From an uncultured Candidatus Saccharibacteria bacterium (lineage in GTDB: Bacteria > Patescibacteriota > Minisyncoccia > Phycocordibacterales > WO2-35-19), in NCBI GenBank assembly GCA_964365465.1, contig CAYIPT010000003.1, positions 1 through 42,226 of the forward strand: a stretch of 42,226 nucleotides of DNA, in the 5' to 3' direction. Under the pieces are notes generated by a model. The model had not been told where the DNA came from and made no database searches. It saw only the letters and a list, made by a program, of their open reading frames with translations. Made by a program: the position numbers and the translations under genes. Below are positions 1-42,226 of this stretch, in pieces. Numbering within the stretch: the first letter of the stretch is position 1; each line of letters opens with the position of its first letter.

Positions 1-2
1 GT

Positions 3-1013
3 TCCAATGGTTCCTATGTCAGTCGTACCGGACCAAATTGTGAATTTGCCGCTTGTCCGGTTGCCGCCTTCTCTCAACCCATTCCAATAACTCCTATTAT
101 TGCCGCTAGCCCCGTCACCCTTCTTTCTCCCAACGGCGGAGAATGGAAAATGGGGAGCACATATAAAGTATATTGGAAGCAAACGCAAGATGCGGCAATA
201 ACGGTGATACTGCAGAACAAACAACTGGTAGAAGGGTATTCGCCCTGGTATAAAAATACGATTGTTAATTTTGCCGGGAAAACAGGAGAAAATGTTTATG
301 TTTGGACTGTCCCCTTCGGATTGAATCCACACACCGGCTATGAAATTTGCGTCTCAGGATTGTTTAACATAAATTCGGCAAATTCTATATCGGAAGATTG
401 CAGTGAGCCGCCTTTTTATATCAGTGAAAGCCAAACGACTTCCGTCTTAACGCCAAACACAGCGGCCGCAATAGAAAAATTTCCTGATCTGATAATAGAA
501 AAAATCAGCGTTGAATACACTGCCACAGGAATTGCCAGTGGTCCCGCTTACAAGTATTATGTTTATGTAAAAAATATAGGCAACGCTCCCGCGCCAAAAT
601 TTACCCTGCAAGTAACTCTTGAACCAAAACAGCCTCAAGCGGTAACTCCATCAACCAATGAAGGAGTGTCATATTTTTGGAACGGTCTCTCCGGCGTTTC
701 TATTCCCAATAACGACCTCGTTTCGGGCGACTATTTGAATCCGGGCGAAACAGACCGTTTTACCACTTACTTTAACCCTATTGAAAACGGTTACATAAAA
801 GTTACCGCTGTGGCGGATCCGTATGGAACAGTAAACGAATCAGACGAAAAAAATAATTACAAAAGCGAAAGTTTTTATGTAAATAAGGTCTATGATCTAC
901 CACCCACCTCTTCTGCTCCTTCCTCTTATTTGCGTCAAGATACCTTAAACCAGACAGCCAGTGTCATAAACTCCTTAAAATCAGTTCTGGAAAAAATGCT
1001 GGAAAATTTATAG
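3..1013 (+). CDS. Surface/secreted protein, 5'-truncated by the window: Cys-rich motif, Ig-like domain and CARDB-like domain
   Basis: Frame is open from base 3 (SNGSYVSRTGPNCEFAACP...LLSPNGGEWKMG), upstream of the listed ATG at 150. CARDB-like motifs PDLIIEKI, VKNIGNAPA, ADPYGTVNESDEKNN. Confidence 0.75.
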   Translation, partial: SNGSYVSRTGPNCEFAACPVAAFSQPIPITPIIAASPVTLLSPNGGEWKMGSTYKVYWKQTQDAAITVILQNKQLVEGYSPWYKNTIVNFAGKTGENVYVWTVPFGLNPHTGYEICVSGLFNINSANSISEDCSEPPFYISESQTTSVLTPNTAAAIEKFPDLIIEKISVEYTATGIASGPAYKYYVYVKNIGNAPAPKFTLQVTLEPKQPQAVTPSTNEGVSYFWNGLSGVSIPNNDLVSGDYLNPGETDRFTTYFNPIENGYIKVTAVADPYGTVNESDEKNNYKSESFYVNKVYDLPPTSSAPSSYLRQDTLNQTASVINSLKSVLEKMLENL

Positions 1014-1017
1014 TGGC

Positions 1018-1884
1018 ATGGCTCCAAAACATTATAATTACAGAAAAATCATAATCGGGGGAGTTATTGCATTGCTTGTTATAACTATAGGAGTGGGCGG
1101 ATATTATTTTTACAAAACTTCCAAAGAGCTTGATTTGACTAAAGTAGAGCTTGCTGATACAAAATTAAATTTGACCCAATCGCAAGAAAAAGTCGCAAGC
1201 TTGAGCAATGAATTGGGAACAGAAAAATACAAAAATTCTCTTTTTGGCGGGCAGATAAGCGAAATAGTCGGCACGGTCGGCAAGCTGGACAAATTATCAA
1301 AAACGGACAAAGAACTTTTGCAAAAATATTCCAAAGTATATTTTTTGAACGAAAACTATGTGCCGGAGGCGCTTGCCTCAATTCCTGGTGAATTTATTTA
1401 TGAAGCTGGTAAAGAAATGCAGATTCATATCAAAGTATTACCTTATCTTTTGGATCTTCTTAATGCAGCCAAAAATAATGGAATGGATTTGAAAATAATT
1501 TCCGCTTATCGTTCGTTTGGAGAGCAGAGCATTTTGAAGGGCGTTTACACTATCAGCTATGGCGACGGGGCCAATATGTTTTCAGCCGACCAAGGATATT
1601 CGGAGCACCAGTTGGGGACAACAGTTGATTTTACAACATCCTCCGTCGGCTCAAGTTTTTCCGGATTTTCCAAAACCAAAGAATACGAATGGCTTACCCA
1701 GAACGCTTACAAATACGGCTTTATAATTTCTTATCCGAAAGAAAACGCCTTTTACCAATATGAACCATGGCACTGGCGTTTTGTCGGCAAAAAATTATCC
1801 GAACGGCTTTATGCGGAAAAGCAAAACTTTTACGATTTGGACCAGCGAACCATTGATGCTTATCTTATAAATATTTTTGATTAG
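1018..1884 (+). CDS. Membrane-anchored D-alanyl-D-alanine carboxypeptidase (VanY/M15B family)
   Basis: N-terminal TM helix and coiled coil; SAYRS, SEHQLGTTVD and EPWHWRF motifs. Confidence 0.9.
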   Translation: MAPKHYNYRKIIIGGVIALLVITIGVGGYYFYKTSKELDLTKVELADTKLNLTQSQEKVASLSNELGTEKYKNSLFGGQISEIVGTVGKLDKLSKTDKELLQKYSKVYFLNENYVPEALASIPGEFIYEAGKEMQIHIKVLPYLLDLLNAAKNNGMDLKIISAYRSFGEQSILKGVYTISYGDGANMFSADQGYSEHQLGTTVDFTTSSVGSSFSGFSKTKEYEWLTQNAYKYGFIISYPKENAFYQYEPWHWRFVGKKLSERLYAEKQNFYDLDQRTIDAYLINIFD

Positions 1885-1904
1885 ATTATTGTAAGAGTAA
1901 AAAT

Positions 1905-2270
1905 ATGATAATAAATAAAAAGGCGACCAACATTTCTTTTACCCCGGCCATATCGGAATATATAGAAAAGAAAATAAATACTTTGGAAAAATTTTTTGGC
2001 GGAGGAGAAGTGCTGGTAAATATAGAAGTTGGTCGGACGACTAAACACCATAAGTCAGGAGATGTTTTTAGGGCCGAAATTCACATTAATACCAGAGGTG
2101 AAGAATATTACGCGGTAGCGGAAAAAGATGATCTTTATGCCGCTATTGACGAAGTCAAAGATGAAATCATCCATGAACTGACTTCCAGAAGAAAAAAGGC
2201 CATGCGTCTTTTTAGACGCGGAGGGGCCAAAATAAAAAATTTATTGAAAGCTATCTCTGGCCGCGCATAA
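1905..2270 (+). CDS. hpf: Ribosome hibernation promoting factor / RaiA family
   Basis: TPAISEYIEKKI...DLYAAIDEVKD pattern, 121 aa. Confidence 0.9.
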   Translation: MIINKKATNISFTPAISEYIEKKINTLEKFFGGGEVLVNIEVGRTTKHHKSGDVFRAEIHINTRGEEYYAVAEKDDLYAAIDEVKDEIIHELTSRRKKAMRLFRRGGAKIKNLLKAISGRA

Positions 2271-3663
2271 AATCCGCAAAAGACATTTCTTTTTTGCCTT
2301 CGGGAATCACTTTTTCTAAAATCAATTTTTTATCTTCAATGCGGGCCGATTTAACGTTGACTCTTATTTTTTTGCCGTTTCTCTCAAAAAAACAGAAAGC
2401 CACCGGCCACTGGTGGTAAGCGCGGATTTTTCTTAAATTTTTTTCCGGGCTATCCCCTAAATTTATTTCACCATCTTCCTTTTCTATCTTACCGCAAAAA
2501 GTGGCTTGATCATGATTTTGTTTTTTAACCTTTATTTTCCCTTCTAACCATTTGGGTATTATTTGAGCCAGTATTTGACCGCCCTTGCGCCCCAGCATTT
2601 CTGCCAAGCCCCTTTCGTAAGGGGGATTGTTGTTTTCCCACGATATTATTTTTTCTTCAGTCAAAATTGGCCCATGGTCCATTTCAGCATCCAGAAGCAT
2701 TATGGAAACTCCAGTTTCATTTTCCTGCAAAATGGCGCTTTTAATAGGAGAAGCTCCGCGTAGTTTTGGCAAAAGGGAAGGATGAACATTAAGAGTGCCT
2801 TTTGGGGGGATATCCAAAATTTCTTGAGGAATTATTTTGCCATAAGAAGCAACAAGAAATAACCCATAATCATTAATTTTTAACTTTGACACCAAATCAG
2901 CATTGTCTTTTTTTAATGACTTGGGGTCAATAACTTCTATTTTATTTTCTTGGGCCCATATTTTTACAGGAGTTGGGGTGAGTGCCAATTTTCGCCCCTT
3001 TGGTTTATCGGAAGTGGTAATAATCAACTCAGGCAAAATGCTGCAAGCTTTCAACTCATCTAAAACATAAACGCTAAATTGCGAACCGCCGAAGAAAACT
3101 AATTTCATAATAATTTTTTGCTCATTTTTATTTTCCGGCTTCATTTCTCTTAAGTTTGTCGCTTTATCGGTAAAAAGAATTCCGTTTAAATGATCAATTT
3201 CATGCTGGAATGCTTGCGACAGAAGGCCGGAACCACCCATAGTAAACGGTTTGCCGTTTTCATCATAAGCCCTGACCAATGTTTTTTGGGGCCTTTTTAC
3301 TTTGCCGTAAAGCCAGCGTATGGAAAGGCAGCCCTCTTCTGTCAGCATTTTTTCTTTTGAGGTTTTTATAATTTCTGGATTTATAAAAACCATATCTTCA
3401 TATTCTTTTTCAGAATTTTCTTTATTTTTTATTTTTTCTTCACTCATCATTTTAAATAATTTTTTTGATATCACAAAAATTCTCAAATTTTCTCCAATCT
3501 GCGGAGCGGCAATGGCCACCCCGTCTTCTTGGCTGTCCAACGCCTTTACCATTCTTCTTATAATGGTTTTCACTTTTCTGCTTCCAATATCTTCAATGGC
3601 CACCTCTTTAGCCACCTTCCTCAAAATTTTATTTTCTTTTTGGACAATCTCTTCTCCCGCCAT
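2251..3663 (-). CDS. def-fmt: Fused peptide deformylase / methionyl-tRNA formyltransferase
   Basis: Def motifs GVAIAAPQIG, EGCLS, QHEIDHLNG; Fmt motifs KLVFFG, LNVHPSLLPKLRGASPI, MDHGPI in one open frame. Start placed at ATG 3663. Confidence 0.92.
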   Translation of the reverse strand: MAGEEIVQKENKILRKVAKEVAIEDIGSRKVKTIIRRMVKALDSQEDGVAIAAPQIGENLRIFVISKKLFKMMSEEKIKNKENSEKEYEDMVFINPEIIKTSKEKMLTEEGCLSIRWLYGKVKRPQKTLVRAYDENGKPFTMGGSGLLSQAFQHEIDHLNGILFTDKATNLREMKPENKNEQKIIMKLVFFGGSQFSVYVLDELKACSILPELIITTSDKPKGRKLALTPTPVKIWAQENKIEVIDPKSLKKDNADLVSKLKINDYGLFLVASYGKIIPQEILDIPPKGTLNVHPSLLPKLRGASPIKSAILQENETGVSIMLLDAEMDHGPILTEEKIISWENNNPPYERGLAEMLGRKGGQILAQIIPKWLEGKIKVKKQNHDQATFCGKIEKEDGEINLGDSPEKNLRKIRAYHQWPVAFCFFERNGKKIRVNVKSARIEDKKLILEKVIPEGKKEMSFADFMRGQR

Positions 3664-3696
3664 ATTCGCTATTTTACAACAAAATTTAATCAAAAT

Positions 3697-5595
3697 CTAT
3701 AACAAATTATCCGGGTCTACTTTTATTTCAAAATGGGGAGGGAGGGATTTTAGGAGAGAGAAGAGATTTTCTTCTAGCCACTTTCCTTTTTTTAATTTGA
3801 TGACAATGTTAACGGCAAATTGCTTGCCTTTTTTTTCATGGATTGAATTGAAAATAGTTGGGCTATAACTGTCGAAAATACTTTTTAATTTTTCTGTTTC
3901 TCTAGTTGCAAAATTTTTAGTGCCTCTAGTAGTGATTTTTATGAAAATGCCGAAGGGAGGATAACCAAGCGCTTGTCGGTCCTCAATTTCTTTTTTGTAA
4001 AATTCTATTAAATTTCCGGCAACGGCAAATTCCACAGTGAGATCGCTTGAATTGCGAGTTTGAATTAAAAATTTTTCTTTGGCTAATTCCTTGGTTTGCA
4101 AGACCAAACGGAATATTTTTTCCCTGATGCGGAAATCGGGAATAGAAAAAAGAGAATCAAAAGAGGCAATGGCGGTATTAGCCACTTTTTTGTAAAGATA
4201 AGAAAAAGCCATTTCTGTGCCCAAAAGCACCGAACCCCTGTTTTCATAAAAATTTTTTATTATTTTTGAAGCTTTTGCGCCGGTTCCAGCAATATTTTTA
4301 TGCAATTCAAAAAGATTTATATCAGGAATACTTTTTTTTATCTCTTCTGCCACCTTGTCAATGCCGGAACCAAAGGCGGCCAATTTCCAACTGCCGCAAT
4401 TTCGGCAAACTTCGGCGGCATCTCGCGTTTCTTCGCATTGGTGGCATCTAAAAGCCCCGCCAATTTTGGTTTTATATAAAATCATAGGAGAGGAGCAATT
4501 TTTGCATTTAACTTGCTCGCCGCAATCGCGGCAAACGGTCACAGAAGAAAGACCTTTTCGAGCGGCAAATATAAACATATGAGAACCTTTTTCTGTTGTT
4601 TCTTTTATCAGATTCAATAATTCCGAGGACAAAGTTTTAAACTCTTTTTCTTTTTTATTTGTTTTTTTTAAATCAACGATGTTTGTTTTAATATCAGTTG
4701 GCAATCTCCATTTAACATTTTCAAATTCGGCCACTTCTCCTTGTTTGTATCTATGCAAAGTTTCCGTTCTTAAAAATAAATCCCCCATGACACAACGAAT
4801 ATTTTTTTTACTGGCCAAAGTTTCGGCAAAAAATCTCAAATCAATAAAAGGCCGGGCCAAAGTTTTCCAGCCGTTTTCGTTTTCTTTGTCTATAATAATG
4901 GCGCCAAAATCGTTTCTGGGTAAAAATAACCATCTGGCGGTAGCTATAATAAGTATGGGATGTGAAGTCAGATAAATCTTTTTTAATTCTTCCTTCAATT
5001 CTTTTTTATTCATATCTTTATGAAAAATGCATACAAACGATTCTATACCGCGCTCCAATTTTTCTTTGGCCTGTTTTATGTCTTCGTTTTGAGGTAAACA
5101 AAGAAAGACCGATCTTTTTTTGGCAAACTCTTCCCTAATAAGCGAGCGATAATGTATAAACCTTTCCTCGTCCGGCGTTTGTAAAATAGAGCCTTCTTCT
5201 TTCCTAAGGTGGCACCTTAGGAAATTTTTAAAAGGTGCCACCTTTGGGAAAAAAATATCCGGACTTTCCAAAACAAAAGCCGGAATCAGGTGAGATAAAA
5301 CACCGCCCTGGGTTGTGACAAAATATTCAGCCGTTTCTTTTACCGCCTCCAAAAATTCTTTTTGCAAAAATGGCTTGCTGACGAAATTGGAAATTTTTTT
5401 TAGTGAAAAATCGGCCGATTTTATTTCCGTTTTTGCGTCCGCGGCATCTCGGCTTTCCAAAACCAAGGCATTAATACTTTTACCCCTTAAATTTACTTTA
5501 AGCAAAGCGCCCGGCTCAAAACTTTCAGCCGAAAAATACGAGAGCGACTCTTTATTCAAACCCCCTGAAAACGGCAGGCATTCTATAATAAACAT
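3697..5595 (-). CDS. priA: Primosomal protein N' with degenerate helicase motifs
   Basis: Four CxxC motifs (CRDC, CKNC, CHQC, CRNC), PDFR.RE, LIQT, YPPF. Start placed at ATG 5595. Confidence 0.85.
   Translation of the reverse strand: MFIIECLPFSGGLNKESLSYFSAESFEPGALLKVNLRGKSINALVLESRDAADAKTEIKSADFSLKKISNFVSKPFLQKEFLEAVKETAEYFVTTQGGVLSHLIPAFVLESPDIFFPKVAPFKNFLRCHLRKEEGSILQTPDEERFIHYRSLIREEFAKKRSVFLCLPQNEDIKQAKEKLERGIESFVCIFHKDMNKKELKEELKKIYLTSHPILIIATARWLFLPRNDFGAIIIDKENENGWKTLARPFIDLRFFAETLASKKNIRCVMGDLFLRTETLHRYKQGEVAEFENVKWRLPTDIKTNIVDLKKTNKKEKEFKTLSSELLNLIKETTEKGSHMFIFAARKGLSSVTVCRDCGEQVKCKNCSSPMILYKTKIGGAFRCHQCEETRDAAEVCRNCGSWKLAAFGSGIDKVAEEIKKSIPDINLFELHKNIAGTGAKASKIIKNFYENRGSVLLGTEMAFSYLYKKVANTAIASFDSLFSIPDFRIREKIFRLVLQTKELAKEKFLIQTRNSSDLTVEFAVAGNLIEFYKKEIEDRQALGYPPFGIFIKITTRGTKNFATRETEKLKSIFDSYSPTIFNSIHEKKGKQFAVNIVIKLKKGKWLEENLFSLLKSLPPHFEIKVDPDNLL
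5195..5250 (-). repeat. REP-like palindromic doublet inside priA
   Basis: AAGGTGGCACCTT and its reverse complement AAGGTGCCACCTT; homologous to 7034-7090. Confidence 0.75.
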
Positions 5596-5667
5596 ATCAA
5601 GATTGTGGCAGAGATTTTGAATAAGCTCAATATTGCTCATTTTTTGATTGGCTTGTAGTATTTGGGT

Positions 5668-6681
5668 ATGGCGTTTTTATATAAAAAGTTGGGTATTGAT
5701 TTGGGGACGGCCAACACTCTTGTTTTTGTGCCTGGCAGAGGGGTGGTTTTGAACGAGCCGTCTGTGGTGGCTATTTCGCTTGAAGACAATAGGATTTTGG
5801 CCGTAGGGTCTGAAGCTAAAACCATGATAGGCCGAACACCCGAAGCCATCGTCGCTTATCGGCCGATGAAAGACGGAGTAATTGCCGATTACAAAGTGAC
5901 GGAGGCCATGCTTCGTTATTATATGAAAAAAGCCATGGGTGGTTGGAGTTTTATAAAACCGGAAGTGTTGATTAGCGTGCCGGCCGGCATTACTTCCACC
6001 GAAAGAAGGGCGGTCATTGAAGCGGCCATAAAAGCTGGCGCCAAAAATGCCTATGTGGTCAAAGAACCGATTTTGGCAGCCATCGGAGCCGACATTCCCA
6101 TTTATGAACCCAAGGGTCATATGATAGCGGACATAGGCGGAGGAACTACAGATGTGGCAGTCATATCTTTGGGCGGTATTGTTTCAGCCACCTCGGTTAA
6201 ATGCGCGGGCAACAGGATTGATGAAAGCATTGCCGATTACATAAAAAAAACTTTTAATTTGGCTATTGGGGACAAAACAGCCGAAGATATAAAAATAAAT
6301 ATCGGCTCGGCTCTGCCTTTGGACGAAGAGTTGTCAATGAATATAAAAGGCCGAGATCTTATTTCCGGTCTGCCGAGAGCTGTTGAAATTAAAACCAATG
6401 AAATAGTCAAAGCCATATCAAAAGAATTAAGAGAAGTTATAAAAGCCATAAAAGATGTTTTGCAGGAAACTCCGCCGGAGCTGGCGGCAGATATAATAGA
6501 CCACGGCATCATTATGACCGGAGGCACATCGGCTTTGCGCAACCTGCCAGAGCTTATATTCAGGAGAGTAGGAGTGAAGGCCTCTCTGGCCGAAAATCCG
6601 ATGTATTGCGTGGCCAAAGGCACCGGCATCGCTTTGGAACATTTGGGCGCTTATAAAAAAACCATAATTGCCAAAAGATAA
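5668..6681 (+). CDS. mreB: Rod shape-determining actin-like protein, copy 1 (MreB/Mbl)
   Basis: GIDLGTANT, NEPSVVA, DIGGGTTDVAVISLGG, TPPELAADI. Confidence 0.95.
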   Translation: MAFLYKKLGIDLGTANTLVFVPGRGVVLNEPSVVAISLEDNRILAVGSEAKTMIGRTPEAIVAYRPMKDGVIADYKVTEAMLRYYMKKAMGGWSFIKPEVLISVPAGITSTERRAVIEAAIKAGAKNAYVVKEPILAAIGADIPIYEPKGHMIADIGGGTTDVAVISLGGIVSATSVKCAGNRIDESIADYIKKTFNLAIGDKTAEDIKINIGSALPLDEELSMNIKGRDLISGLPRAVEIKTNEIVKAISKELREVIKAIKDVLQETPPELAADIIDHGIIMTGGTSALRNLPELIFRRVGVKASLAENPMYCVAKGTGIALEHLGAYKKTIIAKR

Positions 6682-7346
6682 TGCATCATGCCAATATTAT
6701 AATTAACAGAGAAGATTGCAAAAATTTTGTTTTTGGCATTTTGAAAAAAGATTTAAATTTTGAAATTAAAACCAACCCTGATTTTTTAATGATAGAGAAT
6801 GATGGTTTTGGCATTGATGATGCGCGAAATTTAAAAAAATGGGCCGTAGGAAAACCGTTGCTCGGCGAGACAAAAGTTTGTTTTGTAATTGCCAGATCTA
6901 TTACCCACGAAGCCCAAAATGCTTTGCTCAAAATTTTGGAAGAACCGACGCCAGGCACTTATTTTTTTATAAAATTGGAAGATCGGGGCGGACTTTTGCC
7001 CACTTTTTTGTCCAGAGTTAAAATTTTGGAAAATTCTCAAAGGGGAGCCCTTGAAGAAAATTCCCTAAGGGCTCCCCTTAGGAAAGAAAATGAAAATAAT
7101 GCCCATAAATTTTTGAATTCTGACAAAAAGGAAAAACTCTCTCTTATCCAAACTCTGTCAAAAAAAACAGATAAAACAGAAATGAAAGAGCTTATAAAGG
7201 ATTTAGAAAAAATTTATTATGAAAATTATATCAAAGATATTTCAAAAGCCGGAATTATGAAAAATGTTTTGACGGCCAAAATTTTTGCCACCGCTCGCGG
7301 CTCATCGCCTAAAATGCTTTTGGAGTGGCTGGCGTGTGTGATATAA
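6681..7346 (+). CDS. holB: DNA polymerase III delta-prime-like protein (short form)
   Basis: NPDF, GIDDAR, EAQNALLKILEEP, LLPTFLSR. Confidence 0.75.
   Translation: MHHANIIINREDCKNFVFGILKKDLNFEIKTNPDFLMIENDGFGIDDARNLKKWAVGKPLLGETKVCFVIARSITHEAQNALLKILEEPTPGTYFFIKLEDRGGLLPTFLSRVKILENSQRGALEENSLRAPLRKENENNAHKFLNSDKKEKLSLIQTLSKKTDKTEMKELIKDLEKIYYENYIKDISKAGIMKNVLTAKIFATARGSSPKMLLEWLACVI
7034..7090 (+). repeat. REP-like palindromic doublet inside the holB-like gene
   Basis: AAGGGGAGCCCTT (7040-7052) and reverse complement AAGGGCTCCCCTT (7067-7079). Confidence 0.75.
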
Positions 7347-7402
7347 TGGTTGTCAAGGACGCCCTTTTGGGACGGGGCATTTCAAAGGGCGTCTTTGACA
7401 AC

Positions 7403-7951
7403 ATGTTTAATTTTTCGGAACTAAAAGAAAATATAAAAGTAGTGGAAGAGTGGTTGCAAAAAGAGCTTTCAGTTATTCGCACAGGCAAAGCCACCCCGTC
7501 TATTCTTGATTTTGTGCAAGTGGAGGCCTATGGTTCAAAAATGGTAATTAAAGAGTTGGCTAATATTGTGGTTGAAGATGTCAAAACTGTGAGAATAGAA
7601 CCATGGGATGCCAGTGTCGGCAAAAATATTGAAAAAGCCATAAATTTATCAAATCTGGGATTATTGGTGGCGCCGTTTGAAAAGGGCTTGCGAATTATTT
7701 TTCCCGATCTTACCTCCGAAAGGAGAGAGCAATTTATCAAAGTAGTCAAGAGCAAACTGGAAGAAAGCAGAGTATCTCTGCGGGGCCTGCGCGATAAAAC
7801 AGGAAAAGTCATTGAAGAAAAAGAAAAAGCAGGAGGCATGGGAGAAGACGACAAATTCAGATTTAAGGAGGAAATGCAAAAAATAATAGACGAAGCGAGC
7901 AGAAAACTTGAAGAATTGGCAGGAAGAAAAGAGAAAGAAATAATCGGATAA
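7403..7951 (+). CDS. frr: Ribosome recycling factor
   Basis: IRTGKATPSILD, VEAYG, PDLTSERRE. Start placed at ATG 7403. Confidence 0.95.
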   Translation: MFNFSELKENIKVVEEWLQKELSVIRTGKATPSILDFVQVEAYGSKMVIKELANIVVEDVKTVRIEPWDASVGKNIEKAINLSNLGLLVAPFEKGLRIIFPDLTSERREQFIKVVKSKLEESRVSLRGLRDKTGKVIEEKEKAGGMGEDDKFRFKEEMQKIIDEASRKLEELAGRKEKEIIG

Positions 7952-7958
7952 AATAAGA

Positions 7959-9011
7959 ATGACATTTTTAATTTTTATAATTATTTTAGGAATTCTCGTT
8001 TTGGTTCACGAGTTGGGGCATTTTTTGGCTGCCAAAAAAGCGGGGGTGCAGGTAGATGAGTTTGGTTTTGGTTATCCACCGAGAGCTTTGAGAATAGGTA
8101 AAAGATGGGGGACTTTGTTTTCCTTGAACTGGATTCCTTTTGGCGGTTTTGTAAAAATTTTAGGAGAGAATTATGAGCCGCCTTCGCCAGAGAAGTCTGG
8201 CTTTGGCGAGCCAAGGGAAGGTAAAAATTTCACTCAAGTTTCTAAAAAATGGCAGGCGGCTATACTTGTGGCTGGAGTATCTTTCAATATTCTTTTTGCT
8301 TGGCTACTTTTTTCTTTGGGTTTTATGATCGGCTTGCCGACACCGGTGGAAAATAATTTTGGCTTAGCGGTTAAAAATCCGATTCTGACAGTAATAGATG
8401 TTATTCCTGATTCTCCTGCTCAAAATGCCGGTCTCAAATCTGGTGATAAGATTAAAAAAATGGAAAACAATTTTGCTGGAAATGTTTTGCTTGAAATTGA
8501 CAGAGGGGGCAAAAATTTAAATTTTGAAATTAAACCCGAAACAGGAATAGTGGAAAATAAAAAAATAATAGGTATTAATATGGATATGATAGGCACACTT
8601 TCTTTGCCCATTCATCGAGCTGTTTATGAGGGGGGCAAAACCACTTTTGAAATAATTTATCTGACCGTTGGGGGACTTTCAAATTTAATTAAAGATGCCG
8701 TGAGATGGAAGGCGGATATTTCTCAAGTGGCCGGTCCAGTCGGTATCATAAGTTTGGTAGGGGATGCTTCGCGGCTTGGTTTTGTTTATTTGATTACTTT
8801 CACCGCCCTTATTTCCATAAATTTGGCAATAATAAACCTAATTCCTTTTCCAGCTCTTGATGGCGGCCGCCTCCTTTTTGTAATTATTGAAGGCGTTACT
8901 AAAAGAAAAATAAATTCCAAAATCGCTGGTGTGTTAAACACCACCGGCTTCATTCTTCTCATATCTCTAATGCTTATTGTCACCTACCGTGATATTTTGA
9001 AATTGTTTTGA
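7959..9011 (+). CDS. rseP: RseP/M50 intramembrane metalloprotease with PDZ domain
   Basis: HELGH, PFGGFVK, NLIPFPALDGG. Confidence 0.93.
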   Translation: MTFLIFIIILGILVLVHELGHFLAAKKAGVQVDEFGFGYPPRALRIGKRWGTLFSLNWIPFGGFVKILGENYEPPSPEKSGFGEPREGKNFTQVSKKWQAAILVAGVSFNILFAWLLFSLGFMIGLPTPVENNFGLAVKNPILTVIDVIPDSPAQNAGLKSGDKIKKMENNFAGNVLLEIDRGGKNLNFEIKPETGIVENKKIIGINMDMIGTLSLPIHRAVYEGGKTTFEIIYLTVGGLSNLIKDAVRWKADISQVAGPVGIISLVGDASRLGFVYLITFTALISINLAIINLIPFPALDGGRLLFVIIEGVTKRKINSKIAGVLNTTGFILLISLMLIVTYRDILKLF

Positions 9012-9041
9012 TAAAAACCATTTTTCTGCTAATATTTTGAT

Positions 9042-10280
9042 ATGCGACAATCGCAACTTTTTACAAAGACAAGGAGAGAGGTGCCGGCGGATGAGACAGC
9101 CAAAAACGCTCAACTACTTGTGCGGGGTGGTTATATCCATAAAGAAATGGCTGGGGTTTATTCATATTTGCCGCTTGGCCTAAGTGTGATAAAAAAAATA
9201 GAAAATATAATAAGAGAAGAGATGAATGCTATTGGAGGCATAGAAATGAAAACATCCATACTTCAAAATAAAGAAATATGGGAAAAAACAAATCGATGGG
9301 ATGATAATGTGGTGGATAACTGGTTTAAGACAAAATTAAAAAGTGGCGGGGAAGTCGGTTTGTCGTTTACTAACGAAGAGGCCTATTCAAACACCCTAAA
9401 ACAACATATAAATTCTTACAAAGATTTACCGGCTTACCCATACGACTTCAAGGAAATTTTTAGAAATGAGACCAGAAGCAAATCAGGAATCTTGAGAATC
9501 AGGGAATTTTATTGGAAGGCCCTTTATTCTCTTTCAAAAGATGAAACTGAGCATAATAATTTTTATGAGAAGGCAAAAATTGCTTACAAAAATATTTTTG
9601 AAAAAACGGGAATAGGATATTTAACTTATATCACTCTTGCGTCAGGAGGCACTTTTTCAAAATTTTCTCACGAATTTCAGACCATTACGGAAGCGGGTGA
9701 AGATGTTATTTATGTTGATGAGAATAAAAAAATAGCCATCAATAAAGAAATTTATAATAACAAAATTATTGAAAATTTAGGACTCCGAAAAGAAGATCTT
9801 GTAGAAAAAAAGGCGATTGAGGTAGGTAACATATTTACCCTTGGAACCAAATTTTCAGAGCCGTTTGATTTAAAATATAAAAATGAAAAAGGAGAAGATT
9901 ATTTGGTTTTCATGGGTTCTTATGGAATTGGTTTGGATCGTTTAATGGGTACCATTGTTGAACTGCTTTCAGACGAAAAGGGCATTGTTTGGCCCGAGAG
10001 TGTTGCGCCGTTTAAATATCATATAATAGAAATTGTTTCTGAAAATACAGAGGTAAAAAAAGAAGCGGAAAAAATTTATAAAAAATTGGGCGCGACAAAT
10101 GTTTTGTATGACGATAGAGATTTGAGGGTGGGAGAAAAATTTGCCGATGCCGATTTACTGGGCATGCCATATCAAATTATTGTCAGCGATAAAAATGCGG
10201 CTTCTGGAAAATTTGAAATTAAAAATAGAAAAACGGGCGAAATTAAAATGGCTTCGGGAGAAGAAATCGGCAGTTTATAA
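9042..10280 (+). CDS. proS: Prolyl-tRNA synthetase, short form without editing domain
   Basis: MRQSQLF..T, FRNE.R, REF, IEVGNIF.LG.KFS, MGSYGIG, GEKFADADLLG. Confidence 0.92.
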   Translation: MRQSQLFTKTRREVPADETAKNAQLLVRGGYIHKEMAGVYSYLPLGLSVIKKIENIIREEMNAIGGIEMKTSILQNKEIWEKTNRWDDNVVDNWFKTKLKSGGEVGLSFTNEEAYSNTLKQHINSYKDLPAYPYDFKEIFRNETRSKSGILRIREFYWKALYSLSKDETEHNNFYEKAKIAYKNIFEKTGIGYLTYITLASGGTFSKFSHEFQTITEAGEDVIYVDENKKIAINKEIYNNKIIENLGLRKEDLVEKKAIEVGNIFTLGTKFSEPFDLKYKNEKGEDYLVFMGSYGIGLDRLMGTIVELLSDEKGIVWPESVAPFKYHIIEIVSENTEVKKEAEKIYKKLGATNVLYDDRDLRVGEKFADADLLGMPYQIIVSDKNAASGKFEIKNRKTGEIKMASGEEIGSL

Positions 10281-10308
10281 TAGTAAAAATTTGTGCTAGA
10301 TTACCCAT

Positions 10309-11376
10309 ATGTTCAAAGAGAAACTGGAACAATGGACACGTGTTTTGCGCAATGATATAGGCATTGATTTGGGGACGGCTAATATGCTGGTTTATGTTCG
10401 TGGCAAAGGCGTTATATTGAATGAACCATCGGTGGTGGCCGTCAACCAAAAAACGGGCCAAGTAGTTGCTGTTGGCATGGAAGCCAAAAATATGCTTGGC
10501 CGGACGCCGCCCCATATTGTGGCAGTACGGCCGATAGTGGACGGAGTCATTTCAGATTTTGAAGTGACGGAAGAAATGATTCATTATCTTTTGAATAAAG
10601 CCCAGGCGATTTCAAAAAAAATATTGGGGCCGAGGGTGGTGGTGGGAGTGCCTTCCGGCATCACTAATGTGGAAACCAGGGCCGTACGGGACGCCACCAA
10701 AAACGCCGGAGCCAGTGAGGTTCATATCGTGGAGGAACCAATGGCAGCTGCTATCGGCATGCACCTGCCTATCGGCGAACCAATGGGTAACATGGTCATT
10801 GATATTGGCGGGGGTACCGCCGATATTGCCGTTATTTCTTTGGGAGGAGTGGTCAGTTCCAAAAATATTCGTATTGCGGGAGACAAATTAAACAACGATA
10901 TTACTTCTTACATTAGAAGCGAATTTAAAATAGTTATAGGAGAAAAAACTGCCGAAAATATAAAAATATCAACTTGTTCTCTTTTGGCAGGAGAAAACCC
11001 CCTTGAAACCCAAGCCAGAGGACGGGATCTTATCACTGGATTGCCGCGGGAAGTGATGGTGACCGATTCCGACATAAGAGAAGCGGTTTCGCATTCGGTT
11101 GAAAGATTGATTGAGGCCGTCAAAGAAGTGTTGGAAATTACTCCGCCGGAAATACTTTCCGACATAATGCATCGCGGCATTTATCTGGCTGGCGGCGGGG
11201 CAATGATAAAAGGTTTCGCTGAAATTTTAGCTGAAGAGGTAAAAATGCCGATTTATATGGCGGATGATCCTCTCACTTGCGTGGTTCGCGGCACTGGCAT
11301 TATTTTAGAAAAACTCGATAAATTTAAAGATATTTTAATTGCCGACGAAAATGACATTTCAAATAAGACATACTAA
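10309..11376 (+). CDS. mreB: Rod shape-determining protein MreB, copy 2
   Basis: GIDLGTAN, EEPMAAAIG, DIGGGT; directly upstream of mreC. Confidence 0.95.
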   Translation: MFKEKLEQWTRVLRNDIGIDLGTANMLVYVRGKGVILNEPSVVAVNQKTGQVVAVGMEAKNMLGRTPPHIVAVRPIVDGVISDFEVTEEMIHYLLNKAQAISKKILGPRVVVGVPSGITNVETRAVRDATKNAGASEVHIVEEPMAAAIGMHLPIGEPMGNMVIDIGGGTADIAVISLGGVVSSKNIRIAGDKLNNDITSYIRSEFKIVIGEKTAENIKISTCSLLAGENPLETQARGRDLITGLPREVMVTDSDIREAVSHSVERLIEAVKEVLEITPPEILSDIMHRGIYLAGGGAMIKGFAEILAEEVKMPIYMADDPLTCVVRGTGIILEKLDKFKDILIADENDISNKTY

Positions 11377-12154
11377 ACAAAATTTTTTTGGGGGTAATTT
11401 TTTGAAAATGTTGCTCATGTTTTTTTTTATTTTTATTTTATTTTTTTTATTTAACACAAATTCGGCTCACTCCCTGTTTTCTGATATTTTTTATCCCTTT
11501 TTTAAAACAGGAGATTATTTTTACAATAGTTTAAGCCAAATGCCCAAATTTTTTACTGATAAAAACGAGTTAATCAAAGAAAATACGGGACTCTCAAATA
11601 AAATGGAAAATTTATACAACAATATAATCGACTATGAATCTGTAAAATACGAAAATCAAAAACTGCGCAAAGAGCTCGGCCTGAAACTGGCGGAAAATTT
11701 TATCACCGCTTCCATTGTTGCTAAACCTCCCCAGACACCGCTTGATTCTTTGTTTTTGGACAAGGGAACGGCAGATGGTATAAATAATGGGGATTTTGTT
11801 TTGACTGGCGAAAGAATTTTAATTGGTAAAATCACCAAGGTCGGCAAGAACAGGGCTACCGTCGCTCTTAATTCTTTTGTCGGAACGGTCACTTATGGGT
11901 TTGTGGCCAGAACCGATGAACCTTTGGAAATAAAGGGGGCTGGTGGCAACAATACAGAAACCAAGATGCCCATTGATTTTGATATAGTTGTCGGAGATAA
12001 AATAATGGTAAATGGCCCTTTTAATTATACAGTCGCCATCGTTGGCGCCATAGAAGAGAATAGTTCTTCCGGTTTTAAAAAAATTATGATGTCTTTGCCA
12101 GTTAATATTTCAAAAACCAATATTGTTTTTATAGAACCCATTATTAATGAGTAG
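11351..12154 (+). CDS. mreC: Rod shape-determining protein MreC
   Basis: TM helix, ENQKLRKELG coiled coil, LDKG.ADG; position after mreB. Confidence 0.85.
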   Translation: MTFQIRHTKQNFFGGNFLKMLLMFFFIFILFFLFNTNSAHSLFSDIFYPFFKTGDYFYNSLSQMPKFFTDKNELIKENTGLSNKMENLYNNIIDYESVKYENQKLRKELGLKLAENFITASIVAKPPQTPLDSLFLDKGTADGINNGDFVLTGERILIGKITKVGKNRATVALNSFVGTVTYGFVARTDEPLEIKGAGGNNTETKMPIDFDIVVGDKIMVNGPFNYTVAIVGAIEENSSSGFKKIMMSLPVNISKTNIVFIEPIINE

Positions 12155-12407
12155 AATTTTATTTTTTTTAGCAATCATAATTATTCCCGTTGTTTTTAGC
12201 TGGTGGCTTTTCGTGCCTCTAGTTTTGCTTTTTATTTATCTAGCCAAATTGCCATACGAAATTATTTTAGCCGGTTTTTTGCTTGATTCTGTTTACTATT
12301 TCGGCGACAACTTTCTATTCAAACATTTATTAACCATTTTTTCTCTCTCATTAATCCTCATTACCCTCTTTCTAAATCAAAGAATCCATTGGCGCAAGGT
12401 TATATAA
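12147..12407 (+). CDS. Small hydrophobic protein in the mreD position (MreD-like)
   Basis: 86 aa, multiple TM segments, GFLLD motif, between mreC and PBP2. Confidence 0.6.
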   Translation: MSRILFFLAIIIIPVVFSWWLFVPLVLLFIYLAKLPYEIILAGFLLDSVYYFGDNFLFKHLLTIFSLSLILITLFLNQRIHWRKVI

Positions 12408-12410
12408 AGT

Positions 12411-14090
12411 ATGAAAAAAAGTTATAAAGACATAGCTCCCGATGAAATTTTTATGGACTCGGAAAATTTGCCGGGGTTTGATTTGCACCAATTTGAGGGC
12501 CGGCTTGAAAAACCTATTTCTCCCAAAGTTTTTTCTTTTTTTTGTTTGGTTTGTTCCTTGGTGGCGATTATTTTTTTAGTAAAATTTGTTTCTTTGCAAA
12601 TCGTCCACGGTTCGGAATATAGAGAAAGAAGCGAAAATAACAAACTAAAACAAATTTTACTGGTGGCGCCGAGGGGCGCGATATACAGCCGGGATGGCAA
12701 GCTACTGGCCTGGAATGAAAAAACAGATAACGAAGCAGATTTTCCTTCACGAAAATATATTAAAGATTCTGGATTCTCCAATCTTTTAGGATTTTTAAAA
12801 TATCCCGCCAAAGACAAAGCCGGCTTTTATTATGAAGAAGAATTTTTACCCAAAGACGGAGCGGAACTTTACTTGAATGAAATACTTTCCGGCCGAAACG
12901 GTTTTAAGTTTATAGAAACATCGGTTAACGGAGAAATGGTTTCTCAGAGCGTTATTCAGCCGCCCAAAGGGGGCGAAGACGCTGTTTTGTCTGTTGACGC
13001 CGGAGTGCAAAACGAATTTTATAAAATAATGAAAAATCTTTCCGCTGATGTCGGTTTTCAGGGCGGAGCGGGAGCTATTATGGATATTAATTCCGGAGAA
13101 ATGCTAACAATGGTCAGTTTTCCCGAATACAATTCGGAAATAATGACCGAAGGAAGTGACGCTCAAAAAATACAAAATTATTACAAAGACGCGCACAACC
13201 CTTTTTTGAATAGAGTTATATCTGGACTTTATACGCCAGGATCAATTGTCAAGCCATTTTTGGCTTTTGCCGCTCTGGAAGAAAAAATTATTACACCTGA
13301 AAAAGAAATAATAAGCACTGGCAAAATTGAAGTGCCCAATCCCTATGATCCCGACAAACCGTCTATTTTTAAGGACTGGAAAGCTCACGGAGCGGTTGAT
13401 ATGAGAAGAGCTATCGCGGTTTCCTCCGATGTCTATTTTTATGAAATAGGCGGAGGATTTAGCAATCAAAAGGGCTTGGGTATTGATAGAATAAAAAAAT
13501 ATTTGGAAACATTTGGCTTTACAAAAAAAACAGGCTTTGATTTTCAAAAAGAAGCTGTTGGCGTTATTCCGGACCCGGTCTGGAAAGGGAAGACATTTAA
13601 TGGGGAAATATGGCGCATTGGAGATACTTACAATACTGCTATTGGCCAATACGGAATGCAAATTACTCCCATTCAAATGGTTGTGGCAACAGCCGCTCTA
13701 GCCAACGGGGGCAAATTGGTGTCGCCCACAATTTTATTTACATCTACCAGCACCATTTCTTCCGGTGCAAAAATAAAAGGCGCTTCTGAAAGTTTTCAAA
13801 TTGTGAGGGAGGGAATGCGAGCTAGCGTGGCCGAGAACGGTACGGCTGCGGGGTTAAATATAGAGGCGGTGAAAGTGGCGGGAAAAACAGGTACGGCTGA
13901 ACTCGGTTCACGAAAGCAATTTGTTAATTCTTGGGTCATTGGATTTTTTCCTTATGAAAAGCCAAAATACGCTTTTGCTGTTGTAATGGAAAAAGGTCCA
14001 GCCGCTAACTTAACTGGCGCCGTTTTCGTTATGCGTTCTCTTTTGGACTGGATGGCGATCAATACGCCGGAGTATTTAAAGAATGAATAA
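12411..14090 (+). CDS. mrdA: Class B penicillin-binding protein 2
   Basis: APRG.IY.RDG, PGSIVK (SxxK), SSD, KTGTAE; mre operon context. Confidence 0.88.
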   Translation: MKKSYKDIAPDEIFMDSENLPGFDLHQFEGRLEKPISPKVFSFFCLVCSLVAIIFLVKFVSLQIVHGSEYRERSENNKLKQILLVAPRGAIYSRDGKLLAWNEKTDNEADFPSRKYIKDSGFSNLLGFLKYPAKDKAGFYYEEEFLPKDGAELYLNEILSGRNGFKFIETSVNGEMVSQSVIQPPKGGEDAVLSVDAGVQNEFYKIMKNLSADVGFQGGAGAIMDINSGEMLTMVSFPEYNSEIMTEGSDAQKIQNYYKDAHNPFLNRVISGLYTPGSIVKPFLAFAALEEKIITPEKEIISTGKIEVPNPYDPDKPSIFKDWKAHGAVDMRRAIAVSSDVYFYEIGGGFSNQKGLGIDRIKKYLETFGFTKKTGFDFQKEAVGVIPDPVWKGKTFNGEIWRIGDTYNTAIGQYGMQITPIQMVVATAALANGGKLVSPTILFTSTSTISSGAKIKGASESFQIVREGMRASVAENGTAAGLNIEAVKVAGKTGTAELGSRKQFVNSWVIGFFPYEKPKYAFAVVMEKGPAANLTGAVFVMRSLLDWMAINTPEYLKNE

Positions 14091-14104
14091 AGTATAATAA
14101 ATAA

Positions 14105-15307
14105 ATGAAATTTCTATTGAAAAATATTTTGGTGGCAATACTAGGATGGCAAGTGAGAAGGTTGAGACGCAAGAATAATTTTAAGATTATAGGAGTGGTT
14201 GGGAGTATTGGCAAAACAAGCACAAAACTTGCCATTGCCAAGGTCTTGGCGTCGGAAAAGAGAGTGAGATATCAAGAAGGAAATTACAACGAAATAATAA
14301 GCGTACCCTTAGTGTTTTTTGGACACAAGATGCCTGATATTTGGAATGTTTTTTCTTGGGCTAAAATTATTTTGAATAACGAATGGCAGATAATAAAAAA
14401 ATTTCCTTTTGATTTTGTTGTTGTAGAACTTGGCACTGACGCGCCCGGACAAATAAGCCTGTTTAGAAAATATTTACATTTGGATGTGGCGGTGGTTACA
14501 GCCATAGCGCCGGAACATATGGAATTTTTTGGTGATATTAAAAATGTAGCCGAGGAAGAATGGTCAGTTCGTTATTTTAGCGACCTGGTTTTTGTTAACA
14601 GGGATTTGTGCAAAATTTTACCCGAAGATTTTGACCATGACCAAATAATTTTTTACGGCAAAGAATTTGATGCTGATTATAAATATGAAATTGTTTCTCC
14701 AGTCCAACTTTATTCCATAAGCATAGCCATAATTATAGCTAAAAAGTTTGGTGTTAATGAAGAAAAAATAAAAAAAGCTGTGAGCGAAATTAAAAGTTTT
14801 TCGGGAAGAATGCAAAAACTAAAAGGCATCAAAAATTCTATAATTATAGATGATACTTATAATGCCAGTCCCGATGCGGTCAAAATAGCCCTGGATACTT
14901 TGTGTGCCCAACCAGCTGCCCAGAGAATTGCCATTTTGGGAATGATGAATGAGCTGGGCGCCATATCGGAAGCGGAGCACAAAAAAATAGGCAAATATTG
15001 CAACCCTAAATTTTTAGATTTACTAGTTACAATTGGCAAAGACGCGAATCTTTTCCTGGCGCCAGAAGCTAGAAAAAACGGTTGCGAAGTTTATGAGGCC
15101 AAAAATGCAGTTGATGCCGGCAATTTTGTCAAAAATAAAATAAAGGAAGGCGCTGTTATTTTGGCCAAGGGCTCTCAAAACGGGGTCTTTACTGAAGAAT
15201 CTCTCAAACCTCTTCTTGCCAATCCATCTGATTTCTCCAAACTCGTCCGCCAAGATAAAGAATGGATGAACAAGAAAAGATTGACTTTTAATCTTGACCG
15301 CTTATAA
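14105..15307 (+). CDS. murF: Mur ligase, MurF-like
   Basis: GSIGKTST P-loop, DDTYNASP, LGMMNELG, AKGSQ. Confidence 0.8.
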   Translation: MKFLLKNILVAILGWQVRRLRRKNNFKIIGVVGSIGKTSTKLAIAKVLASEKRVRYQEGNYNEIISVPLVFFGHKMPDIWNVFSWAKIILNNEWQIIKKFPFDFVVVELGTDAPGQISLFRKYLHLDVAVVTAIAPEHMEFFGDIKNVAEEEWSVRYFSDLVFVNRDLCKILPEDFDHDQIIFYGKEFDADYKYEIVSPVQLYSISIAIIIAKKFGVNEEKIKKAVSEIKSFSGRMQKLKGIKNSIIIDDTYNASPDAVKIALDTLCAQPAAQRIAILGMMNELGAISEAEHKKIGKYCNPKFLDLLVTIGKDANLFLAPEARKNGCEVYEAKNAVDAGNFVKNKIKEGAVILAKGSQNGVFTEESLKPLLANPSDFSKLVRQDKEWMNKKRLTFNLDRL

Positions 15308-15308
15308 T
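15281..15308 (+). promoter_or_regulatory. Putative sigma70 promoter for greA-lysS
   Basis: TTGACT (15281-15286), 16-nt spacer, TATAAT (15303-15308). Confidence 0.5.
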
Positions 15309-15337
15309 ACTGGTTCCTATTATTTTAATTTTAAAAC

Positions 15338-15802
15338 ATGGAAGAAAAAGAATACTTAACAAAGGAAAAACATCAGGCCTTAAAAGAGGAGCTTGATTAC
15401 TTAAAAAAAACAAAACGCAGGGAAGTGGCCGAACAGTTGGAGTATGCCAAATCGCTGGGCGACCTTTCGGAGAATGCCGAATATCATGAGGCGCGGGATA
15501 CGCAAGGCGTAGTGGAAGACAGAATTAATAAATTGGAAGCTATTCTCAAGAATGCGGTTATTGTTTCTTCTCATCACACTGAGGCGGTAGCGGTTGGATC
15601 GGAAATTACAGTAATGAAAAACGGGGATAAGAATGAAAAAATTTATACTATTGTTGGAGATGAAGAATTCGATCTAGCTGCTGGAAAGATTTCCATGCAC
15701 TCGCCGTTTGGTGAAGCTATAATAGGCAAAAAGAAGGGAGAGACATTTACCTATAATGCGCCTTCCGGCCCTATCACATATAAAATAATTGGTATAAAAT
15801 AG
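15338..15802 (+). CDS. greA: Transcription elongation factor GreA
   Basis: GDLSENAEY, SPFGEAIIGKK. Confidence 0.96.
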   Translation: MEEKEYLTKEKHQALKEELDYLKKTKRREVAEQLEYAKSLGDLSENAEYHEARDTQGVVEDRINKLEAILKNAVIVSSHHTEAVAVGSEITVMKNGDKNEKIYTIVGDEEFDLAAGKISMHSPFGEAIIGKKKGETFTYNAPSGPITYKIIGIK

Positions 15803-15806
15803 AGGC

Positions 15807-17264
15807 ATGGCTTCTTTAGAAGAAATAAAAGAGGGACGGCTCAAAAAACTGGAGACCCTTAGAAAAGCGGGTATAGATCCTTATCCCGCCAAAACAGAGA
15901 GGGACTTTGAGATTGGAGAACTTATAAAAAAATTTGAAAAATTACAAAGCGAAAATAAGTCGGTAACTATTGCCGGCCGAGTAATGGCTTTGCGTTTGCA
16001 GGGCGCTATTGCTTTTGCCGATATTTTTGACGGTACTGGAAAATTTCAAATATTGTTTAAAAAAGGAGAAAAAATGAGTAATGAAAGTTTTGATTTGTTT
16101 TTAGAGACAGTTGATATTGGAGATTTTGTACAAGCTACGGGTACTCTTTTTACTACCAAGAGGGAAGAAAAAACCATGCAAGTTTCGGCTTGGAAAATGC
16201 TGACCAAAAGCCTGCAACCACTGCCTGAAAAATGGCACGGTCTCGCAAATGTTGAAGAAAGATATCGCAAGCGCTATTTGGATTTTTTAATGGATCCAGA
16301 ACTGAGAGATTTAATTGTTAAGAAGTCGCAATTTTGGAATGTGATCAGAAGCTTTTTTAGGGAAAAAGGATTTTTGGAAGTGGAAACGCCGACCTTGGAA
16401 GTGACTACCGGCGGAGCAGAGGCAAGGCCGTTTAAAACTCATCACAATGATTTTGATATGGATATGTATTTGAGAATTTCTGTGGGTGAATTGTGGCAAA
16501 AACGGCTGATGGCCTCCGGCTTTCCCAAGACATTTGAAATAGGCAGGATCTACAGGAATGAAGGCACTAGCCCGGAGCACTTACAAGAGTTTACTAATGT
16601 TGAATTTTATTGGAGTTATGCCGATTATAGAATGGGAATGGAGTTGGTAAAAGAGTTATACAAAACTATTGCCCAAGAAATTTTTAGCAAAACAAAATTT
16701 GAATATAATGGCCACACTTTTGATTTGGCTGATGATTGGATTGAAATTGATTATGCAAGTGAAATAAAAAAGCAAACAAGCGTTGATATTGCCGAAGCCA
16801 ATGAAGAAGAAATGAAAGAAAAATGCAATGAACTTAAAATTACATATCGAGGAGAAAATAAAGAAAGATTAACCGACACTCTTTGGAAATATTGTCGTAA
16901 AAATATTTCGGGACCGGCATTTGTTATTAATCATCCGGTTTTGGTAGCGCCCTTGGCCAAAAAAGTTTTAGGAAAAGAGGTGGTGCAAATGTTTCAGCCG
17001 ATTATTGCCGGCTCGGAGATTGGCAGGGGATATTCTGAATTAAATGATCCAATTGATCAGCAAAAAAGATTTGAAGAACAAGGAATACTTTTGGGGGCAG
17101 GCGATGAAGAAGCCATGATGCCTGATTTGGAATTTGTTGAAATGTTGGAACACGGTATGCCGCCGACTTGCGGCTTCGGATTTGGCGAGCGCCTTTTTGC
17201 TATTCTTGCCAATCATCCCGTCCGCGAACTTCAAACTTTTCCTTTGATGCGCCCAAGGGAGTGA
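15807..17264 (+). CDS. lysS: Lysyl-tRNA synthetase, class II
   Basis: PLPEKWHGL, GGAEARPF.THHN, YRNEG, SELNDP, GMPPTCGFGFG. Confidence 0.96.
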   Translation: MASLEEIKEGRLKKLETLRKAGIDPYPAKTERDFEIGELIKKFEKLQSENKSVTIAGRVMALRLQGAIAFADIFDGTGKFQILFKKGEKMSNESFDLFLETVDIGDFVQATGTLFTTKREEKTMQVSAWKMLTKSLQPLPEKWHGLANVEERYRKRYLDFLMDPELRDLIVKKSQFWNVIRSFFREKGFLEVETPTLEVTTGGAEARPFKTHHNDFDMDMYLRISVGELWQKRLMASGFPKTFEIGRIYRNEGTSPEHLQEFTNVEFYWSYADYRMGMELVKELYKTIAQEIFSKTKFEYNGHTFDLADDWIEIDYASEIKKQTSVDIAEANEEEMKEKCNELKITYRGENKERLTDTLWKYCRKNISGPAFVINHPVLVAPLAKKVLGKEVVQMFQPIIAGSEIGRGYSELNDPIDQQKRFEEQGILLGAGDEEAMMPDLEFVEMLEHGMPPTCGFGFGERLFAILANHPVRELQTFPLMRPRE

Positions 17265-17368
17265 TTTGACACTCTTATTCTGATATAATATTCGTAATAA
17301 AGACGAGACATTCTCGTCATAGAAAATAAGTGATAAATTATCACTAGTTATTATTAATAAAATTACAT

Positions 17369-18322
17369 ATGAAAACAAAAGTTTTTGCAAGTGCGGCTAT
17401 GATCGCAGCTTTGATTGTTTTGGGGAGTCCGATATATTCGTTTGCCCAAACAACCGGAACCACAACCAGTGTTTCAAATCAGGTTCAAGCATTGCTTAAC
17501 CAAATAGAGAGTTTGCAGACGCAAATTCAAACACTCCAAGCTCTTCAGGGGCAAATTATAAAAGCGCAGGGAGAGGTAAGCCAATCGTTGAAGCTTATCC
17601 GCAGTTTGAGGCAGGGTATGAGTGGAGATGATGTCAAGGCCTTGCAAGCAATTTTGGCGGCCGATACCAGCATATATCCGGAAGGAATGATAACTGGTTT
17701 TTATGGCCGACTGACTTCAGAAGCGGTCAAAAGATTCCAAAAAAAGTATGGCATTGAAATGCTCGGTTTTGTGGGTCCCAAAACTATTAAAAAACTGAAT
17801 GAGGAAGTGGGTAAGCTATCACTTTCACAAGAGAATGATGACAATGATGAAGATAATGATGGAGATAAAAATGATAAAAAATTCTGTGCCAAAATTCCTC
17901 CGGGTCATCTAATAGCTCCCGGTTGGCTCAAGAAAAATAACAGTGTCAAACCCATCGTGCCCGAATGTCAAAAATTGCCAAAAGGCATAGAAGATAAATT
18001 GGATGATGATCGTGGCGCCATAACTGATACGACGGCACCTGTTATTTCCGGGGTGACTACTTCAAACCTCTTGGCTACTACTACCAATATTGTCTGGATC
18101 ACTAATGAAAAATCCAACAGCAAGGTCTGGTTTGGCACCACCACTCCGCTTAATTTAGGTCTACCGGCTTCTATAAGTTCGTCCGAGAAAGTCAAAGGTC
18201 ACAACCTATTGCTTTCCGGCTTGGCCACATCAACAACTTACTATTACATAGTAGGTTCATCTGACGAAAGGGGAAACACGGCGACATCAAGCCAAAACTT
18301 GTTCACCACTTTAGCAAACTAG
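17369..18322 (+). CDS. Secreted protein with peptidoglycan-binding domain and C-terminal Fn3-like domain
   Basis: Signal peptide; LRQGMSGDDVKALQ..TGFYGRLTSEAVKRFQ..VGPKT; DTTAPVIS..WITNE..LSGLATSTTYYY. Confidence 0.85.
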   Translation: MKTKVFASAAMIAALIVLGSPIYSFAQTTGTTTSVSNQVQALLNQIESLQTQIQTLQALQGQIIKAQGEVSQSLKLIRSLRQGMSGDDVKALQAILAADTSIYPEGMITGFYGRLTSEAVKRFQKKYGIEMLGFVGPKTIKKLNEEVGKLSLSQENDDNDEDNDGDKNDKKFCAKIPPGHLIAPGWLKKNNSVKPIVPECQKLPKGIEDKLDDDRGAITDTTAPVISGVTTSNLLATTTNIVWITNEKSNSKVWFGTTTPLNLGLPASISSSEKVKGHNLLLSGLATSTTYYYIVGSSDERGNTATSSQNLFTTLAN

Positions 18323-18352
18323 AAATTTCTTAATTTTCTGGTTCAAGCAAGC

Positions 18353-18378
18353 AAAAATCGCCAAACATGGCGATTTTT
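18353..18378 (+). terminator. Probable intrinsic terminator
   Basis: AAAAATCGCCA-AACA-TGGCGATTTTT after the stop at 18322. Confidence 0.65.
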
Positions 18379-18380
18379 GA

Positions 18381-18465
18381 GTTATCCACTTATCCACAGG
18401 GCAAAGTGGTGGACGGATATAATGAGGTGGTATAAGATGGAATCAAGTGGGAAAAAGTGGATAAC
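18381..18465 (+). promoter_or_regulatory. mraZ upstream region: MraZ-type GTGG repeats plus DnaA-box-like motifs
   Basis: GTGG/ATGG at 18427, 18437, 18447, 18457 (10-nt period); TTATCCACA at 18390-18398. Confidence 0.7.
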
Positions 18466-18474
18466 TTTCTTTTT

Positions 18475-18912
18475 ATGCTCATCGGAGAATACACGCATAC
18501 CATAGACGACAAAAACAGAGTTTCTCTGCCGTCCAGGTTTCGTTCTCTGATGGGCAAGAAGATTGTAATTACGCCGGGTTTAGATCAGTGTTTGTTTGCT
18601 TTCACCATTAAGGAATGGGAAAAAATTGCGAGCAGGTTGTCGGAAAATTCTTCAGTCCTTTCCTCTGATATGCGAAGCTTCACCAGATATATGTTCGGCG
18701 GAGCCAGCGAAGTGGAAGTGGATAATATCGGACGAGTTTTGGTTCCGGATTTCCTGAGGGAGCGCGCCAATCTCAAAACCAAAGTGGTTTTGATAGGAGT
18801 GCAGAATCGGGTGGAAATATGGAACGAAAAATCGTGGACCGATTACAAGAAACAGGTGGAAAAGGGAGCCGATGGTTTGGCTGAAAAATTATCAGGCCTG
18901 GGCATCATGTAA
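18475..18912 (+). CDS. mraZ: Transcriptional regulator MraZ
   Basis: MLIGEYTHTIDDKNRVSLP, D.IGRVLVP, RVEIW. Start placed at ATG 18475. Confidence 0.96.
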   Translation: MLIGEYTHTIDDKNRVSLPSRFRSLMGKKIVITPGLDQCLFAFTIKEWEKIASRLSENSSVLSSDMRSFTRYMFGGASEVEVDNIGRVLVPDFLRERANLKTKVVLIGVQNRVEIWNEKSWTDYKKQVEKGADGLAEKLSGLGIM

Positions 18913-18920
18913 TTGCAATT

Positions 18921-19826
18921 ATGGCCCACGAAAGTGTTCTTTTAAAAGAAGCAATAGATGGGCTTGAACTGGAAACGGGAGATGTCTATTTGGACGCGAC
19001 TGTCGGTTCCGGCGGACATTTAGAAGAGGTCTGGCTAAGAATGAAAGAAAGAGTGACGCTTTGCGGAATAGATGCGGATGAAATGTCCGTGGCTATAACC
19101 AAAGAGAAGTTGGATCTTTCAAAAGCCAAATCAAAACTGGCGGTGCTCAATTTTAGGAATATTGATCAAGCACCGGAAATCTTGGACATAAAAAATCCGA
19201 CCAAAATTTTATTTGATCTAGGTTGGAGTTCTGACCAGTTTGATGAGGGCGGAAGAGGATTTAGTTTTAAGAAAGACGAACCTCTACTGATGACTTTCAA
19301 AAGCAGGGTCAGTGAGGAAGATACTACCGCCTACGATGTGGTAAACCGATGGGAGGAGGAAAGTTTGGCCGATGTCATTTATGGATACGGCGAAGAAAAA
19401 TACGCCAGAAGAATCGCCAAGGCCATCGTTGAGACCAGAAAGAAAAAAAAGATTGGGACTTCGGGCGAGCTGGCGGAAATTGTAAAAAAAGCGGTGCCCA
19501 TATTTTACCGCTTTGGCAGAATTCATCCAGCCACCAGAACCTTTCAAGCTATCAGGATAGCGGTCAATGATGAATTGCGGGCTCTGAAAGAAGGTATCAA
19601 AAAGGGGTTTGATATTTTGAAAGAGGGTGGGAGGATAGCCGTGATTTCATTTCATAGCTTGGAAGACAGGATAGTTAAAAATTTTTTTAAATCGCTAGTA
19701 GCTGAAAATAAGGGAGAAATTATAAATAAAAAGCCCATCATACCAAGCGAAGATGAAATAAAAAAGAATCCAAGATCAAGAAGCGCCAAGCTAAGAATCC
19801 TTCGAAAATCTCATGATAAATTATAA
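18921..19826 (+). CDS. rsmH: 16S rRNA m4C1402 methyltransferase
   Basis: HESVLL.E, DATVGSGGH, HPATRTFQAIRIAVN, SFHSLEDRIVK, NPRSRSAKLR. Confidence 0.97.
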   Translation: MAHESVLLKEAIDGLELETGDVYLDATVGSGGHLEEVWLRMKERVTLCGIDADEMSVAITKEKLDLSKAKSKLAVLNFRNIDQAPEILDIKNPTKILFDLGWSSDQFDEGGRGFSFKKDEPLLMTFKSRVSEEDTTAYDVVNRWEEESLADVIYGYGEEKYARRIAKAIVETRKKKKIGTSGELAEIVKKAVPIFYRFGRIHPATRTFQAIRIAVNDELRALKEGIKKGFDILKEGGRIAVISFHSLEDRIVKNFFKSLVAENKGEIINKKPIIPSEDEIKKNPRSRSAKLRILRKSHDKL

Positions 19827-19835
19827 AAAAATAAG

Positions 19836-20162
19836 ATGACTAATTTGATAAAACAAAAAACAGAAGTGTTGATAATGGGTAAGCTTATCAATTATATACT
19901 TTTGGTTTTTATATTTGCCGCCGCTCTCTTCTATGTATATTTTGCAAACACCGCCATTCGTACAGTTACTCTTTTGGAAAAAACTAAAAAAGAAATGAGA
20001 TCTCTAAGTGTGGAGGTGAGCGAAATGGAATCCAAACGGCTTTCTGTGGAAGACGAAATAAATGCGACCAAAGCGGAGCAATTGGGTTTTGTGGCGGTGG
20101 ACCATCCGACTTTTATAATGAAGAGTTCTCAAAAAGCTTCCCTTTCTCTTAAAACAGATTAA
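19836..20162 (+). CDS. ftsL: FtsL-like cell division protein
   Basis: Single TM plus coiled coil ending A..LGF, between rsmH and ftsI. Confidence 0.65.
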   Translation: MTNLIKQKTEVLIMGKLINYILLVFIFAAALFYVYFANTAIRTVTLLEKTKKEMRSLSVEVSEMESKRLSVEDEINATKAEQLGFVAVDHPTFIMKSSQKASLSLKTD

Positions 20163-20171
20163 AATATATAA

Positions 20172-21878
20172 ATGAACGGAAGAATTCGTTTTATATCTGT
20201 TATCATAATTTTGTTGGCGTTGATTATGTCTGTCCGCCTGTATTTTGTCCAGGTTGTGTATGGAAAATTATTTGCTTCCGACGCTGAAAGGCAAAATATA
20301 AACGAGAATACAATTTTATATAACAGAGGGGATATTTATTTTCAAAGCCAAGCGGGGGAAAATGTGCCAGCGGCTATTTCCAGGTCCGGTTTTACTGTTG
20401 CCATTAATCCCCAGATTATAAAAGATTCAGAAGAAATTTATAAAAATTTAAGCCAAGTTCTAGTTTTGGATAAAACGGAATTTTTAAGCAAAGCCGAAAA
20501 GAAAGACGCCAAGTATGAAGAAATCGTAAAACACCTAAATATCGAAACAGCCGATAAAATAAAAACCCTGAATATTTACGGAGTAACCGTATCGACCGAT
20601 AAATGGCGTTTTTATCCCGGCAATAAGCTGGCTTCCCATGTTATCGGTTTTGTGGCTTACAATGAAAATGAACTGGCTGGCCGTTACGGTTTGGAAAGAT
20701 ATTATGAAGATGTTTTGAAAAGAGATCCTGCCAAGGCCTACAATAATTTTTTTACCGATTTTTTTTCAAATGTTAAGGATTCAATAAGCAGCGACCCGCA
20801 GGGAGAGGGAGATATAATAACTTCTATTGAACCATCCACCCAGCTTTTTCTTGAAAACGAACTCCAAAGTGTCAGAGAAAAATGGAGTAGCGACGGAGCC
20901 GGAGGAATAATAATTGATCCGACCAACGGGGAAATAACGGCTATGGCTTGGAATCCTTCTTTTGATCTGAATAATTTTAAAGAAAGCGATGTCAATTTTT
21001 TTGATAATCCGATCGTGGAGGGAGTTTACGAAATGGGTTCTATCATAAAACCTTTAACAATGGTCTCCGGCATTGATTCCGGCACTATCTCGGCCTCCAG
21101 CACTTATTATGATGCCGGCTTTTTATTTTTAAATAACAAACGAATTTCCAACTATGACAATAAAGGCCGAGGTACCGTCAATATGCAGGAGGTTCTGAAT
21201 CAATCTCTCAACACCGGCGCCGCCTTCGTGGCTCTGAAAATGGGCAATGAAAAATTTTCATCATATATAAAAAGTTTTGGCATTGGCACCGAAACTGGCA
21301 TTGACTTGCCGAATGAGGGCCGAGGTCTTATTAAAAATTTGGATAGCGCCAGGGAAATAGAAATGGCAACAGCCGCCTACGGGCAAGGAGTGGCTTTTAC
21401 TCCCATTGCTACCGTCAGGGCCCTTTCTGTTTTGGCCAACGGAGGCACTTTGATAACTCCCCATATAGTTAAAAAAATAGAGTATCAAAACGGCCTCTCC
21501 AAAAAAATATTCTTTGATCCAGGAAAACAAGTTATAAAAAAAGAAACTTCGGAAGAAATAACCAGAATGCTGGTTAATGTTGTTGACAAAGCTCTGAGGA
21601 ACGGAACCGCTAAAATTCCCGGCTACTCGGTGGCCGCTAAAACAGGCACTGCCCAGATGACAGAAGAGGGCAAAGTTGGCGGTTATGTGGAAGGAAAATA
21701 TTTACATTCTTTCTTCGGTTATTTTCCCGCTTACCAACCAAAATTTTTGGTCTTCCTTTTTCATATTTATCCTAAAAATGTCCAATATGCTTCTGAAACC
21801 TTGACCGATCCCTTCCTTAACATAACCAAATTTCTCATCAACTATTACCAAATTCCTCCCGACCGGCCGGAAAATTAA
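20172..21878 (+). CDS. ftsI: Class B penicillin-binding protein, FtsI-like
   Basis: R.YP, YEMGSIIK (SxxK), SLN, KTGTAQ; dcw position. Confidence 0.85.
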   Translation: MNGRIRFISVIIILLALIMSVRLYFVQVVYGKLFASDAERQNINENTILYNRGDIYFQSQAGENVPAAISRSGFTVAINPQIIKDSEEIYKNLSQVLVLDKTEFLSKAEKKDAKYEEIVKHLNIETADKIKTLNIYGVTVSTDKWRFYPGNKLASHVIGFVAYNENELAGRYGLERYYEDVLKRDPAKAYNNFFTDFFSNVKDSISSDPQGEGDIITSIEPSTQLFLENELQSVREKWSSDGAGGIIIDPTNGEITAMAWNPSFDLNNFKESDVNFFDNPIVEGVYEMGSIIKPLTMVSGIDSGTISASSTYYDAGFLFLNNKRISNYDNKGRGTVNMQEVLNQSLNTGAAFVALKMGNEKFSSYIKSFGIGTETGIDLPNEGRGLIKNLDSAREIEMATAAYGQGVAFTPIATVRALSVLANGGTLITPHIVKKIEYQNGLSKKIFFDPGKQVIKKETSEEITRMLVNVVDKALRNGTAKIPGYSVAAKTGTAQMTEEGKVGGYVEGKYLHSFFGYFPAYQPKFLVFLFHIYPKNVQYASETLTDPFLNITKFLINYYQIPPDRPEN

Positions 21879-21918
21879 AAAGTATAAAATGAAAATTTTG
21901 TGTTATATTTTACCAATA

Positions 21919-21990
21919 GGCCTCATCGTCTAACGGTTAGGACATTGCCTTCTCAAGGCAAGAATCGGGGTCCGATTCCCCGTGAGGTCA
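21919..21990 (+). tRNA. tRNA-Glu(CTC), CCA not encoded
   Basis: Acceptor GGCCTCA/TGAGGTC; anticodon arm TTGCC-TTCTCAA-GGCAA; T arm CGGGG-TCCGATT-CCCCG. Confidence 0.93.
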
Positions 21991-22020
21991 TTTTTTCAAA
22001 TTACACCACACTTCTTAAAA

Positions 22021-22039
22021 CTCAAAGGGCGCCTTTGAG
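22021..22039 (+). terminator. Hairpin after tRNA-Glu (terminator or REP-like unit)
   Basis: CTCAAAGG-GCG-CCTTTGAG. Confidence 0.45.
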
Positions 22040-22116
22040 ATTCTTTATACACAGATGCTATTTCATTACAAAAAATCCGTTGTATAATTTAACCATTAAT
22101 AATTAATAATAATTTT

Positions 22117-22329
22117 ATGAAAAAAGTAGCGCATTGGCTTTTGGTAGTTGGGGGCCTGAACTGGCTCCTAGTCGGTCTTTTGAGTTGGGACATAGGGGAA
22201 TTGTTTGGTGGGCAAGGGGAGATTATTTCAAGGATTATTTATGTTCTTGTTGGTCTTTCCGCTTTTGTCTGTTTGAAAGAATCTTGCTGCGGTCATGATC
22301 ACTCCGCGCCCTCTTCTCCTCAGATGTAA
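22117..22329 (+). CDS. DUF378-family small membrane protein
   Basis: LLVVGGLNWLLVG...SRIIYVLVGLSA. Confidence 0.85.
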   Translation: MKKVAHWLLVVGGLNWLLVGLLSWDIGELFGGQGEIISRIIYVLVGLSAFVCLKESCCGHDHSAPSSPQM

Positions 22330-22349
22330 TTTTTTCCTCGAGTTAATTC

Positions 22350-22553
22350 TAACTCCCCAAACCTAACCCCCTAAATCCCCCTTAATTTAAGGGGGAACTT
22401 ATAGAGTGCTTCGCACACTTTTTATTTAAAAAAGAAAGCTGCCCATTTCTAGACAGCCTGGGATTATACTCGATTTAATCTTCTGTATATTTTTTCTAGC
22501 ACCATAGCCTATCCACAAATCCCCTCTTAATTTAAGAGGGGTTTGGGGAGTTA
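22350..22553. repeat. Intergenic element bounded by 14-bp inverted repeats, with two internal palindromes
   Basis: TAACTCCCCAAACC / GGTTTGGGGAGTTA; CCCCCTTAATTTAAGGGGG and CCCCTCTTAATTTAAGAGGGG. Confidence 0.6.
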
Positions 22554-22570
22554 TGTTATAATTAAATAAA

Positions 22571-25318
22571 ATGGAATTTCCTCTGCCAAAAACTCCTTTC
22601 AAAAACACGGAAGATGAGATAACTCATTTGCGCCGTTTAATTGCCGAAAAGGAAAGAGCGCTGGAAAATATAGGCCTTAAAAAAGAATCTCTAGCGCCAA
22701 CCAGAGAAACTTTGGCGGAATATAAAACAGTGCCGGCCGGCGCGACTCTTCATCCGGAATATGAAATAAAAAAAGAAGAATTAGAAAAAATAGTCCTTAA
22801 ACTTTTTCCCGAAGAACATGATAAGCAAATCTCGGAGCTGGTTTTGCTGGCCAAAGAAAAAGGCATAAAAAATGCCCTTTCAGTGGTTGAAAAAATGGCA
22901 AATTTTCATATTACGGATGATTTTCACAGATTTATGGCCGAATATTTAAAAGAAGGATTCACCATACCGGGGCTGAATGTAAAAGAAAAAATTTCAAAGG
23001 GGCTCAATATGGCTTTGTATGAAATTTTAATACAGGAGGAAAGTGAAAAAGATAATATTAAAAATACTTTGGAAGAGGTGATTTCGGGCATGGAGCAATT
23101 TTATGCCGGTATGCTTTCCATTGCCGATTCGGATAAGCGCGAAGAAAGCTGGATGTCTTTGGAAATTGCCAATGCCAATTTTTCCCAAGAAATAGTTTTT
23201 TACGCAGCCGTGCCGAGCGCCCGCAAAAATCTTTTTGAAAAGCAAATTTTATCAATTTTTCATAACGCCAAAATTGCAGAAAAACCGGATGATTATAATA
23301 TTTTCAACGAAACCGGTCACACTGCCGGCGTCCGCGCCTCTTTTACAAAAAACCCCATTTATCCCCTGAAGACCTATGAAAGTTTTATGCACGATCCTCT
23401 CAATGTCATTCTTTCTTCATTTTCAAAAGTGAATAGAGACGGCGAAGGAGCCGCCATCCAGCTTATTTGGTCGCCGGCAGGAGAAAAATATGTCAAAAGA
23501 TACAAGAGCGCTTTGGATAAAATCCAAAAGGGCGCGCCTCTCAAAGAGGCCATAGACATACCCGATAGCATATCGGGAGAAGTTCTGCATACTTTCAAAG
23601 ATCTTTTCTCGTCTTCCAAAAAGAAAGACGAAAAGGGGGAAGAGAAAAAATCGGAACCCATTGATCAGGGAGCGGTAGAAGAAATAAAAAATAAAATCTC
23701 GGCGCCCATAGTATTATGCAATTTGCGTTTGCTGGCATCATCCGGCACCAAAGAGGAAGCGGAAGAAATATTAAGTTCCCTTAAATCAAGCTTCAATCAG
23801 TTTGATAACACTCTAGGCAACGCCTTAGAGTGGAAAAAAGAAGAAAAGGGGGGATTGAGAAATTTGGTCAGAAATTTCAGTTTCCGCATTTTTGACAATA
23901 ATAACGCTTTGCCAATGAATTTGAGAGAAGTCACTTCCATTATGCATTTTCACACCAAAGCGCTCTCTGCTTCCGAGGGTTTGCGTCAATCAAGGTCGGC
24001 AACCGCGCCAGCGCCTCTTGATATTGCCAAAGAAGGAATTTTGCTTGGCGTAAACAACCACAAAAATATAAATACAGAAATAAGAATGTCGGAAGACGGC
24101 GATCGCCTCAGACATTTTTATTGCATAGGCCAGACTGGCACCGGTAAAACCTCTTTGATTAGAGAAATGATAATTCAAGATATGAAAATGGGTCATGGAG
24201 TTTGTATGATTGACCCGCATGGCTCCGACCTTCAGCAGGTAATGGCCAATGTGCCGCCAGAGCGCTTTGACGATGTCATTTATTTTGATCCAGCTTACAC
24301 GGCGCGGCCTATGGCTCTCAATATGCTTGAATATGACGAAAATTTTCCGGAACAAAAGACATTTGTGGTTAATGAGCTTTTCAGCATTTTCAGAAAACTT
24401 TATGGCGCTATACCGGAATCAATGGGTCCCGCTTTTGAGCAATATTTCAGAAACTCGGCTCTTCTGGTGATGGATGATCCGACCTCGGGCAACACTTTGG
24501 TTGATATGTCTCGGGTTCTTTCAAATAAGCCATACAGAGACCTTAAAATATCAAAATGCAAAAATCCTCTGGTTAAGCAGTTTTGGGTCAATGCCGAAAA
24601 AACCACGGGCGAACAGGGTTTGGCCAATTATGTCCAATATGTAACCAATAAATTTGATGTCTTCCTGGCCAACGATATTATGCGGCCGGTTATTGCCCAG
24701 GAAAAATCATCCTTCAATTTTCGCGACATTATGGATAACAAAAAAATACTTTTGGTTAATCTTTCCAAGGGGCGGCTGGGAGATATAAACGCCAATCTTA
24801 TCGGTTTGGTTTTGGTTGGCAAAATTCTTATCGCCGCTCTTTCGCGCACCGATTCCTTCGGCAAGGACTTTCCGCCTTTTTATTTATACATAGATGAATT
24901 TCACAATATAACCACCGATTCCATTTCCACCATTCTTTCCGAAGCAAGAAAATATAAACTTTCTCTTATAATTGCCCATCAATTTATTGCCCAACTGGAA
25001 GAGGGGATTAAAAATTCGGTTTTTGGCAATGTCGGTTCAATTTGCGCTTTTAGAGTGGGCGCCGAGGACTCCGAAGTTTTGGAAAGTCAATTTGCTCCCG
25101 TTTTTTCCGCCAGTGATTTGATGAATATAGACAATCTTAACGCTTATTTGCGGCTTATGGTAAATGGCAAACCGGCAAAACCTTTTAATATAAAAATACC
25201 TCCATGGTCGCAAGGGAACAGCGAACAAGTAGAAAAACTGAAAGAGATGTCTTATATAAAATACGGCAAACCCCGCGAGGAAGTTGAAAAACTTATTTTG
25301 GAGAAATATAAAATATAA
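22571..25318 (+). CDS. TrwB/TraD/HerA-FtsK superfamily P-loop ATPase (coupling-protein-like)
   Basis: GQTGTGKT, IDPHG, LYIDEFHN, SEARKY.LSLIIAHQ, FGNVGS..AFRVG.ED. Confidence 0.85.
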   Translation: MEFPLPKTPFKNTEDEITHLRRLIAEKERALENIGLKKESLAPTRETLAEYKTVPAGATLHPEYEIKKEELEKIVLKLFPEEHDKQISELVLLAKEKGIKNALSVVEKMANFHITDDFHRFMAEYLKEGFTIPGLNVKEKISKGLNMALYEILIQEESEKDNIKNTLEEVISGMEQFYAGMLSIADSDKREESWMSLEIANANFSQEIVFYAAVPSARKNLFEKQILSIFHNAKIAEKPDDYNIFNETGHTAGVRASFTKNPIYPLKTYESFMHDPLNVILSSFSKVNRDGEGAAIQLIWSPAGEKYVKRYKSALDKIQKGAPLKEAIDIPDSISGEVLHTFKDLFSSSKKKDEKGEEKKSEPIDQGAVEEIKNKISAPIVLCNLRLLASSGTKEEAEEILSSLKSSFNQFDNTLGNALEWKKEEKGGLRNLVRNFSFRIFDNNNALPMNLREVTSIMHFHTKALSASEGLRQSRSATAPAPLDIAKEGILLGVNNHKNINTEIRMSEDGDRLRHFYCIGQTGTGKTSLIREMIIQDMKMGHGVCMIDPHGSDLQQVMANVPPERFDDVIYFDPAYTARPMALNMLEYDENFPEQKTFVVNELFSIFRKLYGAIPESMGPAFEQYFRNSALLVMDDPTSGNTLVDMSRVLSNKPYRDLKISKCKNPLVKQFWVNAEKTTGEQGLANYVQYVTNKFDVFLANDIMRPVIAQEKSSFNFRDIMDNKKILLVNLSKGRLGDINANLIGLVLVGKILIAALSRTDSFGKDFPPFYLYIDEFHNITTDSISTILSEARKYKLSLIIAHQFIAQLEEGIKNSVFGNVGSICAFRVGAEDSEVLESQFAPVFSASDLMNIDNLNAYLRLMVNGKPAKPFNIKIPPWSQGNSEQVEKLKEMSYIKYGKPREEVEKLILEKYKI

Positions 25319-25329
25319 AAAACGCCCGG

Positions 25330-25569
25330 CTAGCGAACGATGCTAGCCGGGGTAGAGCGATGAATATTGGGCAGAACAAGCTGATTGGGGTGCTTTTCTC
25401 TCCGCGCCCTCAAGATGCTCCCCACTCCGATCCTGACTTGGTGAAATAGTTCAGGGTCAAAATCTGACTTGCGGAACGCTATGCCGAATGCATTCCCAAA
25501 GCCAACCCCTGTTCTCACCAGCTCAGCAACGGAATTAGACAAAGAGAATAACTCTTTTTCGTAATCCAT
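25330..25569 (-). CDS. Hypothetical 79-aa protein
   Basis: ATG 11 nt downstream of a consensus -10 box; fills the intergenic gap; ends in the hairpin CCCGGCTAGC/GCTAGCCGGG. Confidence 0.55.
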   Translation of the reverse strand: MDYEKELFSLSNSVAELVRTGVGFGNAFGIAFRKSDFDPELFHQVRIGVGSILRARREKHPNQLVLPNIHRSTPASIVR

Positions 25570-25580
25570 ATCTACTTTCT

Positions 25581-25608
25581 ATTATACCATATCAACATTT
25601 TCTGTCAA
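25581..25608 (-). promoter_or_regulatory. Consensus sigma70 promoter with extended -10
   Basis: Minus strand TTGACA-N16-TATAAT with TGn before the -10; DnaA-type box TGTGGATAA at 25616-25624. Confidence 0.7.
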
Positions 25609-25760
25609 ATAGAAATGTGGATAACTCGCTACTAAACGCTGAGCGTCTAGTATAAAATAAAGACAGGTTTTATTATTAATAATCCCGATTTCCGTTTAGG
25701 AAATCGAGGATCCACGATAAATATAAAAAATTATTATTTATCGGGATTAATCTTAACATT

Positions 25761-26012
25761 ATGGATTGGCAAAGTTTTGTTACTCCCGCAGATCCTCCGT
25801 TTTTTGCGGGAGCTGTGGGATTGGTGTTGGCGGTTGTGATTTTGTGGTCGTTGGTTTGGAAGGGTATGGCCCTTTGGAAAGCGGCCCAAAAAAGAAGCAA
25901 AGTTTGGTTTGTTGTTTTGCTTCTTGTCAATACTGTCGGCATTCTGGATATTCTGTATTTGTATGTATTTAGCAAGAAATCCGGCCAATCGGTTGAAGGG
26001 CCGAGAATGTAA
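25761..26012 (+). CDS. DUF5652-like small membrane protein
   Basis: WSLVWKGMALWKAA....K.WFVVLLLVNTVGIL.ILY. Confidence 0.85.
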   Translation: MDWQSFVTPADPPFFAGAVGLVLAVVILWSLVWKGMALWKAAQKRSKVWFVVLLLVNTVGILDILYLYVFSKKSGQSVEGPRM

Positions 26013-26045
26013 ATAAAAAATTGCCCCGCGCGAGCGGGGCAATTC

Positions 26046-26119
26046 GGGCCTGTAGCTCAGCTGGCTAGAGCGCTGCTATGGCATAGCAGAGGTCGCCCGT
26101 TCGAACCGGGTCAGGTCCA
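26046..26119 (+). tRNA. tRNA-Ala(GGC); probable integration site
   Basis: Acceptor GGGCCTG/CAGGTCC with G3.U70; anticodon arm CTGCT-ATGGCAT-AGCAG (A32-U38); T arm GCCCG-TTCGAAC-CGGGT. Confidence 0.95.
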
Positions 26120-27692
26120 CATCGTCGGAATTAGAGACAGCAAACTGCTCAAATAACCTTGTGTAGCTTTGTATTTTATCGGTTCGATAACCTTCTTTTT
26201 GGTCATACCACAATTTTTCCTCAAAGATAAAGAAAAACATCTTATGTTTTTCAACCAAAGGCAATTTTTTCCAAACAACATATGGACTTTTTAGAAAATT
26301 GGTAGATTTATCCAATGCAGTTCGATAAGGGATTGAATAGTCAGTTTTTCCAATAAGCTGATCGTCCAATATTTCTATTTTGTTTAAGATTTCTTTCAGT
26401 TGGCCTTTATATGCCCGAGTTAACTGATCATCAGTTGAATTAACGATAAGATCTGTGAGCCTCTTTGTTTTTTCTTCAAGAAGGGCTTTCTCTTGTTTTT
26501 TCTCCATATCTCTCTCTACAAACGCAGATATTTCTTGCTTCCATGTTCGGTCAAAAACCAGTTTAACCACATCGCCCACGTTTTTCTTGAGCTTTTGTTG
26601 TTTTATGATTGTATCAAGCTTTTTTTCTACATCGTCTCCAAACAATGATTTTCTGTACATCTTGCAGTCCCTATTCTGACAAAAGTAGTATGGGCGCTTG
26701 TACAATCCTTTGTTTTTCGTTGTTGTGGCCCCCGTAAGATGTTTACCACAACAGGCACACACGATTAAACCTCTGGCCGGAAATTCATCTGTGATATCCT
26801 TCCTTATCCTTTTACCCGTCAATTCATTGTTTAATCTTTTTTGATTTAACTCGAAAGTTTCAGCTGAGATTATAGCTTCGTGGTGGCCTTTTCTACGAGA
26901 TACTTCCCAAGGCAGATATTCAATGTCACCCATATAGAAGGGGTCTTTTAGCATGCTGGTAAATTCATCCGTATACTTTTCGGGATATTTTCCTTTCCAA
27001 AATCCTTTTTCCATAAGATATCTACATCCGTCAACCCTTCTTATAAAATTACCAGTGGAAAAACTTTCCAAGGCGTGCCTGATAATCGGGGCCTCTTTTT
27101 TGTTGGGAACAGCCAGAGTTCCGCATTTAGGATCTTTCACCATTTCATATCCTCTTTTGGCTACGAAAGCCCAATACCCTAACTCTAGGCGGGCTTTTGT
27201 TTTTTGAATAACTTGCCTTCTGTTTTGATGTCTTTCCAGTTCAGCTTGCGCCGCCATGATAGTCTCTACAAATCGTCCCTCATCGCTTTCATCAAATTGG
27301 AAATTTAAACATTTCAAAACCACATCCCTTGCTTTAAATACCGCTCTAAGTTTTAGATGAAATTCGGTATCTCTAGCAAATCTTTTTAGATCGTCGAATA
27401 TAACCAAGAACTTTTTATGGGGATTTGCGTCTATATAGGCGAGCATCTCTCTCATTGCCGGTCTTTTCATAAAGTCACCACCCCCGGAGTAGCTGTCTCT
27501 GAAAGATCGTTTGTAAGTTACTTGAATAGAATTGAGTTCCTTGACGCATCTCCCTTCCTGGGTTTGCAATCCAGTGCCGTCAATTTCCTGTCTTTTACTC
27601 GATACGCGGGCGTATACTAAACCCTCCATACCTTCATAAGGATTTTCTATCTTAGACTTCTGGGTTATTTGGCTGTTTGCTTTGAACGACAT
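26076..27692 (-). CDS. Large serine recombinase (resolvase, recombinase, Zn-ribbon and coiled-coil domains)
   Basis: YARVSS..Q catalytic motif, SGG....RP, DDLKRFAR, HEAIIS.ETF, CACC...YYFC....C. Confidence 0.93.
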   Translation of the reverse strand: MSFKANSQITQKSKIENPYEGMEGLVYARVSSKRQEIDGTGLQTQEGRCVKELNSIQVTYKRSFRDSYSGGGDFMKRPAMREMLAYIDANPHKKFLVIFDDLKRFARDTEFHLKLRAVFKARDVVLKCLNFQFDESDEGRFVETIMAAQAELERHQNRRQVIQKTKARLELGYWAFVAKRGYEMVKDPKCGTLAVPNKKEAPIIRHALESFSTGNFIRRVDGCRYLMEKGFWKGKYPEKYTDEFTSMLKDPFYMGDIEYLPWEVSRRKGHHEAIISAETFELNQKRLNNELTGKRIRKDITDEFPARGLIVCACCGKHLTGATTTKNKGLYKRPYYFCQNRDCKMYRKSLFGDDVEKKLDTIIKQQKLKKNVGDVVKLVFDRTWKQEISAFVERDMEKKQEKALLEEKTKRLTDLIVNSTDDQLTRAYKGQLKEILNKIEILDDQLIGKTDYSIPYRTALDKSTNFLKSPYVVWKKLPLVEKHKMFFFIFEEKLWYDQKEGYRTDKIQSYTRLFEQFAVSNSDDVDLTRFERATSAMP

Positions 27693-27822
27693 AATTTTCC
27701 AACTCGATTTTTATTATATTCCTACAAAACGCTTCCAGATATTCAATTCGTTTTTTGATTTGGTCATCAGAACTACTGAAATCATTGAGTATTTTGCGAT
27801 ACTCATCAATGGTAACAACCAT
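27652..27822 (-). CDS. Unannotated 56-aa protein immediately upstream of the recombinase
   Basis: Manual translation MVVTIDEYRKILNDFSSSDDQIKKRIEYLEAFCRNIIKIELENYVVQSKQPNNPEV*; overlaps the recombinase start. Confidence 0.65.
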   Translation of the reverse strand: MVVTIDEYRKILNDFSSSDDQIKKRIEYLEAFCRNIIKIELENYVVQSKQPNNPEV

Positions 27823-27904
27823 CTGATTCTATTGTTGCGACTTTGTTTCAGTTTTTCCTGATAACTCATGTTAGTTCTCTTAATGCTTCGGTTTTTCCCG
27901 ATAG

Positions 27905-28723
27905 CTAATTTGTTAAACGCTTATTTTTTGTAACCTTTACTGATTTACGCTTTCCTGCCACATAATTGACCTCTATTTTCCCATAGGCACCATCTCTCTC
28001 CATTTCTGCTTGGATTTGATAATTCGGCCGAGGAATCGTTTCTGTTTTTGATGTTTCGATTTCAGAAATTTTGCTTTTCTTTGCCTTTATTATCACCTCA
28101 TCTCCTTGCCTTATAGTTTTTATCCCCTCGGATTCAGCATCGGTTAGCCATTCAAGAGGTTTGGGAGGTGCTACACTAGCTCCCAATTCGTCCAAGATTG
28201 ATTTAATGGAAATCAGCAGAAAATCATTATTTTTACGATGCAACATTTTTGCTTGCCCGATCTCTTCATTGCTTGCAATACCAGCAACTCCATTGACAAG
28301 GGCAACTATATACGGATCGTCTGTGGTGAACCAAGCTCTGTAAATATAATATTCAAGATCGGGATAAGCATTTAATTTCTTATCCCAGTCAATGAGAGAT
28401 TTTTTTGCACGAGCGATTTTATCCAATGAAAACCCATACTCCCTAAAATGTTGTATGACTTTTAACCAGACCATTTCAACCAATGAAAATTTGCGCCAAC
28501 CGGCACCATCTTTGAGTCCCTGGGGAAGTAACCCGGCTTTATCCCAGTGATTAATAACTCTGTAACTTATGTTTGATGTTCCTACTGTGTATGAACGCAT
28601 GTTTAATATAATCCTATTGTTAAAATTTTCTTTAGAAAAATATTTCGGGAAAGTGGCGAGATACACTTCACCTTTGGGTAAAAAATATTTATCTGTCTCC
28701 AACCACCCCACCTTTCTCTTCAT
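27905..28723 (-). CDS. MerR-family HTH regulator-like protein
   Basis: ISYRVINHWDKAGLLP......WRKFS..EMVWLKVI..FR.YGFSL.KI. Confidence 0.75.
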   Translation of the reverse strand: MKRKVGWLETDKYFLPKGEVYLATFPKYFSKENFNNRIILNMRSYTVGTSNISYRVINHWDKAGLLPQGLKDGAGWRKFSLVEMVWLKVIQHFREYGFSLDKIARAKKSLIDWDKKLNAYPDLEYYIYRAWFTTDDPYIVALVNGVAGIASNEEIGQAKMLHRKNNDFLLISIKSILDELGASVAPPKPLEWLTDAESEGIKTIRQGDEVIIKAKKSKISEIETSKTETIPRPNYQIQAEMERDGAYGKIEVNYVAGKRKSVKVTKNKRLTN

Positions 28724-28843
28724 GAGATGAATTATACACGAATGTAAGGTTTAGCCAAGCCCACCTGTGGACAAGAATGAGCCACTTTTGGTTGTTGTAA
28801 ATAATCTGTGGCGGAGTTAGTATTAAGCTACAATTGAATATTG

Positions 28844-28990
28844 GAGTAGCCTAAACTCGGCCTTGCCGGGCATGGCGAAAGAAGACGTACAAAGTAAAAA
28901 ACCCATCATGGGATTGCTTTGTACGCCGTATCGGGAAACCGGTACGAGAGGGTTCGCCCTCTGCCCGTGGTGGGCTTTTTGCGTATAAAA
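28844..28990 (+). ncRNA. Putative structured RNA / cis-regulatory switch
   Basis: GAAA- and UUCG-capped hairpins inside an 11-bp closing stem followed by a U tract; competing 12-bp helix. Confidence 0.7.
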
Positions 28991-29006
28991 AATAACCTTT
29001 AAAAAC

Positions 29007-29126
29007 ATGATTCCATTTTTAATTTTCTCGCTTTCTTCTTTTGTGATTGCGATGGTATTAATTGGTGAAAAATTCGATATTATTTCACCTGCCGGAAAAT
29101 TTTTAGATGAATTAAAGAAAAAATAA
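29007..29126 (+). CDS. Unannotated 39-aa hydrophobic peptide
   Basis: MIPFLIFSLSSFVIAMVLIGEKFDIISPAGKFLDELKKK*. Confidence 0.5.
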   Translation: MIPFLIFSLSSFVIAMVLIGEKFDIISPAGKFLDELKKK

Positions 29127-29140
29127 TTATTATAAAAACT

Positions 29141-30202
29141 ATGAAAAATAAAATTCTTGTCTTAATTTTGGTTATATTAATAGCAATCCCGCAAGTAACT
29201 TTTGCCGCCTGGTGGAATCCCGTCTCCTGGTTTGAGAGAATAATATCATTTTTTAATCAACCAAAAATTGAACAATCAATATCTTCTCAAGAAGAGGAAG
29301 ATAAAAATATTTCAACAACCACAATTCCTTCACTGGATGACCAAAATAAAATAGAGGGCAATCAAATAAAGGAAAAAACAGAAGTCCAAAAAACTGAAGA
29401 AACAAGATTAAAAAACGAAGCTCGAGTAGCAGAGTTAAGGCTTAAACAGCAACAAGAAGAGGCGGAAAGAATTGCCAGAGAAAAAGAAGCCGCCACTAAA
29501 AAACAAGCGGAAATATTGGCTCAAGCCGCTCAGATAGCCAATCAAGCGACAAAGACCAGAACTCTTGAATTGATCAGTGATATTTTATTGAAGTTAAACC
29601 AGTTACTGACAGATACGGAGCAAGAGATTGCAAAATCAAATACCAACCTAGACTCTACCGCAAATCGCGCTGATTCTGCCAGTCAAACTTTCAGAACACT
29701 CACTATAAATTATCTTGGAGGACTTACATTCTCTAAGCCGGGTTTACAGCAGGTGATAAACAACAAAAAAGCAGAAAAAAGTAAGTTTGAGCAAAACAGT
29801 TTGGAGTCATTTGTTAATTTTGATCCCGACACGAACTTCAAAGAAACTTTGAGTCTTTTAGCGTCTCTGCGGTCTCAATTTGAAAGCCAAAAAGCTGAAT
29901 ACCAGGGTTATTTCAACACTTATCTCAATAATCTTTCAGCCGCTACTCAAGTGCAACAACAAAACAACTATTCCACAAACACTGTCCCAAAGGGCACTTA
30001 TTGCAACGGGACATATTATTCCAGTTGTCCGGCTTCCTATGATTTTATTTGCCCGGCAAGCGGGGGTTCAGCTTATTGCCAACCAACTACACCCCCCGTC
30101 GATACTGCTCTGTTGGAAAAGTGCCAAGCTATTATGAATAGAACCGTATCAACAACAATCATTATCGGAGAATTAAGAGCCGCCGGCTGTCCGGGTTATT
30201 AA
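29141..30202 (+). CDS. Secreted coiled-coil protein with WWNP.SW N-terminus and Cys-rich C-terminus
   Basis: Signal peptide ending TFAA-WWNPVSWF; long helical region; six C-terminal cysteines. Confidence 0.8.
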   Translation: MKNKILVLILVILIAIPQVTFAAWWNPVSWFERIISFFNQPKIEQSISSQEEEDKNISTTTIPSLDDQNKIEGNQIKEKTEVQKTEETRLKNEARVAELRLKQQQEEAERIAREKEAATKKQAEILAQAAQIANQATKTRTLELISDILLKLNQLLTDTEQEIAKSNTNLDSTANRADSASQTFRTLTINYLGGLTFSKPGLQQVINNKKAEKSKFEQNSLESFVNFDPDTNFKETLSLLASLRSQFESQKAEYQGYFNTYLNNLSAATQVQQQNNYSTNTVPKGTYCNGTYYSSCPASYDFICPASGGSAYCQPTTPPVDTALLEKCQAIMNRTVSTTIIIGELRAAGCPGY

Positions 30203-30217
30203 ACTTCAATAAATCCC

Positions 30218-30439
30218 ATGATAAAGAAAATTATAATTTTTGCCTTAATCATCCTATCCGTTATTGCTTATTTTTTGTGGTTTCAAGAAGACGAGGTTTA
30301 TAGCGATTGTCTGGAATGGACAATCTATAACCCGGAAAAGGACGCTTGGCACTGGAGACGCGAATTTACGGGGGAATATTTTGAGACCAGAGAACAAGCT
30401 ATTGAAAATTGTGAAAAAAGTTGGGGAGAAATTAAATAA
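30218..30439 (+). CDS. Small membrane-anchored hypothetical protein
   Basis: N-terminal TM, F.TRE.A...C motif, two cysteines. Confidence 0.65.
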   Translation: MIKKIIIFALIILSVIAYFLWFQEDEVYSDCLEWTIYNPEKDAWHWRREFTGEYFETREQAIENCEKSWGEIK

Positions 30440-30469
30440 ACAAATCCATGATTTAATCTCTAAAATACT

Positions 30470-30574
30470 ATGAATAAATTCGGTGAGATTTACGAAATAA
30501 TATGCGATTTACTCGCCGTAGGAGCTGTTATTGCTTTTATTTGGTGGATGATTTCTCATGGTGGCATTTATTAA
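30470..30574 (+). CDS. Unannotated 34-aa single-TM peptide
   Basis: MNKFGEIYEIICDLLAVGAVIAFIWWMISHGGIY*. Confidence 0.4.
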   Translation: MNKFGEIYEIICDLLAVGAVIAFIWWMISHGGIY

Positions 30575-30604
30575 ATATGTTTTTGATTTTTTAATCAAAA
30601 TATT

Positions 30605-30763
30605 ATGAATATTTTTATCGTTATTTCACTCGTTCTAATTATTATTGGTTTGTATGACATAAGCAGACAGATTAGGCATTTACACATTTTTCTGTATGAT
30701 TGGAAGGAAGAGATGCAAGGTAAAAATCTCATAGACGACCTGGATGATATAGATACATATTAA
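30605..30763 (+). CDS. Unannotated 52-aa single-TM protein with acidic tail
   Basis: MNIFIVISLVLIIIGLYDISRQIRHLHIFLYDWKEEMQGKNLIDDLDDIDTY*. Confidence 0.5.
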   Translation: MNIFIVISLVLIIIGLYDISRQIRHLHIFLYDWKEEMQGKNLIDDLDDIDTY

Positions 30764-30786
30764 ATTAATGAATAAAAAAGACTCAG

Positions 30787-31671
30787 ATGAATAATCGGCT
30801 GAAAATCATAGTTACACTTGCTTGTCTCTTAGCTATTTTGGGTGTTGGATATATATACCTACGCGATAAAAACAAAAACGAGTCAGTGATGACAACCACT
30901 GAAATTCAAGGGTATGAGATTAGATTTGAGAAAGGTTTTCTACCAAAAAGGCCGGATACAATGATTTGGAGCAGGGTAAGTATTTTGCAGGATGGTGCTA
31001 TGGTATTCAATACGGAAGAGTTGGATCTTTTTAGTGGCTTTTACATTGACGAACCTGGTGACTGGATAAAAAATGCGGACGATTTGGTGAATGGGGCTAT
31101 CAAAGACATAAATGGCAATGGTATACCAGAACTTATTTTGCTCGGACACTCCGGAGGGGCTGGCTGTTGTCATGATAATTATGTTATTGAATTTAGCAGC
31201 CCTATTTCAATACTCATGGATCTTCATACCGGGAACGAATCAATCAACTTCAAAGATTTAAACAATGATGGTGTCTTTGAAATAGAAACAAACGAAGACG
31301 TGTTTAACTACTGGAACGCGAGCCATCTTGCTTCGCCTTCACCCCGAGTCGTACTAAGTCTGCAAAATGGAGAATATAGAGCTGATCCCTCTTTTATGCG
31401 GCAACCAGCTCCTGCAGATTTGGAGATACGGGGAATAGCGAATGCCGTAAAAAGCTGGAGTGGCTCTGCCGGCCCTGAGGTTGCGTGGAAGTATGCTCTG
31501 GATCTGATCTATTCTGGAAACACAGCTTCTGCTAAAAAATATGTTGATCTGGCATGGAGAGAAAATGATCCCGGCGATTTTGGAACAAAGGAGAATTTTT
31601 GGAGAGAGCTTATCAATCAAATTCACACAAGCCCGTATTATATCGATTTGGTCGCTTTCTTTGAAATTTAG
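30787..31671 (+). CDS. Membrane-anchored exported protein with two DxNxxG..E Ca-binding-type loops
   Basis: N-terminal TM; DINGNGIPEL, SGGAGCC, DLNNDGVFEI. Confidence 0.8.
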   Translation: MNNRLKIIVTLACLLAILGVGYIYLRDKNKNESVMTTTEIQGYEIRFEKGFLPKRPDTMIWSRVSILQDGAMVFNTEELDLFSGFYIDEPGDWIKNADDLVNGAIKDINGNGIPELILLGHSGGAGCCHDNYVIEFSSPISILMDLHTGNESINFKDLNNDGVFEIETNEDVFNYWNASHLASPSPRVVLSLQNGEYRADPSFMRQPAPADLEIRGIANAVKSWSGSAGPEVAWKYALDLIYSGNTASAKKYVDLAWRENDPGDFGTKENFWRELINQIHTSPYYIDLVAFFEI

Positions 31672-31815
31672 ATCCTGCATTTGGCCAATAGCTCACATTT
31701 TGCGAACCCCCGCAACCTTTGCTTGTAGAGGTAATTACCCTCAACTTTTTCACAGAAATCGCACCCCGGAGCATTTAGGGGTCAAATACGCTGTATTTAA
31801 ATGGTTTTTTAAGAT

Positions 31816-32301
31816 TTATGTCCAATCTATACTCCTGAGTTCTTTGAGGTGTTTTTTACTAAGCCACCAACTTCCATGTTTTTTGGGTATATTTCTTCCG
31901 TAACTTATATAACAGCACTCTCTACATACCGGGGGGCGAGTCGACATATACTCATATAGAAATTTGACTCTCTTGTCACAGGCACTACAGATAAAATAAA
32001 AGATATAGGCGTTCCTGTGTAGTAAATTTGAAGCTATATAATCAACTTTCTGCTCCTGCCAATAAGGATAGCCTTCCAAATCAGTAAATGATTTAAAAAA
32101 TGTGTTTTTGGGTATGTTCATAAGGTCTTTTATTCTTTCTGCCTCTGATGGTCTATTAATTTTTATTCGCTTTCTTTCATTTTCTGACAAAATCATTAGA
32201 AAAGTTCGAGTGTAATCCGTTATATCTATTCTCCTGTTTATTGTTTCCACATTCTGTTTTTTGACGCTTGTGTACATAGGCCTTTGTAGAATCACTAACA
32301 A
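31816..32301 (-). CDS. Hypothetical Zn-finger protein
   Basis: YFICSACDKRVKFLY......VCRECC..SY. Start uncertain; ATG near 32277 possible. Confidence 0.65.
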   Translation of the reverse strand: MLVILQRPMYTSVKKQNVETINRRIDITDYTRTFLMILSENERKRIKINRPSEAERIKDLMNIPKNTFFKSFTDLEGYPYWQEQKVDYIASNLLHRNAYIFYFICSACDKRVKFLYEYMSTRPPVCRECCYISYGRNIPKKHGSWWLSKKHLKELRSIDWT

Positions 32302-32416
32302 TCGCTAACACTTAATTATAGCCCAACTTTCCAACAAAGTGCTGAAAAGACTCAAATTGCATTAAACGCTTCACATTCGCGCACTCACACAAAGCAAGGC
32401 TTTGACAATTTTTAGG

Positions 32417-32746
32417 TTACTCAAATGCATCAATCCACCCGACGGGAGGATTTATAGGAGGTATATTATCTGTTGTGGGTCGAAGTGGAGCTACAGGTTG
32501 AATAACCCGAGGCGATCTTTGTAATGGAAGAAGAGAGAATTTATTAAGCCACACATAAAAAGTATCATCTCTACCTAACTGAGTTTTGATTAAATTACCT
32601 CTGAATTTTCCCATTACATCCCACGCAAAATTTCCCTCCATCCAACCTAAAGGAATACCGTCACGATTAAAAATGATATCATCTTGAATAAAGCCTAGAT
32701 AATTACCGTTCGATCTATATAAAATTTTATTTTGTGTCTTTTCCAT
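32417..32746 (-). CDS. Four-fold beta-flower-like protein with Pro-rich tail
   Basis: Repeated short units LYRSNGNYLG / IFNRDGIPLG / AWDVMGKFRG. Start placed at ATG 32746, overlapping the protease end. Confidence 0.65.
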   Translation of the reverse strand: MEKTQNKILYRSNGNYLGFIQDDIIFNRDGIPLGWMEGNFAWDVMGKFRGNLIKTQLGRDDTFYVWLNKFSLLPLQRSPRVIQPVAPLRPTTDNIPPINPPVGWIDAFE

Positions 32747-33485
32747 TTTTTTGTTTGCTTTTCTCTGCCATGTTACCAAGCTCACCAGTAACAACCTTTG
32801 GTGGTGATATAGACATTTCTTTGTGCTCCGGGATGTAACTTGCAGGGACAGCATATCCTATACCAAGCTGAAAATTATTGATAAGAACTTTATATACTTC
32901 CACTAAATCCATCCCGTGTAAAGAAATGGCCCCGAATGGCATTTCTAACACTTTTTGCATTTTGTCTGCTTGTACAGCACCCTTGGCATTTACCACCCCA
33001 ATTACATTTCCATCTTTATCCATGAGGGGGCATCCGCTGTTGCCGGAGTTTACGGTGCCGTCAATAAGGTATACATTCTTTCCTGTAGGATCCTTTGTGA
33101 CAGAAGAGATGATACCCTGATGTGTCGTTAAATCCTGTAAATTTATTGGATAACCGGCAAAAATAACTGGCATACCTTCCCTAACACTATCTTGATCCGC
33201 AAGCTCCAAAGGTGCCCTCGTGTTATCTTCGAATCCTAGCAGAGCAAGGTCATGTTCTTCGTCTTTCAATAAAATTTTTGCTGGTATTGGAATCTCGACA
33301 CCGGAGAACTTGAGAAAGATTGAACTTGCTGTCTTTACCACATGATTACAAGTTACAAGAATGTTTTTCTTCCAAAAAATGAAACCGCTTCCGGTGCTAT
33401 CGGGTGTCCCTTTTTCATTGTAAGTAATGACAAGAGCAACACTCGGCTTTATCTTTAATATGGTTGTAGAGTGATCTTGCATCAT
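32727..33485 (-). CDS. Trypsin-like serine protease, no signal peptide
   Basis: GSGF, TCNHVV, DLALL, GNSGCP triad motifs. Start placed at ATG 33485. Confidence 0.9.
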   Translation of the reverse strand: MMQDHSTTILKIKPSVALVITYNEKGTPDSTGSGFIFWKKNILVTCNHVVKTASSIFLKFSGVEIPIPAKILLKDEEHDLALLGFEDNTRAPLELADQDSVREGMPVIFAGYPINLQDLTTHQGIISSVTKDPTGKNVYLIDGTVNSGNSGCPLMDKDGNVIGVVNAKGAVQADKMQKVLEMPFGAISLHGMDLVEVYKVLINNFQLGIGYAVPASYIPEHKEMSISPPKVVTGELGNMAEKSKQKNGKDTK

Positions 33486-33949
33486 GGCTATTCTATCACG
33501 AGACTCTTTCAAGGCCAATGCCGTGAACAGCACTTTGGTTGGCGGGGACGATCCAATCAGACCACGAGAAGCCGAGGCCAATCGGGGCATCATAATCGTT
33601 GCCTTTGATTTGTATGTTGGCATGCACTCATTTCTATAAGTACAGATATATAAGTTATATACATACATTGTGTAAGTTCCAGCGATAAATCAATGTGCAT
33701 TTTCTAAGGCTTTTTGGAAAATCGGGCTTGAATTATAGAAGTCCCAAAAGCGAGAAAGGTAGGTTTTCACTCGGTTCGATATTTGATATACTAAGTCCAC
33801 AAAAAAAGTTTCTAAAGTTGATTTAGCTTAATCGTGCCCATTTTCTTAACTTTTTACTTCAAAACTGGTAAATGAATGAGGTGCGCACCGAAGTCATTTT
33901 TGTGTTGATGCTCAAAATTTCTTTATTAAAAGAAGACCGTCCAAACTGA

Positions 33950-34261
33950 TTAAGTCGAGACGGTATTTTTGACCGATTTGTTTCTTTTCTTCTTCGGCCA
34001 ATTAGGACAGAATTTGATCAAGAACTTGATGGTTGACTCGCTACTGCTGTGAACCCAGAAACGCTCAAAGCACTTCGGGCATTCATAGATCACAGCTGAC
34101 GGGTTTGTACTAAGACTGAAACCGACAACTTGCTTTACCACCTCATCACTTGCTCCCAATGCGCTCCACCCTTCACAATTTCCGTTTTCACAACAGAAGC
34201 CTTCAGAGTGTGGGATTCCGTATATTTCAGCTCCCCACGATCTTACTTTGAGTTCAGGCAT
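33950..34261 (-). CDS. Cys/His-rich small protein, paralogue 3
   Basis: MPELKVRSWG..IPHS..CCE...C..YECPKCFERFWVH..CPNWP; AAGGAG RBS upstream. Confidence 0.75.
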   Translation of the reverse strand: MPELKVRSWGAEIYGIPHSEGFCCENGNCEGWSALGASDEVVKQVVGFSLSTNPSAVIYECPKCFERFWVHSSSESTIKFLIKFCPNWPKKKRNKSVKNTVST

Positions 34262-34530
34262 TTTGTGCTCTCCTTTTTTGGAAAGTTTGGACACCATCTT
34301 TGAGCATATTCGAGAAACGATTCTCTGCTCAAATGAACCCAAAACAGACTGAAGCACTCTGGACACCGAAAGATGAGTTTGTCATCTCGTATACCTACGA
34401 GATCTTTCCATGCATCGTGCGTCAAAACAAGTCTGAAAGAACAATTTTCAGACTCGCAACACCACCCGTTTGAGTGCGGTATTGATTCATCAAAGAACAC
34501 GCCCCAAGACCTTGGATTTAGCTTTGACAC
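34243..34530 (-). CDS. Cys/His-rich small protein, paralogue 2 (GTG start)
   Basis: VSKLNPRSWG..IPHS..WCCE...C..FRCPECFSLFWVH..CPNFP. Confidence 0.75.
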   Translation of the reverse strand: MSKLNPRSWGVFFDESIPHSNGWCCESENCSFRLVLTHDAWKDLVGIRDDKLIFRCPECFSLFWVHLSRESFLEYAQRWCPNFPKKESTKCLNSK

Positions 34531-34820
34531 GGTGCAGTATCCTTTCTTGGCCAATTCTTGGAAACCATCATGTCCTCGACATTCATGTCGTGAACATGGA
34601 ACCAAAATTTCTCAAAACACCTCGGGCATTCAACGATCATCTTGCCCGCAATTGACTGGTCACGTTTAACAATGGGTTCGTGAGCAAATCCAACCATATG
34701 GTCATAAAGTCTCATACCAAGAGTTGGACGCCAATAACATTCTGGATTTTTGCATTCCCATCTAGCTGAATACGGGATTGCTTCAGTCCAGACCACACCC
34801 CAAGACTTGAGTTCTGACAT
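34518..34820 (-). CDS. Cys/His-rich small protein, paralogue 1
   Basis: MSELKSWG..IPYS..WEC....C..VECPRCFEKFWFH..NWP; GGAGG RBS upstream. Confidence 0.75.
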   Translation of the reverse strand: MSELKSWGVVWTEAIPYSARWECKNPECYWRPTLGMRLYDHMVGFAHEPIVKRDQSIAGKMIVECPRCFEKFWFHVHDMNVEDMMVSKNWPRKDTAPCQS

Positions 34821-35219
34821 ATCAATTCCTCCAAGAAAAGTCTAACATTATAAGTCAGTTTTGTAAATATGCCCAGGATTTTTCCCTTTTATAATTTTTC
34901 AAAACAAAGATTCTAACAAAAATGACCGAGATGTATCCGTTGTTCCAAACAGCGCAATTTTGGGTCATTTTTTTTATTTAGTTTTTGTTAATGTCATTAA
35001 CTTTGTTAACATCCTAGAAGGGTATGATATGTGTAGGTTCTACTCACATTGGTATTTTCCTTACCGATAGGATAATCTTTAACCAGAGAGGATTCTATGA
35101 CCTCTCAACTATTACCAAGTATTAACGATCTTAAGACTCGAACACACATTCGGTTCCAAGAGATAGGTTCTAACGTCATTCATTAATTTCCACAGATAAG
35201 ATTTATGAATTTTTATTTT

Positions 35220-36215
35220 CTATCGCGAGTTTTGGAGTTTAAGCAACAACGCGTTGACTTGAGCTTGCAGAATTTTGATTTGCTCTTGAAGAGATAGGGT
35301 TGAGGGAGCTAGACATGAAGCGCTTGAAAGCAATGGGTTGATTCTGGCTCTGGTTTTGGGGCCGACAGAACCGTAACCTGTGGTCAAAGGAGTACCAGAA
35401 GAGACAATTCCCTGGGCTGCCTGGAATTTTTTGACTGCCGCCTCGGTGAGAGGTCCGAAGAAGCCCGTGTTGTTTCCAGTATCCAGATGGCCTTTGGAAA
35501 TGAGGAAGTTCTGCAGGTTGGTGACATCCTGCCCCTTGAGGCCCCGATAGAGATTGCGGACCAGGGAAGAAATAATTGCTCCCGGAACACAGGCCGTTCC
35601 TCCGCCGCCAGTGCTCCCACCCCCGCCTCCACCCGAACTTCCTCCGCCCCCGCCCCCGCCCGATGAACTGCCGGAAGAACTCGATCCGCCAGTGCCGCTT
35701 CCGCCTGAAGATGGGCTATTTATGGTGTAAGTTCCATTGACAACAGCGCTCAAGGTATCCGCGCCGCCCGCGGCTACATTTGAGTCGGTGGTGGCGCCGG
35801 CAGTGTGGTTAAAAATAATGCTGGCCGTTCCCGCCAATAATGCCTTAAAAGTAAGAGTGACCAAAGCGCCGGAACCCCGGTACTTGTTGCCCCCTGCGGT
35901 TACCTGAGAAAAAGTGATTCTGCCGAAATTCGTGTCAACGCTGTTAGCCAAAGTCATTGACATTAAACTTCCCGGAGCAATCTGGACCCCAGAGACGGAA
36001 GCATTGGCATCCTGCAACTGGAGAAGACCGGGATTGTAATTGAGATATCTCAAATCAACGCCGTCAATGGATGCCCCTTGGGTGTCAAGATTTACAACAA
36101 CTGAAAATGTGTCTCCCACATTAACACTTTGCGATGAAGGAGAAACTGACAATGTGGCGGCCGACGCCAAAAACGGCAACAGTAGGCCAATCGCGATAAA
36201 AGATATTTTTTTCAT
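35220..36215 (-). CDS. Secreted cohesin - Gly/Ser linker - peptidoglycan-binding domain protein
   Basis: Signal peptide; cohesin-type pattern V.VGDTFSV.V...LNYNP.LLQ...GSG.L.TLTFKA; LYRGLKGQDVTNLQNFL..TGFFGPLTEAAVKKFQ..VGPKTR. Confidence 0.85.
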   Translation of the reverse strand: MKKISFIAIGLLLPFLASAATLSVSPSSQSVNVGDTFSVVVNLDTQGASIDGVDLRYLNYNPGLLQLQDANASVSGVQIAPGSLMSMTLANSVDTNFGRITFSQVTAGGNKYRGSGALVTLTFKALLAGTASIIFNHTAGATTDSNVAAGGADTLSAVVNGTYTINSPSSGGSGTGGSSSSGSSSGGGGGGGSSGGGGGGSTGGGGTACVPGAIISSLVRNLYRGLKGQDVTNLQNFLISKGHLDTGNNTGFFGPLTEAAVKKFQAAQGIVSSGTPLTTGYGSVGPKTRARINPLLSSASCLAPSTLSLQEQIKILQAQVNALLLKLQNSR

Positions 36216-36266
36216 AATATTATCTTGTTAATTATTAATCTTATACTTTGTAATTTTACATTGTTG

Positions 36267-38171
36267 CTACTCTCCCGCCAACATCCAATTATTGGAAAGG
36301 TAGGCAAAATCAAGAGAATTTACCAAGCCGTCCCTATTAACGTCAGCTAGGGTATCACTGGCGCCCCATTTGCCGTTCATATAGGAAAAGTCCAGGGAAT
36401 TAATCAGTTGGTCGCTGTTGAAATCGCCGGCCGGTAAAGTCGGGAAATTGACATCAAGAACCGAAATGTTCCTCAAATCAACGCCTCCAAGCAATTTAGA
36501 CAAATAACCGGAAACCACTGGCCGGAGAGTGACTGTCGGCAAAAGCCCTGCCGGCACATCTATCGTGTATTGCCCGGAAGTATTCGTGGTAAAGCTTGCC
36601 TGATATATCTTTGAACTGAGATTTGACGGGTTAAGAAATTCAACTGTTCCTGACACATTTCTCTGGCTGGCAGGCGTTCCCTCCGGAACCAAGATTATTC
36701 TTCTTTGGACTAAAAGGGAAAGCATCGGCGTAGTGGCGCTCACTGATGCCGACCTTGCCGAAACATTGCCCGCGACATCAACGGCGGCTACCTGATAGCT
36801 GTATGTAGCGCCGGCAGTCAGTCCCGTATCCAAATAGGCGGTGCTGGCCGTGGTGCCCAAAGAGACACCCCCGCGGAATATTTGGTAATCGGACACTCCA
36901 GACACTGCCTGTCCCGCACCGGTTGGATCTGTGGAAGCGGTCCATGAAATTTGGATTTGGTTTTCACTGGTAGCCGTAGCTGTGACCCCGGCGGGTACCG
37001 TCGGAGAAGTGGTATCCGGCAAAGTTTGAGTGGTCAATGAGTTGTCAAATGAGAGGGCCAGGTTTCCTGCCGCATCGCGGGATCTTATCATGTAATGATA
37101 AACGGTGCCGGCCGAAAGACCCGAAAGAGTCGCCGAGTGAGAAGTGGCTAAAGAGGAATTGAGCGCGGTTGAAGCGCCGTAAGAAGCGGTAAGCCCATAA
37201 TCAACCTGGGTATCGCCCGGTTCGTTGGTGGTCCATGTAATGGTGGCGCCAGAGACGGTGACTCCGGAGACGGCAATGGCGGAAATGGTGGGAGGCGTAA
37301 TGTCCGGCGGGGCTTGAGTGGTGGCACTCGCCGCCGATGAATAAGCGGATAAATTGCCGGCGGCGTCTGTCGCTCTGATTCTGTACCTATAAATGGTGCT
37401 CGCGGAGAGGCCTGTGTCAGAATATGAATTGACGGCGGGAGTGGCGACTTGAGAATAAGTGGTGCAGGTGGCGGACCCCGAACACCTTTCAACTCTGTAT
37501 CCGGTTACCGCCACATTATCAGTGGAGGCAGTCCAGGAAAGATTTATTTGGGAAGAGGACATAACATTCAAAGAAGGGGTGCCCGGAGCGGTGGGGGCGG
37601 TGATGTCAGGAAGGGAAGTAACAGTATAAGAGCCGCTTCCCGCGGAAGCCAGCAAATCCCCGCCCAGTCCGGCAACATTTGTGTCGGTGCTGTTGCCTAG
37701 AGAGAAATCAAAAGCGGTATTTGAAATCCCAACAGCCAAAGCGCGGAAAGTGATAACGGCCAGAGTGCCTGAACCGTTATAAGTGGAGCCGGGATTAGCC
37801 AGCTGAGAAAATTGGATTGAACCGCCCGTGTTGTCCGCCAAGTTTATTATAGTCAAAGGCATAAGAGCTCCCGCCGCAATCTGCGTTCCTGCTGACGCTC
37901 CATCGGCATCCACCACCTGCAAAACACTCGGATTAAAGTGAAGATGGTTAATATCAACTCCATAAGCTCCCTGCCCTCCGGTGTTAACGGCGATATTTAC
38001 AGTAAAAGTGTTATTGACTGAGGCGGAATAGGAAGACGGCGAAAGAGAAACAGATGCGGTCGGCGACACTTGGGCCAGCTGGGTGCCGGCTGGCATCCCC
38101 GCCAAAGTCGCCTGCAATGTGAGCAATATGGCGGTAAGGATGGATACGATTTGTTGCAATGTTTGAATCAT
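36267..38171 (-). CDS. Secreted cohesin - three Fn3-like domains - Ig-like - dockerin protein
   Basis: Cohesin paralogous to the neighbour; three D.T.P...W...L...T.Y.Y...D.AGN repeats; C-terminal GDFNSDQLINSLD / DVNRDGLVNSLD pair. Confidence 0.85.
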   Translation of the reverse strand: MIQTLQQIVSILTAILLTLQATLAGMPAGTQLAQVSPTASVSLSPSSYSASVNNTFTVNIAVNTGGQGAYGVDINHLHFNPSVLQVVDADGASAGTQIAAGALMPLTIINLADNTGGSIQFSQLANPGSTYNGSGTLAVITFRALAVGISNTAFDFSLGNSTDTNVAGLGGDLLASAGSGSYTVTSLPDITAPTAPGTPSLNVMSSSQINLSWTASTDNVAVTGYRVERCSGSATCTTYSQVATPAVNSYSDTGLSASTIYRYRIRATDAAGNLSAYSSAASATTQAPPDITPPTISAIAVSGVTVSGATITWTTNEPGDTQVDYGLTASYGASTALNSSLATSHSATLSGLSAGTVYHYMIRSRDAAGNLALSFDNSLTTQTLPDTTSPTVPAGVTATATSENQIQISWTASTDPTGAGQAVSGVSDYQIFRGGVSLGTTASTAYLDTGLTAGATYSYQVAAVDVAGNVSARSASVSATTPMLSLLVQRRIILVPEGTPASQRNVSGTVEFLNPSNLSSKIYQASFTTNTSGQYTIDVPAGLLPTVTLRPVVSGYLSKLLGGVDLRNISVLDVNFPTLPAGDFNSDQLINSLDFSYMNGKWGASDTLADVNRDGLVNSLDFAYLSNNWMLAGE

Positions 38172-38204
38172 GTTTTTATATTAATTATACGCCTTGATTA
38201 TACC

Positions 38205-38942
38205 CTATGGCGTCCAATTTTGAACCATAATGACGTAGTCAAGGGAGTTGACGATGGTGTCGTGGTTCAGGTCGTAAATGGCATTGTTTTGGTTCCAGGC
38301 CGTAATCATGAGAGATAAGTCAATTGAGTTAACGAGGCCGTCATTGTTGAAGTCGCCTATGATGGGGACGGAATATAAAGCGAGATAGTTCTCCACGCTC
38401 CAGCCGTCGGCGCCCGAATCATAATTCACATTCCACCAGAAGTATCCGTCGGCACTTGTTCCTCCACTGACAATAGTTCCAAGAGAGCCGAGAGATTGAG
38501 TTCCTAATAATGCGCCGGTGGCAGAAGCGGCCGCCCTAACATTGAGGTTTGATGTTGTTTGCACGCGCTGGCCAGCGAAAAACTTGATGGAGGGGGGAAT
38601 GGAGGGAGAGATTGCCTTGCTCACCTGGGGCGAGAAAACACTTTCATTATTTGAAGTGTCGTAGGCGCTGACGGAAAAATAATATGTCAGGCCGTCTGTC
38701 AAATTATTAAAAGTATAAGTCCTGACATTGCCGGCATTCACAGTATTTGAATATCCGCAAAGTCCGCAAATCTTTGGGTCAGTGCCGGTCCTTTGACCGG
38801 TGCCGTAATATATCTTGTATCCCGAAAGGTCCGGCTCAGTATTAGCGTTCCAAGTCACCGTGGCCGAACCGGCCAAAGCGGTGTTTGCATAAAAAGCGAA
38901 AAACAATACCGCCAGTAAAACCAAAACAAATTTATTTTTCAT
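38205..38942 (-). CDS. Secreted Fn3 - SH3-like - dockerin protein
   Basis: Signal peptide; WNANTEPDLSGYKIYYG..TYYFSVSAYDTSNNES; LNVR..GY.WW.V.Y..G..GW; GDFNNDGLVNSID / DLNHDTIVNSLD. Start placed at ATG 38942. Confidence 0.85.
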   Translation of the reverse strand: MKNKFVLVLLAVLFFAFYANTALAGSATVTWNANTEPDLSGYKIYYGTGQRTGTDPKICGLCGYSNTVNAGNVRTYTFNNLTDGLTYYFSVSAYDTSNNESVFSPQVSKAISPSIPPSIKFFAGQRVQTTSNLNVRAAASATGALLGTQSLGSLGTIVSGGTSADGYFWWNVNYDSGADGWSVENYLALYSVPIIGDFNNDGLVNSIDLSLMITAWNQNNAIYDLNHDTIVNSLDYVIMVQNWTP

Positions 38943-39028
38943 ATTATTTGCCATTAATATTAACGCCATTAATTATATATTAAGGAAAATTGGTTGGCTA
39001 GCGCTCCTGTGGATGCAGAAACCTGATT

Positions 39029-39093
39029 CTACGTCCCGCCGACATATTCACCCCGCACCACTTTTGTTGGTGCTGGGGTTCATACGCTCCGAC
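39029..39093 (-). pseudogene. Orphan gene-tail copy D (VGAYE[hairpin]YVGGT*)
   Basis: Shares CCCGCCGACATATTCA and CATACGC with 41040-41060; interrupted by a 28-nt hairpin. Confidence 0.65.
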
Positions 39094-39095
39094 TT

Positions 39096-39148
39096 GCCCT
39101 GTGAAATTCCGCGAAGCGGATACGAGCAAAACTCGTATTTCACAGGGC
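39096..39148. repeat. Branched (Y-shaped) REP-like palindrome
   Basis: GCCCTGTGAAAT...ATTTCACAGGGC enclosing TCCGC-GAA-GCGGA and TACGAG-CAAAA-CTCGTA. Confidence 0.7.
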
Positions 39149-39162
39149 TTTATCGCATTTTC

Positions 39163-39486
39163 TCAGACCTTTACACCGTAAGTTTTGATTTCATTGATTA
39201 AACTGGAATATTTACTGCTGAAATCTGCAGGATTAAAGCCGATAGGTTCAATAACCCACCCTCTGCCGTATGGCAACTTACTATACAAGTAATCCAAAGC
39301 AGACCATGGGCTTTTGAAATGAGGTGAAATAACCGCCACATCAATATCACTGTCCTCTCTGGCGTTTCCTTTGGCATATGAGCCAAACACATATACACCA
39401 ACAATCGGAAAATTATCAGCCTGCAGAAGCTTCTTATATTCTGTGACTTCAGATATTATTTTTTGAGGCAACTTTCTTTTAGCCAT
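39163..39486 (-). CDS. Minimal nucleotidyltransferase (MNT, antitoxin-like)
   Basis: YVFGSYAKG.AREDSDIDVAVIS. Confidence 0.9.
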   Translation of the reverse strand: MAKRKLPQKIISEVTEYKKLLQADNFPIVGVYVFGSYAKGNAREDSDIDVAVISPHFKSPWSALDYLYSKLPYGRGWVIEPIGFNPADFSSKYSSLINEIKTYGVKV

Positions 39487-39660
39487 GATATTAATTTTTC
39501 TGTGATGTTAAGATATTTTTGAGCGTATTCTTTTGTGGCCAGTTTGCGAAATTCCCATTTTTCATCTGAATTCTTTGTCATCAAAAAGTTTCTTCGCCAC
39601 CCTCAAATCCTCATCGGATGACTCTTTATAATACGCTATGGTTTTTTCAAATTCCGACAT
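39456..39660 (-). pseudogene. Internally deleted HEPN-domain gene
   Basis: N-terminal MSEFEKTIAYYKESSDEDLRVAKKLFDDKE joined out of frame to C-terminal DEKWEFRKLATKEYAQKYLNITEKLISWLKE; overlaps the MNT start. Confidence 0.75.
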
Positions 39661-39775
39661 GATGTGATTATATCATATCCCCAAATAAAAAATCAAATTA
39701 GTAAATGATAAACAAAACAACAAAACTTTACAGAAAGATAGTGTCAAAGGCGACCTTTGACATGTTTTGACAGGG

Positions 39776-39906
39776 TTAATTAACGGTGACGCCGGAAGGG
39801 GCGGAGGTCCCGTCTCCGATCTTTGATCGGGACGAGGATCCTCGATTTTGTAACTCCGACTTCTTCGGAGACAAAATCGGGAGAGGAGTGGTGTCGGGCG
39901 TTCCCC
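39776..39906 (-). pseudogene. Orphan gene-tail copy C (GTPDTTP[hairpins]SAPSGVTVN*)
   Basis: Aligns with 42156-42210 once the ~75-nt palindromic insert (about 39808-39882) is removed. Confidence 0.7.
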
Positions 39907-39960
39907 ATTTATCCCGTCCCGCTTAGCGGGACTGGAAATTGTCCCACAGCGGGCCACTCC

Positions 39961-40956
39961 CTACTTCTTTTTCTTCTTTGCTCCCAGCAGCTTTTTCACC
40001 TCGCGGTCAAAGTCGGAAATGTAATCATGGTCCTGAATAACGCGGTATTTGTCATATTCTTTGAGCGCCAGGGCTTCGGCCACTTCGTGGCTGACTTTGC
40101 CGGCATTGCTTAAAATACCCTTTCCCAAAAGAGCCATGTATTCATCAAGCTTCTTAATCCAGTCCTTCATTGTCATTGCCAATTCGCTTTTGGCCTGGAC
40201 TTCGGCAAATGACAGGTATGCGTCAACAATACGATTAAGCATTTGGAGCTCCTTTTCATTCAAATAGTTTTTCGCTATGTAAATATCGCGCTGAATTGGA
40301 TTCAAGCCAGAAAAATTGGTCAGCCCCATTAGCGGCTTTTTACTATCGGCGCGTTCGGTTATAATTTCCGCCGCGGTCTTGCCGGATACCGCGTAATGCA
40401 TCTTATTTTGAACTGTTTTAAAAAACTTCTCGGTCTCTTTGGCATCCTTGCGATAGTCAACACTTGTAGCGTAAATATCGGTTACTTTTTGGTACAGCAT
40501 CCTTTCACTGGAGCGAATATCGCGAATACGCTCCAATAATTCTTCAAAATAACGCGATTTATATCCGCCCTGTTTAAGACGGATATCGTCCATGGTAAAA
40601 CCCTTGACCACATATTCCTTCAGACGGTCAGTCGCCCATTGGCGAAAAAGCGTGCCACGCTCGGAATTTACCCTATAGCCCACGGCGATAATCGCCTCCA
40701 ACCCGTACATCTTAGTATGGTACTCTTTCCCGTCCGCGGCAGTTATTAAGAATTCCTTAATAACTGAATCCTGCCTAAGCTCCCCTGTCTTAAATATGCT
40801 TTTAAGATGCATGTTAATATTGGGAACAGTTGTCCCAAACAGCTCTGCCATGAGCTTTTGCGTCAGCCACACATTTTCATGCTCAAAACGAACCTCTACC
40901 CGGGTTTTTCCGTCTTCCGTGGTGTAAATGATGATTTGTGATTTTTCTTTGGCCAT
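39961..40956 (-). CDS. RhuM/virulence-family DNA-binding protein
   Basis: VWLTQKLMAELF, IIAVGYRVNS, FRQWAT, KGFTMDD.RLK, IRDIRSSER, VQNKMHYA, AKNYL. Confidence 0.9.
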   Translation of the reverse strand: MAKEKSQIIIYTTEDGKTRVEVRFEHENVWLTQKLMAELFGTTVPNINMHLKSIFKTGELRQDSVIKEFLITAADGKEYHTKMYGLEAIIAVGYRVNSERGTLFRQWATDRLKEYVVKGFTMDDIRLKQGGYKSRYFEELLERIRDIRSSERMLYQKVTDIYATSVDYRKDAKETEKFFKTVQNKMHYAVSGKTAAEIITERADSKKPLMGLTNFSGLNPIQRDIYIAKNYLNEKELQMLNRIVDAYLSFAEVQAKSELAMTMKDWIKKLDEYMALLGKGILSNAGKVSHEVAEALALKEYDKYRVIQDHDYISDFDREVKKLLGAKKKKK

Positions 40957-40985
40957 TTTTAAATAATCAAGGATGAAGGATAATT

Positions 40986-41069
40986 TTAATTCACCGATAC
41001 TCCGCTGGGCGCCGCGGGCGGAGTAGTGTCGGGACTTCCCCCGCCGACATATTCATACGCGCCGATGTC
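40986..41069 (-). pseudogene. Orphan gene-tail copy B (DIGAYEYVGGGSPDTTPPAAPSGVSVN*)
   Basis: Intact 27-codon tail with no start codon, 20 nt after the previous stop; 31 nt identical to the window end. Confidence 0.8.
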
Positions 41070-41089
41070 CTTTGTTGGTTTCGAGTTTC

Positions 41090-42064
41090 TTAAACCTCGC
41101 TTATAACCTCAAATCCTTTAAAACTGCCGGTAATAGCCAAGCCAATAATTTGCTCCGCCAAATTTCTCTCTTTTATCTTTCTTGCCGTTTCATTGAGCGT
41201 AGCTCCAGAACCGAGCGCATCGTCTATTAGTAAAACGGTTTTAAATTTTCTGGCATCTTGCATAACTATGGTCCTGCTGGCATTTTCTATTCTGTCCTCA
41301 AGTTTAACCAGTGTTTTCTGCGGCACGGCTACTGGCGTTTTTATTTTAACAAGGTCAATCACCGGAAGAGGCAGCCGGAGCTGCTTTTCCAACTCTTTCA
41401 TAAGCTGGACCTCCCGCTTGACCGTCGGCGGTATAAATCCTACCGCGTTTACTTCAAACTTTTCTGCCAAAAAATTTATTTTGGGCTTGATTTCTTCAAC
41501 CAATTCTTTCATCAGATTTTTGTTCTGGCTTTGCTTGGCGTAAAGAAGCAGTTGGCCGAGTTTTGTTTTACCGAATCGTTCAATGCTGTAGAAATCCAGA
41601 TAAAACACTTTATCCAGAAAGACTTCATCAAAAGTGTGTTTTATTTTATACATGCCATCTACCAGCCCGTCTTTTTTATACATTGAATATTTCTTCAAGG
41701 TTTGGATATATTCTGTGGCTGTTTTTTCAACCGGCAATTTTTGCTTCTGGCACCAATAGGCAAATCCCCCCACTCCCTCTTGCCTTTCGCCGGAAGGAGT
41801 AATTACAAGAAAATTACCGCCGATTATTTTTTTCAAATTATCGCCAATTAGAAACGTCCCCGCCTCTTTAATTTTTTTCGGAGAAACAGAGTAAAAAACC
41901 TTTGGCGGTTTGCCGGCCTTATATATGATTTTTTCTTTAAGCAGCTTGTTAATCTGCCTGTGCACGGCCTGCCGACTGATGCCTAGATAATCAGAAAGTT
42001 CCCCAGCCGCGGCTTCTGGTCTGGTTTTTAGGTATTCAATTATTCTGTCACCCGTCTTTTTCAT
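41090..42064 (-). CDS. Winged-HTH plus phosphoribosyltransferase-fold protein
   Basis: ELSDYLGISRQAVHRQI HTH; VLLIDDALGSGATL PRPP-binding loop. Confidence 0.85.
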   Translation of the reverse strand: MKKTGDRIIEYLKTRPEAAAGELSDYLGISRQAVHRQINKLLKEKIIYKAGKPPKVFYSVSPKKIKEAGTFLIGDNLKKIIGGNFLVITPSGERQEGVGGFAYWCQKQKLPVEKTATEYIQTLKKYSMYKKDGLVDGMYKIKHTFDEVFLDKVFYLDFYSIERFGKTKLGQLLLYAKQSQNKNLMKELVEEIKPKINFLAEKFEVNAVGFIPPTVKREVQLMKELEKQLRLPLPVIDLVKIKTPVAVPQKTLVKLEDRIENASRTIVMQDARKFKTVLLIDDALGSGATLNETARKIKERNLAEQIIGLAITGSFKGFEVISEV

Positions 42065-42155
42065 GTTATAAATGTAGCATAATCTTAAAAAGTTTACAAT
42101 ACACTGTAAACTGTAAACTTAGTGATAAAAAAGAAAAGATTAATGATGAAGAATA

Positions 42156-42226
42156 TTAATTCACGGTGATACCGGAGGGGGCGGAGGGAGAAGTGGTGTC
42201 GGGACTTCCCCCGCCGACATATTCAT
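42156..42226 (-). CDS. 3' end of a probable secreted-protein gene entering from outside the window (tail copy A)
   Basis: Translates to (Y)EYVGGGSPDTTSPSAPSGITVN*. Cannot tell whether the upstream part is intact. Confidence 0.6.
   Translation of the reverse strand, partial: EYVGGGSPDTTSPSAPSGITVN

Follow-up and report, generated by a model that had tools for sequence, protein, structure and literature searches.

A LOOT RNA with a conserved 3' domain beyond the public model, a candidate bistable leader in a serine-recombinase island of a Candidatus Saccharibacteria genome

The window analyzed here is a stretch of 42,226 nucleotides from an uncultured Candidatus Saccharibacteria bacterium (contig CAYIPT010000003.1, positions 1 to 42,226 of the forward strand), whose genome assembly is 649 kb in size and 96% complete. 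The window DNA was found in 4 DNA sequencing runs of one groundwater study and in no RNA run. The locus consists of a structured RNA of the Rfam family LOOT (RF03000) followed by two co-directional genes; the RNA lies 2.8 kb into an island that spans 16 kb or more and carries a serine recombinase at a tRNA-Ala gene. The parts of the locus are as follows.

26046..26120, + strand: tRNA-Ala(GGC), the left edge of the island (ARAGORN; Rfam tRNA 57.2 bits), outside the LOOT RNA.
26076..27692, - strand: large serine recombinase of 538 aa (Pfam Resolvase, Recombinase and Zn_ribbon_recom; PHROG integrase).
27905..28723, - strand: 272-aa protein with a MerR-type helix-turn-helix (Pfam MerR_1, E 7e-10), divergent from LOOT.
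28758-28731, - strand: promoter-like site upstream of the MerR-type gene.
28818..28823, + strand: -10-like hexamer TAGTAT of the inferred LOOT promoter.
28830..28840, + strand: conserved start motif ACAATTGAATA, the predicted 5' end of the RNA.
28848..28962, + strand: LOOT as modelled by Rfam, with six helices (RF03000 match).
28849..28876, + strand: helices P1 (28849-51 with 28874-76) and P1a (28856-61 with 28865-70).
28886..28925, + strand: P2 stem (28886-97 with 28914-25) with a 16-nt apical loop.
28894..28912, + strand: 5' strand of the long-range helix, made of the top of P2, the A-tract (28896-28901) and the tip CCCAUCAUGGG.
28927..28946, + strand: P3, a perfect tetraloop hairpin CGTATCGG-GAAA-CCGGTACG with the loop at 28935-38.
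28947..28962, + strand: P4, a perfect tetraloop hairpin AGAGGG-TTCG-CCCTCT (UUCG loop).
28963..28982, + strand: 3' tail CCCGUGGUGGG, then C, the U-tract 28976-80 and GC; a terminator-like site beyond the Rfam model.
29007-29126, + strand: gene of a 39-aa hydrophobic peptide, the first co-directional gene.
29141-30202, + strand: gene of a 353-aa protein bearing a signal peptide, also co-directional.

Same-genus synteny ends at about 26020, and a tRNA-Ala(GGC) gene of other sequence occupies the syntenic place in two relatives. The final ~15 codons of the serine recombinase gene overlap the tRNA-Ala gene on the opposite strand. No attR-type repeat of the 3' end of this tRNA was found in the window or in the assembly. 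A conjugative element, as a 915-aa VirD4/TraG-like ATPase might indicate, was rejected, since this gene, which is outside the island, is syntenic in 16/16 genomes of the same genus. PMC6813254 suggested a filamentous-phage reading of the island; the Pfam matches included no Zot-type family. Pfam and PHROG searches assigned the 39-aa and 353-aa downstream proteins to no family. Across the family, no conserved regulator was found beside LOOT, the proteins encoded divergently upstream being unrelated singletons.

The segment 28848-28962 is a full-length LOOT member, covering positions 1-121 of the 121 model positions with a covariance-model score of 76.8 bits against a gathering score of 46.4 (E 1e-14), on the + strand only. 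All six helices of RF03000 (P1, P1a, P2, P2 tip, P3 and P4) pair in the window, with five P2-tip pairs marked as non-standard in the model alignment, and the conserved LOOT letters CCUAA, AUGG and GAAA are present. The fold of the + strand has a z-score of -4.46, equalled by 0/200 shuffles, and that of the - strand of the same interval has -3.31. The Rfam scan of the RNA matched no other family. The preliminary description had not recognized the RNA as a named family, and by its own criterion the match to RF03000 removes the novelty of the RNA itself. Rfam gives its type as sRNA. The literature searched gives no function for LOOT and mentions it only in passing, in a methods paper and two Rfam papers; the name is absent from the main text of its discoverers. 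The public model ends at P4 (position 121, or 28962) and leaves out the 3' tail with its pairing to the P2 loop, and also the start motif and predicted promoter. It draws the tip of P2 as a hairpin closed locally, and our copies show no covariation for that hairpin.

The 5' flank is also conserved over the family. ACAAY occurs within 70 nt upstream of 57/74 LOOT copies, compared with 267/2040 random windows, and TAnnnT stands 3-12 nt upstream of the start motif in 51 of the 57 motif-bearing copies, with a modal spacing of 6-7 nt. The window hexamer aligns with this family element (TAnnnT / TGnTAnnAT). The start motif keeps a fixed spacing to the -10 element and a variable spacing to P1. The hexamer at 28818-28823 went unreported by a promoter consensus scan.

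LOOT was found in 22/61, 29/151 and 30/151 genomes sampled at three depths, and in 0/14 control genomes. The relatives bearing it span genus-to-phylum depth and all have very small genomes; the family may be restricted to candidate-phyla bacteria with ultra-small genomes. A single genome holds up to 6 diverged copies with differing tip and P2 letters. A serine recombinase lies within 8 kb at 39/75 LOOT sites, of the 13 recombinase genes counted across five genomes 10 have a LOOT within 7.2 kb, and the pattern matches on viral contigs were LOOT in 7/7 cases.

Direct reading of the letters found every helix listed in the preliminary description in place. Its junction strand TTGCTTTGTACG (28914-28925) and the upstream partner CGTACAAAGTAA (28886-28897) form the family helix P2, which runs unbroken for 9-14 bp in 90 of the 93 copies that allowed its delineation, and P3 pairs in 96.6% of cells. 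The small leading GAGT/ACTC hairpin (28844-28858) does have its 4 bp, but these conflict with P1/P1a, and its 5' arm appears by eye, rather than by count, to be unconserved in alignment A1.

The P1/P1a internal loop (CCUAAA / CAUGG) resembles the 11-nt GAAA-tetraloop receptor, taking the consensus printed in PMC2615604. The likeness lies in the pattern CCUAA(A/C)...(C/U)AUGG, whose core letters (28851-54, 28872 and 28874 in the window) are invariant in 75/75 copies, together with a P3 loop that is GAAA in 99/99 copies (of 104) with two 3' hairpins resolved. By contrast, the sixth letter and its partner are A/C or C/U in LOOT and G/U in the canonical receptor as given there; the corresponding positions 28855 and 28871 co-vary (A/C 58, C/U 11, C/C 5, A/U 1). 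The P4 loop varies over the family, being GAAA in 37 copies, GCAA in 32, UUCG in 17, and others. Judged from these motifs, the P3 GAAA loop may dock on the receptor-like loop of P1.

The long-range helix joins the P2 apical loop, or tip, to the 3' tail. Specifically, CCCATCATGGG (28902-28912) and CCCGTGGTGGG (28964-28974) are complementary at 11/11 positions, including 2 G.U pairs, with a duplex energy of -19.0 kcal/mol, and CTTTTT follows directly 3' of CCCGTGGTGGG at 28975-28980; extended to 28894-28912 with 28964-28982, the pairing reaches -24.9 kcal/mol. Covariation was measured on a structure-blind MAFFT alignment of 75 LOOT copies (74 distinct rows). In these 75 copies, 91.6% of cells pair between the P2 apical loop and the 3' tail, as against 73.3 ± 1.1% after shuffling and 34-65% in slid controls. 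Double-change cells number 108 for the tip-tail helix (34.8 ± 6.1 shuffled; 0/500 shuffles reach 108) and 49 for the extension of the A-tract with the U-tract(+2) (14.5 ± 3.0 shuffled; 0/500), where 86.6% of cells pair, although these shuffle controls overstate significance because the LOOT copies are related. The LOOT body prefers its own tail, at -27.9 kcal/mol compared with -18.5 kcal/mol for other tails, the own tail being better than dissimilar tails in 94.4% of 4798 comparisons; the values for 29 copies from other classes are -26.2 and -18.0. Additionally, the best duplex has at least 7 pairs within the P2 apical loop in 93/93 copies with a delineated P2, engaging a median 78% of the loop letters, and the pairing is visible by eye in 7/7 viral-contig copies. 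The tip-tail stem is the best-conserved long-range pairing of the LOOT family. The 11-bp enclosing stem of the preliminary description is real, conserved and covarying in the 75 copies, though it lies outside the Rfam model. A DNA-level inverted repeat, such as a recombinase or operator site, was set aside as G.U pairs are tolerated in one strand only, and is also disfavored by RF03000 matching the + strand alone. A T-box-like pairing with a tRNA 3' end was likewise set aside, the tip letters not being conserved as NCCA.

In the window, the GC-rich helix GCCCG..UGGGC is followed by TTTTT, a sequence arrangement that fits an intrinsic terminator, and the 3' tail (28963-28982) is the predicted 3' end of the LOOT RNA. 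A U-tract follows the tail in 93/104 copies, while a local terminator hairpin of at least 5 bp exists in only 13/104, and the conserved helix adjoining the U-tract across the family is the tip-tail helix. As the U-tract is common and the local hairpin rare, the tip-tail helix with its U-tract resembles a terminator split by P3 and P4. The local tip and local terminator hairpins were rejected as conserved structure because covariation is absent (23 double changes against 19.2 shuffled, with 97/500 shuffles reaching 23). The window copy does have a local terminator hairpin of its own, of 5 bp, which counts against a cis-leader reading; its 3' tail can form a weak local hairpin of -7.0 kcal/mol. 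Pairing alone does not give a switch, since a helix beside the U-tract should terminate transcription whether it is local or long-range.

In line with the two-state idea of the preliminary description, the folds of the window copy with P2 closed (-60.2 kcal/mol) and with the long-range helix (-60.7 kcal/mol) are iso-energetic. P2 and the tip-tail helix are both conserved and interleaved, and a median of ~3 nt of the P2 5' strand also falls within the extended helix; by geometry, the two may exclude each other. It is also sterically conceivable that P2 and about 14 bp of the tip-tail helix coexist in a static pseudoknot, which would explain the covariation without two states.

Evidence for control in cis comes from what lies downstream. 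Among 73 sites with a downstream gene, the nearest one runs in the same direction as LOOT at 65 and within 150 nt at 47; at 8/73 sites the nearest gene (at least 60 aa) is convergent, which counts against a cis leader. The downstream ATGs mostly fall 38-70 nt past the end of the Rfam model and about 20-50 nt past the U-tract (26 nt for the first ATG in the window), so close to the LOOT end that there is little space for a separate promoter. In some relatives, the hypervariable P2 5' strand is copied 0-7 nt before the start codon or overlapping it. This copy scores at least 12 in 12/75 copies, the 99th percentile of mismatched pairs being 11, and at least 10 in 16/75. With the upstream strand blocked, 11/15 leaders pair this downstream copy to the 3' strand of P2, a count that covers 15 leaders and leaves out G018, and the two folds of those leaders are 0.1-6.9 kcal/mol apart. 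Copies of the tip strand stand directly after the U-tract in 11/75 copies (z<-3), and a separate downstream terminator-like hairpin occurs in 8/104. Three of these eight, read in detail (G029_C5, G128_C8 and G207_C3), have the order tip, tail, tip copy, tail copy and U-tract, which is a four-region attenuator layout.

The window has neither kind of copy downstream: no tip-strand copy was found (z = +1.4), nor one of the P2 5' strand, for which the best repeat lay elsewhere than P2. Flanking complementary targets of the kind proposed earlier occur, as tip and P2-strand copies, in subsets of relatives and were not found for the window copy. The particular target GCGTATAAA (28981-28989) does form 9 bp with the junction strand at 28918-28926, one of them G.U, at -9.9 kcal/mol; its role as a target is not supported, given that the relative G024, with a different P2, has nearly identical downstream letters and that the repeat search gave no downstream copy of the P2 5' strand. 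Since the local hairpin is present and both downstream copies are absent, the cis reading at the window locus draws on the relatives. Most of the proteins encoded downstream are singletons that Pfam and PHROG assign to no family, and no consistent gene class emerged; all that they have in common is a hydrophobic N-terminal segment, carried by 30/47 first genes compared with 207/1125 of all locus ORFs.

Of the readings considered, the likeliest, at about even odds, is that LOOT acts in cis as a bistable leader and controls the genes that follow it in the same direction on the serine-recombinase island. Its own promoter (-10 at 28818-23) would give a transcript beginning at the start motif (28830-40). 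When the 3' tail pairs with the P2 apical loop and the A-tract with the U-tract, a terminator-like helix would form with the P2 3' strand, P3 and P4 in its loop, transcription would stop at 28976-82 and an RNA of ~150 nt would be released. With the tip withheld, polymerase would continue into the downstream genes, which encode small membrane and secreted proteins. Closed P2 could keep the tip back in a compact fold, with the P3 GAAA loop clamping the receptor-like loop of P1, and a bound factor might help to keep this fold. Family membership, the conserved tip-tail and A-tract/U-tract pairing, the gene context and the downstream strand copies in relatives are observed; termination by the helix, mutual exclusion of the two folds, the sign of control and an input signal are inferred. 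A bolder proposal, which we put forward tentatively and below the leader reading in confidence, is that LOOT is the sensor domain of an unrecognized class of cis-regulatory RNAs belonging to serine-recombinase elements of ultra-small bacteria, a tertiary-structured RNA seated within its own terminator loop. The fold would answer a ligand, protein or RNA, and strand mimicry, in the form of a split terminator, a four-region attenuator or start-site sequestration, would set the expression of membrane and secreted-protein genes.

The main rival to a cis leader is a stand-alone sRNA, trans-acting or structural, transcribed from a promoter of its own and terminated at the U-tract every time. The tip-tail pseudoknot would be static, serving as terminator stem and 3'-end lock, and the RNA would act elsewhere, perhaps on an element or host protein that it binds, with the downstream genes under separate control. 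The Rfam type, the conserved promoter and start motif, the frequent U-tract (93/104), the compact tertiary signature of invariant GAAA loop and receptor-like loop, the lack of a conserved downstream gene family and the window copy devoid of downstream strand copies all agree with it. So does the pairing of A-tract with U-tract(+2), which can form only once the RNA has been released or read through, and which would fold away its 3' end. However, a stand-alone sRNA leaves unexplained the P2 5' strand copy at the next start codon (12-16/75 copies), the tip copies and the four-region layouts, and has to accommodate downstream ATGs too close to leave much space for a separate promoter. For action in trans, the RNA has few free letters, being mostly base-paired, and the complement of its 5' motif occurs in the window at 16 sites (at most 2 mismatches) against 29 expected, which is no excess of trans targets. 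We consider this sRNA reading rather unlikely, but worth keeping beside the leader.

An immunity RNA of the P4 CI or P1 c4 type is improbable. Here the tail and P2 3' strand of the released RNA or leader would pair with transcripts of the same element and stop their transcription or translation, with the hypervariable P2 and tip as specificity. It would account for the leader position within integrative elements (recombinase near 39/75 sites, LOOT near 10/13 recombinases), for complements of the tail and P2 3' strand upstream and downstream in subsets, and for the several diverged copies per genome with differing tip and P2 letters. Yet the pairing strands are locked in stable LOOT helices, targets are missing in most copies including that of the window, and LOOT exceeds CI and c4 in size and has an unrelated structure, with no other Rfam family matched. 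Finally, that the window holds an ordinary terminator near unrelated hairpins, with GC-rich palindromes matching by chance, is very hard to credit: both 11-mers are near-palindromes, for which some mutual complementarity is expected, and a local terminator-like hairpin is there, but the full-length family match, the own-versus-other-tail control and the double changes contradict it, and the family tail is no palindrome (local tail pairs fill 59.9% of cells against 91.6% for tip and tail).

LOOT is one of few structured RNAs that seem specific to candidate-phyla bacteria. To its description the comparison adds a conserved 3' domain, missing from the public model, which bears the U-tract and pairs to the loop of P2, and a close association with serine-recombinase islands and prophages; copies of LOOT strands found at terminators and start codons downstream point to cis control. 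If the switch reading is true, LOOT would provide a new attenuator design and a first handle on the regulation of mobile elements in these uncultivated bacteria; if it is false, the extended model still improves LOOT annotation.

Several known systems help to place the leader reading. P4 CI and P1/P7 c4 are small structured RNAs in the leader of the operon they control, on an integrative element, with complements on both sides. LOOT likewise sits in an operon leader inside an integrative element, but its fold and size are unrelated, and its flanking targets occur in subsets and were not found in the window. Classical riboswitch regulons are united by a shared gene family, whereas the genes downstream of LOOT have none. 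The ZTP, fluoride and preQ1-I riboswitches are transcriptional riboswitches of the pseudoknot type, in which a long-range helix shares letters with the terminator. LOOT differs from them in the missing downstream gene family and in that its helix abuts the U-tract itself; it would resemble them in having a compact sensor domain, with members that carry a terminator or a start-site-sequestering platform. In trp-type four-region attenuators and the hok mRNA of hok/sok, exclusive pairings set termination or start-site occlusion against expression. LOOT lacks a leader peptide, its first region lies within a tertiary-structured RNA and no antisense gene was seen, whereas the box layout of G029_C5, G128_C8 and G207_C3 is that of these systems.

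An Rfam 15 scan placed the LOOT family (RF03000) at 28848-28962 (+) with 76.8 bits (gathering score 46.4). The match covers model positions 1-121 of 121, with E = 7e-13 over the whole window and 1e-14 in a local scan. The element, which the preliminary description had not recognised as a named family, is thus full-length LOOT; no other Rfam family was found at the site, a 21-bit snoRNA hit being noise. In their passages on LOOT, a methods paper gives ~43 base pairs in six helices (PMC7657543), Rfam 14 lists a metagenome-based family from Weinberg/Breaker alignments (PMC7779021), and Rfam 15 reports two added covarying pairs (PMC11701678). None of the passages found in the searchable literature, which says little on the family, gives a function, and LOOT goes unnamed in the main text of the 2017 discovery paper.

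Features of the LOOT locus (helices as in the family model)
28818-28823, + strand: -10-like hexamer TAGTAT (family -10 consensus TAnnnT)
28830-28840, + strand: start motif ACAATTGAATA (family consensus ACAAYTnAATA)
28849-28876, + strand: P1/P1a
28886-28925, + strand: P2
28927-28946, + strand: P3, GAAA loop
28947-28962, + strand: P4, UUCG loop

For comparison, we collected 35 further copies at genus, family and order depth, 40 at class depth and 29 at phylum depth, plus 7 from viral contigs, where all seven strict-pattern hits were LOOT (76-94 bits). LOOT-bearing genomes, this one included, are patchily distributed (22/61, 29/151 and 30/151 at the three depths; 6/16 in the same genus) and carry up to 6 copies each; none was found among 14 control genomes. 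The conserved sequence extends past both sides of the model. Upstream lies a -10-like TAnnnT, often TGnTAnnAT, followed after 6-7 nt by ACAAYTnAATA. Specifically, ACAAY is present no farther than 70 nt upstream in 57 of 74 copies and in 13% of random windows; 51 of the 57 copies carry the -10-like hexamer, 26 of them also with TG. Since the distance from ACAAY to the -10 is constant while that to P1 varies (6-62 nt), the motif is predicted to mark the transcript start. Directly 3' of P4, outside the Rfam model, lies the tail aCCYGUGGYGGGCUUUUUGY.

The genome (649 kb, 43 contigs, 96% complete) holds one LOOT. Same-genus synteny spans 19000 to ~26020 and then ends; in one relative, the flank continues with sequence that this genome has at the start of a different contig. 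The stretch from 26021 to at least 42226 is therefore an island of at least 16 kb.

Features of the island and its left flank
19000 to ~26020: syntenic block of penicillin-binding protein, tRNA-Glu, DUF378, 915-aa VirD4/TraG-like ATPase and small ORF
26046-26120, island edge: tRNA-Ala(GGC), from ARAGORN, with 57.2 bits in a local Rfam scan
26076-27692, - strand: large serine recombinase, whose 3' end (last ~15 codons) overlaps the tRNA-Ala on the opposite strand
27905-28723, - strand: MerR-type protein, between recombinase and LOOT
then, in order: LOOT (+) and, co-directional with it, genes for a 39-aa hydrophobic peptide, a secreted protein of 353 aa and more small membrane proteins

Scanning the whole window with Rfam at the gathering threshold did not detect the tRNA. 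Two same-genus relatives have a tRNA-Ala(GGC) of quite different sequence at the syntenic spot, so the island may have brought or replaced it. The ATPase (22571-25318; VirD4/TraG/HerA-like, PHROG 5156, E 1e-82) looks mobile-element-like, but its block is matched in synteny in 16/16 same-genus genomes and lies outside the island; a reading of the island as a conjugative element, based on this gene, was rejected on these grounds. Immediately after the predicted terminator comes the 39-aa ORF (29007-29126), whose hydrophobic N-terminal helix and charged tail give it the general look of a small membrane toxin or holin-like peptide. To the right, 35000-39000 has a G+C of 0.46-0.53 against ~0.40 elsewhere and encodes cohesin, dockerin and fibronectin-III surface proteins (-). 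At the contig end, a family of direct repeats in 39883-42226 (24-84 nt, 80-88% identical, spaced 1135-1170 nt) precedes three - strand genes, arranged in tandem and encoding ~325-330 aa each.

The link to recombinases recurs among relatives. LOOT lies within 7.2 kb of 10 of 13 large-serine-recombinase genes in five genomes, and in the genome G008 within 4 kb of all five, three of them on one 31-kb contig. On this contig, C17 (loci L035, L036), LOOT at 9573, 17549 and 27207 and recombinase at 12772, 19324 and 29965 look like a tandem array of small integrative elements. Conversely, a large serine recombinase lies within 8 kb at 39/75 LOOT sites, a lower bound given detection by BLAST, and at about 22 of the 36 remaining sites one side offered less than 8 kb of sequence; the recombinase is most often upstream on the other strand (25), next downstream and co-directional (8). 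Terminase and ParB-methylase modules adjoin several copies. By simple ORF calls made for this analysis, 73 sites have a downstream gene of at least 60 aa, and at 65 of them the nearest such gene runs in the direction of LOOT. On the upstream side, 37 sites have a divergent gene and 35 a co-directional one. A hydrophobic N-terminus marks 30/47 first downstream proteins against 207/1125 of all ORFs called in the loci. A secreted family without Pfam or PHROG match, with a signal peptide and then A(S/A)WWNP(F/V/L)SW, is the first or second gene behind LOOT in the window (29141-30202) and at G008_C17_27207, G008_C17_9573 and G004_C13_79138. Another recurrent first gene (G021, G053, G154_C13, G128_C8, G128_C10, G176) encodes a small protein that begins with a zinc-ribbon-like CxxC...CxxC motif, in some cases (for example G021, G053) with a hydrophobic segment after it. 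Reverse transcriptases of ~345 aa (L045:8310-9335, L044:4824-5873, L054:2654-3703; Pfam RVT_1 on the tested member) lie 0.2-2.5 kb from LOOT at 3 of the first 35 sites.

All elements listed in the preliminary description are present at the coordinates given, and all but two details stand up. The P2 apical-loop strand CCCATCATGGG (28902-28912; the tip) is complementary at 11/11 positions, two of them G.U, to CCCGTGGTGGG (28964-28974) in the tail (-19.0 kcal/mol), followed by CTTTTT. Both tetraloop hairpins, 28927-28946 (GAAA) and 28947-28962 (UUCG), are perfect, and the 'junction strand' 28914-28925, paired with 28886-28897, is the 3' strand of P2. The + strand is favoured as described (fold z -4.46, 0/200 shuffles as good; - strand z -3.31). 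A leading GAGT/ACTC hairpin had to be dropped, as it competes with conserved helices and its 5' arm, judged by eye, is not conserved.

The long-range tip-tail helix is conserved and covaries. On a structure-blind MAFFT alignment of 75 copies (A2, 74 distinct rows), seven pairs (28902-28908 with 28968-28974) are standard in 91.6% of cells against 73.3 +/- 1.1 in shuffles, and both partners differ in 108 cells, where shuffles give 34.8 +/- 6.1 (0/500 shuffles reach this); single pairs exchange, for example AU 21, GC 20, CG 19 or AU 42, GC 24. Seven more pairs, joining the A-tract and P2 top (28894-28900) to the U-tract and two letters (28976-28982), extend this helix, at 86.6% paired and 49 double changes against 14.5 +/- 3.0 (0/500). 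P3 is 96.6% paired, and P2, whose columns MAFFT aligns poorly, about 55%. Local hairpins of tip (67%) and tail (60%) jointly do no better than shuffles (23 versus 19.2 double changes, 97/500). Fairer measures than these shuffle counts, whose significance is overstated by the relatedness of the copies, are slid controls, which are 34-65% paired, and an alignment-free comparison of tails, in which the 75 LOOT bodies reach -27.9 kcal/mol with their own tail and -18.5 with others. The own tail is best or tied in 22/75 copies, among the top five in 53/75, and wins 94.4% of 4798 comparisons with dissimilar tails. Relative to shuffled tails its z is -4.1, with 70/75 copies below -2. The 29 copies of other classes agree (-26.2 versus -18.0 kcal/mol). 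Where P2 was delineated automatically (93/104 copies), the best duplex always has at least 7 pairs within its apical loop, the paired share of the loop has a median of 78%, and 91/93 duplexes reach -20 kcal/mol or lower.

A tertiary contact may involve P3, whose loop is GAAA in all 99 copies (of 104) with both 3' hairpins resolved, while the P4 loop varies. The P1 internal loop, CCUAA(A/C) / (C/U)AUGG, has invariant core letters, and its sixth letter co-varies with its partner (A/C 58, C/U 11, C/C 5, A/U 1). This loop is similar to the 11-nt GAAA receptor, as far as the consensus printed in PMC2615604 goes, and the P3 loop would dock on it.

Behind the tail, 93/104 copies have a U-tract (at least 5 U in 7), and just 13/104, the window copy among them, have a local hairpin of at least 5 bp ahead of it; therefore, the conserved helix next to the U-tract is the tip-tail helix. 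With an A-tract preceding it, the order A-tract, tip, tail, U-tract would resemble one intrinsic terminator with the P2 3' strand, P3 and P4 as its loop. P2 (regions 1:3) and the tip-tail helix (regions 2:4) interleave. The apical loop, 20-22 nt long, could pair with the tail over nearly its whole length, and the resulting duplex enters the P2 5' strand by a median of ~3 nt, a geometry in which a ~20-bp duplex presumably cannot form inside closed P2. A shorter one of ~14 bp might. Rfam types LOOT as 'Gene; sRNA'; a stand-alone sRNA with a static pseudoknot seems to us possible but rather unlikely. In the window, folding predicts two iso-energetic nested states, the Rfam fold with local terminator (-60.2 kcal/mol; local tail hairpin alone -7.0) and open P2 with the long helix (-60.7).

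Flanking complementary targets, claimed earlier, occur as downstream strand copies in subsets of relatives; the window copy, of terminator type, has none. Its match of the P2 3' strand to GCGTATAAA (9 bp, -9.9 kcal/mol) finds no backing in the comparison, as G024 has near-identical downstream letters, yet a different P2, and a repeat search at P2 within the window found nothing. A P4 CI / P1 c4-like immunity RNA, which the copies in relatives might recall, is improbable on this record, and chance is scarcely credible beside the own-tail preference.

In relatives, a tip-strand copy at +21 to +28, right after the U-tract, can pair with the tail and place the U-tract in a loop (z below -3 in 11/75; weaker versions, by eye, in roughly 25), and 8/104 copies have a separate terminator-like hairpin further downstream. 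In G029_C5, G128_C8 and G207_C3, the tip copy can alternatively pair with a further tail-like box and U-tract, the predicted layout of a four-region attenuator. J1/2 and the hypervariable P2 5' strand also recur downstream, as a copy that overlaps ATG/GTG or stands 0-7 nt ahead of it. This copy scores at least 12 in 12/75 and at least 10 at that strand in 16/75, compared with a 99th percentile of 11 for mismatched body/flank pairs; by eye, such start-codon copies extend to other classes (L113, L116, L121, L132, L133). Nearest-neighbour folding of 15 P2-copy leaders with the upstream strand blocked pairs the copy with the P2 3' strand in 11, the two folds differing by 0.1-6.9 kcal/mol. In G071 and G128_C3, this nested alternative is the minimum-energy fold and encloses P3, P4 and a hairpin of tail and tip copy.

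We give about even confidence to LOOT being a cis-acting bistable leader, a reading that for the window's own copy leans on relatives. One rule would fit all three platform types. Closed P2 would leave both the tail and its own 3' strand occupied or free such that transcription and translation go ahead. Formation of the extended tip-tail helix, which would exclude P2, would halt transcription, either at the U-tract or at the second terminator, and the released P2 3' strand could mask the start site. Cis-regulatory RNAs characteristically combine one sensor with a platform that either is a terminator or sequesters the start site, and LOOT copies would do likewise.

Follow-up and report, generated by a model that had tools for sequence, protein, structure and literature searches.

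What kind of assembly could cohesin and dockerin modules build in a Patescibacteria-like bacterium of groundwater origin with a genome of ~650 kb? The window, i.e. the whole stretch of 42,226 nucleotides that was analysed, holds three genes in the same direction on the minus strand (Table 1), encoding a dockerin protein (cargo, or tip), a protein with both modules (adaptor, or extender) and a cohesin protein (anchor). A preliminary description made from the sequence had read these three ORFs as an enzyme-free anchor, extender and tip. The ORFs are present, the Cohesin, Dockerin_1, fn3 and PG_binding_1 domains all score above their Pfam gathering thresholds, and no catalytic domain was found in the three proteins at E<0.1 in Pfam or NCBIfam; the assignment of roles is supported by domain content, conserved gene order and the fold of the extender C-terminus. 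The products probably form an enzyme-free, non-cellulosomal surface assembly in three tiers, like the anchored cellulosome.

Table 1. Features of the cohesin-dockerin locus (window positions)
Feature	Position	Strand	Evidence or remark
Promoter-like site TAGCCA-17-TATAAT	38972..39000	-	upstream of gene 1; consensus scan only
Gene 1, cargo/tip: Sec-type signal peptide, Fn3, SH3b-like, bare dockerin	38205..38969	-	alternative start at 38942
Cargo Fn3, conserved C-x-x-C loop (PKxCGxCGY)	38631..38870	-	Pfam fn3 29.7 bits, cut-off 25
Cargo SH3b-like domain	38367..38621	-	homologues and ESM Atlas
Cargo-type dockerin, loops DFNNDGLVNSID and DLNHDTIVNSLD, end ...QNWTP	38208..38363	-	Pfam Dockerin_1 33.6 bits, cut-off 22.9
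Gene 2, adaptor/extender scaffoldin, 634 aa	36267..38171	-	
Putative N-terminal leader MIQTLQQI...QLAQV of adaptor	38067..38171	-	hydrophobic, without basic n-region
Adaptor-type cohesin	37611..38057	-	Pfam 25.1 bits, cut-off 24.1; lineage HMM E 3.5e-50
Three Fn3 modules (stalk)	36726..37589	-	Pfam fn3, 3 stretches, 71.8 bits
X-module, beta-sandwich, ahead of adaptor dockerin	36438..36719	-	
Adaptor-type dockerin, loops DFNSDQLINSLD and DVNRDGLVNSLD, tail ...NWMLAGE	36270..36434	-	Pfam 33.7 bits, cut-off 22.9
Gene 3, anchor, 331 aa	35220..36215	-	
Anchor signal peptide	36159-36215	-	
Anchor-type cohesin	35712..36158	-	Pfam 36.3 bits, cut-off 24.1; lineage HMM E 2.2e-78
Gly/Ser-rich linker of anchor	35598..35711	-	sequence; length varies in alignment A1
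PG_binding_1 (PF01471) of anchor	35394..35534	-	Pfam 44.0 bits, cut-off 23; binding predicted only
C-terminal heptad, coiled-coil-like helix of anchor SLQEQIKILQAQVNALLLKLQ	35232..35294	-	

The genes are separated by 33 bp (cargo/adaptor) and 51 bp (adaptor/anchor). The cargo protein is 254 aa long from the first ATG; its likely start, M10, gives 245 aa, the form of database protein P0121. The Cys pair of its Fn3 domain (AF2 pLDDT 83-94) occurs in most, not all, rows of alignment A3, and its dockerin, whose helices are modelled at pLDDT 86-96, has no X-module. The SH3-like domain of the preliminary description is found more clearly in relatives than in the cargo itself, where Pfam SH3_3 (PF08239) is matched at positions 1-53 of 54 with 14.5 bits (E 0.04), below the cut-off of 27, and where AF2 gives pLDDT <50. 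The corresponding stretches of homologues P0132 and P0142, 66% and 61% identical, score 32.8 and 29.1 bits, and in the ESM Atlas SH3_3 clusters are the top feature matches (0.90), with TM 0.78-0.88 to SH3_3 parts.

The heptad helix that closes the anchor is kept in most of the 22 rows of alignment A1 and may mediate oligomerisation. Neither SLH repeats nor an LPXTG sortase signal were found in the anchor by sequence and Pfam. The window also encodes peptidoglycan synthesis proteins, namely two PBP transpeptidases, a Mur ligase, MraW, VanY and two MreB. The heptad helix and the X-module ahead of the second dockerin are two features beyond the preliminary description.

The adaptor begins with a leader that is also present on cargo proteins in other genomes but is not a canonical Sec signal, which counts against a three-tier reading, as does its cohesin (PF00963), barely above the Pfam cut-off. 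Its homologues fall at about 530-555, 614-676 and 722-729 aa, lengths at which they probably carry two, three and four Fn3 modules. NCBIfam CbhB touches the Fn3 region at profile positions 697-887 only, with 177.5 bits vs a cut-off of 1950. The last 151 residues (484-634) were modelled at pLDDT 79.3, with dockerin helices at 82-93, and in a fold search all ten of the ten best PDB matches were type II X-module-dockerin chains (TMq 0.58-0.68, E 1.7e-6 to 4.7e-5), from entries that include 3kcp, 2b59, 4fl4, 4u3s, 5g5d, 4wi0, 5k39 and 5m0y. A sequence profile of this C-terminus also matched 2b59_B (E 5.2e-8, query 43-143) across both X-module and dockerin. By these models the adaptor ends in an X-module-dockerin dyad like those of clostridial primary scaffoldins.

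Both dockerins have the two ~22-residue segments of PF00404, each a 12-residue calcium loop plus helix. All four loops read D-x-N-x-D-x-x-x-N-S-(I/L)-D, so the NS(L/I)D reported earlier is there; it lies near the consensus of 26 aligned lineage dockerins and is thus no special mark of this locus. In the same alignment (window and L024-L029) both helices and the tail consistently set the cargo type of dockerin apart from the adaptor type. Among 212 dockerins, a set that includes duplicates and was collected by homology to these three genes, an X-module precedes the dockerin in 58/59 cohesin-bearing proteins vs 25/153 without a cohesin. The cohesins also divide. In a tree of 35 rows, anchors of close loci form a clade of seven (91/94) and adaptors a clade of eight (80/89) plus one long-branch row, and the anchor/adaptor labels need five changes vs a mean of 10.2 for shuffled labels (0/500 shuffles as low). 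Dockerins in two classes and cohesins in two clades point to two specificities. The two cohesins of the locus are nonetheless paralogues, 43% identical, and their profiles share the same best PDB sequence matches, ScaB cohesins at a weak E ~1e-3 (single domains gave no phmmer match to PDB sequences), so that cross-reactivity is possible, which counts against three tiers. As all four modules lie in one locus with one shared history, mirror-tree co-evolution cannot discriminate between pairings. Co-folding of anchor cohesin, adaptor cohesin and adaptor X-module-dockerin gave ipSAE 0.11 and 0.21 against a mark of 0.32, in a three-chain setting unlike that of the tool's calibration, and so speaks neither for nor against binding.

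The arrangement recurs. In 10/17 related loci the gene immediately upstream of the anchor gene encodes an adaptor, and a dockerin-only cargo gene upstream of the adaptor is adjacent in five of those ten and nearby in two more; this order is conserved across genera. The ends of the system vary: the envelope-anchoring tail joined to the anchor cohesin is PG_binding_1 in some genomes and in others a TM segment, a C-terminal domain of ~200 aa or a short amphipathic stretch, and cargo heads are Laminin_G_3, beta-helix or SH3b-like.

The proposed assembly would start with the secreted anchor, whose PG_binding_1 would attach it to peptidoglycan of the same cell, perhaps with the heptad helix holding several copies together, and whose cohesin would be exposed on the Gly/Ser linker. 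The C-terminal X-module-dockerin of the adaptor would plug into this cohesin, and the adaptor would hold its own, paralogous cohesin off the wall on the stalk of three Fn3 modules. Into that second cohesin would plug the bare dockerin of the cargo, leaving Fn3 and the SH3b-like domain as a distal head whose ligand is most likely a glycan or cell-wall component of another cell. Both pairings would presumably depend on calcium, and the role would be adhesive. The polarity could also be reversed, since PG_binding_1 and SH3b might each bind foreign or own peptidoglycan.

The X-module-dockerin fold of the adaptor, the bare dockerin of the cargo and the separate classes and clades favour such a hierarchy over the head-to-tail polymer of the preliminary description, in which the adaptor dockerin binds the cohesin of another adaptor and the chain, started at the anchor, is capped by cargo. 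One cohesin and one dockerin do occur in the same adaptor chain, some cross-binding between cohesins so alike is conceivable, and in the more distant loci L035 and L037 the adaptors have two cohesins each, the first of L035 grouping with the L035 and L037 anchor cohesins (88/61; the two anchors pair at 99/68), which would permit concatenation there. A polymer nevertheless fits poorly with conserved dockerins of two classes and cohesins of two clades; if adaptor dockerins occupied adaptor cohesins, those of the cargo would be rivals for the same site, and it would be hard to see why a cargo class is conserved. In the cellulosome literature X-module-dockerin dyads are not known to bind the cohesins of their own scaffoldin; in solved complexes their partner is a cohesin on another protein, an anchoring one. 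We consider chaining improbable. A looser scheme, in which both dockerins bind the anchor cohesin (or perhaps both cohesins), cargo may sit directly on the wall anchor and the adaptor is an optional spacer, draws on genome G019 (that of L025; 95% complete), where the search found an anchor and also a cargo whose dockerin is of the cargo type, but no adaptor orthologue, so that cargo dockerins could bind anchor cohesins directly. It also draws on the two-tier loci L034, L036 and L040. G019 is, however, in 70 contigs, and the ORF beside its anchor is incomplete at the contig start; in two of the three two-tier loci (L036 and L040) the dockerins facing the anchor have an adaptor-like G[ED]-type tail. 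Of these three loci only L036 has an X-like module ahead of that dockerin, and the L034 dockerin has neither this module nor the tail. Such non-hierarchical display appears unlikely. The truncated G019 ORF (1360 aa, Fn3-PG_binding) could carry the missing cohesin.

The three-tier assembly might also serve another job, organising the cell's own envelope or capturing polymers or particles (wall glycans, extracellular matrix, mineral or biofilm surfaces) instead of attaching to a host. The organism has no known host, and the lectin-like (Laminin_G_3) or beta-helix heads of related loci are general carbohydrate binders. Nothing argues directly against such a job, although SH3b domains usually bind walls. 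In the available text of PMC10633639, moreover, a dockerin protein was scored essential by Tn-seq in an epibiotic Saccharibacterium, its partner not being named there, and the authors speculate on host-glycan binding. We regard this other use as quite unlikely, and the use suggested in the preliminary description, in which an episymbiont fastens itself to the wall of a host, would fit the same parts. There is finally the prospect that the locus, acquired recently and perhaps unexpressed, is the remnant of an island and has no function at present. Its GC is 0.50 vs 0.39 genome-wide and its GC3 0.52-0.54 vs 0.30-0.41 in eight core or neighbouring window genes outside the toxin-antitoxin/RhuM island; toxin-antitoxin, NTase, RhuM and recombinase genes flank it, and no anchor orthologue was found in 16 genomes of the same genus. 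Yet all three frames are intact, their motifs are conserved, they are 60-78% identical to full-length homologues in many metagenomes, and the gene order is kept across genera, so that a remnant is highly improbable. The sequencing runs found for the organism are four DNA runs from one groundwater study, with no RNA run listed.

Among known systems, the closest in logic is the anchored cellulosome of Clostridium thermocellum (enzyme-DocI / CipA CohI...X-DocII / SdbA-type CohII-SLH), where likewise a bare-dockerin cargo sits on a cohesin scaffoldin with a C-terminal X-module-dockerin and this on a separate wall-bound cohesin protein; 2b59, 3kcp and 4fl4 we take to be solved complexes of that clostridial system, with CipA and SdbA in these roles. 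Our locus differs in having no enzymes or CBM, one scaffoldin cohesin vs nine, an Fn3 stalk, PG_binding_1 and a heptad helix vs SLH repeats, and a 650-kb Patescibacteria-like host. It shares with cellulosomes the scaffoldin ending in an X-module-dockerin dyad, and lacks the rest of their definition: no dockerin-bearing carbohydrate-active enzyme is among the three proteins (elsewhere in the genome a single further dockerin protein was found, Big_6 plus dockerin on contig C39), and the scaffoldin has three Fn3 in place of several cohesins and a cellulose-binding CBM. ScaB-type adaptors of Acetivibrio cellulolyticus and Pseudobacteroides cellulosolvens also join cargo and anchoring levels by a cohesin-plus-dockerin protein, although the matches to them are weak, and the window adaptor, with its single cohesin, bears a head that is not an enzyme. 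In Ruminococcus flavefaciens the X-module-dockerin of CttA links a non-catalytic binding protein to the wall-anchored cohesin ScaE and serves adhesion, much as we propose here; that system differs in its two tiers, sortase-anchored cohesin and cellulose-binding head within a full cellulosome system.

Modules of both kinds outside plant-cell-wall degraders have been suggested as adhesins in the available portions of PMC10633639 and PMC10066038, the latter citing a survey of non-cellulosomal cohesin and dockerin modules (Peer et al. 2009). Described there are the Saccharibacteria dockerin protein SEML1_0315 (PMC10633639) and giant Omnitrophota ORFs with dockerin (PMC10066038); these differ from our locus as single dockerin-bearing proteins, for which those portions give no cohesin partner, anchor or tiered operon. 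The literature searched contained no description of a tiered cohesin-dockerin system in Patescibacteria/CPR.

The heads may be exchangeable. Cargo genes are conserved at both ends, with a leader (MxQTLQQI...QLAQV) at the 5' end and a dockerin at the 3' end, and in genome G028 at least four intact ones stand in an array together with dockerin-only and leader-only fragments among toxin-antitoxin and RhuM genes; constant ends and array together suggest head exchange by recombination at those ends. A tentative extension, which we hold to be possible though doubtful, is that Patescibacteria carry a horizontally mobile, modular 'adhesosome' of constant anchor and Fn3 stalk with interchangeable clip-on heads. 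Searching viral contigs with the anchor alignment gave 0 relatives among 71 pattern matches, hence no sign here of a phage-borne version. An integron-like cassette array, prompted by an ~84-nt repeat ahead of several upstream genes, was set aside: the genes scanned included no tyrosine integrase, only a serine recombinase, and the repeats seen in G028 belong to the cargo genes, whose coding ends they are.

Published work on how ultrasmall Patescibacteria recognise their partners and keep hold of them, still largely an open matter, centres on type IV pili in the excerpts available. Three genes with predicted plug-socket pairs offer a directly testable molecular model of attachment. They also amount to a minimal cohesin-dockerin scaffold from nature, free of enzymes and with a peptidoglycan anchor, in which X-module-dockerin anchoring, known from clostridial cellulosomes, would be used outside polysaccharide degradation. 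Swappable heads are candidate host-range determinants; if the mobile adhesosome proves true, they would be a switchable determinant of the host cell or surface that an episymbiont holds. The kit recurs in related ultrasmall bacteria, and may help them to hold on to other cells.

Three ORFs on the minus strand, spaced by 33 and 51 bp, form the trio tabulated here, and Pfam HMMs found Cohesin, dockerin, Fn3 and PG_binding_1 domains in the arrangement that the preliminary description had read in three co-oriented genes. Its statement that no catalytic domain is evident also held, as neither Pfam nor NCBIfam detects an enzyme in the trio; the NCBIfam scan returned nothing catalytic, and its CbhB match (177.5 bits against a cut-off of 1950) sits on the adaptor Fn3 region.

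Features of the window and of related loci (window positions unless a contig or locus is named; domain scores from Pfam)
Feature	Position	Strand	Description
Gene 1, cargo	38969-38205	-	254 aa: canonical signal peptide (…TALA/GS), Fn3 (29.7 bits), ~85-aa stretch, dockerin (33.6 bits)
Likely gene 1 start, M10	38942	-	gives the 245-aa protein P0121
Cargo Fn3	38631-38870		conserved insertion RTGTDPKxCGxCGY, two cysteines
Gene 2, adaptor	38171-36267	-	634 aa: hydrophobic leader, cohesin (25.1 bits, cut-off 24.1), three Fn3 stretches (71.8 bits), ~95-aa beta-rich module, dockerin (33.7 bits)
Adaptor leader	38067-38171		M-x-QTLQQI...(hydrophobic)...QLAQV, conserved, no basic n-region
Gene 3, anchor	36215-35220	-	331 aa: signal peptide (…ASA/A), cohesin (36.3 bits), Gly/Ser linker, PG_binding_1 (44 bits), C-terminal helix with clean heptad pattern
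Anchor terminal helix	35232-35294		three conserved heptads, LQxQIxxLQxxVxxLLLKLQ
Cys-rich ORFs	33950-34820	-	three paralogues, 100-138 aa, partly overlapping; shared …CPxCFExFWxH…
PG_binding_1 + Fn3-like protein	17369-18322		317 aa, amid cell-wall synthesis genes
VirD4/TrwB-like coupling protein	22571-25318		915 aa, directly before the putative island
tRNA-Ala(GGC) and large serine recombinase	26046-27692		end of the 538-aa recombinase gene overlaps the 3' part of the tRNA; MerR-type regulator next after the recombinase
~84-nt intergenic repeat	40973-41056; 42143-42226 (contig end)		internal hairpin TGTCGG...CCGACA
Partial copies of repeat	39883-39906; 39035-39050		
Further copy of repeat	C21:537-566		
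Two-cohesin adaptors	L035:470-2593; L037:2-1795		
Contig C39 genes	L059:1-2427		Big_6 + dockerin protein (contig-end cut), then two cohesin proteins ending in TM segments
Contig C13 cohesin	C13:14912-16201 (L004:649-1935)		428 aa, C-terminal TM
G028 cargo array (L026)	L057:1-19000 and L058:1-12800 (G028:C1:9001-40800)		

The heptad helix that ends the anchor recurs in most of 22 aligned homologues and may oligomerise the protein. Most homologues, though not every one, share the cargo Fn3 insertion, many 166-aa Fn3-dockerin minimal proteins among them, and several retain a single Cys there. The window's cargo and anchor carry ordinary Sec signals, unlike the adaptor. Its leader recurs at N-termini in L024, L025, L026, L057 and L058, and is shared with several large cargos that bear dockerins in other genomes; a role in export or processing, specific to the lineage, is possible.

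The C-terminus of the adaptor is, by model and profile, an X-module-dockerin dyad (X-Doc). Residues 484-634 were aligned with the equivalent stretch of ten related loci, and the AF2 model of this region has a pLDDT of 79.3. Its ten best PDB matches by Foldseek (3kcp, 2b59, three chains of 4fl4, 4u3s, 5g5d, 4wi0, 5k39, 5m0y) all come from type II complexes of cohesin with X-module-dockerin, with probability 1.00 and TMq 0.58-0.68; the next rank has an E of only 4e-3. The C-terminal profile compared with PDB sequences gives 2b59_B at E 5.2e-8, in an alignment running through both X-module and dockerin. In solved type II systems, X-Doc is the plug that fixes a primary scaffoldin to an anchoring scaffoldin.

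The four calcium loops of the two dockerins are DFNNDGLVNSID, DLNHDTIVNSLD, DFNSDQLINSLD and DVNRDGLVNSLD, so that the NS(L/I)D reported earlier for all four is literally there; N-S-(L/I/V)-D is nearly universal in an alignment of 26 dockerins of related loci, and is therefore a mark of the family, not of the window locus. Two dockerin classes can be told apart in the close loci (the window and L024-L029): cargo dockerins read …GDFNxDGLVNSIDLSLMxSAWN…YDLNxDxxVNSLDYVIMVQNWTP-end, and adaptor dockerins …PAGDFNxDQLINSLDFSYMNxKWG…ADVNRDGxVNSLDFAYLSNNWLxSGE. In a set of 212 dockerins, 59 belong to cohesin-bearing proteins, 58 of these preceded by an X-module and 57 ending in a G[ED]-type tail, while the X-module is present at 25 and absent at 128 of the 153 dockerins in proteins with no cohesin match; these counts describe a pattern, not a frequency, because the set was gathered by homology to the trio genes and holds duplicate DNA (L026 = L057). 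The window's cargo dockerin has no X-module; the SH3-like domain directly abuts the dockerin, and the chain ends three residues past the last helix.

The cohesins of anchor and adaptor are 43% identical paralogues (hhalign probability 100). When 35 cohesin domains are placed in a tree, seven from anchors of the close loci group together (support 91/94), and so do eight from adaptors, along with one further long-branch row that is cut by a contig end (80/89). Anchor and adaptor labels need 5 changes on this tree versus 10.2 for shuffles, none of 500 shuffles being as low. Relatedness alone can produce clustering of this kind; the telling point is that different genera have retained both cohesins next to each other. 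Two loci, L035 and L037, encode adaptors with two cohesins; the first of the two in the L035 adaptor clusters with the anchor cohesins of both loci (88/61), which themselves pair at 99/68. Judging from these sequences, adaptor-on-adaptor stacking could occur in these lineages.

A scan with the anchor alignment, one genome per species, yielded 17 related loci, which were annotated with Pfam on 97 ORFs and with HMMs derived from cohesins and dockerins of the lineage itself. In 10 of the 17 (L024, L026, L027, L028, L029, L031, L032, L033, L035, L037), the gene immediately upstream of the anchor cohesin gene encodes a cohesin-…-dockerin adaptor, split into two ORFs in L027 and cut by a contig end in L028. 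A dockerin-only cargo adjoins the adaptor upstream in five of the ten (L026, L029, L031, L032, L035) and is nearby in two more (L024, L027), with Fic/AbiEii or other genes between. The other seven loci comprise one cut at a contig end (L030), one in which a cohesin ORF truncated by the contig precedes a cohesin-Big_7-Fn3-PG_binding protein (L038), three two-tier loci (L034, L036, L040), a 1925-aa fusion of dockerin, cohesin and PG_binding_1 (L039), and an anchor with cargo and no adaptor (L025).

Both ends of the system vary. Anchors end in one or two copies of PG_binding_1 (window, L024, L025, frameshifted L026, L032, L006, L007), a short amphipathic tail (L027-L029), a conserved ~200-aa C-terminal domain (L031, L033, L035, L036) or a TM segment (L040). 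Cargo heads among the loci are Laminin_G_3, Laminin_G_3 with beta-helix, Fn3 with uncharacterised parts, or SH3b-like. Adaptor homologues in a large protein collection have lengths of ~530-555, 614-676 and 722-729 aa, which we infer to reflect 2, 3 and 4 Fn3 modules; stalk length would therefore be variable.

The SH3-like call for the ~85-aa stretch of the cargo, made in the preliminary description, is probable, not proven. The 83-aa stretch alone matches the full SH3_3 profile in Pfam at only 14.5 bits (E 0.04), and the AF2 cargo model (mean pLDDT 71.9), confident over the Fn3 and the dockerin, falls under 50 here. However, two homologues with three tandem copies of the domain, P0132 and P0142, exceed the SH3_3 cut-off (32.8 and 29.1 bits), and in the ESM Atlas SH3_3 clusters are the best feature matches (0.90), with structural matches at TM 0.78-0.88 whose aligned portion is SH3_3. 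The same domain and dockerin class occur with other N-terminal parts in P0122, P0123, P0127 and P0128.

The domain layouts, the X-Doc dyad, the paired dockerin classes and cohesin clades, the gene order and the variable ends are directly supported, and on the cellulosome paradigm they suggest a hierarchy, preferred chiefly because the plugs are constant while anchors and heads vary. The adaptor X-Doc would plug into the anchor cohesin, and the bare cargo dockerin into the adaptor cohesin, both in a calcium-dependent manner. From the domain families, PG_binding_1 would keep the anchor on the producer's own wall, and the Fn3/SH3b head would grip another cell through a wall or glycan ligand. The polarity could be the reverse, with PG_binding_1 on a foreign wall, but the TM or amphipathic anchor tails of relatives speak for an anchor that remains with its producer.

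The genome of L025 (G019; 95% complete, 70 contigs) speaks against strict tiers. Its anchor is 69% identical to the window's and its 1051-aa cargo carries a dockerin of the cargo type, yet neither an adaptor protein search nor Pfam cohesin and dockerin models found an adaptor orthologue there. Either cargo dockerins can bind anchor cohesins, or the partner cohesin is missing; a 1360-aa Fn3-PG_binding ORF beside the anchor runs off the contig start, and cohesin-stalk-PG_binding proteins exist, as at L038. In the two-tier loci, the dockerins of L036 and L040 have an adaptor-like G[ED]-type tail, with an X-like module in L036 only, and the small dockerin protein of L034 has neither. Across these three loci the pattern is suggestive, though not complete.

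The assembly comprises 649,267 bases in 43 contigs and is rated 96% complete, the window being the entire contig C3; the sequencing runs containing this stretch are groundwater metagenomes of one study only. Relatives are labelled Patescibacteria (Paceibacterota, Zambryskibacteria, Doudnabacteria, Azambacteria, some as Saccharibacteria). Among 61 genomes (own plus 60 relatives), Pfam, which is insensitive here, matches dockerin in 22, cohesin in 16 and both in 14. In the own genome, C13 holds a weak cohesin, and on the 2.4-kb contig C39 the lineage HMMs add two others as well as a third dockerin. A TM segment closes each of these cohesins, which thus make up a second, membrane-anchored cohesin-dockerin set, largely missed by Pfam. 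Similar pairs, a ~440-aa dockerin protein adjoining a ~430-aa cohesin, occur in three relatives (G024, G028, G035).

Anchor orthologues (at least 60% identity) are found in 4 of the 60 relatives, namely G019, G035, G024 (cut) and G028 (split), all of other genera; in 16 same-genus genomes, anchor matches cover the PG_binding part only, or are cohesins of ~32% identity. Trio GC is 0.503 versus 0.39 for the genome, partly from amino-acid composition, yet GC3 is raised too (0.52-0.54 versus 0.30-0.41 in the window's eight core/neighbouring genes outside the TA/RhuM island). Locus genes are GC-richer than their flanks by 0.03-0.08 in 4 of 6 related loci measured. A search of viral contigs with the anchor alignment turned up no relative. 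In G028, ~27 kb of co-oriented genes precede the adaptor and frameshifted anchor, with at least four intact dockerin cargos (1073, 932, 892 and 521 aa). Alongside these stand more Laminin_G_3 proteins, fragments of 50-134 aa that hold only a dockerin, and repeated pieces of the leader, interspersed with HepT/MNT, HEPN, AbiEii, PemK, Gp49, DUF4143 and RhuM genes (toxin-antitoxin types included). The window resembles an abbreviated array of this kind.

Upstream of the trio are genes for a 107-aa nucleotidyltransferase, a RhuM-family protein and an HTH-phosphoribosyltransferase; downstream are the three tandem Cys-rich ORFs, none with a Pfam match, a trypsin-like protease and a beta-flower protein. 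The ~84-nt repeat lies 5' of the PRTase and RhuM genes, of the small gene that comes next and of the cohesin-dockerin operon, and its array may run on into another contig, since the window stops inside a copy. The left 25 kb holds housekeeping genes, peptidoglycan synthesis among them. The tRNA-Ala/serine recombinase site possibly marks where an integrated element begins or ends; a search from there to the contig end gave no second att-like repeat.

Like an anchored cellulosome with an adaptor scaffoldin, the trio uses both module families and the X-Doc solution; it is no cellulosome, however, having no dockerin-borne enzymes, CBM, SLH or sortase anchor, and only one cohesin per scaffoldin. 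Cohesins and dockerins outside cellulosomes are an already recognised phenomenon, the key survey being Peer et al. 2009. A dockerin protein essential by Tn-seq is noted for Saccharibacteria (PMC10633639), and dockerin proteins for Omnitrophota (PMC10066038). For Patescibacteria, our full-text searches brought up no account of a cohesin-dockerin operon that is tiered, free of enzymes and equipped with a peptidoglycan-binding anchor. Each trio protein falls into dozens of 90%-identity clusters in metagenomes, so the trio is widespread enough to matter, and its constant plugs and variable ends have the look of a display system.

Follow-up and report, generated by a model that had tools for sequence, protein, structure and literature searches.

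Secreted proteins carry a C-terminal tail that matches the first strand absent from a truncated Fn3 domain encoded nearby and may act as its docking tag

Many secreted enzymes of Patescibacteria end with a tail of 15 residues that matches the first strand missing from a cell-anchored fibronectin type III (Fn3) domain encoded nearby, which suggests that such enzymes could be snapped onto the cell surface. We consider it moderately probable that tail and truncated domain form a natural split-Fn3 tag and socket, in which strand complementation would hold the cargo on the surface. That Patescibacteria and some other phyla use this pair as a general surface-anchoring system has, in our view, about an even chance of being true. 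In the literature searched, no description of a split-Fn3 tag-and-socket was found. The window, i.e., the whole stretch of 42,226 nucleotides that was analysed, carries all its features of the putative docking system on the minus strand (Table 1).

Table 1. Tail copies, inserted genes and genes of the putative docking system in the window
Feature	Position	Strand	Description
Tail copy 1	42156..42226	-	EYVGGGSPDTTSPSAPSGITVN followed by stop, open to the window edge; 22 codons plus TAA
PRTase gene, 324 aa	41090..42064	-	HTH and phosphoribosyltransferase; Pfam Pribosyltran, HTH_11
Tail remnant 2	40986..41069	-	DIGAYEYVGGGSPDTTPPAAPSGVSVN followed by stop; without gene body
RhuM-family gene, 331 aa	39961..40956	-	Pfam Virulence_RhuM 4.4e-105; PADLOC PDC-S05 8.8e-138
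Tail remnant 3	39776..39908	-	..GTPDTTPLP, about 75-nt hairpin-rich insertion, GTSAPSGVTVN, stop
MNT-type nucleotidyltransferase, 107 aa	39163..39486	-	Pfam NTP_transf_2 1.1e-11; PADLOC PDC-S09 4.3e-11
Tail remnant 4, most decayed	39035..39095	-	GAYE.., insert, ..EYVGG
Tip (socket) protein	38205..38969	-	Signal peptide, Fn3 starting with strand B (GSATVTW..), SH3-like segment, dockerin
Extender, 634 aa	36267..38171	-	Cohesin, three complete Fn3, dockerin; Pfam Cohesin, fn3 (three times), Dockerin_1
Anchor (scaffold)	35220..36215	-	Signal peptide, cohesin, Gly/Ser linker, peptidoglycan-binding domain

The tip protein, which is the socket of the window, likely starts with MKNKF at 38942 and then comprises 245 residues (P0007). 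Its N-terminal region reads ...NTALA followed by GSATVTWNANTEPDLSGYKIYYG; the cleavage site of the signal peptide was read by eye (A-x-A), and the Fn3 begins with strand B directly behind it. Pfam recognized the domain as PF00041 (29.7 bits, cut-off 25), the match covered only the profile positions 14-75 of 84, and in a purpose-built profile of complete Fn3 modules the tip started at position 15. The alignment of the tip with PDB chain 1fnf_A ran from residue 16 on (phmmer), and the tip family profile also matched PDB chain 1k85_A. Judged by these alignments, the tip would not be a complete seven-strand Fn3 that includes strand A. The ESM Atlas monomer model of the tip is fairly confident (pLDDT 0.81) and reached TM values of 0.78-0.84 against Fn3 clusters. 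The Fn3 modules of the extender begin with PDITAPTAPGTPSLNV..INLSW, PDITPPTIS.. and PDTTSPTVPAGVTAT..IQISW; residue mapping revealed a PD(I/T)T.P linker and strand A in each of them, and in the first of them the Pfam match begins with profile position 2. The initial annotation had described the tip Fn3 as lacking its first strand directly after the signal peptide and the extender repeats as complete from the first strand on, and both descriptions were confirmed. The domain matches place a dockerin on the docking subunit and cohesins on the scaffold subunits (Dockerin_1: tip 4.5e-8, extender 4.3e-8; Cohesin: extender 2.2e-5, scaffold 7.9e-9; PG_binding_1: scaffold 2.5e-11).

Four copies of the tail ...PDTT(P/S)P(A/S)APSG(V/I)(S/T)VN-stop are present in the window, and this repetition is more than chance, because 0 matches to a 38-nt tail probe are expected in shuffled sequence. 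Copy 1 forms the genuine 3′ end of a gene, most of which is located beyond the window edge. The gene presumably encodes a secreted protein of the beta-helix or choice-of-anchor-Q type; 22 of its residues are visible for the comparison with choice-of-anchor Q, and six homologues with its ending were retrieved (P0001-P0006). The repeated gene tail that had been noticed initially was thus found again, but only copy 1 ends a gene, and the copy quoted at that time is remnant 2. The notion of several tail-bearing cargo genes in the window had to be given up, as the repetition reflects insertions of defence-like genes instead. Remnant 2 has in-frame stops 13 codons upstream of DIGAYEY, and its frame differs from that of the preceding PRTase gene. 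It has one identical block of 31 nt in common with copy 1, and 8 of the 15 tail codons differ between the two (four synonymous and four conservative changes, including TCC/AGC for Ser). The insertion in remnant 3 had a folding z of -4.35 and no match in Rfam, and remnant 4 precedes the tip gene by about 65-95 nt. The inserted PRTase gene resembles PRTase effectors of defence systems (PADLOC: PsyrT 6e-15, ShosT 2.2e-6) and stands outside the docking system, the RhuM-family gene is a candidate defence gene, and the MNT-type gene is of the toxin-antitoxin or defence type. The three remnants were left where defence-like genes entered what had probably been an array of tail genes. The window repeats are coding 3′ ends and not palindromic sites. 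A Pfam analysis revealed no recombinase within 38970-42226; the nearest one is a large serine recombinase about 12 kb away (26076-27692). Similar remnants were also seen in two loci of other genomes (L002, L004), decayed second tails follow functional tails in L006 and L023, and toxin-antitoxin, AAA_14/DUF4143 or Fic genes lie between the tail genes of L003, L004, L010, L023, and L036. The tail-gene arrays seem to be hot spots at which defence genes insert.

For the comparison with other genomes, 76 loci were fetched via homologues of the tip, i.e., they were chosen through the socket, and the tail counts refer to such loci. The anatomy and conservation of the tail, its exact C-terminal position, the tiling with the socket and the linkage of the genes were directly observed. 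The tail consensus is D-T-T-P/A-P-x-A-P-S/T-G-L/V-x-V/I-x-COOH, and as a motif it is a generic Fn3 linker. Using a wider pattern, the tail formed the C-terminus of 49 of the 867 ORFs in the 76 loci, always one residue after the motif, and the strict motif was found 40 times, 39 of them exactly one residue before the stop. All six database matches to the tail end with it, and so do 14 of the best 150 matches when 1.84 billion representatives are searched without preconditions. Tails are attached to diverse protein bodies and occur in diverse phyla. In P0001 (44.2 bits, cut-off 25) and also in P0003 the choice-of-anchor Q domain (NF041518) directly precedes the tail, and it was above the cut-off in proteins of L003 and L008 as well; in P0013, SH3 and dockerin replace the tail after this domain. 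At each of the invariant Pro, Pro, and Gly positions all four codons are used, and therefore selection acts on the protein. The tails are more similar within loci (0.70) than between loci (0.56), which gene conversion could explain as well as matching to the local socket. Covariation between tail and socket was sparse.

In 111 of the 120 listed tip homologues, strand B of the truncated Fn3 starts within 70 residues of the N-terminus, and nearly always it immediately follows the signal peptide. The Pfam match of these N-terminal Fn3s starts at profile positions 8-15, mostly 13-15, compared to 1-4 for internal Fn3s. Many homologues have a length of 119-166 aa and end soon after strand G or continue straight into a dockerin, and thus the truncated Fn3 is, as far as its sequence tells, without a spare strand of its own. 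It is always joined to an anchor, i.e., a dockerin, PG_binding_1, an N-terminal membrane helix or a lipobox. Many sockets comprise only signal peptide, truncated Fn3, and dockerin (166 aa) and therefore have no other evident role. The cohesin-dockerin layout of the window is repeated in L001, L004, and L005; most related loci have neither cohesin nor dockerin, and their sockets are anchored to the membrane or the wall. N-terminal Fn3s without strand A are common in other phyla, too. Where the title of the locus is not of Patescibacteria type, 50 of 55 loci had no tail gene within 10 kb; where it is, 6 of 21 loci had none either, and L002, one of these six, has a remnant only. Because so many of these loci have no tail gene nearby, the truncated Fn3 may be stable on its own. 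In the L056-type subfamily of sockets a conserved GKI(K/E)A just ahead of strand B might itself serve as a short strand.

For the comparison of tail and socket, an Fn3 profile was derived from 11 complete modules. On it, each of the 44 tails tested occupies positions 1-(11..14), and the truncated Fn3s begin at 14-24 (70 of 75 sockets at position 14 or later), so that both tile one Fn3 domain without overlap. In P0196, P0174, and P0272 the tail motif runs on into a complete Fn3. These contiguous forms and the mapping to the profile start indicate that the tail is homologous to an Fn3 linker plus strand A. At the level of sequence, the acceptor is without one strand and the partner carries the matching one. 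The genes are also linked. Among the 45 strict tail ORFs, 40 lie upstream of the socket gene on the same strand, 2 downstream, and 3 on the opposite strand; counted by locus, the upstream same-strand arrangement held for 16 of 19 (binomial 1e-7 against p = 0.25). The tail ORFs form arrays of diverse secreted proteins, the largest of which comprise 7 genes in L015, 6 in L008, 5 in L006, and 4 each in L023 and L036. The truncated Fn3 is the sole component common to all tail-bearing loci, and the other neighbour genes vary. The initial annotation had proposed genomic co-occurrence as a check, and many genomes indeed contain tail genes in same-strand arrays directly upstream of Fn3 genes without strand A; it had also considered that the tip might supply the strand from its own C-terminal linker, which the short homologues described above speak against. 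Taken together, its idea of docking by strand complementation is partly supported. Socket and tail were not combined in any of the 126 proteins collected or the 867 locus ORFs, which fits one-to-one docking and not a polymer.

In the proposed mechanism, the tail would be a C-terminal anchoring tag on secreted proteins, equivalent to an inter-domain linker plus Fn3 strand A. The socket holds strands B to G, either at the N-terminus of the mature protein or right behind a membrane anchor, and is joined to a surface anchor. Following Sec export, the tail would insert in trans as the missing edge strand beside strand B, and this would tether the cargo non-covalently. Since the socket of the window carries a dockerin, the cargo would there be passed to the cohesin of the extender, and the extender in turn would attach through its dockerin to the cohesin of the peptidoglycan-binding scaffold. 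We infer the physical binding of tail and socket, its geometry, and the cohesin-dockerin relay from sequence.

The tail could also be a genuine C-terminal tag that is read by something other than the truncated Fn3, e.g., an enzyme for processing or glycosylation, the cell wall, or a different domain, and the operon link would then only reflect a shared surface function. A conserved and exactly terminal tail is compatible with this, as are the six Patescibacteria-type loci that have sockets without tail genes, and the binding of tail and socket is a sequence-based proposal. However, it is the truncated Fn3 alone that all tail-bearing loci share, tail and socket exactly tile one Fn3 profile, and the tail is devoid of the hydrophobic helix or basic end of known sorting signals. 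A different reader is regarded as unlikely. It is very unlikely that the truncated N-terminal Fn3 is a self-sufficient six-strand variant without any interaction and that the tails are harmless linker leftovers of gene truncation. Truncated N-terminal Fn3s without tails nearby in many phyla and the fairly confident monomer model would agree with this, but random truncation does not predict that 39 of 40 strict motifs stop at one and the same residue or that 40 of 45 tail ORFs lie upstream of the socket gene on the same strand, and the tails are conserved at the protein level across diverse bodies and phyla.

That the tail matters mainly as DNA, as a 3′-end anchor of recombination for gene shuffling or insertion with an incidental peptide, is considered highly improbable. 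The remnants that flank inserted defence-like genes in the window, the remnants and decayed second tails in other loci, the toxin-antitoxin, AAA_14/DUF4143, and Fic genes amid tail genes, and the higher likeness of tails within a locus all point in this direction. On the other hand, the codon usage at the invariant residues and the synonymous and conservative changes between copies 1 and 2 argue against it, and remnants without genes decay quickly, and therefore the intact tails are kept by selection on the protein. A role as DNA and a role as peptide can coexist.

Patescibacteria are a large, mostly uncultured group, and they appear to live attached to host cells. If split-Fn3 docking is true, it would be a new class of sorting or anchoring signal beside LPXTG, PEP-CTERM, the T9SS CTD, and cohesin-dockerin, and surface-displayed cargo could be predicted directly from genomes via a short C-terminal tag and its dedicated receptor. 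In this case, hundreds of proteins whose annotation is limited to "fibronectin type III domain-containing" or "hypothetical" would gain a function, and strand complementation would be extended from pilus building to enzyme anchoring. The 15-residue tag and the socket of about 90 residues could serve protein engineering as a small non-covalent tag.

Several known systems share single features with the proposed pair. The elements e14 and phage 21 integrate into the 3′ end of icd in E. coli and duplicate that end. As in the window, direct repeats of a gene 3′ end with an identical core and differences of synonymous type flank the inserts; the window cassettes differ in that they contain no integrase and carry one defence-like gene per insert. 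Only the repetition of the tail, and not the docking, is addressed by this comparison. LPXTG/sortase, PEP-CTERM, and T9SS CTD signals resemble the tail as short conserved C-terminal elements on otherwise unrelated secreted proteins, and its position directly behind a choice-of-anchor Q domain in P0001 and P0003 follows choice-of-anchor logic, a term that has been explained for family A (bioRxiv 10.1101/2023.03.06.531300). In contrast to sortase-type signals, the tail has no transmembrane helix or basic end; only 4 residues follow the conserved Gly, and the combination of motif, hydrophobic helix, and basic tail of sortase or exosortase signals was absent from the tail ORFs. The loci share no conserved sortase-like partner, and the partner that is conserved is a binding domain and not an enzyme. 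Cellulosome-type assemblies are similar in that Dockerin_1 is present on tip and extender and Cohesin on extender and scaffold, and that the scaffold ends in a wall-binding domain. They differ in that the cargo enzyme here has no dockerin, which a small adaptor of truncated Fn3 and dockerin would supply.

Complementation of Fn3 fragments was reportedly described by Dutta et al. in 2005. SpyTag/SpyCatcher is a man-made tag system, in which SpyTag forms an isopeptide bond. Such engineered split domains likewise combine a short strand-forming peptide tag with the rest of a beta-sandwich, whereas the putative pair described here occurs in nature and nothing points to covalent chemistry. Donor-strand systems (chaperone-usher, Pam, and WxL/Elr pili) would share with it an incomplete Ig-like sandwich that is completed by a strand of another chain. 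Usher pilins are without the C-terminal G strand; here, the predicted fold is Fn3 and the missing strand would be the N-terminal strand A. The putative donor, about 15 residues long, is the tail of enzymes and not of pilins. Subunits of donor-strand exchange pili carry both acceptor and donor; here, no protein has both, and therefore no fibre is expected, unlike in pili. A chaperone-like gene was not seen in the tail and socket loci, unlike in chaperone-usher pili. For the WxL/Elr pilus of Enterococcus, an invariant C-terminal attachment module with variable payloads, including beta-helix classes, has been described (bioRxiv 10.64898/2026.10.17.759780). According to a study on Pam pili, the donor-strand principle operates in CPR bacteria (PMC13278184).

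Among the genes of the window (Table), the tip P0007 had been claimed in the initial annotation to contain an Fn3 domain without the first strand, in contrast to the complete Fn3 modules of the neighbouring extender, and both observations were reproduced. The extender modules open with a PD(I/T)T.P linker followed by strand A; in module 1 the Pfam fn3 match begins at profile position 2, which is residue A195 of APGTPSLNV, and a Trp occupies profile position 20. In the tip the sequence reads ...NTALA, directly followed by GSATVTWNAN, and the match begins at profile position 14 (G34 of the 254-aa ORF). The Trp likewise lies at position 20, and profile positions 1-13, i.e., strand A, have no counterpart. 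The tip was aligned to PDB chain 1fnf_A from chain residue 16, and the profile of the family of truncated Fn3 domains, called sockets here, to chain 1k85_A from residue 14. PDB sequence searches yielded generic Fn3 and dockerin matches only. The structure neighbours of the tip Fn3 in the ESM Atlas included one cluster of 131-aa proteins with a 96% viral label (Uroviricota) and another cluster of Fn3 plus dockerin proteins, some members of which are viral.

Features of the window, and positions in other loci that were retrieved with tip homologues (L handles)
Feature	Position	Strand	Remarks
3′ end of cargo gene (tail copy 1)	42226-42156	minus	last 22 codons, EYVGGGSPDTTSPSAPSGITVN*; runs off the window edge
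HTH-phosphoribosyltransferase (PRTase) gene	41090-42064	minus	PsyrT/ShosT-like
Tail copy 2	41069-40986	minus	27-codon stretch without gene body, DIGAYEYVGGGSPDTTPPAAPSGVSVN*
RhuM-family gene	39961-40956	minus	PDC-S05, 8.8e-138
Tail copy 3	39908-39776	minus	interrupted by ~75-nt insertion
Insertion within copy 3	39806-39880	minus	~75 nt, three hairpins, no Rfam match
MNT-type nucleotidyltransferase (NTase) gene	39163-39486	minus	PDC-S09
Tail copy 4	39095-39035	minus	badly decayed
Region with defence or toxin-antitoxin-like inserts	38970-42160	minus
Tip	38205-38969	minus	Pfam: fn3 + Dockerin_1
Extender	36267-38171	minus	Pfam: Cohesin + three fn3 + Dockerin_1
Scaffold	35220-36215	minus	Pfam: Cohesin + PG_binding_1
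Three overlapping small paralogous ORFs	33950-34820	minus	138, 120, 100 aa
T4SS coupling-protein-like gene and large serine recombinase	22571-27692		915 aa and 538 aa
Secreted protein	17369-18322	plus	317 aa; PG_binding_1 + C-terminal Fn3-like domain
L002, tail remnant	1760-1880		immediately upstream of socket
L004, two tail remnants	14150-14210, 19740-19800		beside zinc-finger (DksA/TraR-type) gene + MNT/HepT pair
L006, Gln-bearing tails	2810-2860, 4450-4500, 5790-5840		each followed at once by a decayed tail-like stretch
L023, Gln-bearing tail	1212-1250		as in L006; second stretch in frame, right past the stop
L016, tails and adjacent membrane socket	8617-9957, 9965-10348		both tails ..TGLKV(I/T); socket AFLEW

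The 40-residue translation of tail copy 2 was searched against longer proteins. Six of the 75 candidates matched it, and all six are secreted parallel beta-helix proteins that end with ...DIGAYEY..PPDTTPPAAPSG(V/L)x(V/I)x. NCBIfam places a 'choice-of-anchor Q' domain directly ahead of the tail; in the stored protein P0013 an SH3-like domain and a dockerin come after the DIGAYEY domain, in place of the tail. A profile built on the C-terminal 70 residues of six such proteins was searched against 1.84 billion representatives and retrieved 8848 proteins at E <= 1e-3. The best 150 of these are mostly giant multi-repeat proteins; in 14, the chain terminates exactly with the tail. In P0196, P0174 and P0272 the tail motif runs on into a complete Fn3 (..DTTPPSAPSNLS, directly followed by TTAVSSSQINLSWTAAT..), and the tail is thus homologous to the linker plus strand A of an Fn3 module. 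These canonical-subtype contiguous forms came from the profile search of representatives. In the 76 loci, which had been found in named genome records with the socket-family alignment and were thus selected through the socket, a strict pattern for contiguous tail-plus-socket fusions gave no match, and the same Fn3 subtype occurred internally in five copies.

The tail and the socket together tile one Fn3 domain. An HMM of 105 positions was built from 11 complete Fn3 modules with a DTTPP-type linker (from the extender, stored proteins and locus ORFs). All 44 tails tested aligned to its beginning, from position 1 to positions 11 to 14 (1-13 in 35 tails), and 1-2 residues remained unaligned; the best match of 70 of the 75 sockets began at a position of at least 14 (mode 18-21); the window tip spans positions 15-95. 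In the five sockets that start earlier, the match extends into signal-peptide residues or, in one case, falls on a second, complete Fn3. As the tails cover the start of the HMM and the sockets begin past it, the break is located in the A-B turn.

The 76 loci contain 867 non-overlapping ORFs of at least 90 aa. Forty-nine ORFs end with P(S/T/Q..)G(L/V/I)x(V/I)x-stop, and 45 of these, from 19 loci, also carry D-x-x-(P/A)-P. With a narrower pattern, the strict motif was found 40 times, in 39 cases exactly one residue ahead of the stop; its short core occurred 83 times, 43 of them one residue ahead of the stop. All four codons are used at each of the invariant tail residues Pro, Pro and Gly. Co-occurrence of tail genes with strand-A-less Fn3 genes, which had been proposed as a check, was indeed found: 40 of the 45 strict tail ORFs lie upstream of the truncated-Fn3 gene on the same strand, two lie downstream, and three are on the opposite strand. 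At the level of loci the upstream, same-strand linkage amounts to 16/19 (binomial 1e-7 against p = 0.25, the ORFs in one array being non-independent). Seven tail genes precede a 120-aa membrane-anchored socket in the complete Wolfebacteria genome L015, and six precede a signal-peptide socket in L008; L006 has five, and L023 and L036 have four each. The nearest parallel to the window is L003, in which a beta-helix tail gene lies 67 nt upstream of the tip homologue. At least one tail gene is present in 14 of the 21 loci with Patescibacteria-type titles (a further one, in L043, is truncated at the end of the contig), and tails also occur in five of the 55 other loci (a 'bacterium', Elusimicrobia, Bdellovibrionales, Smithella, Nitrospira). 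The best relatives carry Patescibacteria-type titles, which makes an origin of the window in this group most likely. The cargo bodies are varied, including beta-helix and pectate-lyase-like proteins, with weak sub-threshold PL14-like and polysaccharide-lyase matches and many bodies without a family; a crude hydrophobicity test indicated a signal peptide in 34 of the 45 tail ORFs.

At E <= 1e-3 the tip has 158 relatives. Six of the 120 listed relatives match the SH3/dockerin part alone, and in the others the strand-B motif stands immediately after the signal peptide (..A(L/F)A, then G(S/T)A(T)xSWNANTE.DLAGYKIYYG). Strand B lies inside the first 70 residues in 111 of the 120 listed relatives, and 74 of these 111 have a dockerin motif. 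Many sockets comprise 166 aa, with a signal peptide, the truncated Fn3, a dockerin and nothing more, and no role beyond that of an adaptor is evident for them. Several types of anchor were found. The socket is fused to a dockerin in the window, L001, L002, L004 and L005; genes with cohesin and PG_binding_1 adjoin the socket gene in the window, L004 and L005. L001 has an adjoining cohesin gene, with no PG_binding_1 seen, and in L002 neither domain was matched among the genes neighbouring the socket. A fusion to PG_binding_1 is present in L007, L009, L012, L014, L015 and L016, and L067 (Smithella) has a lipobox. Fusion to an N-terminal membrane helix characterizes a family of 119-155-aa proteins with 123 clusters, which are named just 'fibronectin type III domain-containing' or 'hypothetical'; a hydrophobic stretch is present at the N-terminus of 103 of 120 members, with a median of 12 residues in front of strand B.

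The absent strand might have been supplied by the socket's own C-terminus, an alternative that had been raised at the outset. The small sockets stop soon after strand G and thus cannot donate it in this way. Some observations count against docking: in the ESM Atlas the tip has a monomer model of fairly high confidence (pLDDT 0.81), truncated N-terminal Fn3s are common in other phyla without nearby tails, and the L056 subfamily of sockets has a conserved GKI(K/E)A ahead of strand B, which might form a short strand of its own. Socket and tail were not found in one protein. The similarity of tails is higher within a locus than between loci (0.70 versus 0.56; for the last four residues 0.64 versus 0.43; permutation p <= 5e-4), which fits both a matching to the local socket and gene conversion. 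Tail-socket covariation was tabulated over 19 loci, for which the data are sparse. In L016 both tails carry a Lys, and the adjacent membrane socket reads AFLEW, with Glu at the site where other sockets carry Ser; as a single anecdote, the two residues could possibly form a charge pair across strands A and B.

The tail that had been quoted in the initial annotation is present as sequence, but that copy is a remnant, with in-frame stops 13 codons upstream of DIGAYEY and in another reading frame than the preceding gene. A block of 31 bases is identical in copies 1 and 2, after which 8 of 15 codons differ, four synonymously (including TCC/AGC for Ser) and four conservatively, and these differences indicate that two functional tails were the ancestors. 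The three remnants border single genes with matches to candidate defence families, and the remnants are more decayed the farther they lie from the intact gene. In the window and in other loci, a leftover tail copy often follows defence or toxin-antitoxin-like inserts in tail-gene arrays. In L003, L004, L010, L023 and L036, tail genes are interspersed with AbiEii, AAA_14/DUF4143 and Fic genes. Decayed second tails follow functional tails in L006 and L023, where tails of the form ..APQGLSVx* precede a stretch that reads ..NP(R/Q)GKPSG(L/V)SVx*. Serial site-specific integration at a gene 3′ end was demoted to a side hypothesis, because the cassettes are without integrase and the tail-gene arrays of other genomes account for multiple copies more simply. 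Tail DNA is probably a recombination anchor and the arrays insertion hot spots, which is compatible with, and separate from, docking.

The insertion in copy 3 may be a small mobile element of palindromic structure; the surrounding stretch of 111 nt has a folding energy of -46.2 kcal/mol (z = -4.35 against shuffles). Rfam gave zero matches in 38000-42226, and promoter and terminator scans were no better than those of shuffled sequence. The remainder of the window contains housekeeping genes (MreB, PBP2, Mur ligase, tRNA synthetases) and a stretch that resembles a mobile element. The T4SS coupling-protein-like gene and the recombinase point to a mobile element that has integrated at a distance of about 12 kb from the tail/tip region. 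The secreted 317-aa protein adjoins the cell-division cluster (mraZ/mraW/PBP) and has a DTTAP linker ahead of its Fn3-like domain. The three small paralogous ORFs have conserved Cys pairs (..CCE(N/S).NC.. and ..CP(K/E/R)CF..FW(V/F)H) and were without match in both Pfam and PADLOC.

Taken together, the tail and tip observation was confirmed, and the strong genomic and sequence evidence partly supports the proposal that the tail plugs into the tip Fn3. As anatomy and gene context suggest for every step, the C-terminal tail of an exported cargo protein would pair with strand B of the socket as the absent edge strand, and the fixed tail length would set its carboxylate beside the socket N-terminus or the membrane linker of the socket. 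In the window, the dockerin of the adaptor would join the cargo to the extender, which would itself be attached to the wall-bound scaffold.

In the literature searched, no description of the tail or of a strand-A-less Fn3 receptor was found. The tail fails the defining features of sortase-type signals. The completion of an Ig-like fold by a foreign strand is an established principle in chaperone-usher pili. Recent work describes it for the CPR Pam pili (PMC13278184) and for the WxL/Elr pilus, in which variable payloads are carried by an invariant C-terminal module (10.64898/2026.10.17.759780). In contrast to these pilus systems, the fold is an Fn3 and the absent strand is strand A; enzymes would donate it from a C-terminal tail of about 15 residues, subunits that polymerise are absent, and anchors of several types are fused to the acceptor.

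Follow-up and report, generated by a model that had tools for sequence, protein, structure and literature searches.

How do single defence or toxin-antitoxin (TA) genes come to be separated, one after another, by short copies of the same gene end? The question is raised by the window, the whole 42,226-nt stretch of DNA that we analysed, which is contig C3 of the genome (G000; 649 kb, 96% complete) of an uncultured groundwater bacterium of the Candidatus Saccharibacteria.

Anatomy of the array at the contig end

The minus strand of C3 reads, in order, tail A, a winged-helix HTH-phosphoribosyltransferase (PRTase) gene, tail B, a RhuM gene, tail C, a broken HEPN gene with an MNT-type nucleotidyltransferase gene, and tail D. 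The pattern that a preliminary description reported, a single gene 3' end copied four times on this strand and alternating with single cargo loci, is thus present; the 16-mer TGAATATGTCGGCGGG occurs three times in the window and not once across 100 shuffles. Tail A (42134..42226, minus strand; nhmmer E = 6.8e-24) has an intact frame that ends in a TAA stop codon at 42156-42158. Its upstream part is cut off by the right end of the contig, which is the first base of a 31-nt identity with tail B. Tail B (40960..41073, minus strand; nhmmer E = 1.9e-30) is an orphan that begins 17 nt past the PRTase stop codon, lacks a start codon and encodes DIGAYEYVGGGSPDTTPPAAPSGVSVN followed by a stop at 40986-40988. 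The 31 identical nucleotides of A (42226-42156) and B (41056-40986) form part of an 80% likeness over 84 nt that extends about 20 nt past the stop codon, which confirms the likeness beyond the stop noted earlier.

The other two copies are more decayed. Tail C (39768..39906, minus strand) is a left-truncated orphan that starts near GGGGAACGCCCGACACC, ends in GTTAATTAA and is interrupted by two nested hairpin inserts at about 39806-39884 (fold z -3.8), between stretches that match tail A at 79% (39906-39878) and 87.5% (the last 32 nt of C, 39807-39776). Directly after it comes a terminator-like palindrome, TGTCAAAGGTCGCCTTTGACA, with a T-run (39742..39762, minus strand), an element that recurs after tail E2 on contig C21 and after one orphan tail of G002, a genome from another genus. 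Tail D (39035..39093, minus strand) is an orphan in which QVGAYE precedes a 28-nt hairpin that spans 39051-39078 and is accompanied by a TGAA duplication, with TGAATATGTCGGCGGG following; its right side is truncated. It retains 16 identical nt (39050-39035) and GCGTATGAA, and over 58 nt it agrees with tail E of C21 at 96.6% identity. A further nested hairpin of 53 nt (39096..39148, minus strand; fold z -7.1) lies between the MNT stop codon and tail D. We rejected a repeated mobile hairpin element: four of the five hairpins tested were found nowhere else in G000, apart from 22 nt that one has in common with contig C6, and the hairpin of D and E is confined to tails. Decay does grow from A to D, as had been claimed, and the third cargo (HEPN) is broken as well. 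The absence of start codons attributed to B, C and D held for B but not for C and D, which fall within mechanically called ORFs (32 and 43 aa) whose TTG starts are located in the hairpin inserts.

The first cargo is an intact 324-aa gene (41090..42064, minus strand) with Pribosyltran (2.2e-7) and HTH_11 (2.8e-7) domains and PADLOC matches to PsyrT (6e-15), ShosT (2.2e-6) and the retron III-A PRTase (4.5e-6). Ahead of it lies a promoter-like site, TTTACA-17-TAAGAT (42082..42110, minus strand), with 9 of 12 consensus matches. An intact 331-aa RhuM-family protein (39961..40956, minus strand; Virulence_RhuM 4.4e-105; PADLOC PDC-S05 8.8e-138) is the second cargo. The third pairs a HEPN remnant (39456..39660, minus strand), left as two ORF pieces (39562-39660 and 39456-39584) and short by about 195 nt against an intact 132-aa HEPN homologue in G002, with an intact 107-aa MNT-type nucleotidyltransferase (39163..39486, minus strand; NTP_transf_2 1.1e-11; PADLOC PDC-S09 4.3e-11). 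Both the PRTase gene and the HEPN gene have promoter-like sites ahead of them, with a scan count in the region (9) that is not above shuffles (7.1); sites of the TTGACA-17-TATAAT type, read from the sequence, are clear ahead of the cargo in the metagenome loci L014, L016 and L019. The flanking genes encode a 254-aa protein with a signal peptide, FN3 and dockerin (38205..38969, minus strand), whose C-terminal part and the end of a 1073-aa G002 gene are orthologous, and a 634-aa protein with a cohesin, three FN3 stretches and a dockerin (36267..38171, minus strand).

Genome-wide, a tail profile counted eight copies or fragments on three contigs of G000: tails A-D on C3 and four beyond the window, two on C21 and two on C5. 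No other G000 contig end continues tail A. Contig C5 also carries a 157-aa remnant.

Origin and recurrence of the tails

The tails are the native C-terminus (DIGAYEYVGGGSPDTTPP through to SGVSVN and the stop codon) of beta-helix 'choice-of-anchor Q' surface proteins. The metagenome loci L016 and L019 contain full-length genes with the same end peptide and stop position, and their DIGAYEY part falls within matches to NCBIfam choice_anch_Q of 30.7 and 28.8 bits (cut-off 25). G029, which belongs to the same genus as G000, carries one full 573-aa gene with a homologous end. The full genes of L016, L019 and G029 support the earlier proposal that the tails are copies of a conserved surface-protein gene 3' end. 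No full owner gene was found among the assembled contigs of G000, and the G029 owner protein had no tblastn match there at E 1e-3.

In G000 the tails specify a conserved linker of 15-27 aa. Tails A and B differ at 13 places, all within nt 31-61 of 71, in a mosaic with an identical left part and a diverged right part. The differences involve all base types; a diversity-generating retroelement was rejected because they are not confined to adenines, and no reverse-transcriptase domain was found in 20 proteins scanned from 20-42 kb. Four codons differ synonymously only (including a TCC/AGC serine pair) and four changes are conservative. In G002, orphans of the gene892 (LKTW) class have a pN of 0.03-0.21 against a pS of 0.47-1.19, and none of the nine orphans contains a stop or frameshift. 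The low pN/pS, the open frames and the mostly synonymous tail differences point to recent, formerly functional ends from diverged sources rather than to neutrally decaying local copies.

The tail-cargo-tail layout recurs in four of the six metagenome loci that contain the 27-nt core (L014, L016, L017 and L019), where the cargo consists of Fic genes, or of P-loop-motif and unscanned ORFs; on groundwater metagenome contigs, full genes with the tail end are each followed by such an array. G002 has the same layout, with nine orphan dockerin-coding tails, each after a cargo unit, and also holds full paralogues and two orphan 5' stubs. The main gene is present in L016, L019 and G002, and the corresponding locus of G029 has one gene and one cargo remnant, with no paralogue cluster. 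The cargo types are HTH-PRTase, RhuM, MNT/HEPN, Gp49/HTH and Fic. Because relatives and metagenome contigs differ in the cargo between their tails, cargo content is not invariant. One hairpin-marked tail allele occupies five places (D, E, L016b, L016c and L014b), flanked left and right by unrelated neighbours; its left-hand stretch of tail is just 12-20 nt long, and the upstream neighbour is different in all five. Gene-proximal tails are intact and distal tails disrupted in C3, L016 and L019, and the arrangement is the same within each of two locus pairs, L015/L019 (94.8%) and L018/C21 (98.8%).

Arrays of this kind are rare. Short-frame dockerin matches occurred in only 1 of 38 family relatives and four times among the 150 matches listed from 401 order genomes, which had 84 further ones; among the same 401 genomes, strong matches to the tail peptide were confined to G000. 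Viral contigs gave no match to the 27-nt core. A 20-nt degenerate core found 35 loci of unrelated phyla in species genomes, none a true tail by profile, and was rejected as too loose a pattern.

Junctions, recombinases and the building of the array

Orphan left ends fall at profile positions of about 2-6, 10, 35, 44 or 54, and the identity tracts between pairs of tails break at different places. Such variable junctions fit homologous or illegitimate joints and not one crossover core. Some left ends also cluster, as would suit a defined site: five of the nine G002 orphans begin precisely where the dockerin does, and several orphans of the window type begin at CCGACAC. Seven of the nine G002 orphans begin no more than 12 nt after the upstream cargo stop.

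RecA is present in G000. The only recombinase found in this genome is a large serine recombinase at 26076-27692, 11 kb from the array. The tyrosine recombinase family PF00589 had no match in G000, two in G002 and one in G029, and with one or two in relatives the zero count is weak evidence, as a contig may be missing. The matches in relatives are probably Xer proteins; they lie on contigs other than those of the array or owner gene, and all three recombinases of G002 are off the array contig. No integrase or recombinase was detected in or beside the arrays in the last 3.3 kb of the window, in L014, L016, L017 and L019 (about 2-4 kb each) or in the 12-40.9 kb region of G002 contig C1. The ORFs of these arrays and of C21 and C5 contained no integrase remnant. 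The earlier statement that no integron integrase is adjacent was thus borne out for the window and the inspected arrays. Folded as single-strand DNA and judged by fold z-scores, the intact tails gave values of -0.7 and 0.0 (B) and of -2.4 and -2.2 (A), with no shared whole-site hairpin; an attC-like repeat was rejected for want of an attC-like fold. An RNA element was likewise rejected, as no Rfam family matched the tails at E up to 1.

The reading that we favour, with a probability of roughly 45%, is a homology-driven, gene-proximal accretion and shuffling of self-promoted defence or TA cassettes, with former gene ends left behind in 5'-truncated form. A fast-evolving gene for a beta-helix (choice-of-anchor Q) surface protein would offer its 3' end as portable homology to small selfish units, each consisting of its own promoter and one defence or TA gene or gene pair. 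Such units would be taken in beside the gene by RecA-type recombination within the tail stretch, likely through Campbell-type 'insertion-duplication' of tail-plus-cargo DNA or, alternatively, through homology-anchored illegitimate joining after DNA uptake. Each event would strand the previous gene end as a 5'-truncated orphan tail and push older units outward from the gene. The older units would decay by hairpin insertion, truncation and toxin loss, and tail-tail recombination could then shuffle, replace or delete cassettes. The presence of RecA in G000 and of no recombinase in the array is consistent with such accretion, and Patescibacteria are described as keeping homologous-recombination genes and as naturally competent (PMC12455944). 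At 50-110 nt, with about 30 nt in their identity tracts, the tails would nonetheless offer RecA short substrates, some left ends cluster, and the hairpin allele combines a short left tail with differing neighbours. No cargo-skipping joint, circle, excision joint or one-cassette strain difference was seen in the k=31 run contigs and the locus pairs compared, the latter sharing the same arrangement. The serial insertion at a gene 3' end proposed in the preliminary description therefore stands in part: tails bound single cargo units and decay is polar from the presumed gene, but no insertion event, circle or polymorphism came to light. As neither excision circles nor strain-level gain or loss was seen, we infer the mechanism: by which pathway the DNA recombines, in which direction the array grows and that cassettes enter by DNA uptake.

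Two other histories would produce similar arrays, and we consider both unlikely. Small integrative elements could have targeted the gene 3' end repeatedly, each bringing a replacement end, with their integrase lost or acting in trans and the cargo-only units left as CIMEs or tycheposon remnants. The direct repeats do equal the 3' end of the target gene for the G000 tails and the genes of L016 and L019, which are kept intact; A and B share the 31-nt identical core, some left ends cluster, decay is polar and the serine recombinase lies 11 kb off. In the tycheposon preprint (10.1101/2020.12.28.424599), successive integrations are described as leaving partial-tRNA repeats and pushing older elements inwards. 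What argues against such elements are the inspected arrays themselves, with no recombinase in or beside them, variable orphan left ends and identity break-points, and cargo units of about 1 kb that appear to have their own promoters and carry no mobility gene. To our knowledge, serine recombinases normally leave no long direct repeats. Alternatively, a tandem series of paralogous surface-protein genes, with a TA or defence gene behind each, could have lost most gene bodies by deletion during genome streamlining and kept 3' stubs. This alternative, already named in the preliminary description, draws on G002, where a continuum runs from full paralogues through a split or frameshifted one (334 + 521 aa) and a 76-aa stub to shorter stubs, and where two 5' stubs occur; the 157-aa remnant on C5 would fit too, and former paralogues are also expected to have a low pN/pS. 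It is weakened by the excess of 3' over 5' stubs (nine against two in G002, eight against none in G000) and by the seven G002 orphans in which deletion would have reached to within 12 nt of the cargo stop, yet retained the stub. Nine orphans free of stops and frameshifts would require many near-simultaneous recent deletions, the hairpin allele in five contexts suggests that orphans were copied or moved as orphans, and the G029 locus is one gene with one cargo remnant rather than a paralogue cluster.

Still less probable is a reservoir of silent cassettes in which orphan tails act as promoterless donors for gene conversion of the C-terminus and the TA genes merely stabilise the locus. Silent pilS and vls cassettes copy the 3' part of a surface-protein gene, lack a promoter and the 5' portion, and lie near the expressed gene; the orphans resemble them in being 5'-truncated and promoterless, with open frames and low pN/pS in all nine G002 cases and the A/B mosaic in the window. 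In contrast to pilS and vls, single unrelated genes separate the copies here and most copies in the window are disrupted. Three of the four tails in the window could not donate an intact end (C and D are interrupted by hairpins or truncated, and A may itself be where the gene ends), the variable part spans only about 12 codons of a Pro/Ser-rich linker, and no expressed recipient gene is assembled in G000. We find it hardly credible that the array is an artefact, that is, a chimeric contig joined at short repeats common to several metagenome populations. The contig does end at a repeat, and the Logan run contigs, which at k=31 cannot bridge the repeats, break at each tail; depth spikes at the tails indicate that these are shared with other populations. 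The loose ends at 41065, 39092 and 42156 lead into tail-like sequence in other contexts and may come from such populations, and the three run-contig joints listed lie inside the RhuM gene and derive from diverged homologues. Yet cargo segments and flanking genes have an even depth in two runs (6.4-7.9 in X1 and 7.0-9.8 in X2; a weak measure, with one figure per contig), the same layout appears in the independent contigs L014, L016, L017 and L019 and in another genus, and L018 repeats the arrangement of C21 at 98.8%.

Relation to known cassette arrays

Besides silent cassettes, three systems offer the closest parallels. Orphan rhs-CT/rhsI and cdiA-CT/cdiI modules are 5'-truncated 3' fragments that lie downstream of the main gene, are homologous enough to it for recombination and are thought to have been displaced by incoming ends (PMC3967940). 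Like the tails, they derive from the 3' portion of a gene for a large surface or secreted protein, have no translation start, keep one orientation and are interleaved with small genes. They differ in consisting of a variable toxin domain with its cognate immunity gene, neither of which was found in the orphan tails of G000 and G002; here the end is conserved and non-toxic (a linker or a dockerin), and the cargo comprises autonomous defence or TA units with promoter-like sites, unrelated to the surface protein. In tycheposons, copies of the target 3' end separate cargo, with newer units beside the intact target and older ones degraded (10.1101/2020.12.28.424599). The partial target-end copies between successive units and the degradation of older units are shared features, whereas our target is a protein-coding gene and not a tRNA, neither a complete integrase nor a piece of one was found in or beside the inspected arrays, and the repeats differ in their boundaries. 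Chromosomal integron arrays are rich in TA genes, and their shuffling has been linked to natural transformation (PMC12614218; PMC13108822). They too are made of one-gene cassettes in one orientation with related repeats of about 60-130 nt right after the ORF stop. Unlike theirs, the repeats described here derive from coding sequence and lack attC structure, there is no IntI, and the cassettes appear to carry promoters. Clusters of attC sites that have no integrase are known as CALINs.

A wider reading, possible in our view though rather doubtful, is that the arrays are an integrase-free functional analogue of integrons. A coding 3' end (the linker here and the dockerin in G002) would be the portable recombination site, and competent cells would capture, stack, shuffle and discard self-promoted defence or TA cassettes with only RecA and DNA uptake, in a system that would have arisen at least twice with different tails. 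We found no description of such tail arrays in the available portions of the literature on patescibacteria, toxin-antitoxin systems, dockerins, illegitimate recombination, gene cassettes and natural transformation, including PMC12455944 and PMC13385816.

The short leftover gene ends between single defence or TA genes suggest stacking by recombination at a gene end, with no dedicated integrase. If true, cassette arrays would have one more known way to form, a recombinase-free one, and the broken contigs and stray 3' gene fragments of such assemblies would find an explanation. Ultra-small groundwater bacteria exchange genes although they carry few classical mobile elements; if gene ends serve as recombination handles for defence cassettes, this would explain how defence and TA repertoires are renewed in very small genomes.

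Alternation of tails and cargo

The last 3.3 kb of the window hold a minus-strand array in which four copies of the 3' end of a surface-protein gene (tails A-D) alternate with single defence or toxin-antitoxin genes or pairs (cargo). Tail A (42226-42134) is followed by an HTH-PRTase gene (42064-41090), tail B (41073-40960), a RhuM gene (40956-39961), tail C (39906-39768), a HEPN remnant with its MNT gene (39660-39163) and tail D (39093-39035), after which come a FN3-dockerin gene and a cohesin-FN3-dockerin gene, all on the minus strand. Over 31 nt tails A and B are identical, and across 84 nt, which take in about 20 nt beyond the stop, their identity is 80%. Tail C is interrupted by two hairpins; its last 32 nt match tail A at 87.5%. 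Tail D retains 16 identical nt, is broken up by a 28-nt hairpin and is truncated on the right. The window contains three occurrences of a 16-mer from the tail core, which 100 shuffles never produced. The window is the entire contig C3 of genome G000 and stops exactly at the first base of the A/B identity, leaving the owner gene of tail A outside the assembly.

A profile built from the intact tails retrieved eight tail copies or fragments from the 649-kb, 43-contig genome G000. On contig C21, a PDC-S13 (DinD-like) gene precedes tail E, a Gp49/HTH_3 toxin-antitoxin pair and a right-half tail, E2. On contig C5, tail F forms the end of a 157-aa beta-helix gene remnant (...RGAYEYISGAPPPSDTTPPSAPSGVSVQ, then stop) and is followed by an MNT/HepT pair, tail F2 and a DUF6922 gene. 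Tails D and E have one 28-nt hairpin in common, identically placed, and agree at 96.6% over 58 nt. Separately, C5:1-50 and the end of contig C35 have a sequence of about 50 nt in common and diverge beyond it, as do L018:1-51 (a metagenome locus) and the end of contig C43. Such sites are branch points of the assembly beside tail-bearing loci and suggest alternative arrangements in the population.

The 27-nt core of the tail was also present in six groundwater metagenome loci of 1.7-4 kb each. L018 is a twin of C21 (98.8%) and L015 of part of L019 (94.8%); the other four (L014, L016, L017 and L019) contain arrays. L016 reads gene-tail, Fic, hairpin tail, Fic, hairpin tail, and L019 reads gene-tail, a two-gene cargo (recognized by reading the sequence) and two tail fragments, while the tails of L014 and L017 alternate with ORFs whose P-loop motifs were identified by reading the sequence alone. 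A common polarity marks C3, L016 and L019: gene-adjacent tails are intact and distal ones disrupted. In G002, a relative from another genus of the family, tblastn located on contig C1 nine tails lacking their gene body (orphans), here dockerin tails, amid four to five full dockerin-bearing genes, each orphan coming after a cargo unit. This cargo putatively comprises RhuM, MNT/HEPN pairs, a HicAB-like pair, a Gp49-like/HTH pair, an ATPase-like gene and others, named from likeness to scanned homologues or from sequence reading. As a mirror image of the 3' tails, two orphan 5' stubs of a surface-protein N-terminal signal region (G002:C1:32211-32309 and 33178-33243) border cargo that precedes a broken paralogue.

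Origin of the tails and nature of the cargo

Beta-helix surface proteins carry the tail as their native C-terminus. Long open frames in L016 and L019 (238 and 292 aa, clipped at the locus ends) terminate in ...DIGAYEYV(S/G)GGSPDTTPPS.P..V.V(N/Q), with the stop positioned as in the tails, and the DIGAYEY part matches the NCBIfam choice-of-anchor Q domain above cut-off. In the same-genus relative G029, a single full-length gene of 573 aa has the ending DIGADEYVAGGG... at the nucleotide-homologous position; behind it come one gene remnant and, further on, ORFs with N-termini that resemble, by eye, those of the C21 and C5 genes. In G002, the DIGAYEY motif leads through a linker into a dockerin.

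All cargo units fall into families that are frequent in defence islands or in toxin-antitoxin loci. The PRTase is recognized by models for PsyrT, ShosT and the retron III-A PRTase; the other matches are RhuM to PDC-S05, MNT to PDC-S09 and the C21 gene to PDC-S13. The remaining genes are Gp49/HTH_3, MNT/HepT and Fic. About 195 nt are missing from the HEPN gene of the window relative to its intact G002 homologue; the partner MNT is intact. Candidate promoter-like sites lie upstream of cargo, picked out by reading of the metagenome loci and by a promoter scan in which the number of sites did not exceed that of shuffled sequence (9 against 7.1). A terminator-like palindrome (TGTCAAAGG-N3-CCTTTGACA plus a T-run; 39742-39762) follows tail C and recurs in two genera, after tail E2 (C21:1405-1431) and after a G002 orphan (G002:C1:33329-33359); it may act as a terminator or as an operator. 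The HEPN/MNT cargo (39161-39675) is 77-82% identical in DNA to G002:C1:20951-21660, a second genus, whereas the neighbouring orthologous dockerin gene region reaches only about 71%, which hints at a more recent exchange of the cargo.

Proposed origin of the array

Unique-sequence hairpins of 22-75 nt lie in or beside orphan tails of the window (39051-39078, 39806-39884, 39096-39148 and 39912-39936) and in the upstream parts of tails in L016 and L017. Several have short target duplications (TGAA or GCGTATGAA in D/E, TGGGACAT in L016, GGGACA in L017), and four of the five tested had no second copy in G000. In the D/E hairpin, one arm looks like the nearby tail sequence CCCGACACCACTT in reverse complement, a hint of template switching.

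Tails A and B differ at 13 positions, all of them within nt 31-61 of 71. In four codons the change is purely synonymous (TCC/AGC for Ser among them), and four changes are conservative. That an identical left part gives way to a diverged right one is suggestive and statistically marginal (third positions changed 1/10 vs 6/12; Fisher p 0.07). Among the G002 orphans that share a dockerin class, synonymous sites are saturated (crude pS 0.47-1.19 over at most 52 codons) and pN is 0.03-0.21, all of these being rough values; none of the nine G002 orphans has a stop or frameshift. Synonymous-biased divergence in open frames indicates that orphans are recent ex-functional gene ends drawn from diverged sources. 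Orphan starts are spread over several profile positions, and the tracts of identity that tail pairs share break off at differing places; in G002, five of nine begin exactly at the dockerin start and seven of nine within 12 nt of the stop of the upstream cargo. The hairpin-bearing tail occupies five contexts (D, E, L016b, L016c and the diverged L014b) with different neighbours on both sides in every one, and orphans thus appear to persist and change neighbours. The run data were k=31 contigs, unable to cross the repeats, and movement was seen directly in no case.

We favor homology-driven accretion and shuffling at the gene end, at a probability of about 0.45, as the best fit to the coding origin of the tails, the variable junctions and the presence of one allele in many contexts without an adjacent integrase. 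Orphan tails would then be former gene ends that were displaced. The proposed process would resemble the origin and recombination of orphan rhs-CT modules (PMC3967940), and its outcome that of tandem accretion at tRNA genes (10.1101/2020.12.28.424599) and of integron arrays (PMC12614218).

Site-specific integration by an enzyme acting in trans is unlikely. G000 has RecA and one serine recombinase, the latter inside the window and 11 kb from tail D. No tyrosine recombinase was found in G000, which may reflect an assembly gap because G002 and G029 have one to two, on contigs other than that of the array or of the owner gene. None lay in or adjoining any of the arrays examined. The intact tails showed no attC-like fold, and the tails matched no Rfam family. 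That the tails are deletion scars of a paralogue cluster is doubtful to a similar degree, silent cassettes are improbable and graded weaker than either, and an assembly artefact is very improbable.

Distribution and genomic setting

Elsewhere in the window, a VirD4/TraG-like ATPase (915 aa), a large serine recombinase (538 aa; the only recombinase found in G000) and a MerR-like protein cluster at 22571-28723 and may form an integrated element. Three tandem, partly overlapping ORFs of 100-138 aa at 33950-34820 code for Cys-rich proteins that are related to one another (SWG..IPHS..W.CE...CP.CF..FWVH) and match no Pfam family.

The tail array is rare. Its peptide in the window had a strong match only in G000 among 401 genomes of the order, and the 27-nt core was absent from the viral contigs searched; a looser core pattern gave only chance matches in a species-genome collection. 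Dockerin matches in open frames below 150 aa were confined to G002 (seven rows) among 39 family genomes, and at least four such frames, two of them at contig starts, occur in the 401 order genomes, where the count covers the 150 matches listed and 84 more stood outside the listing. Dockerin domains occur in 141 of these 401 genomes (a tally that includes one unpublished genome, G285), and cohesin genes lie close by in the window. Among these ultra-small bacteria, a cohesin-dockerin surface system seems to be widespread across the order.
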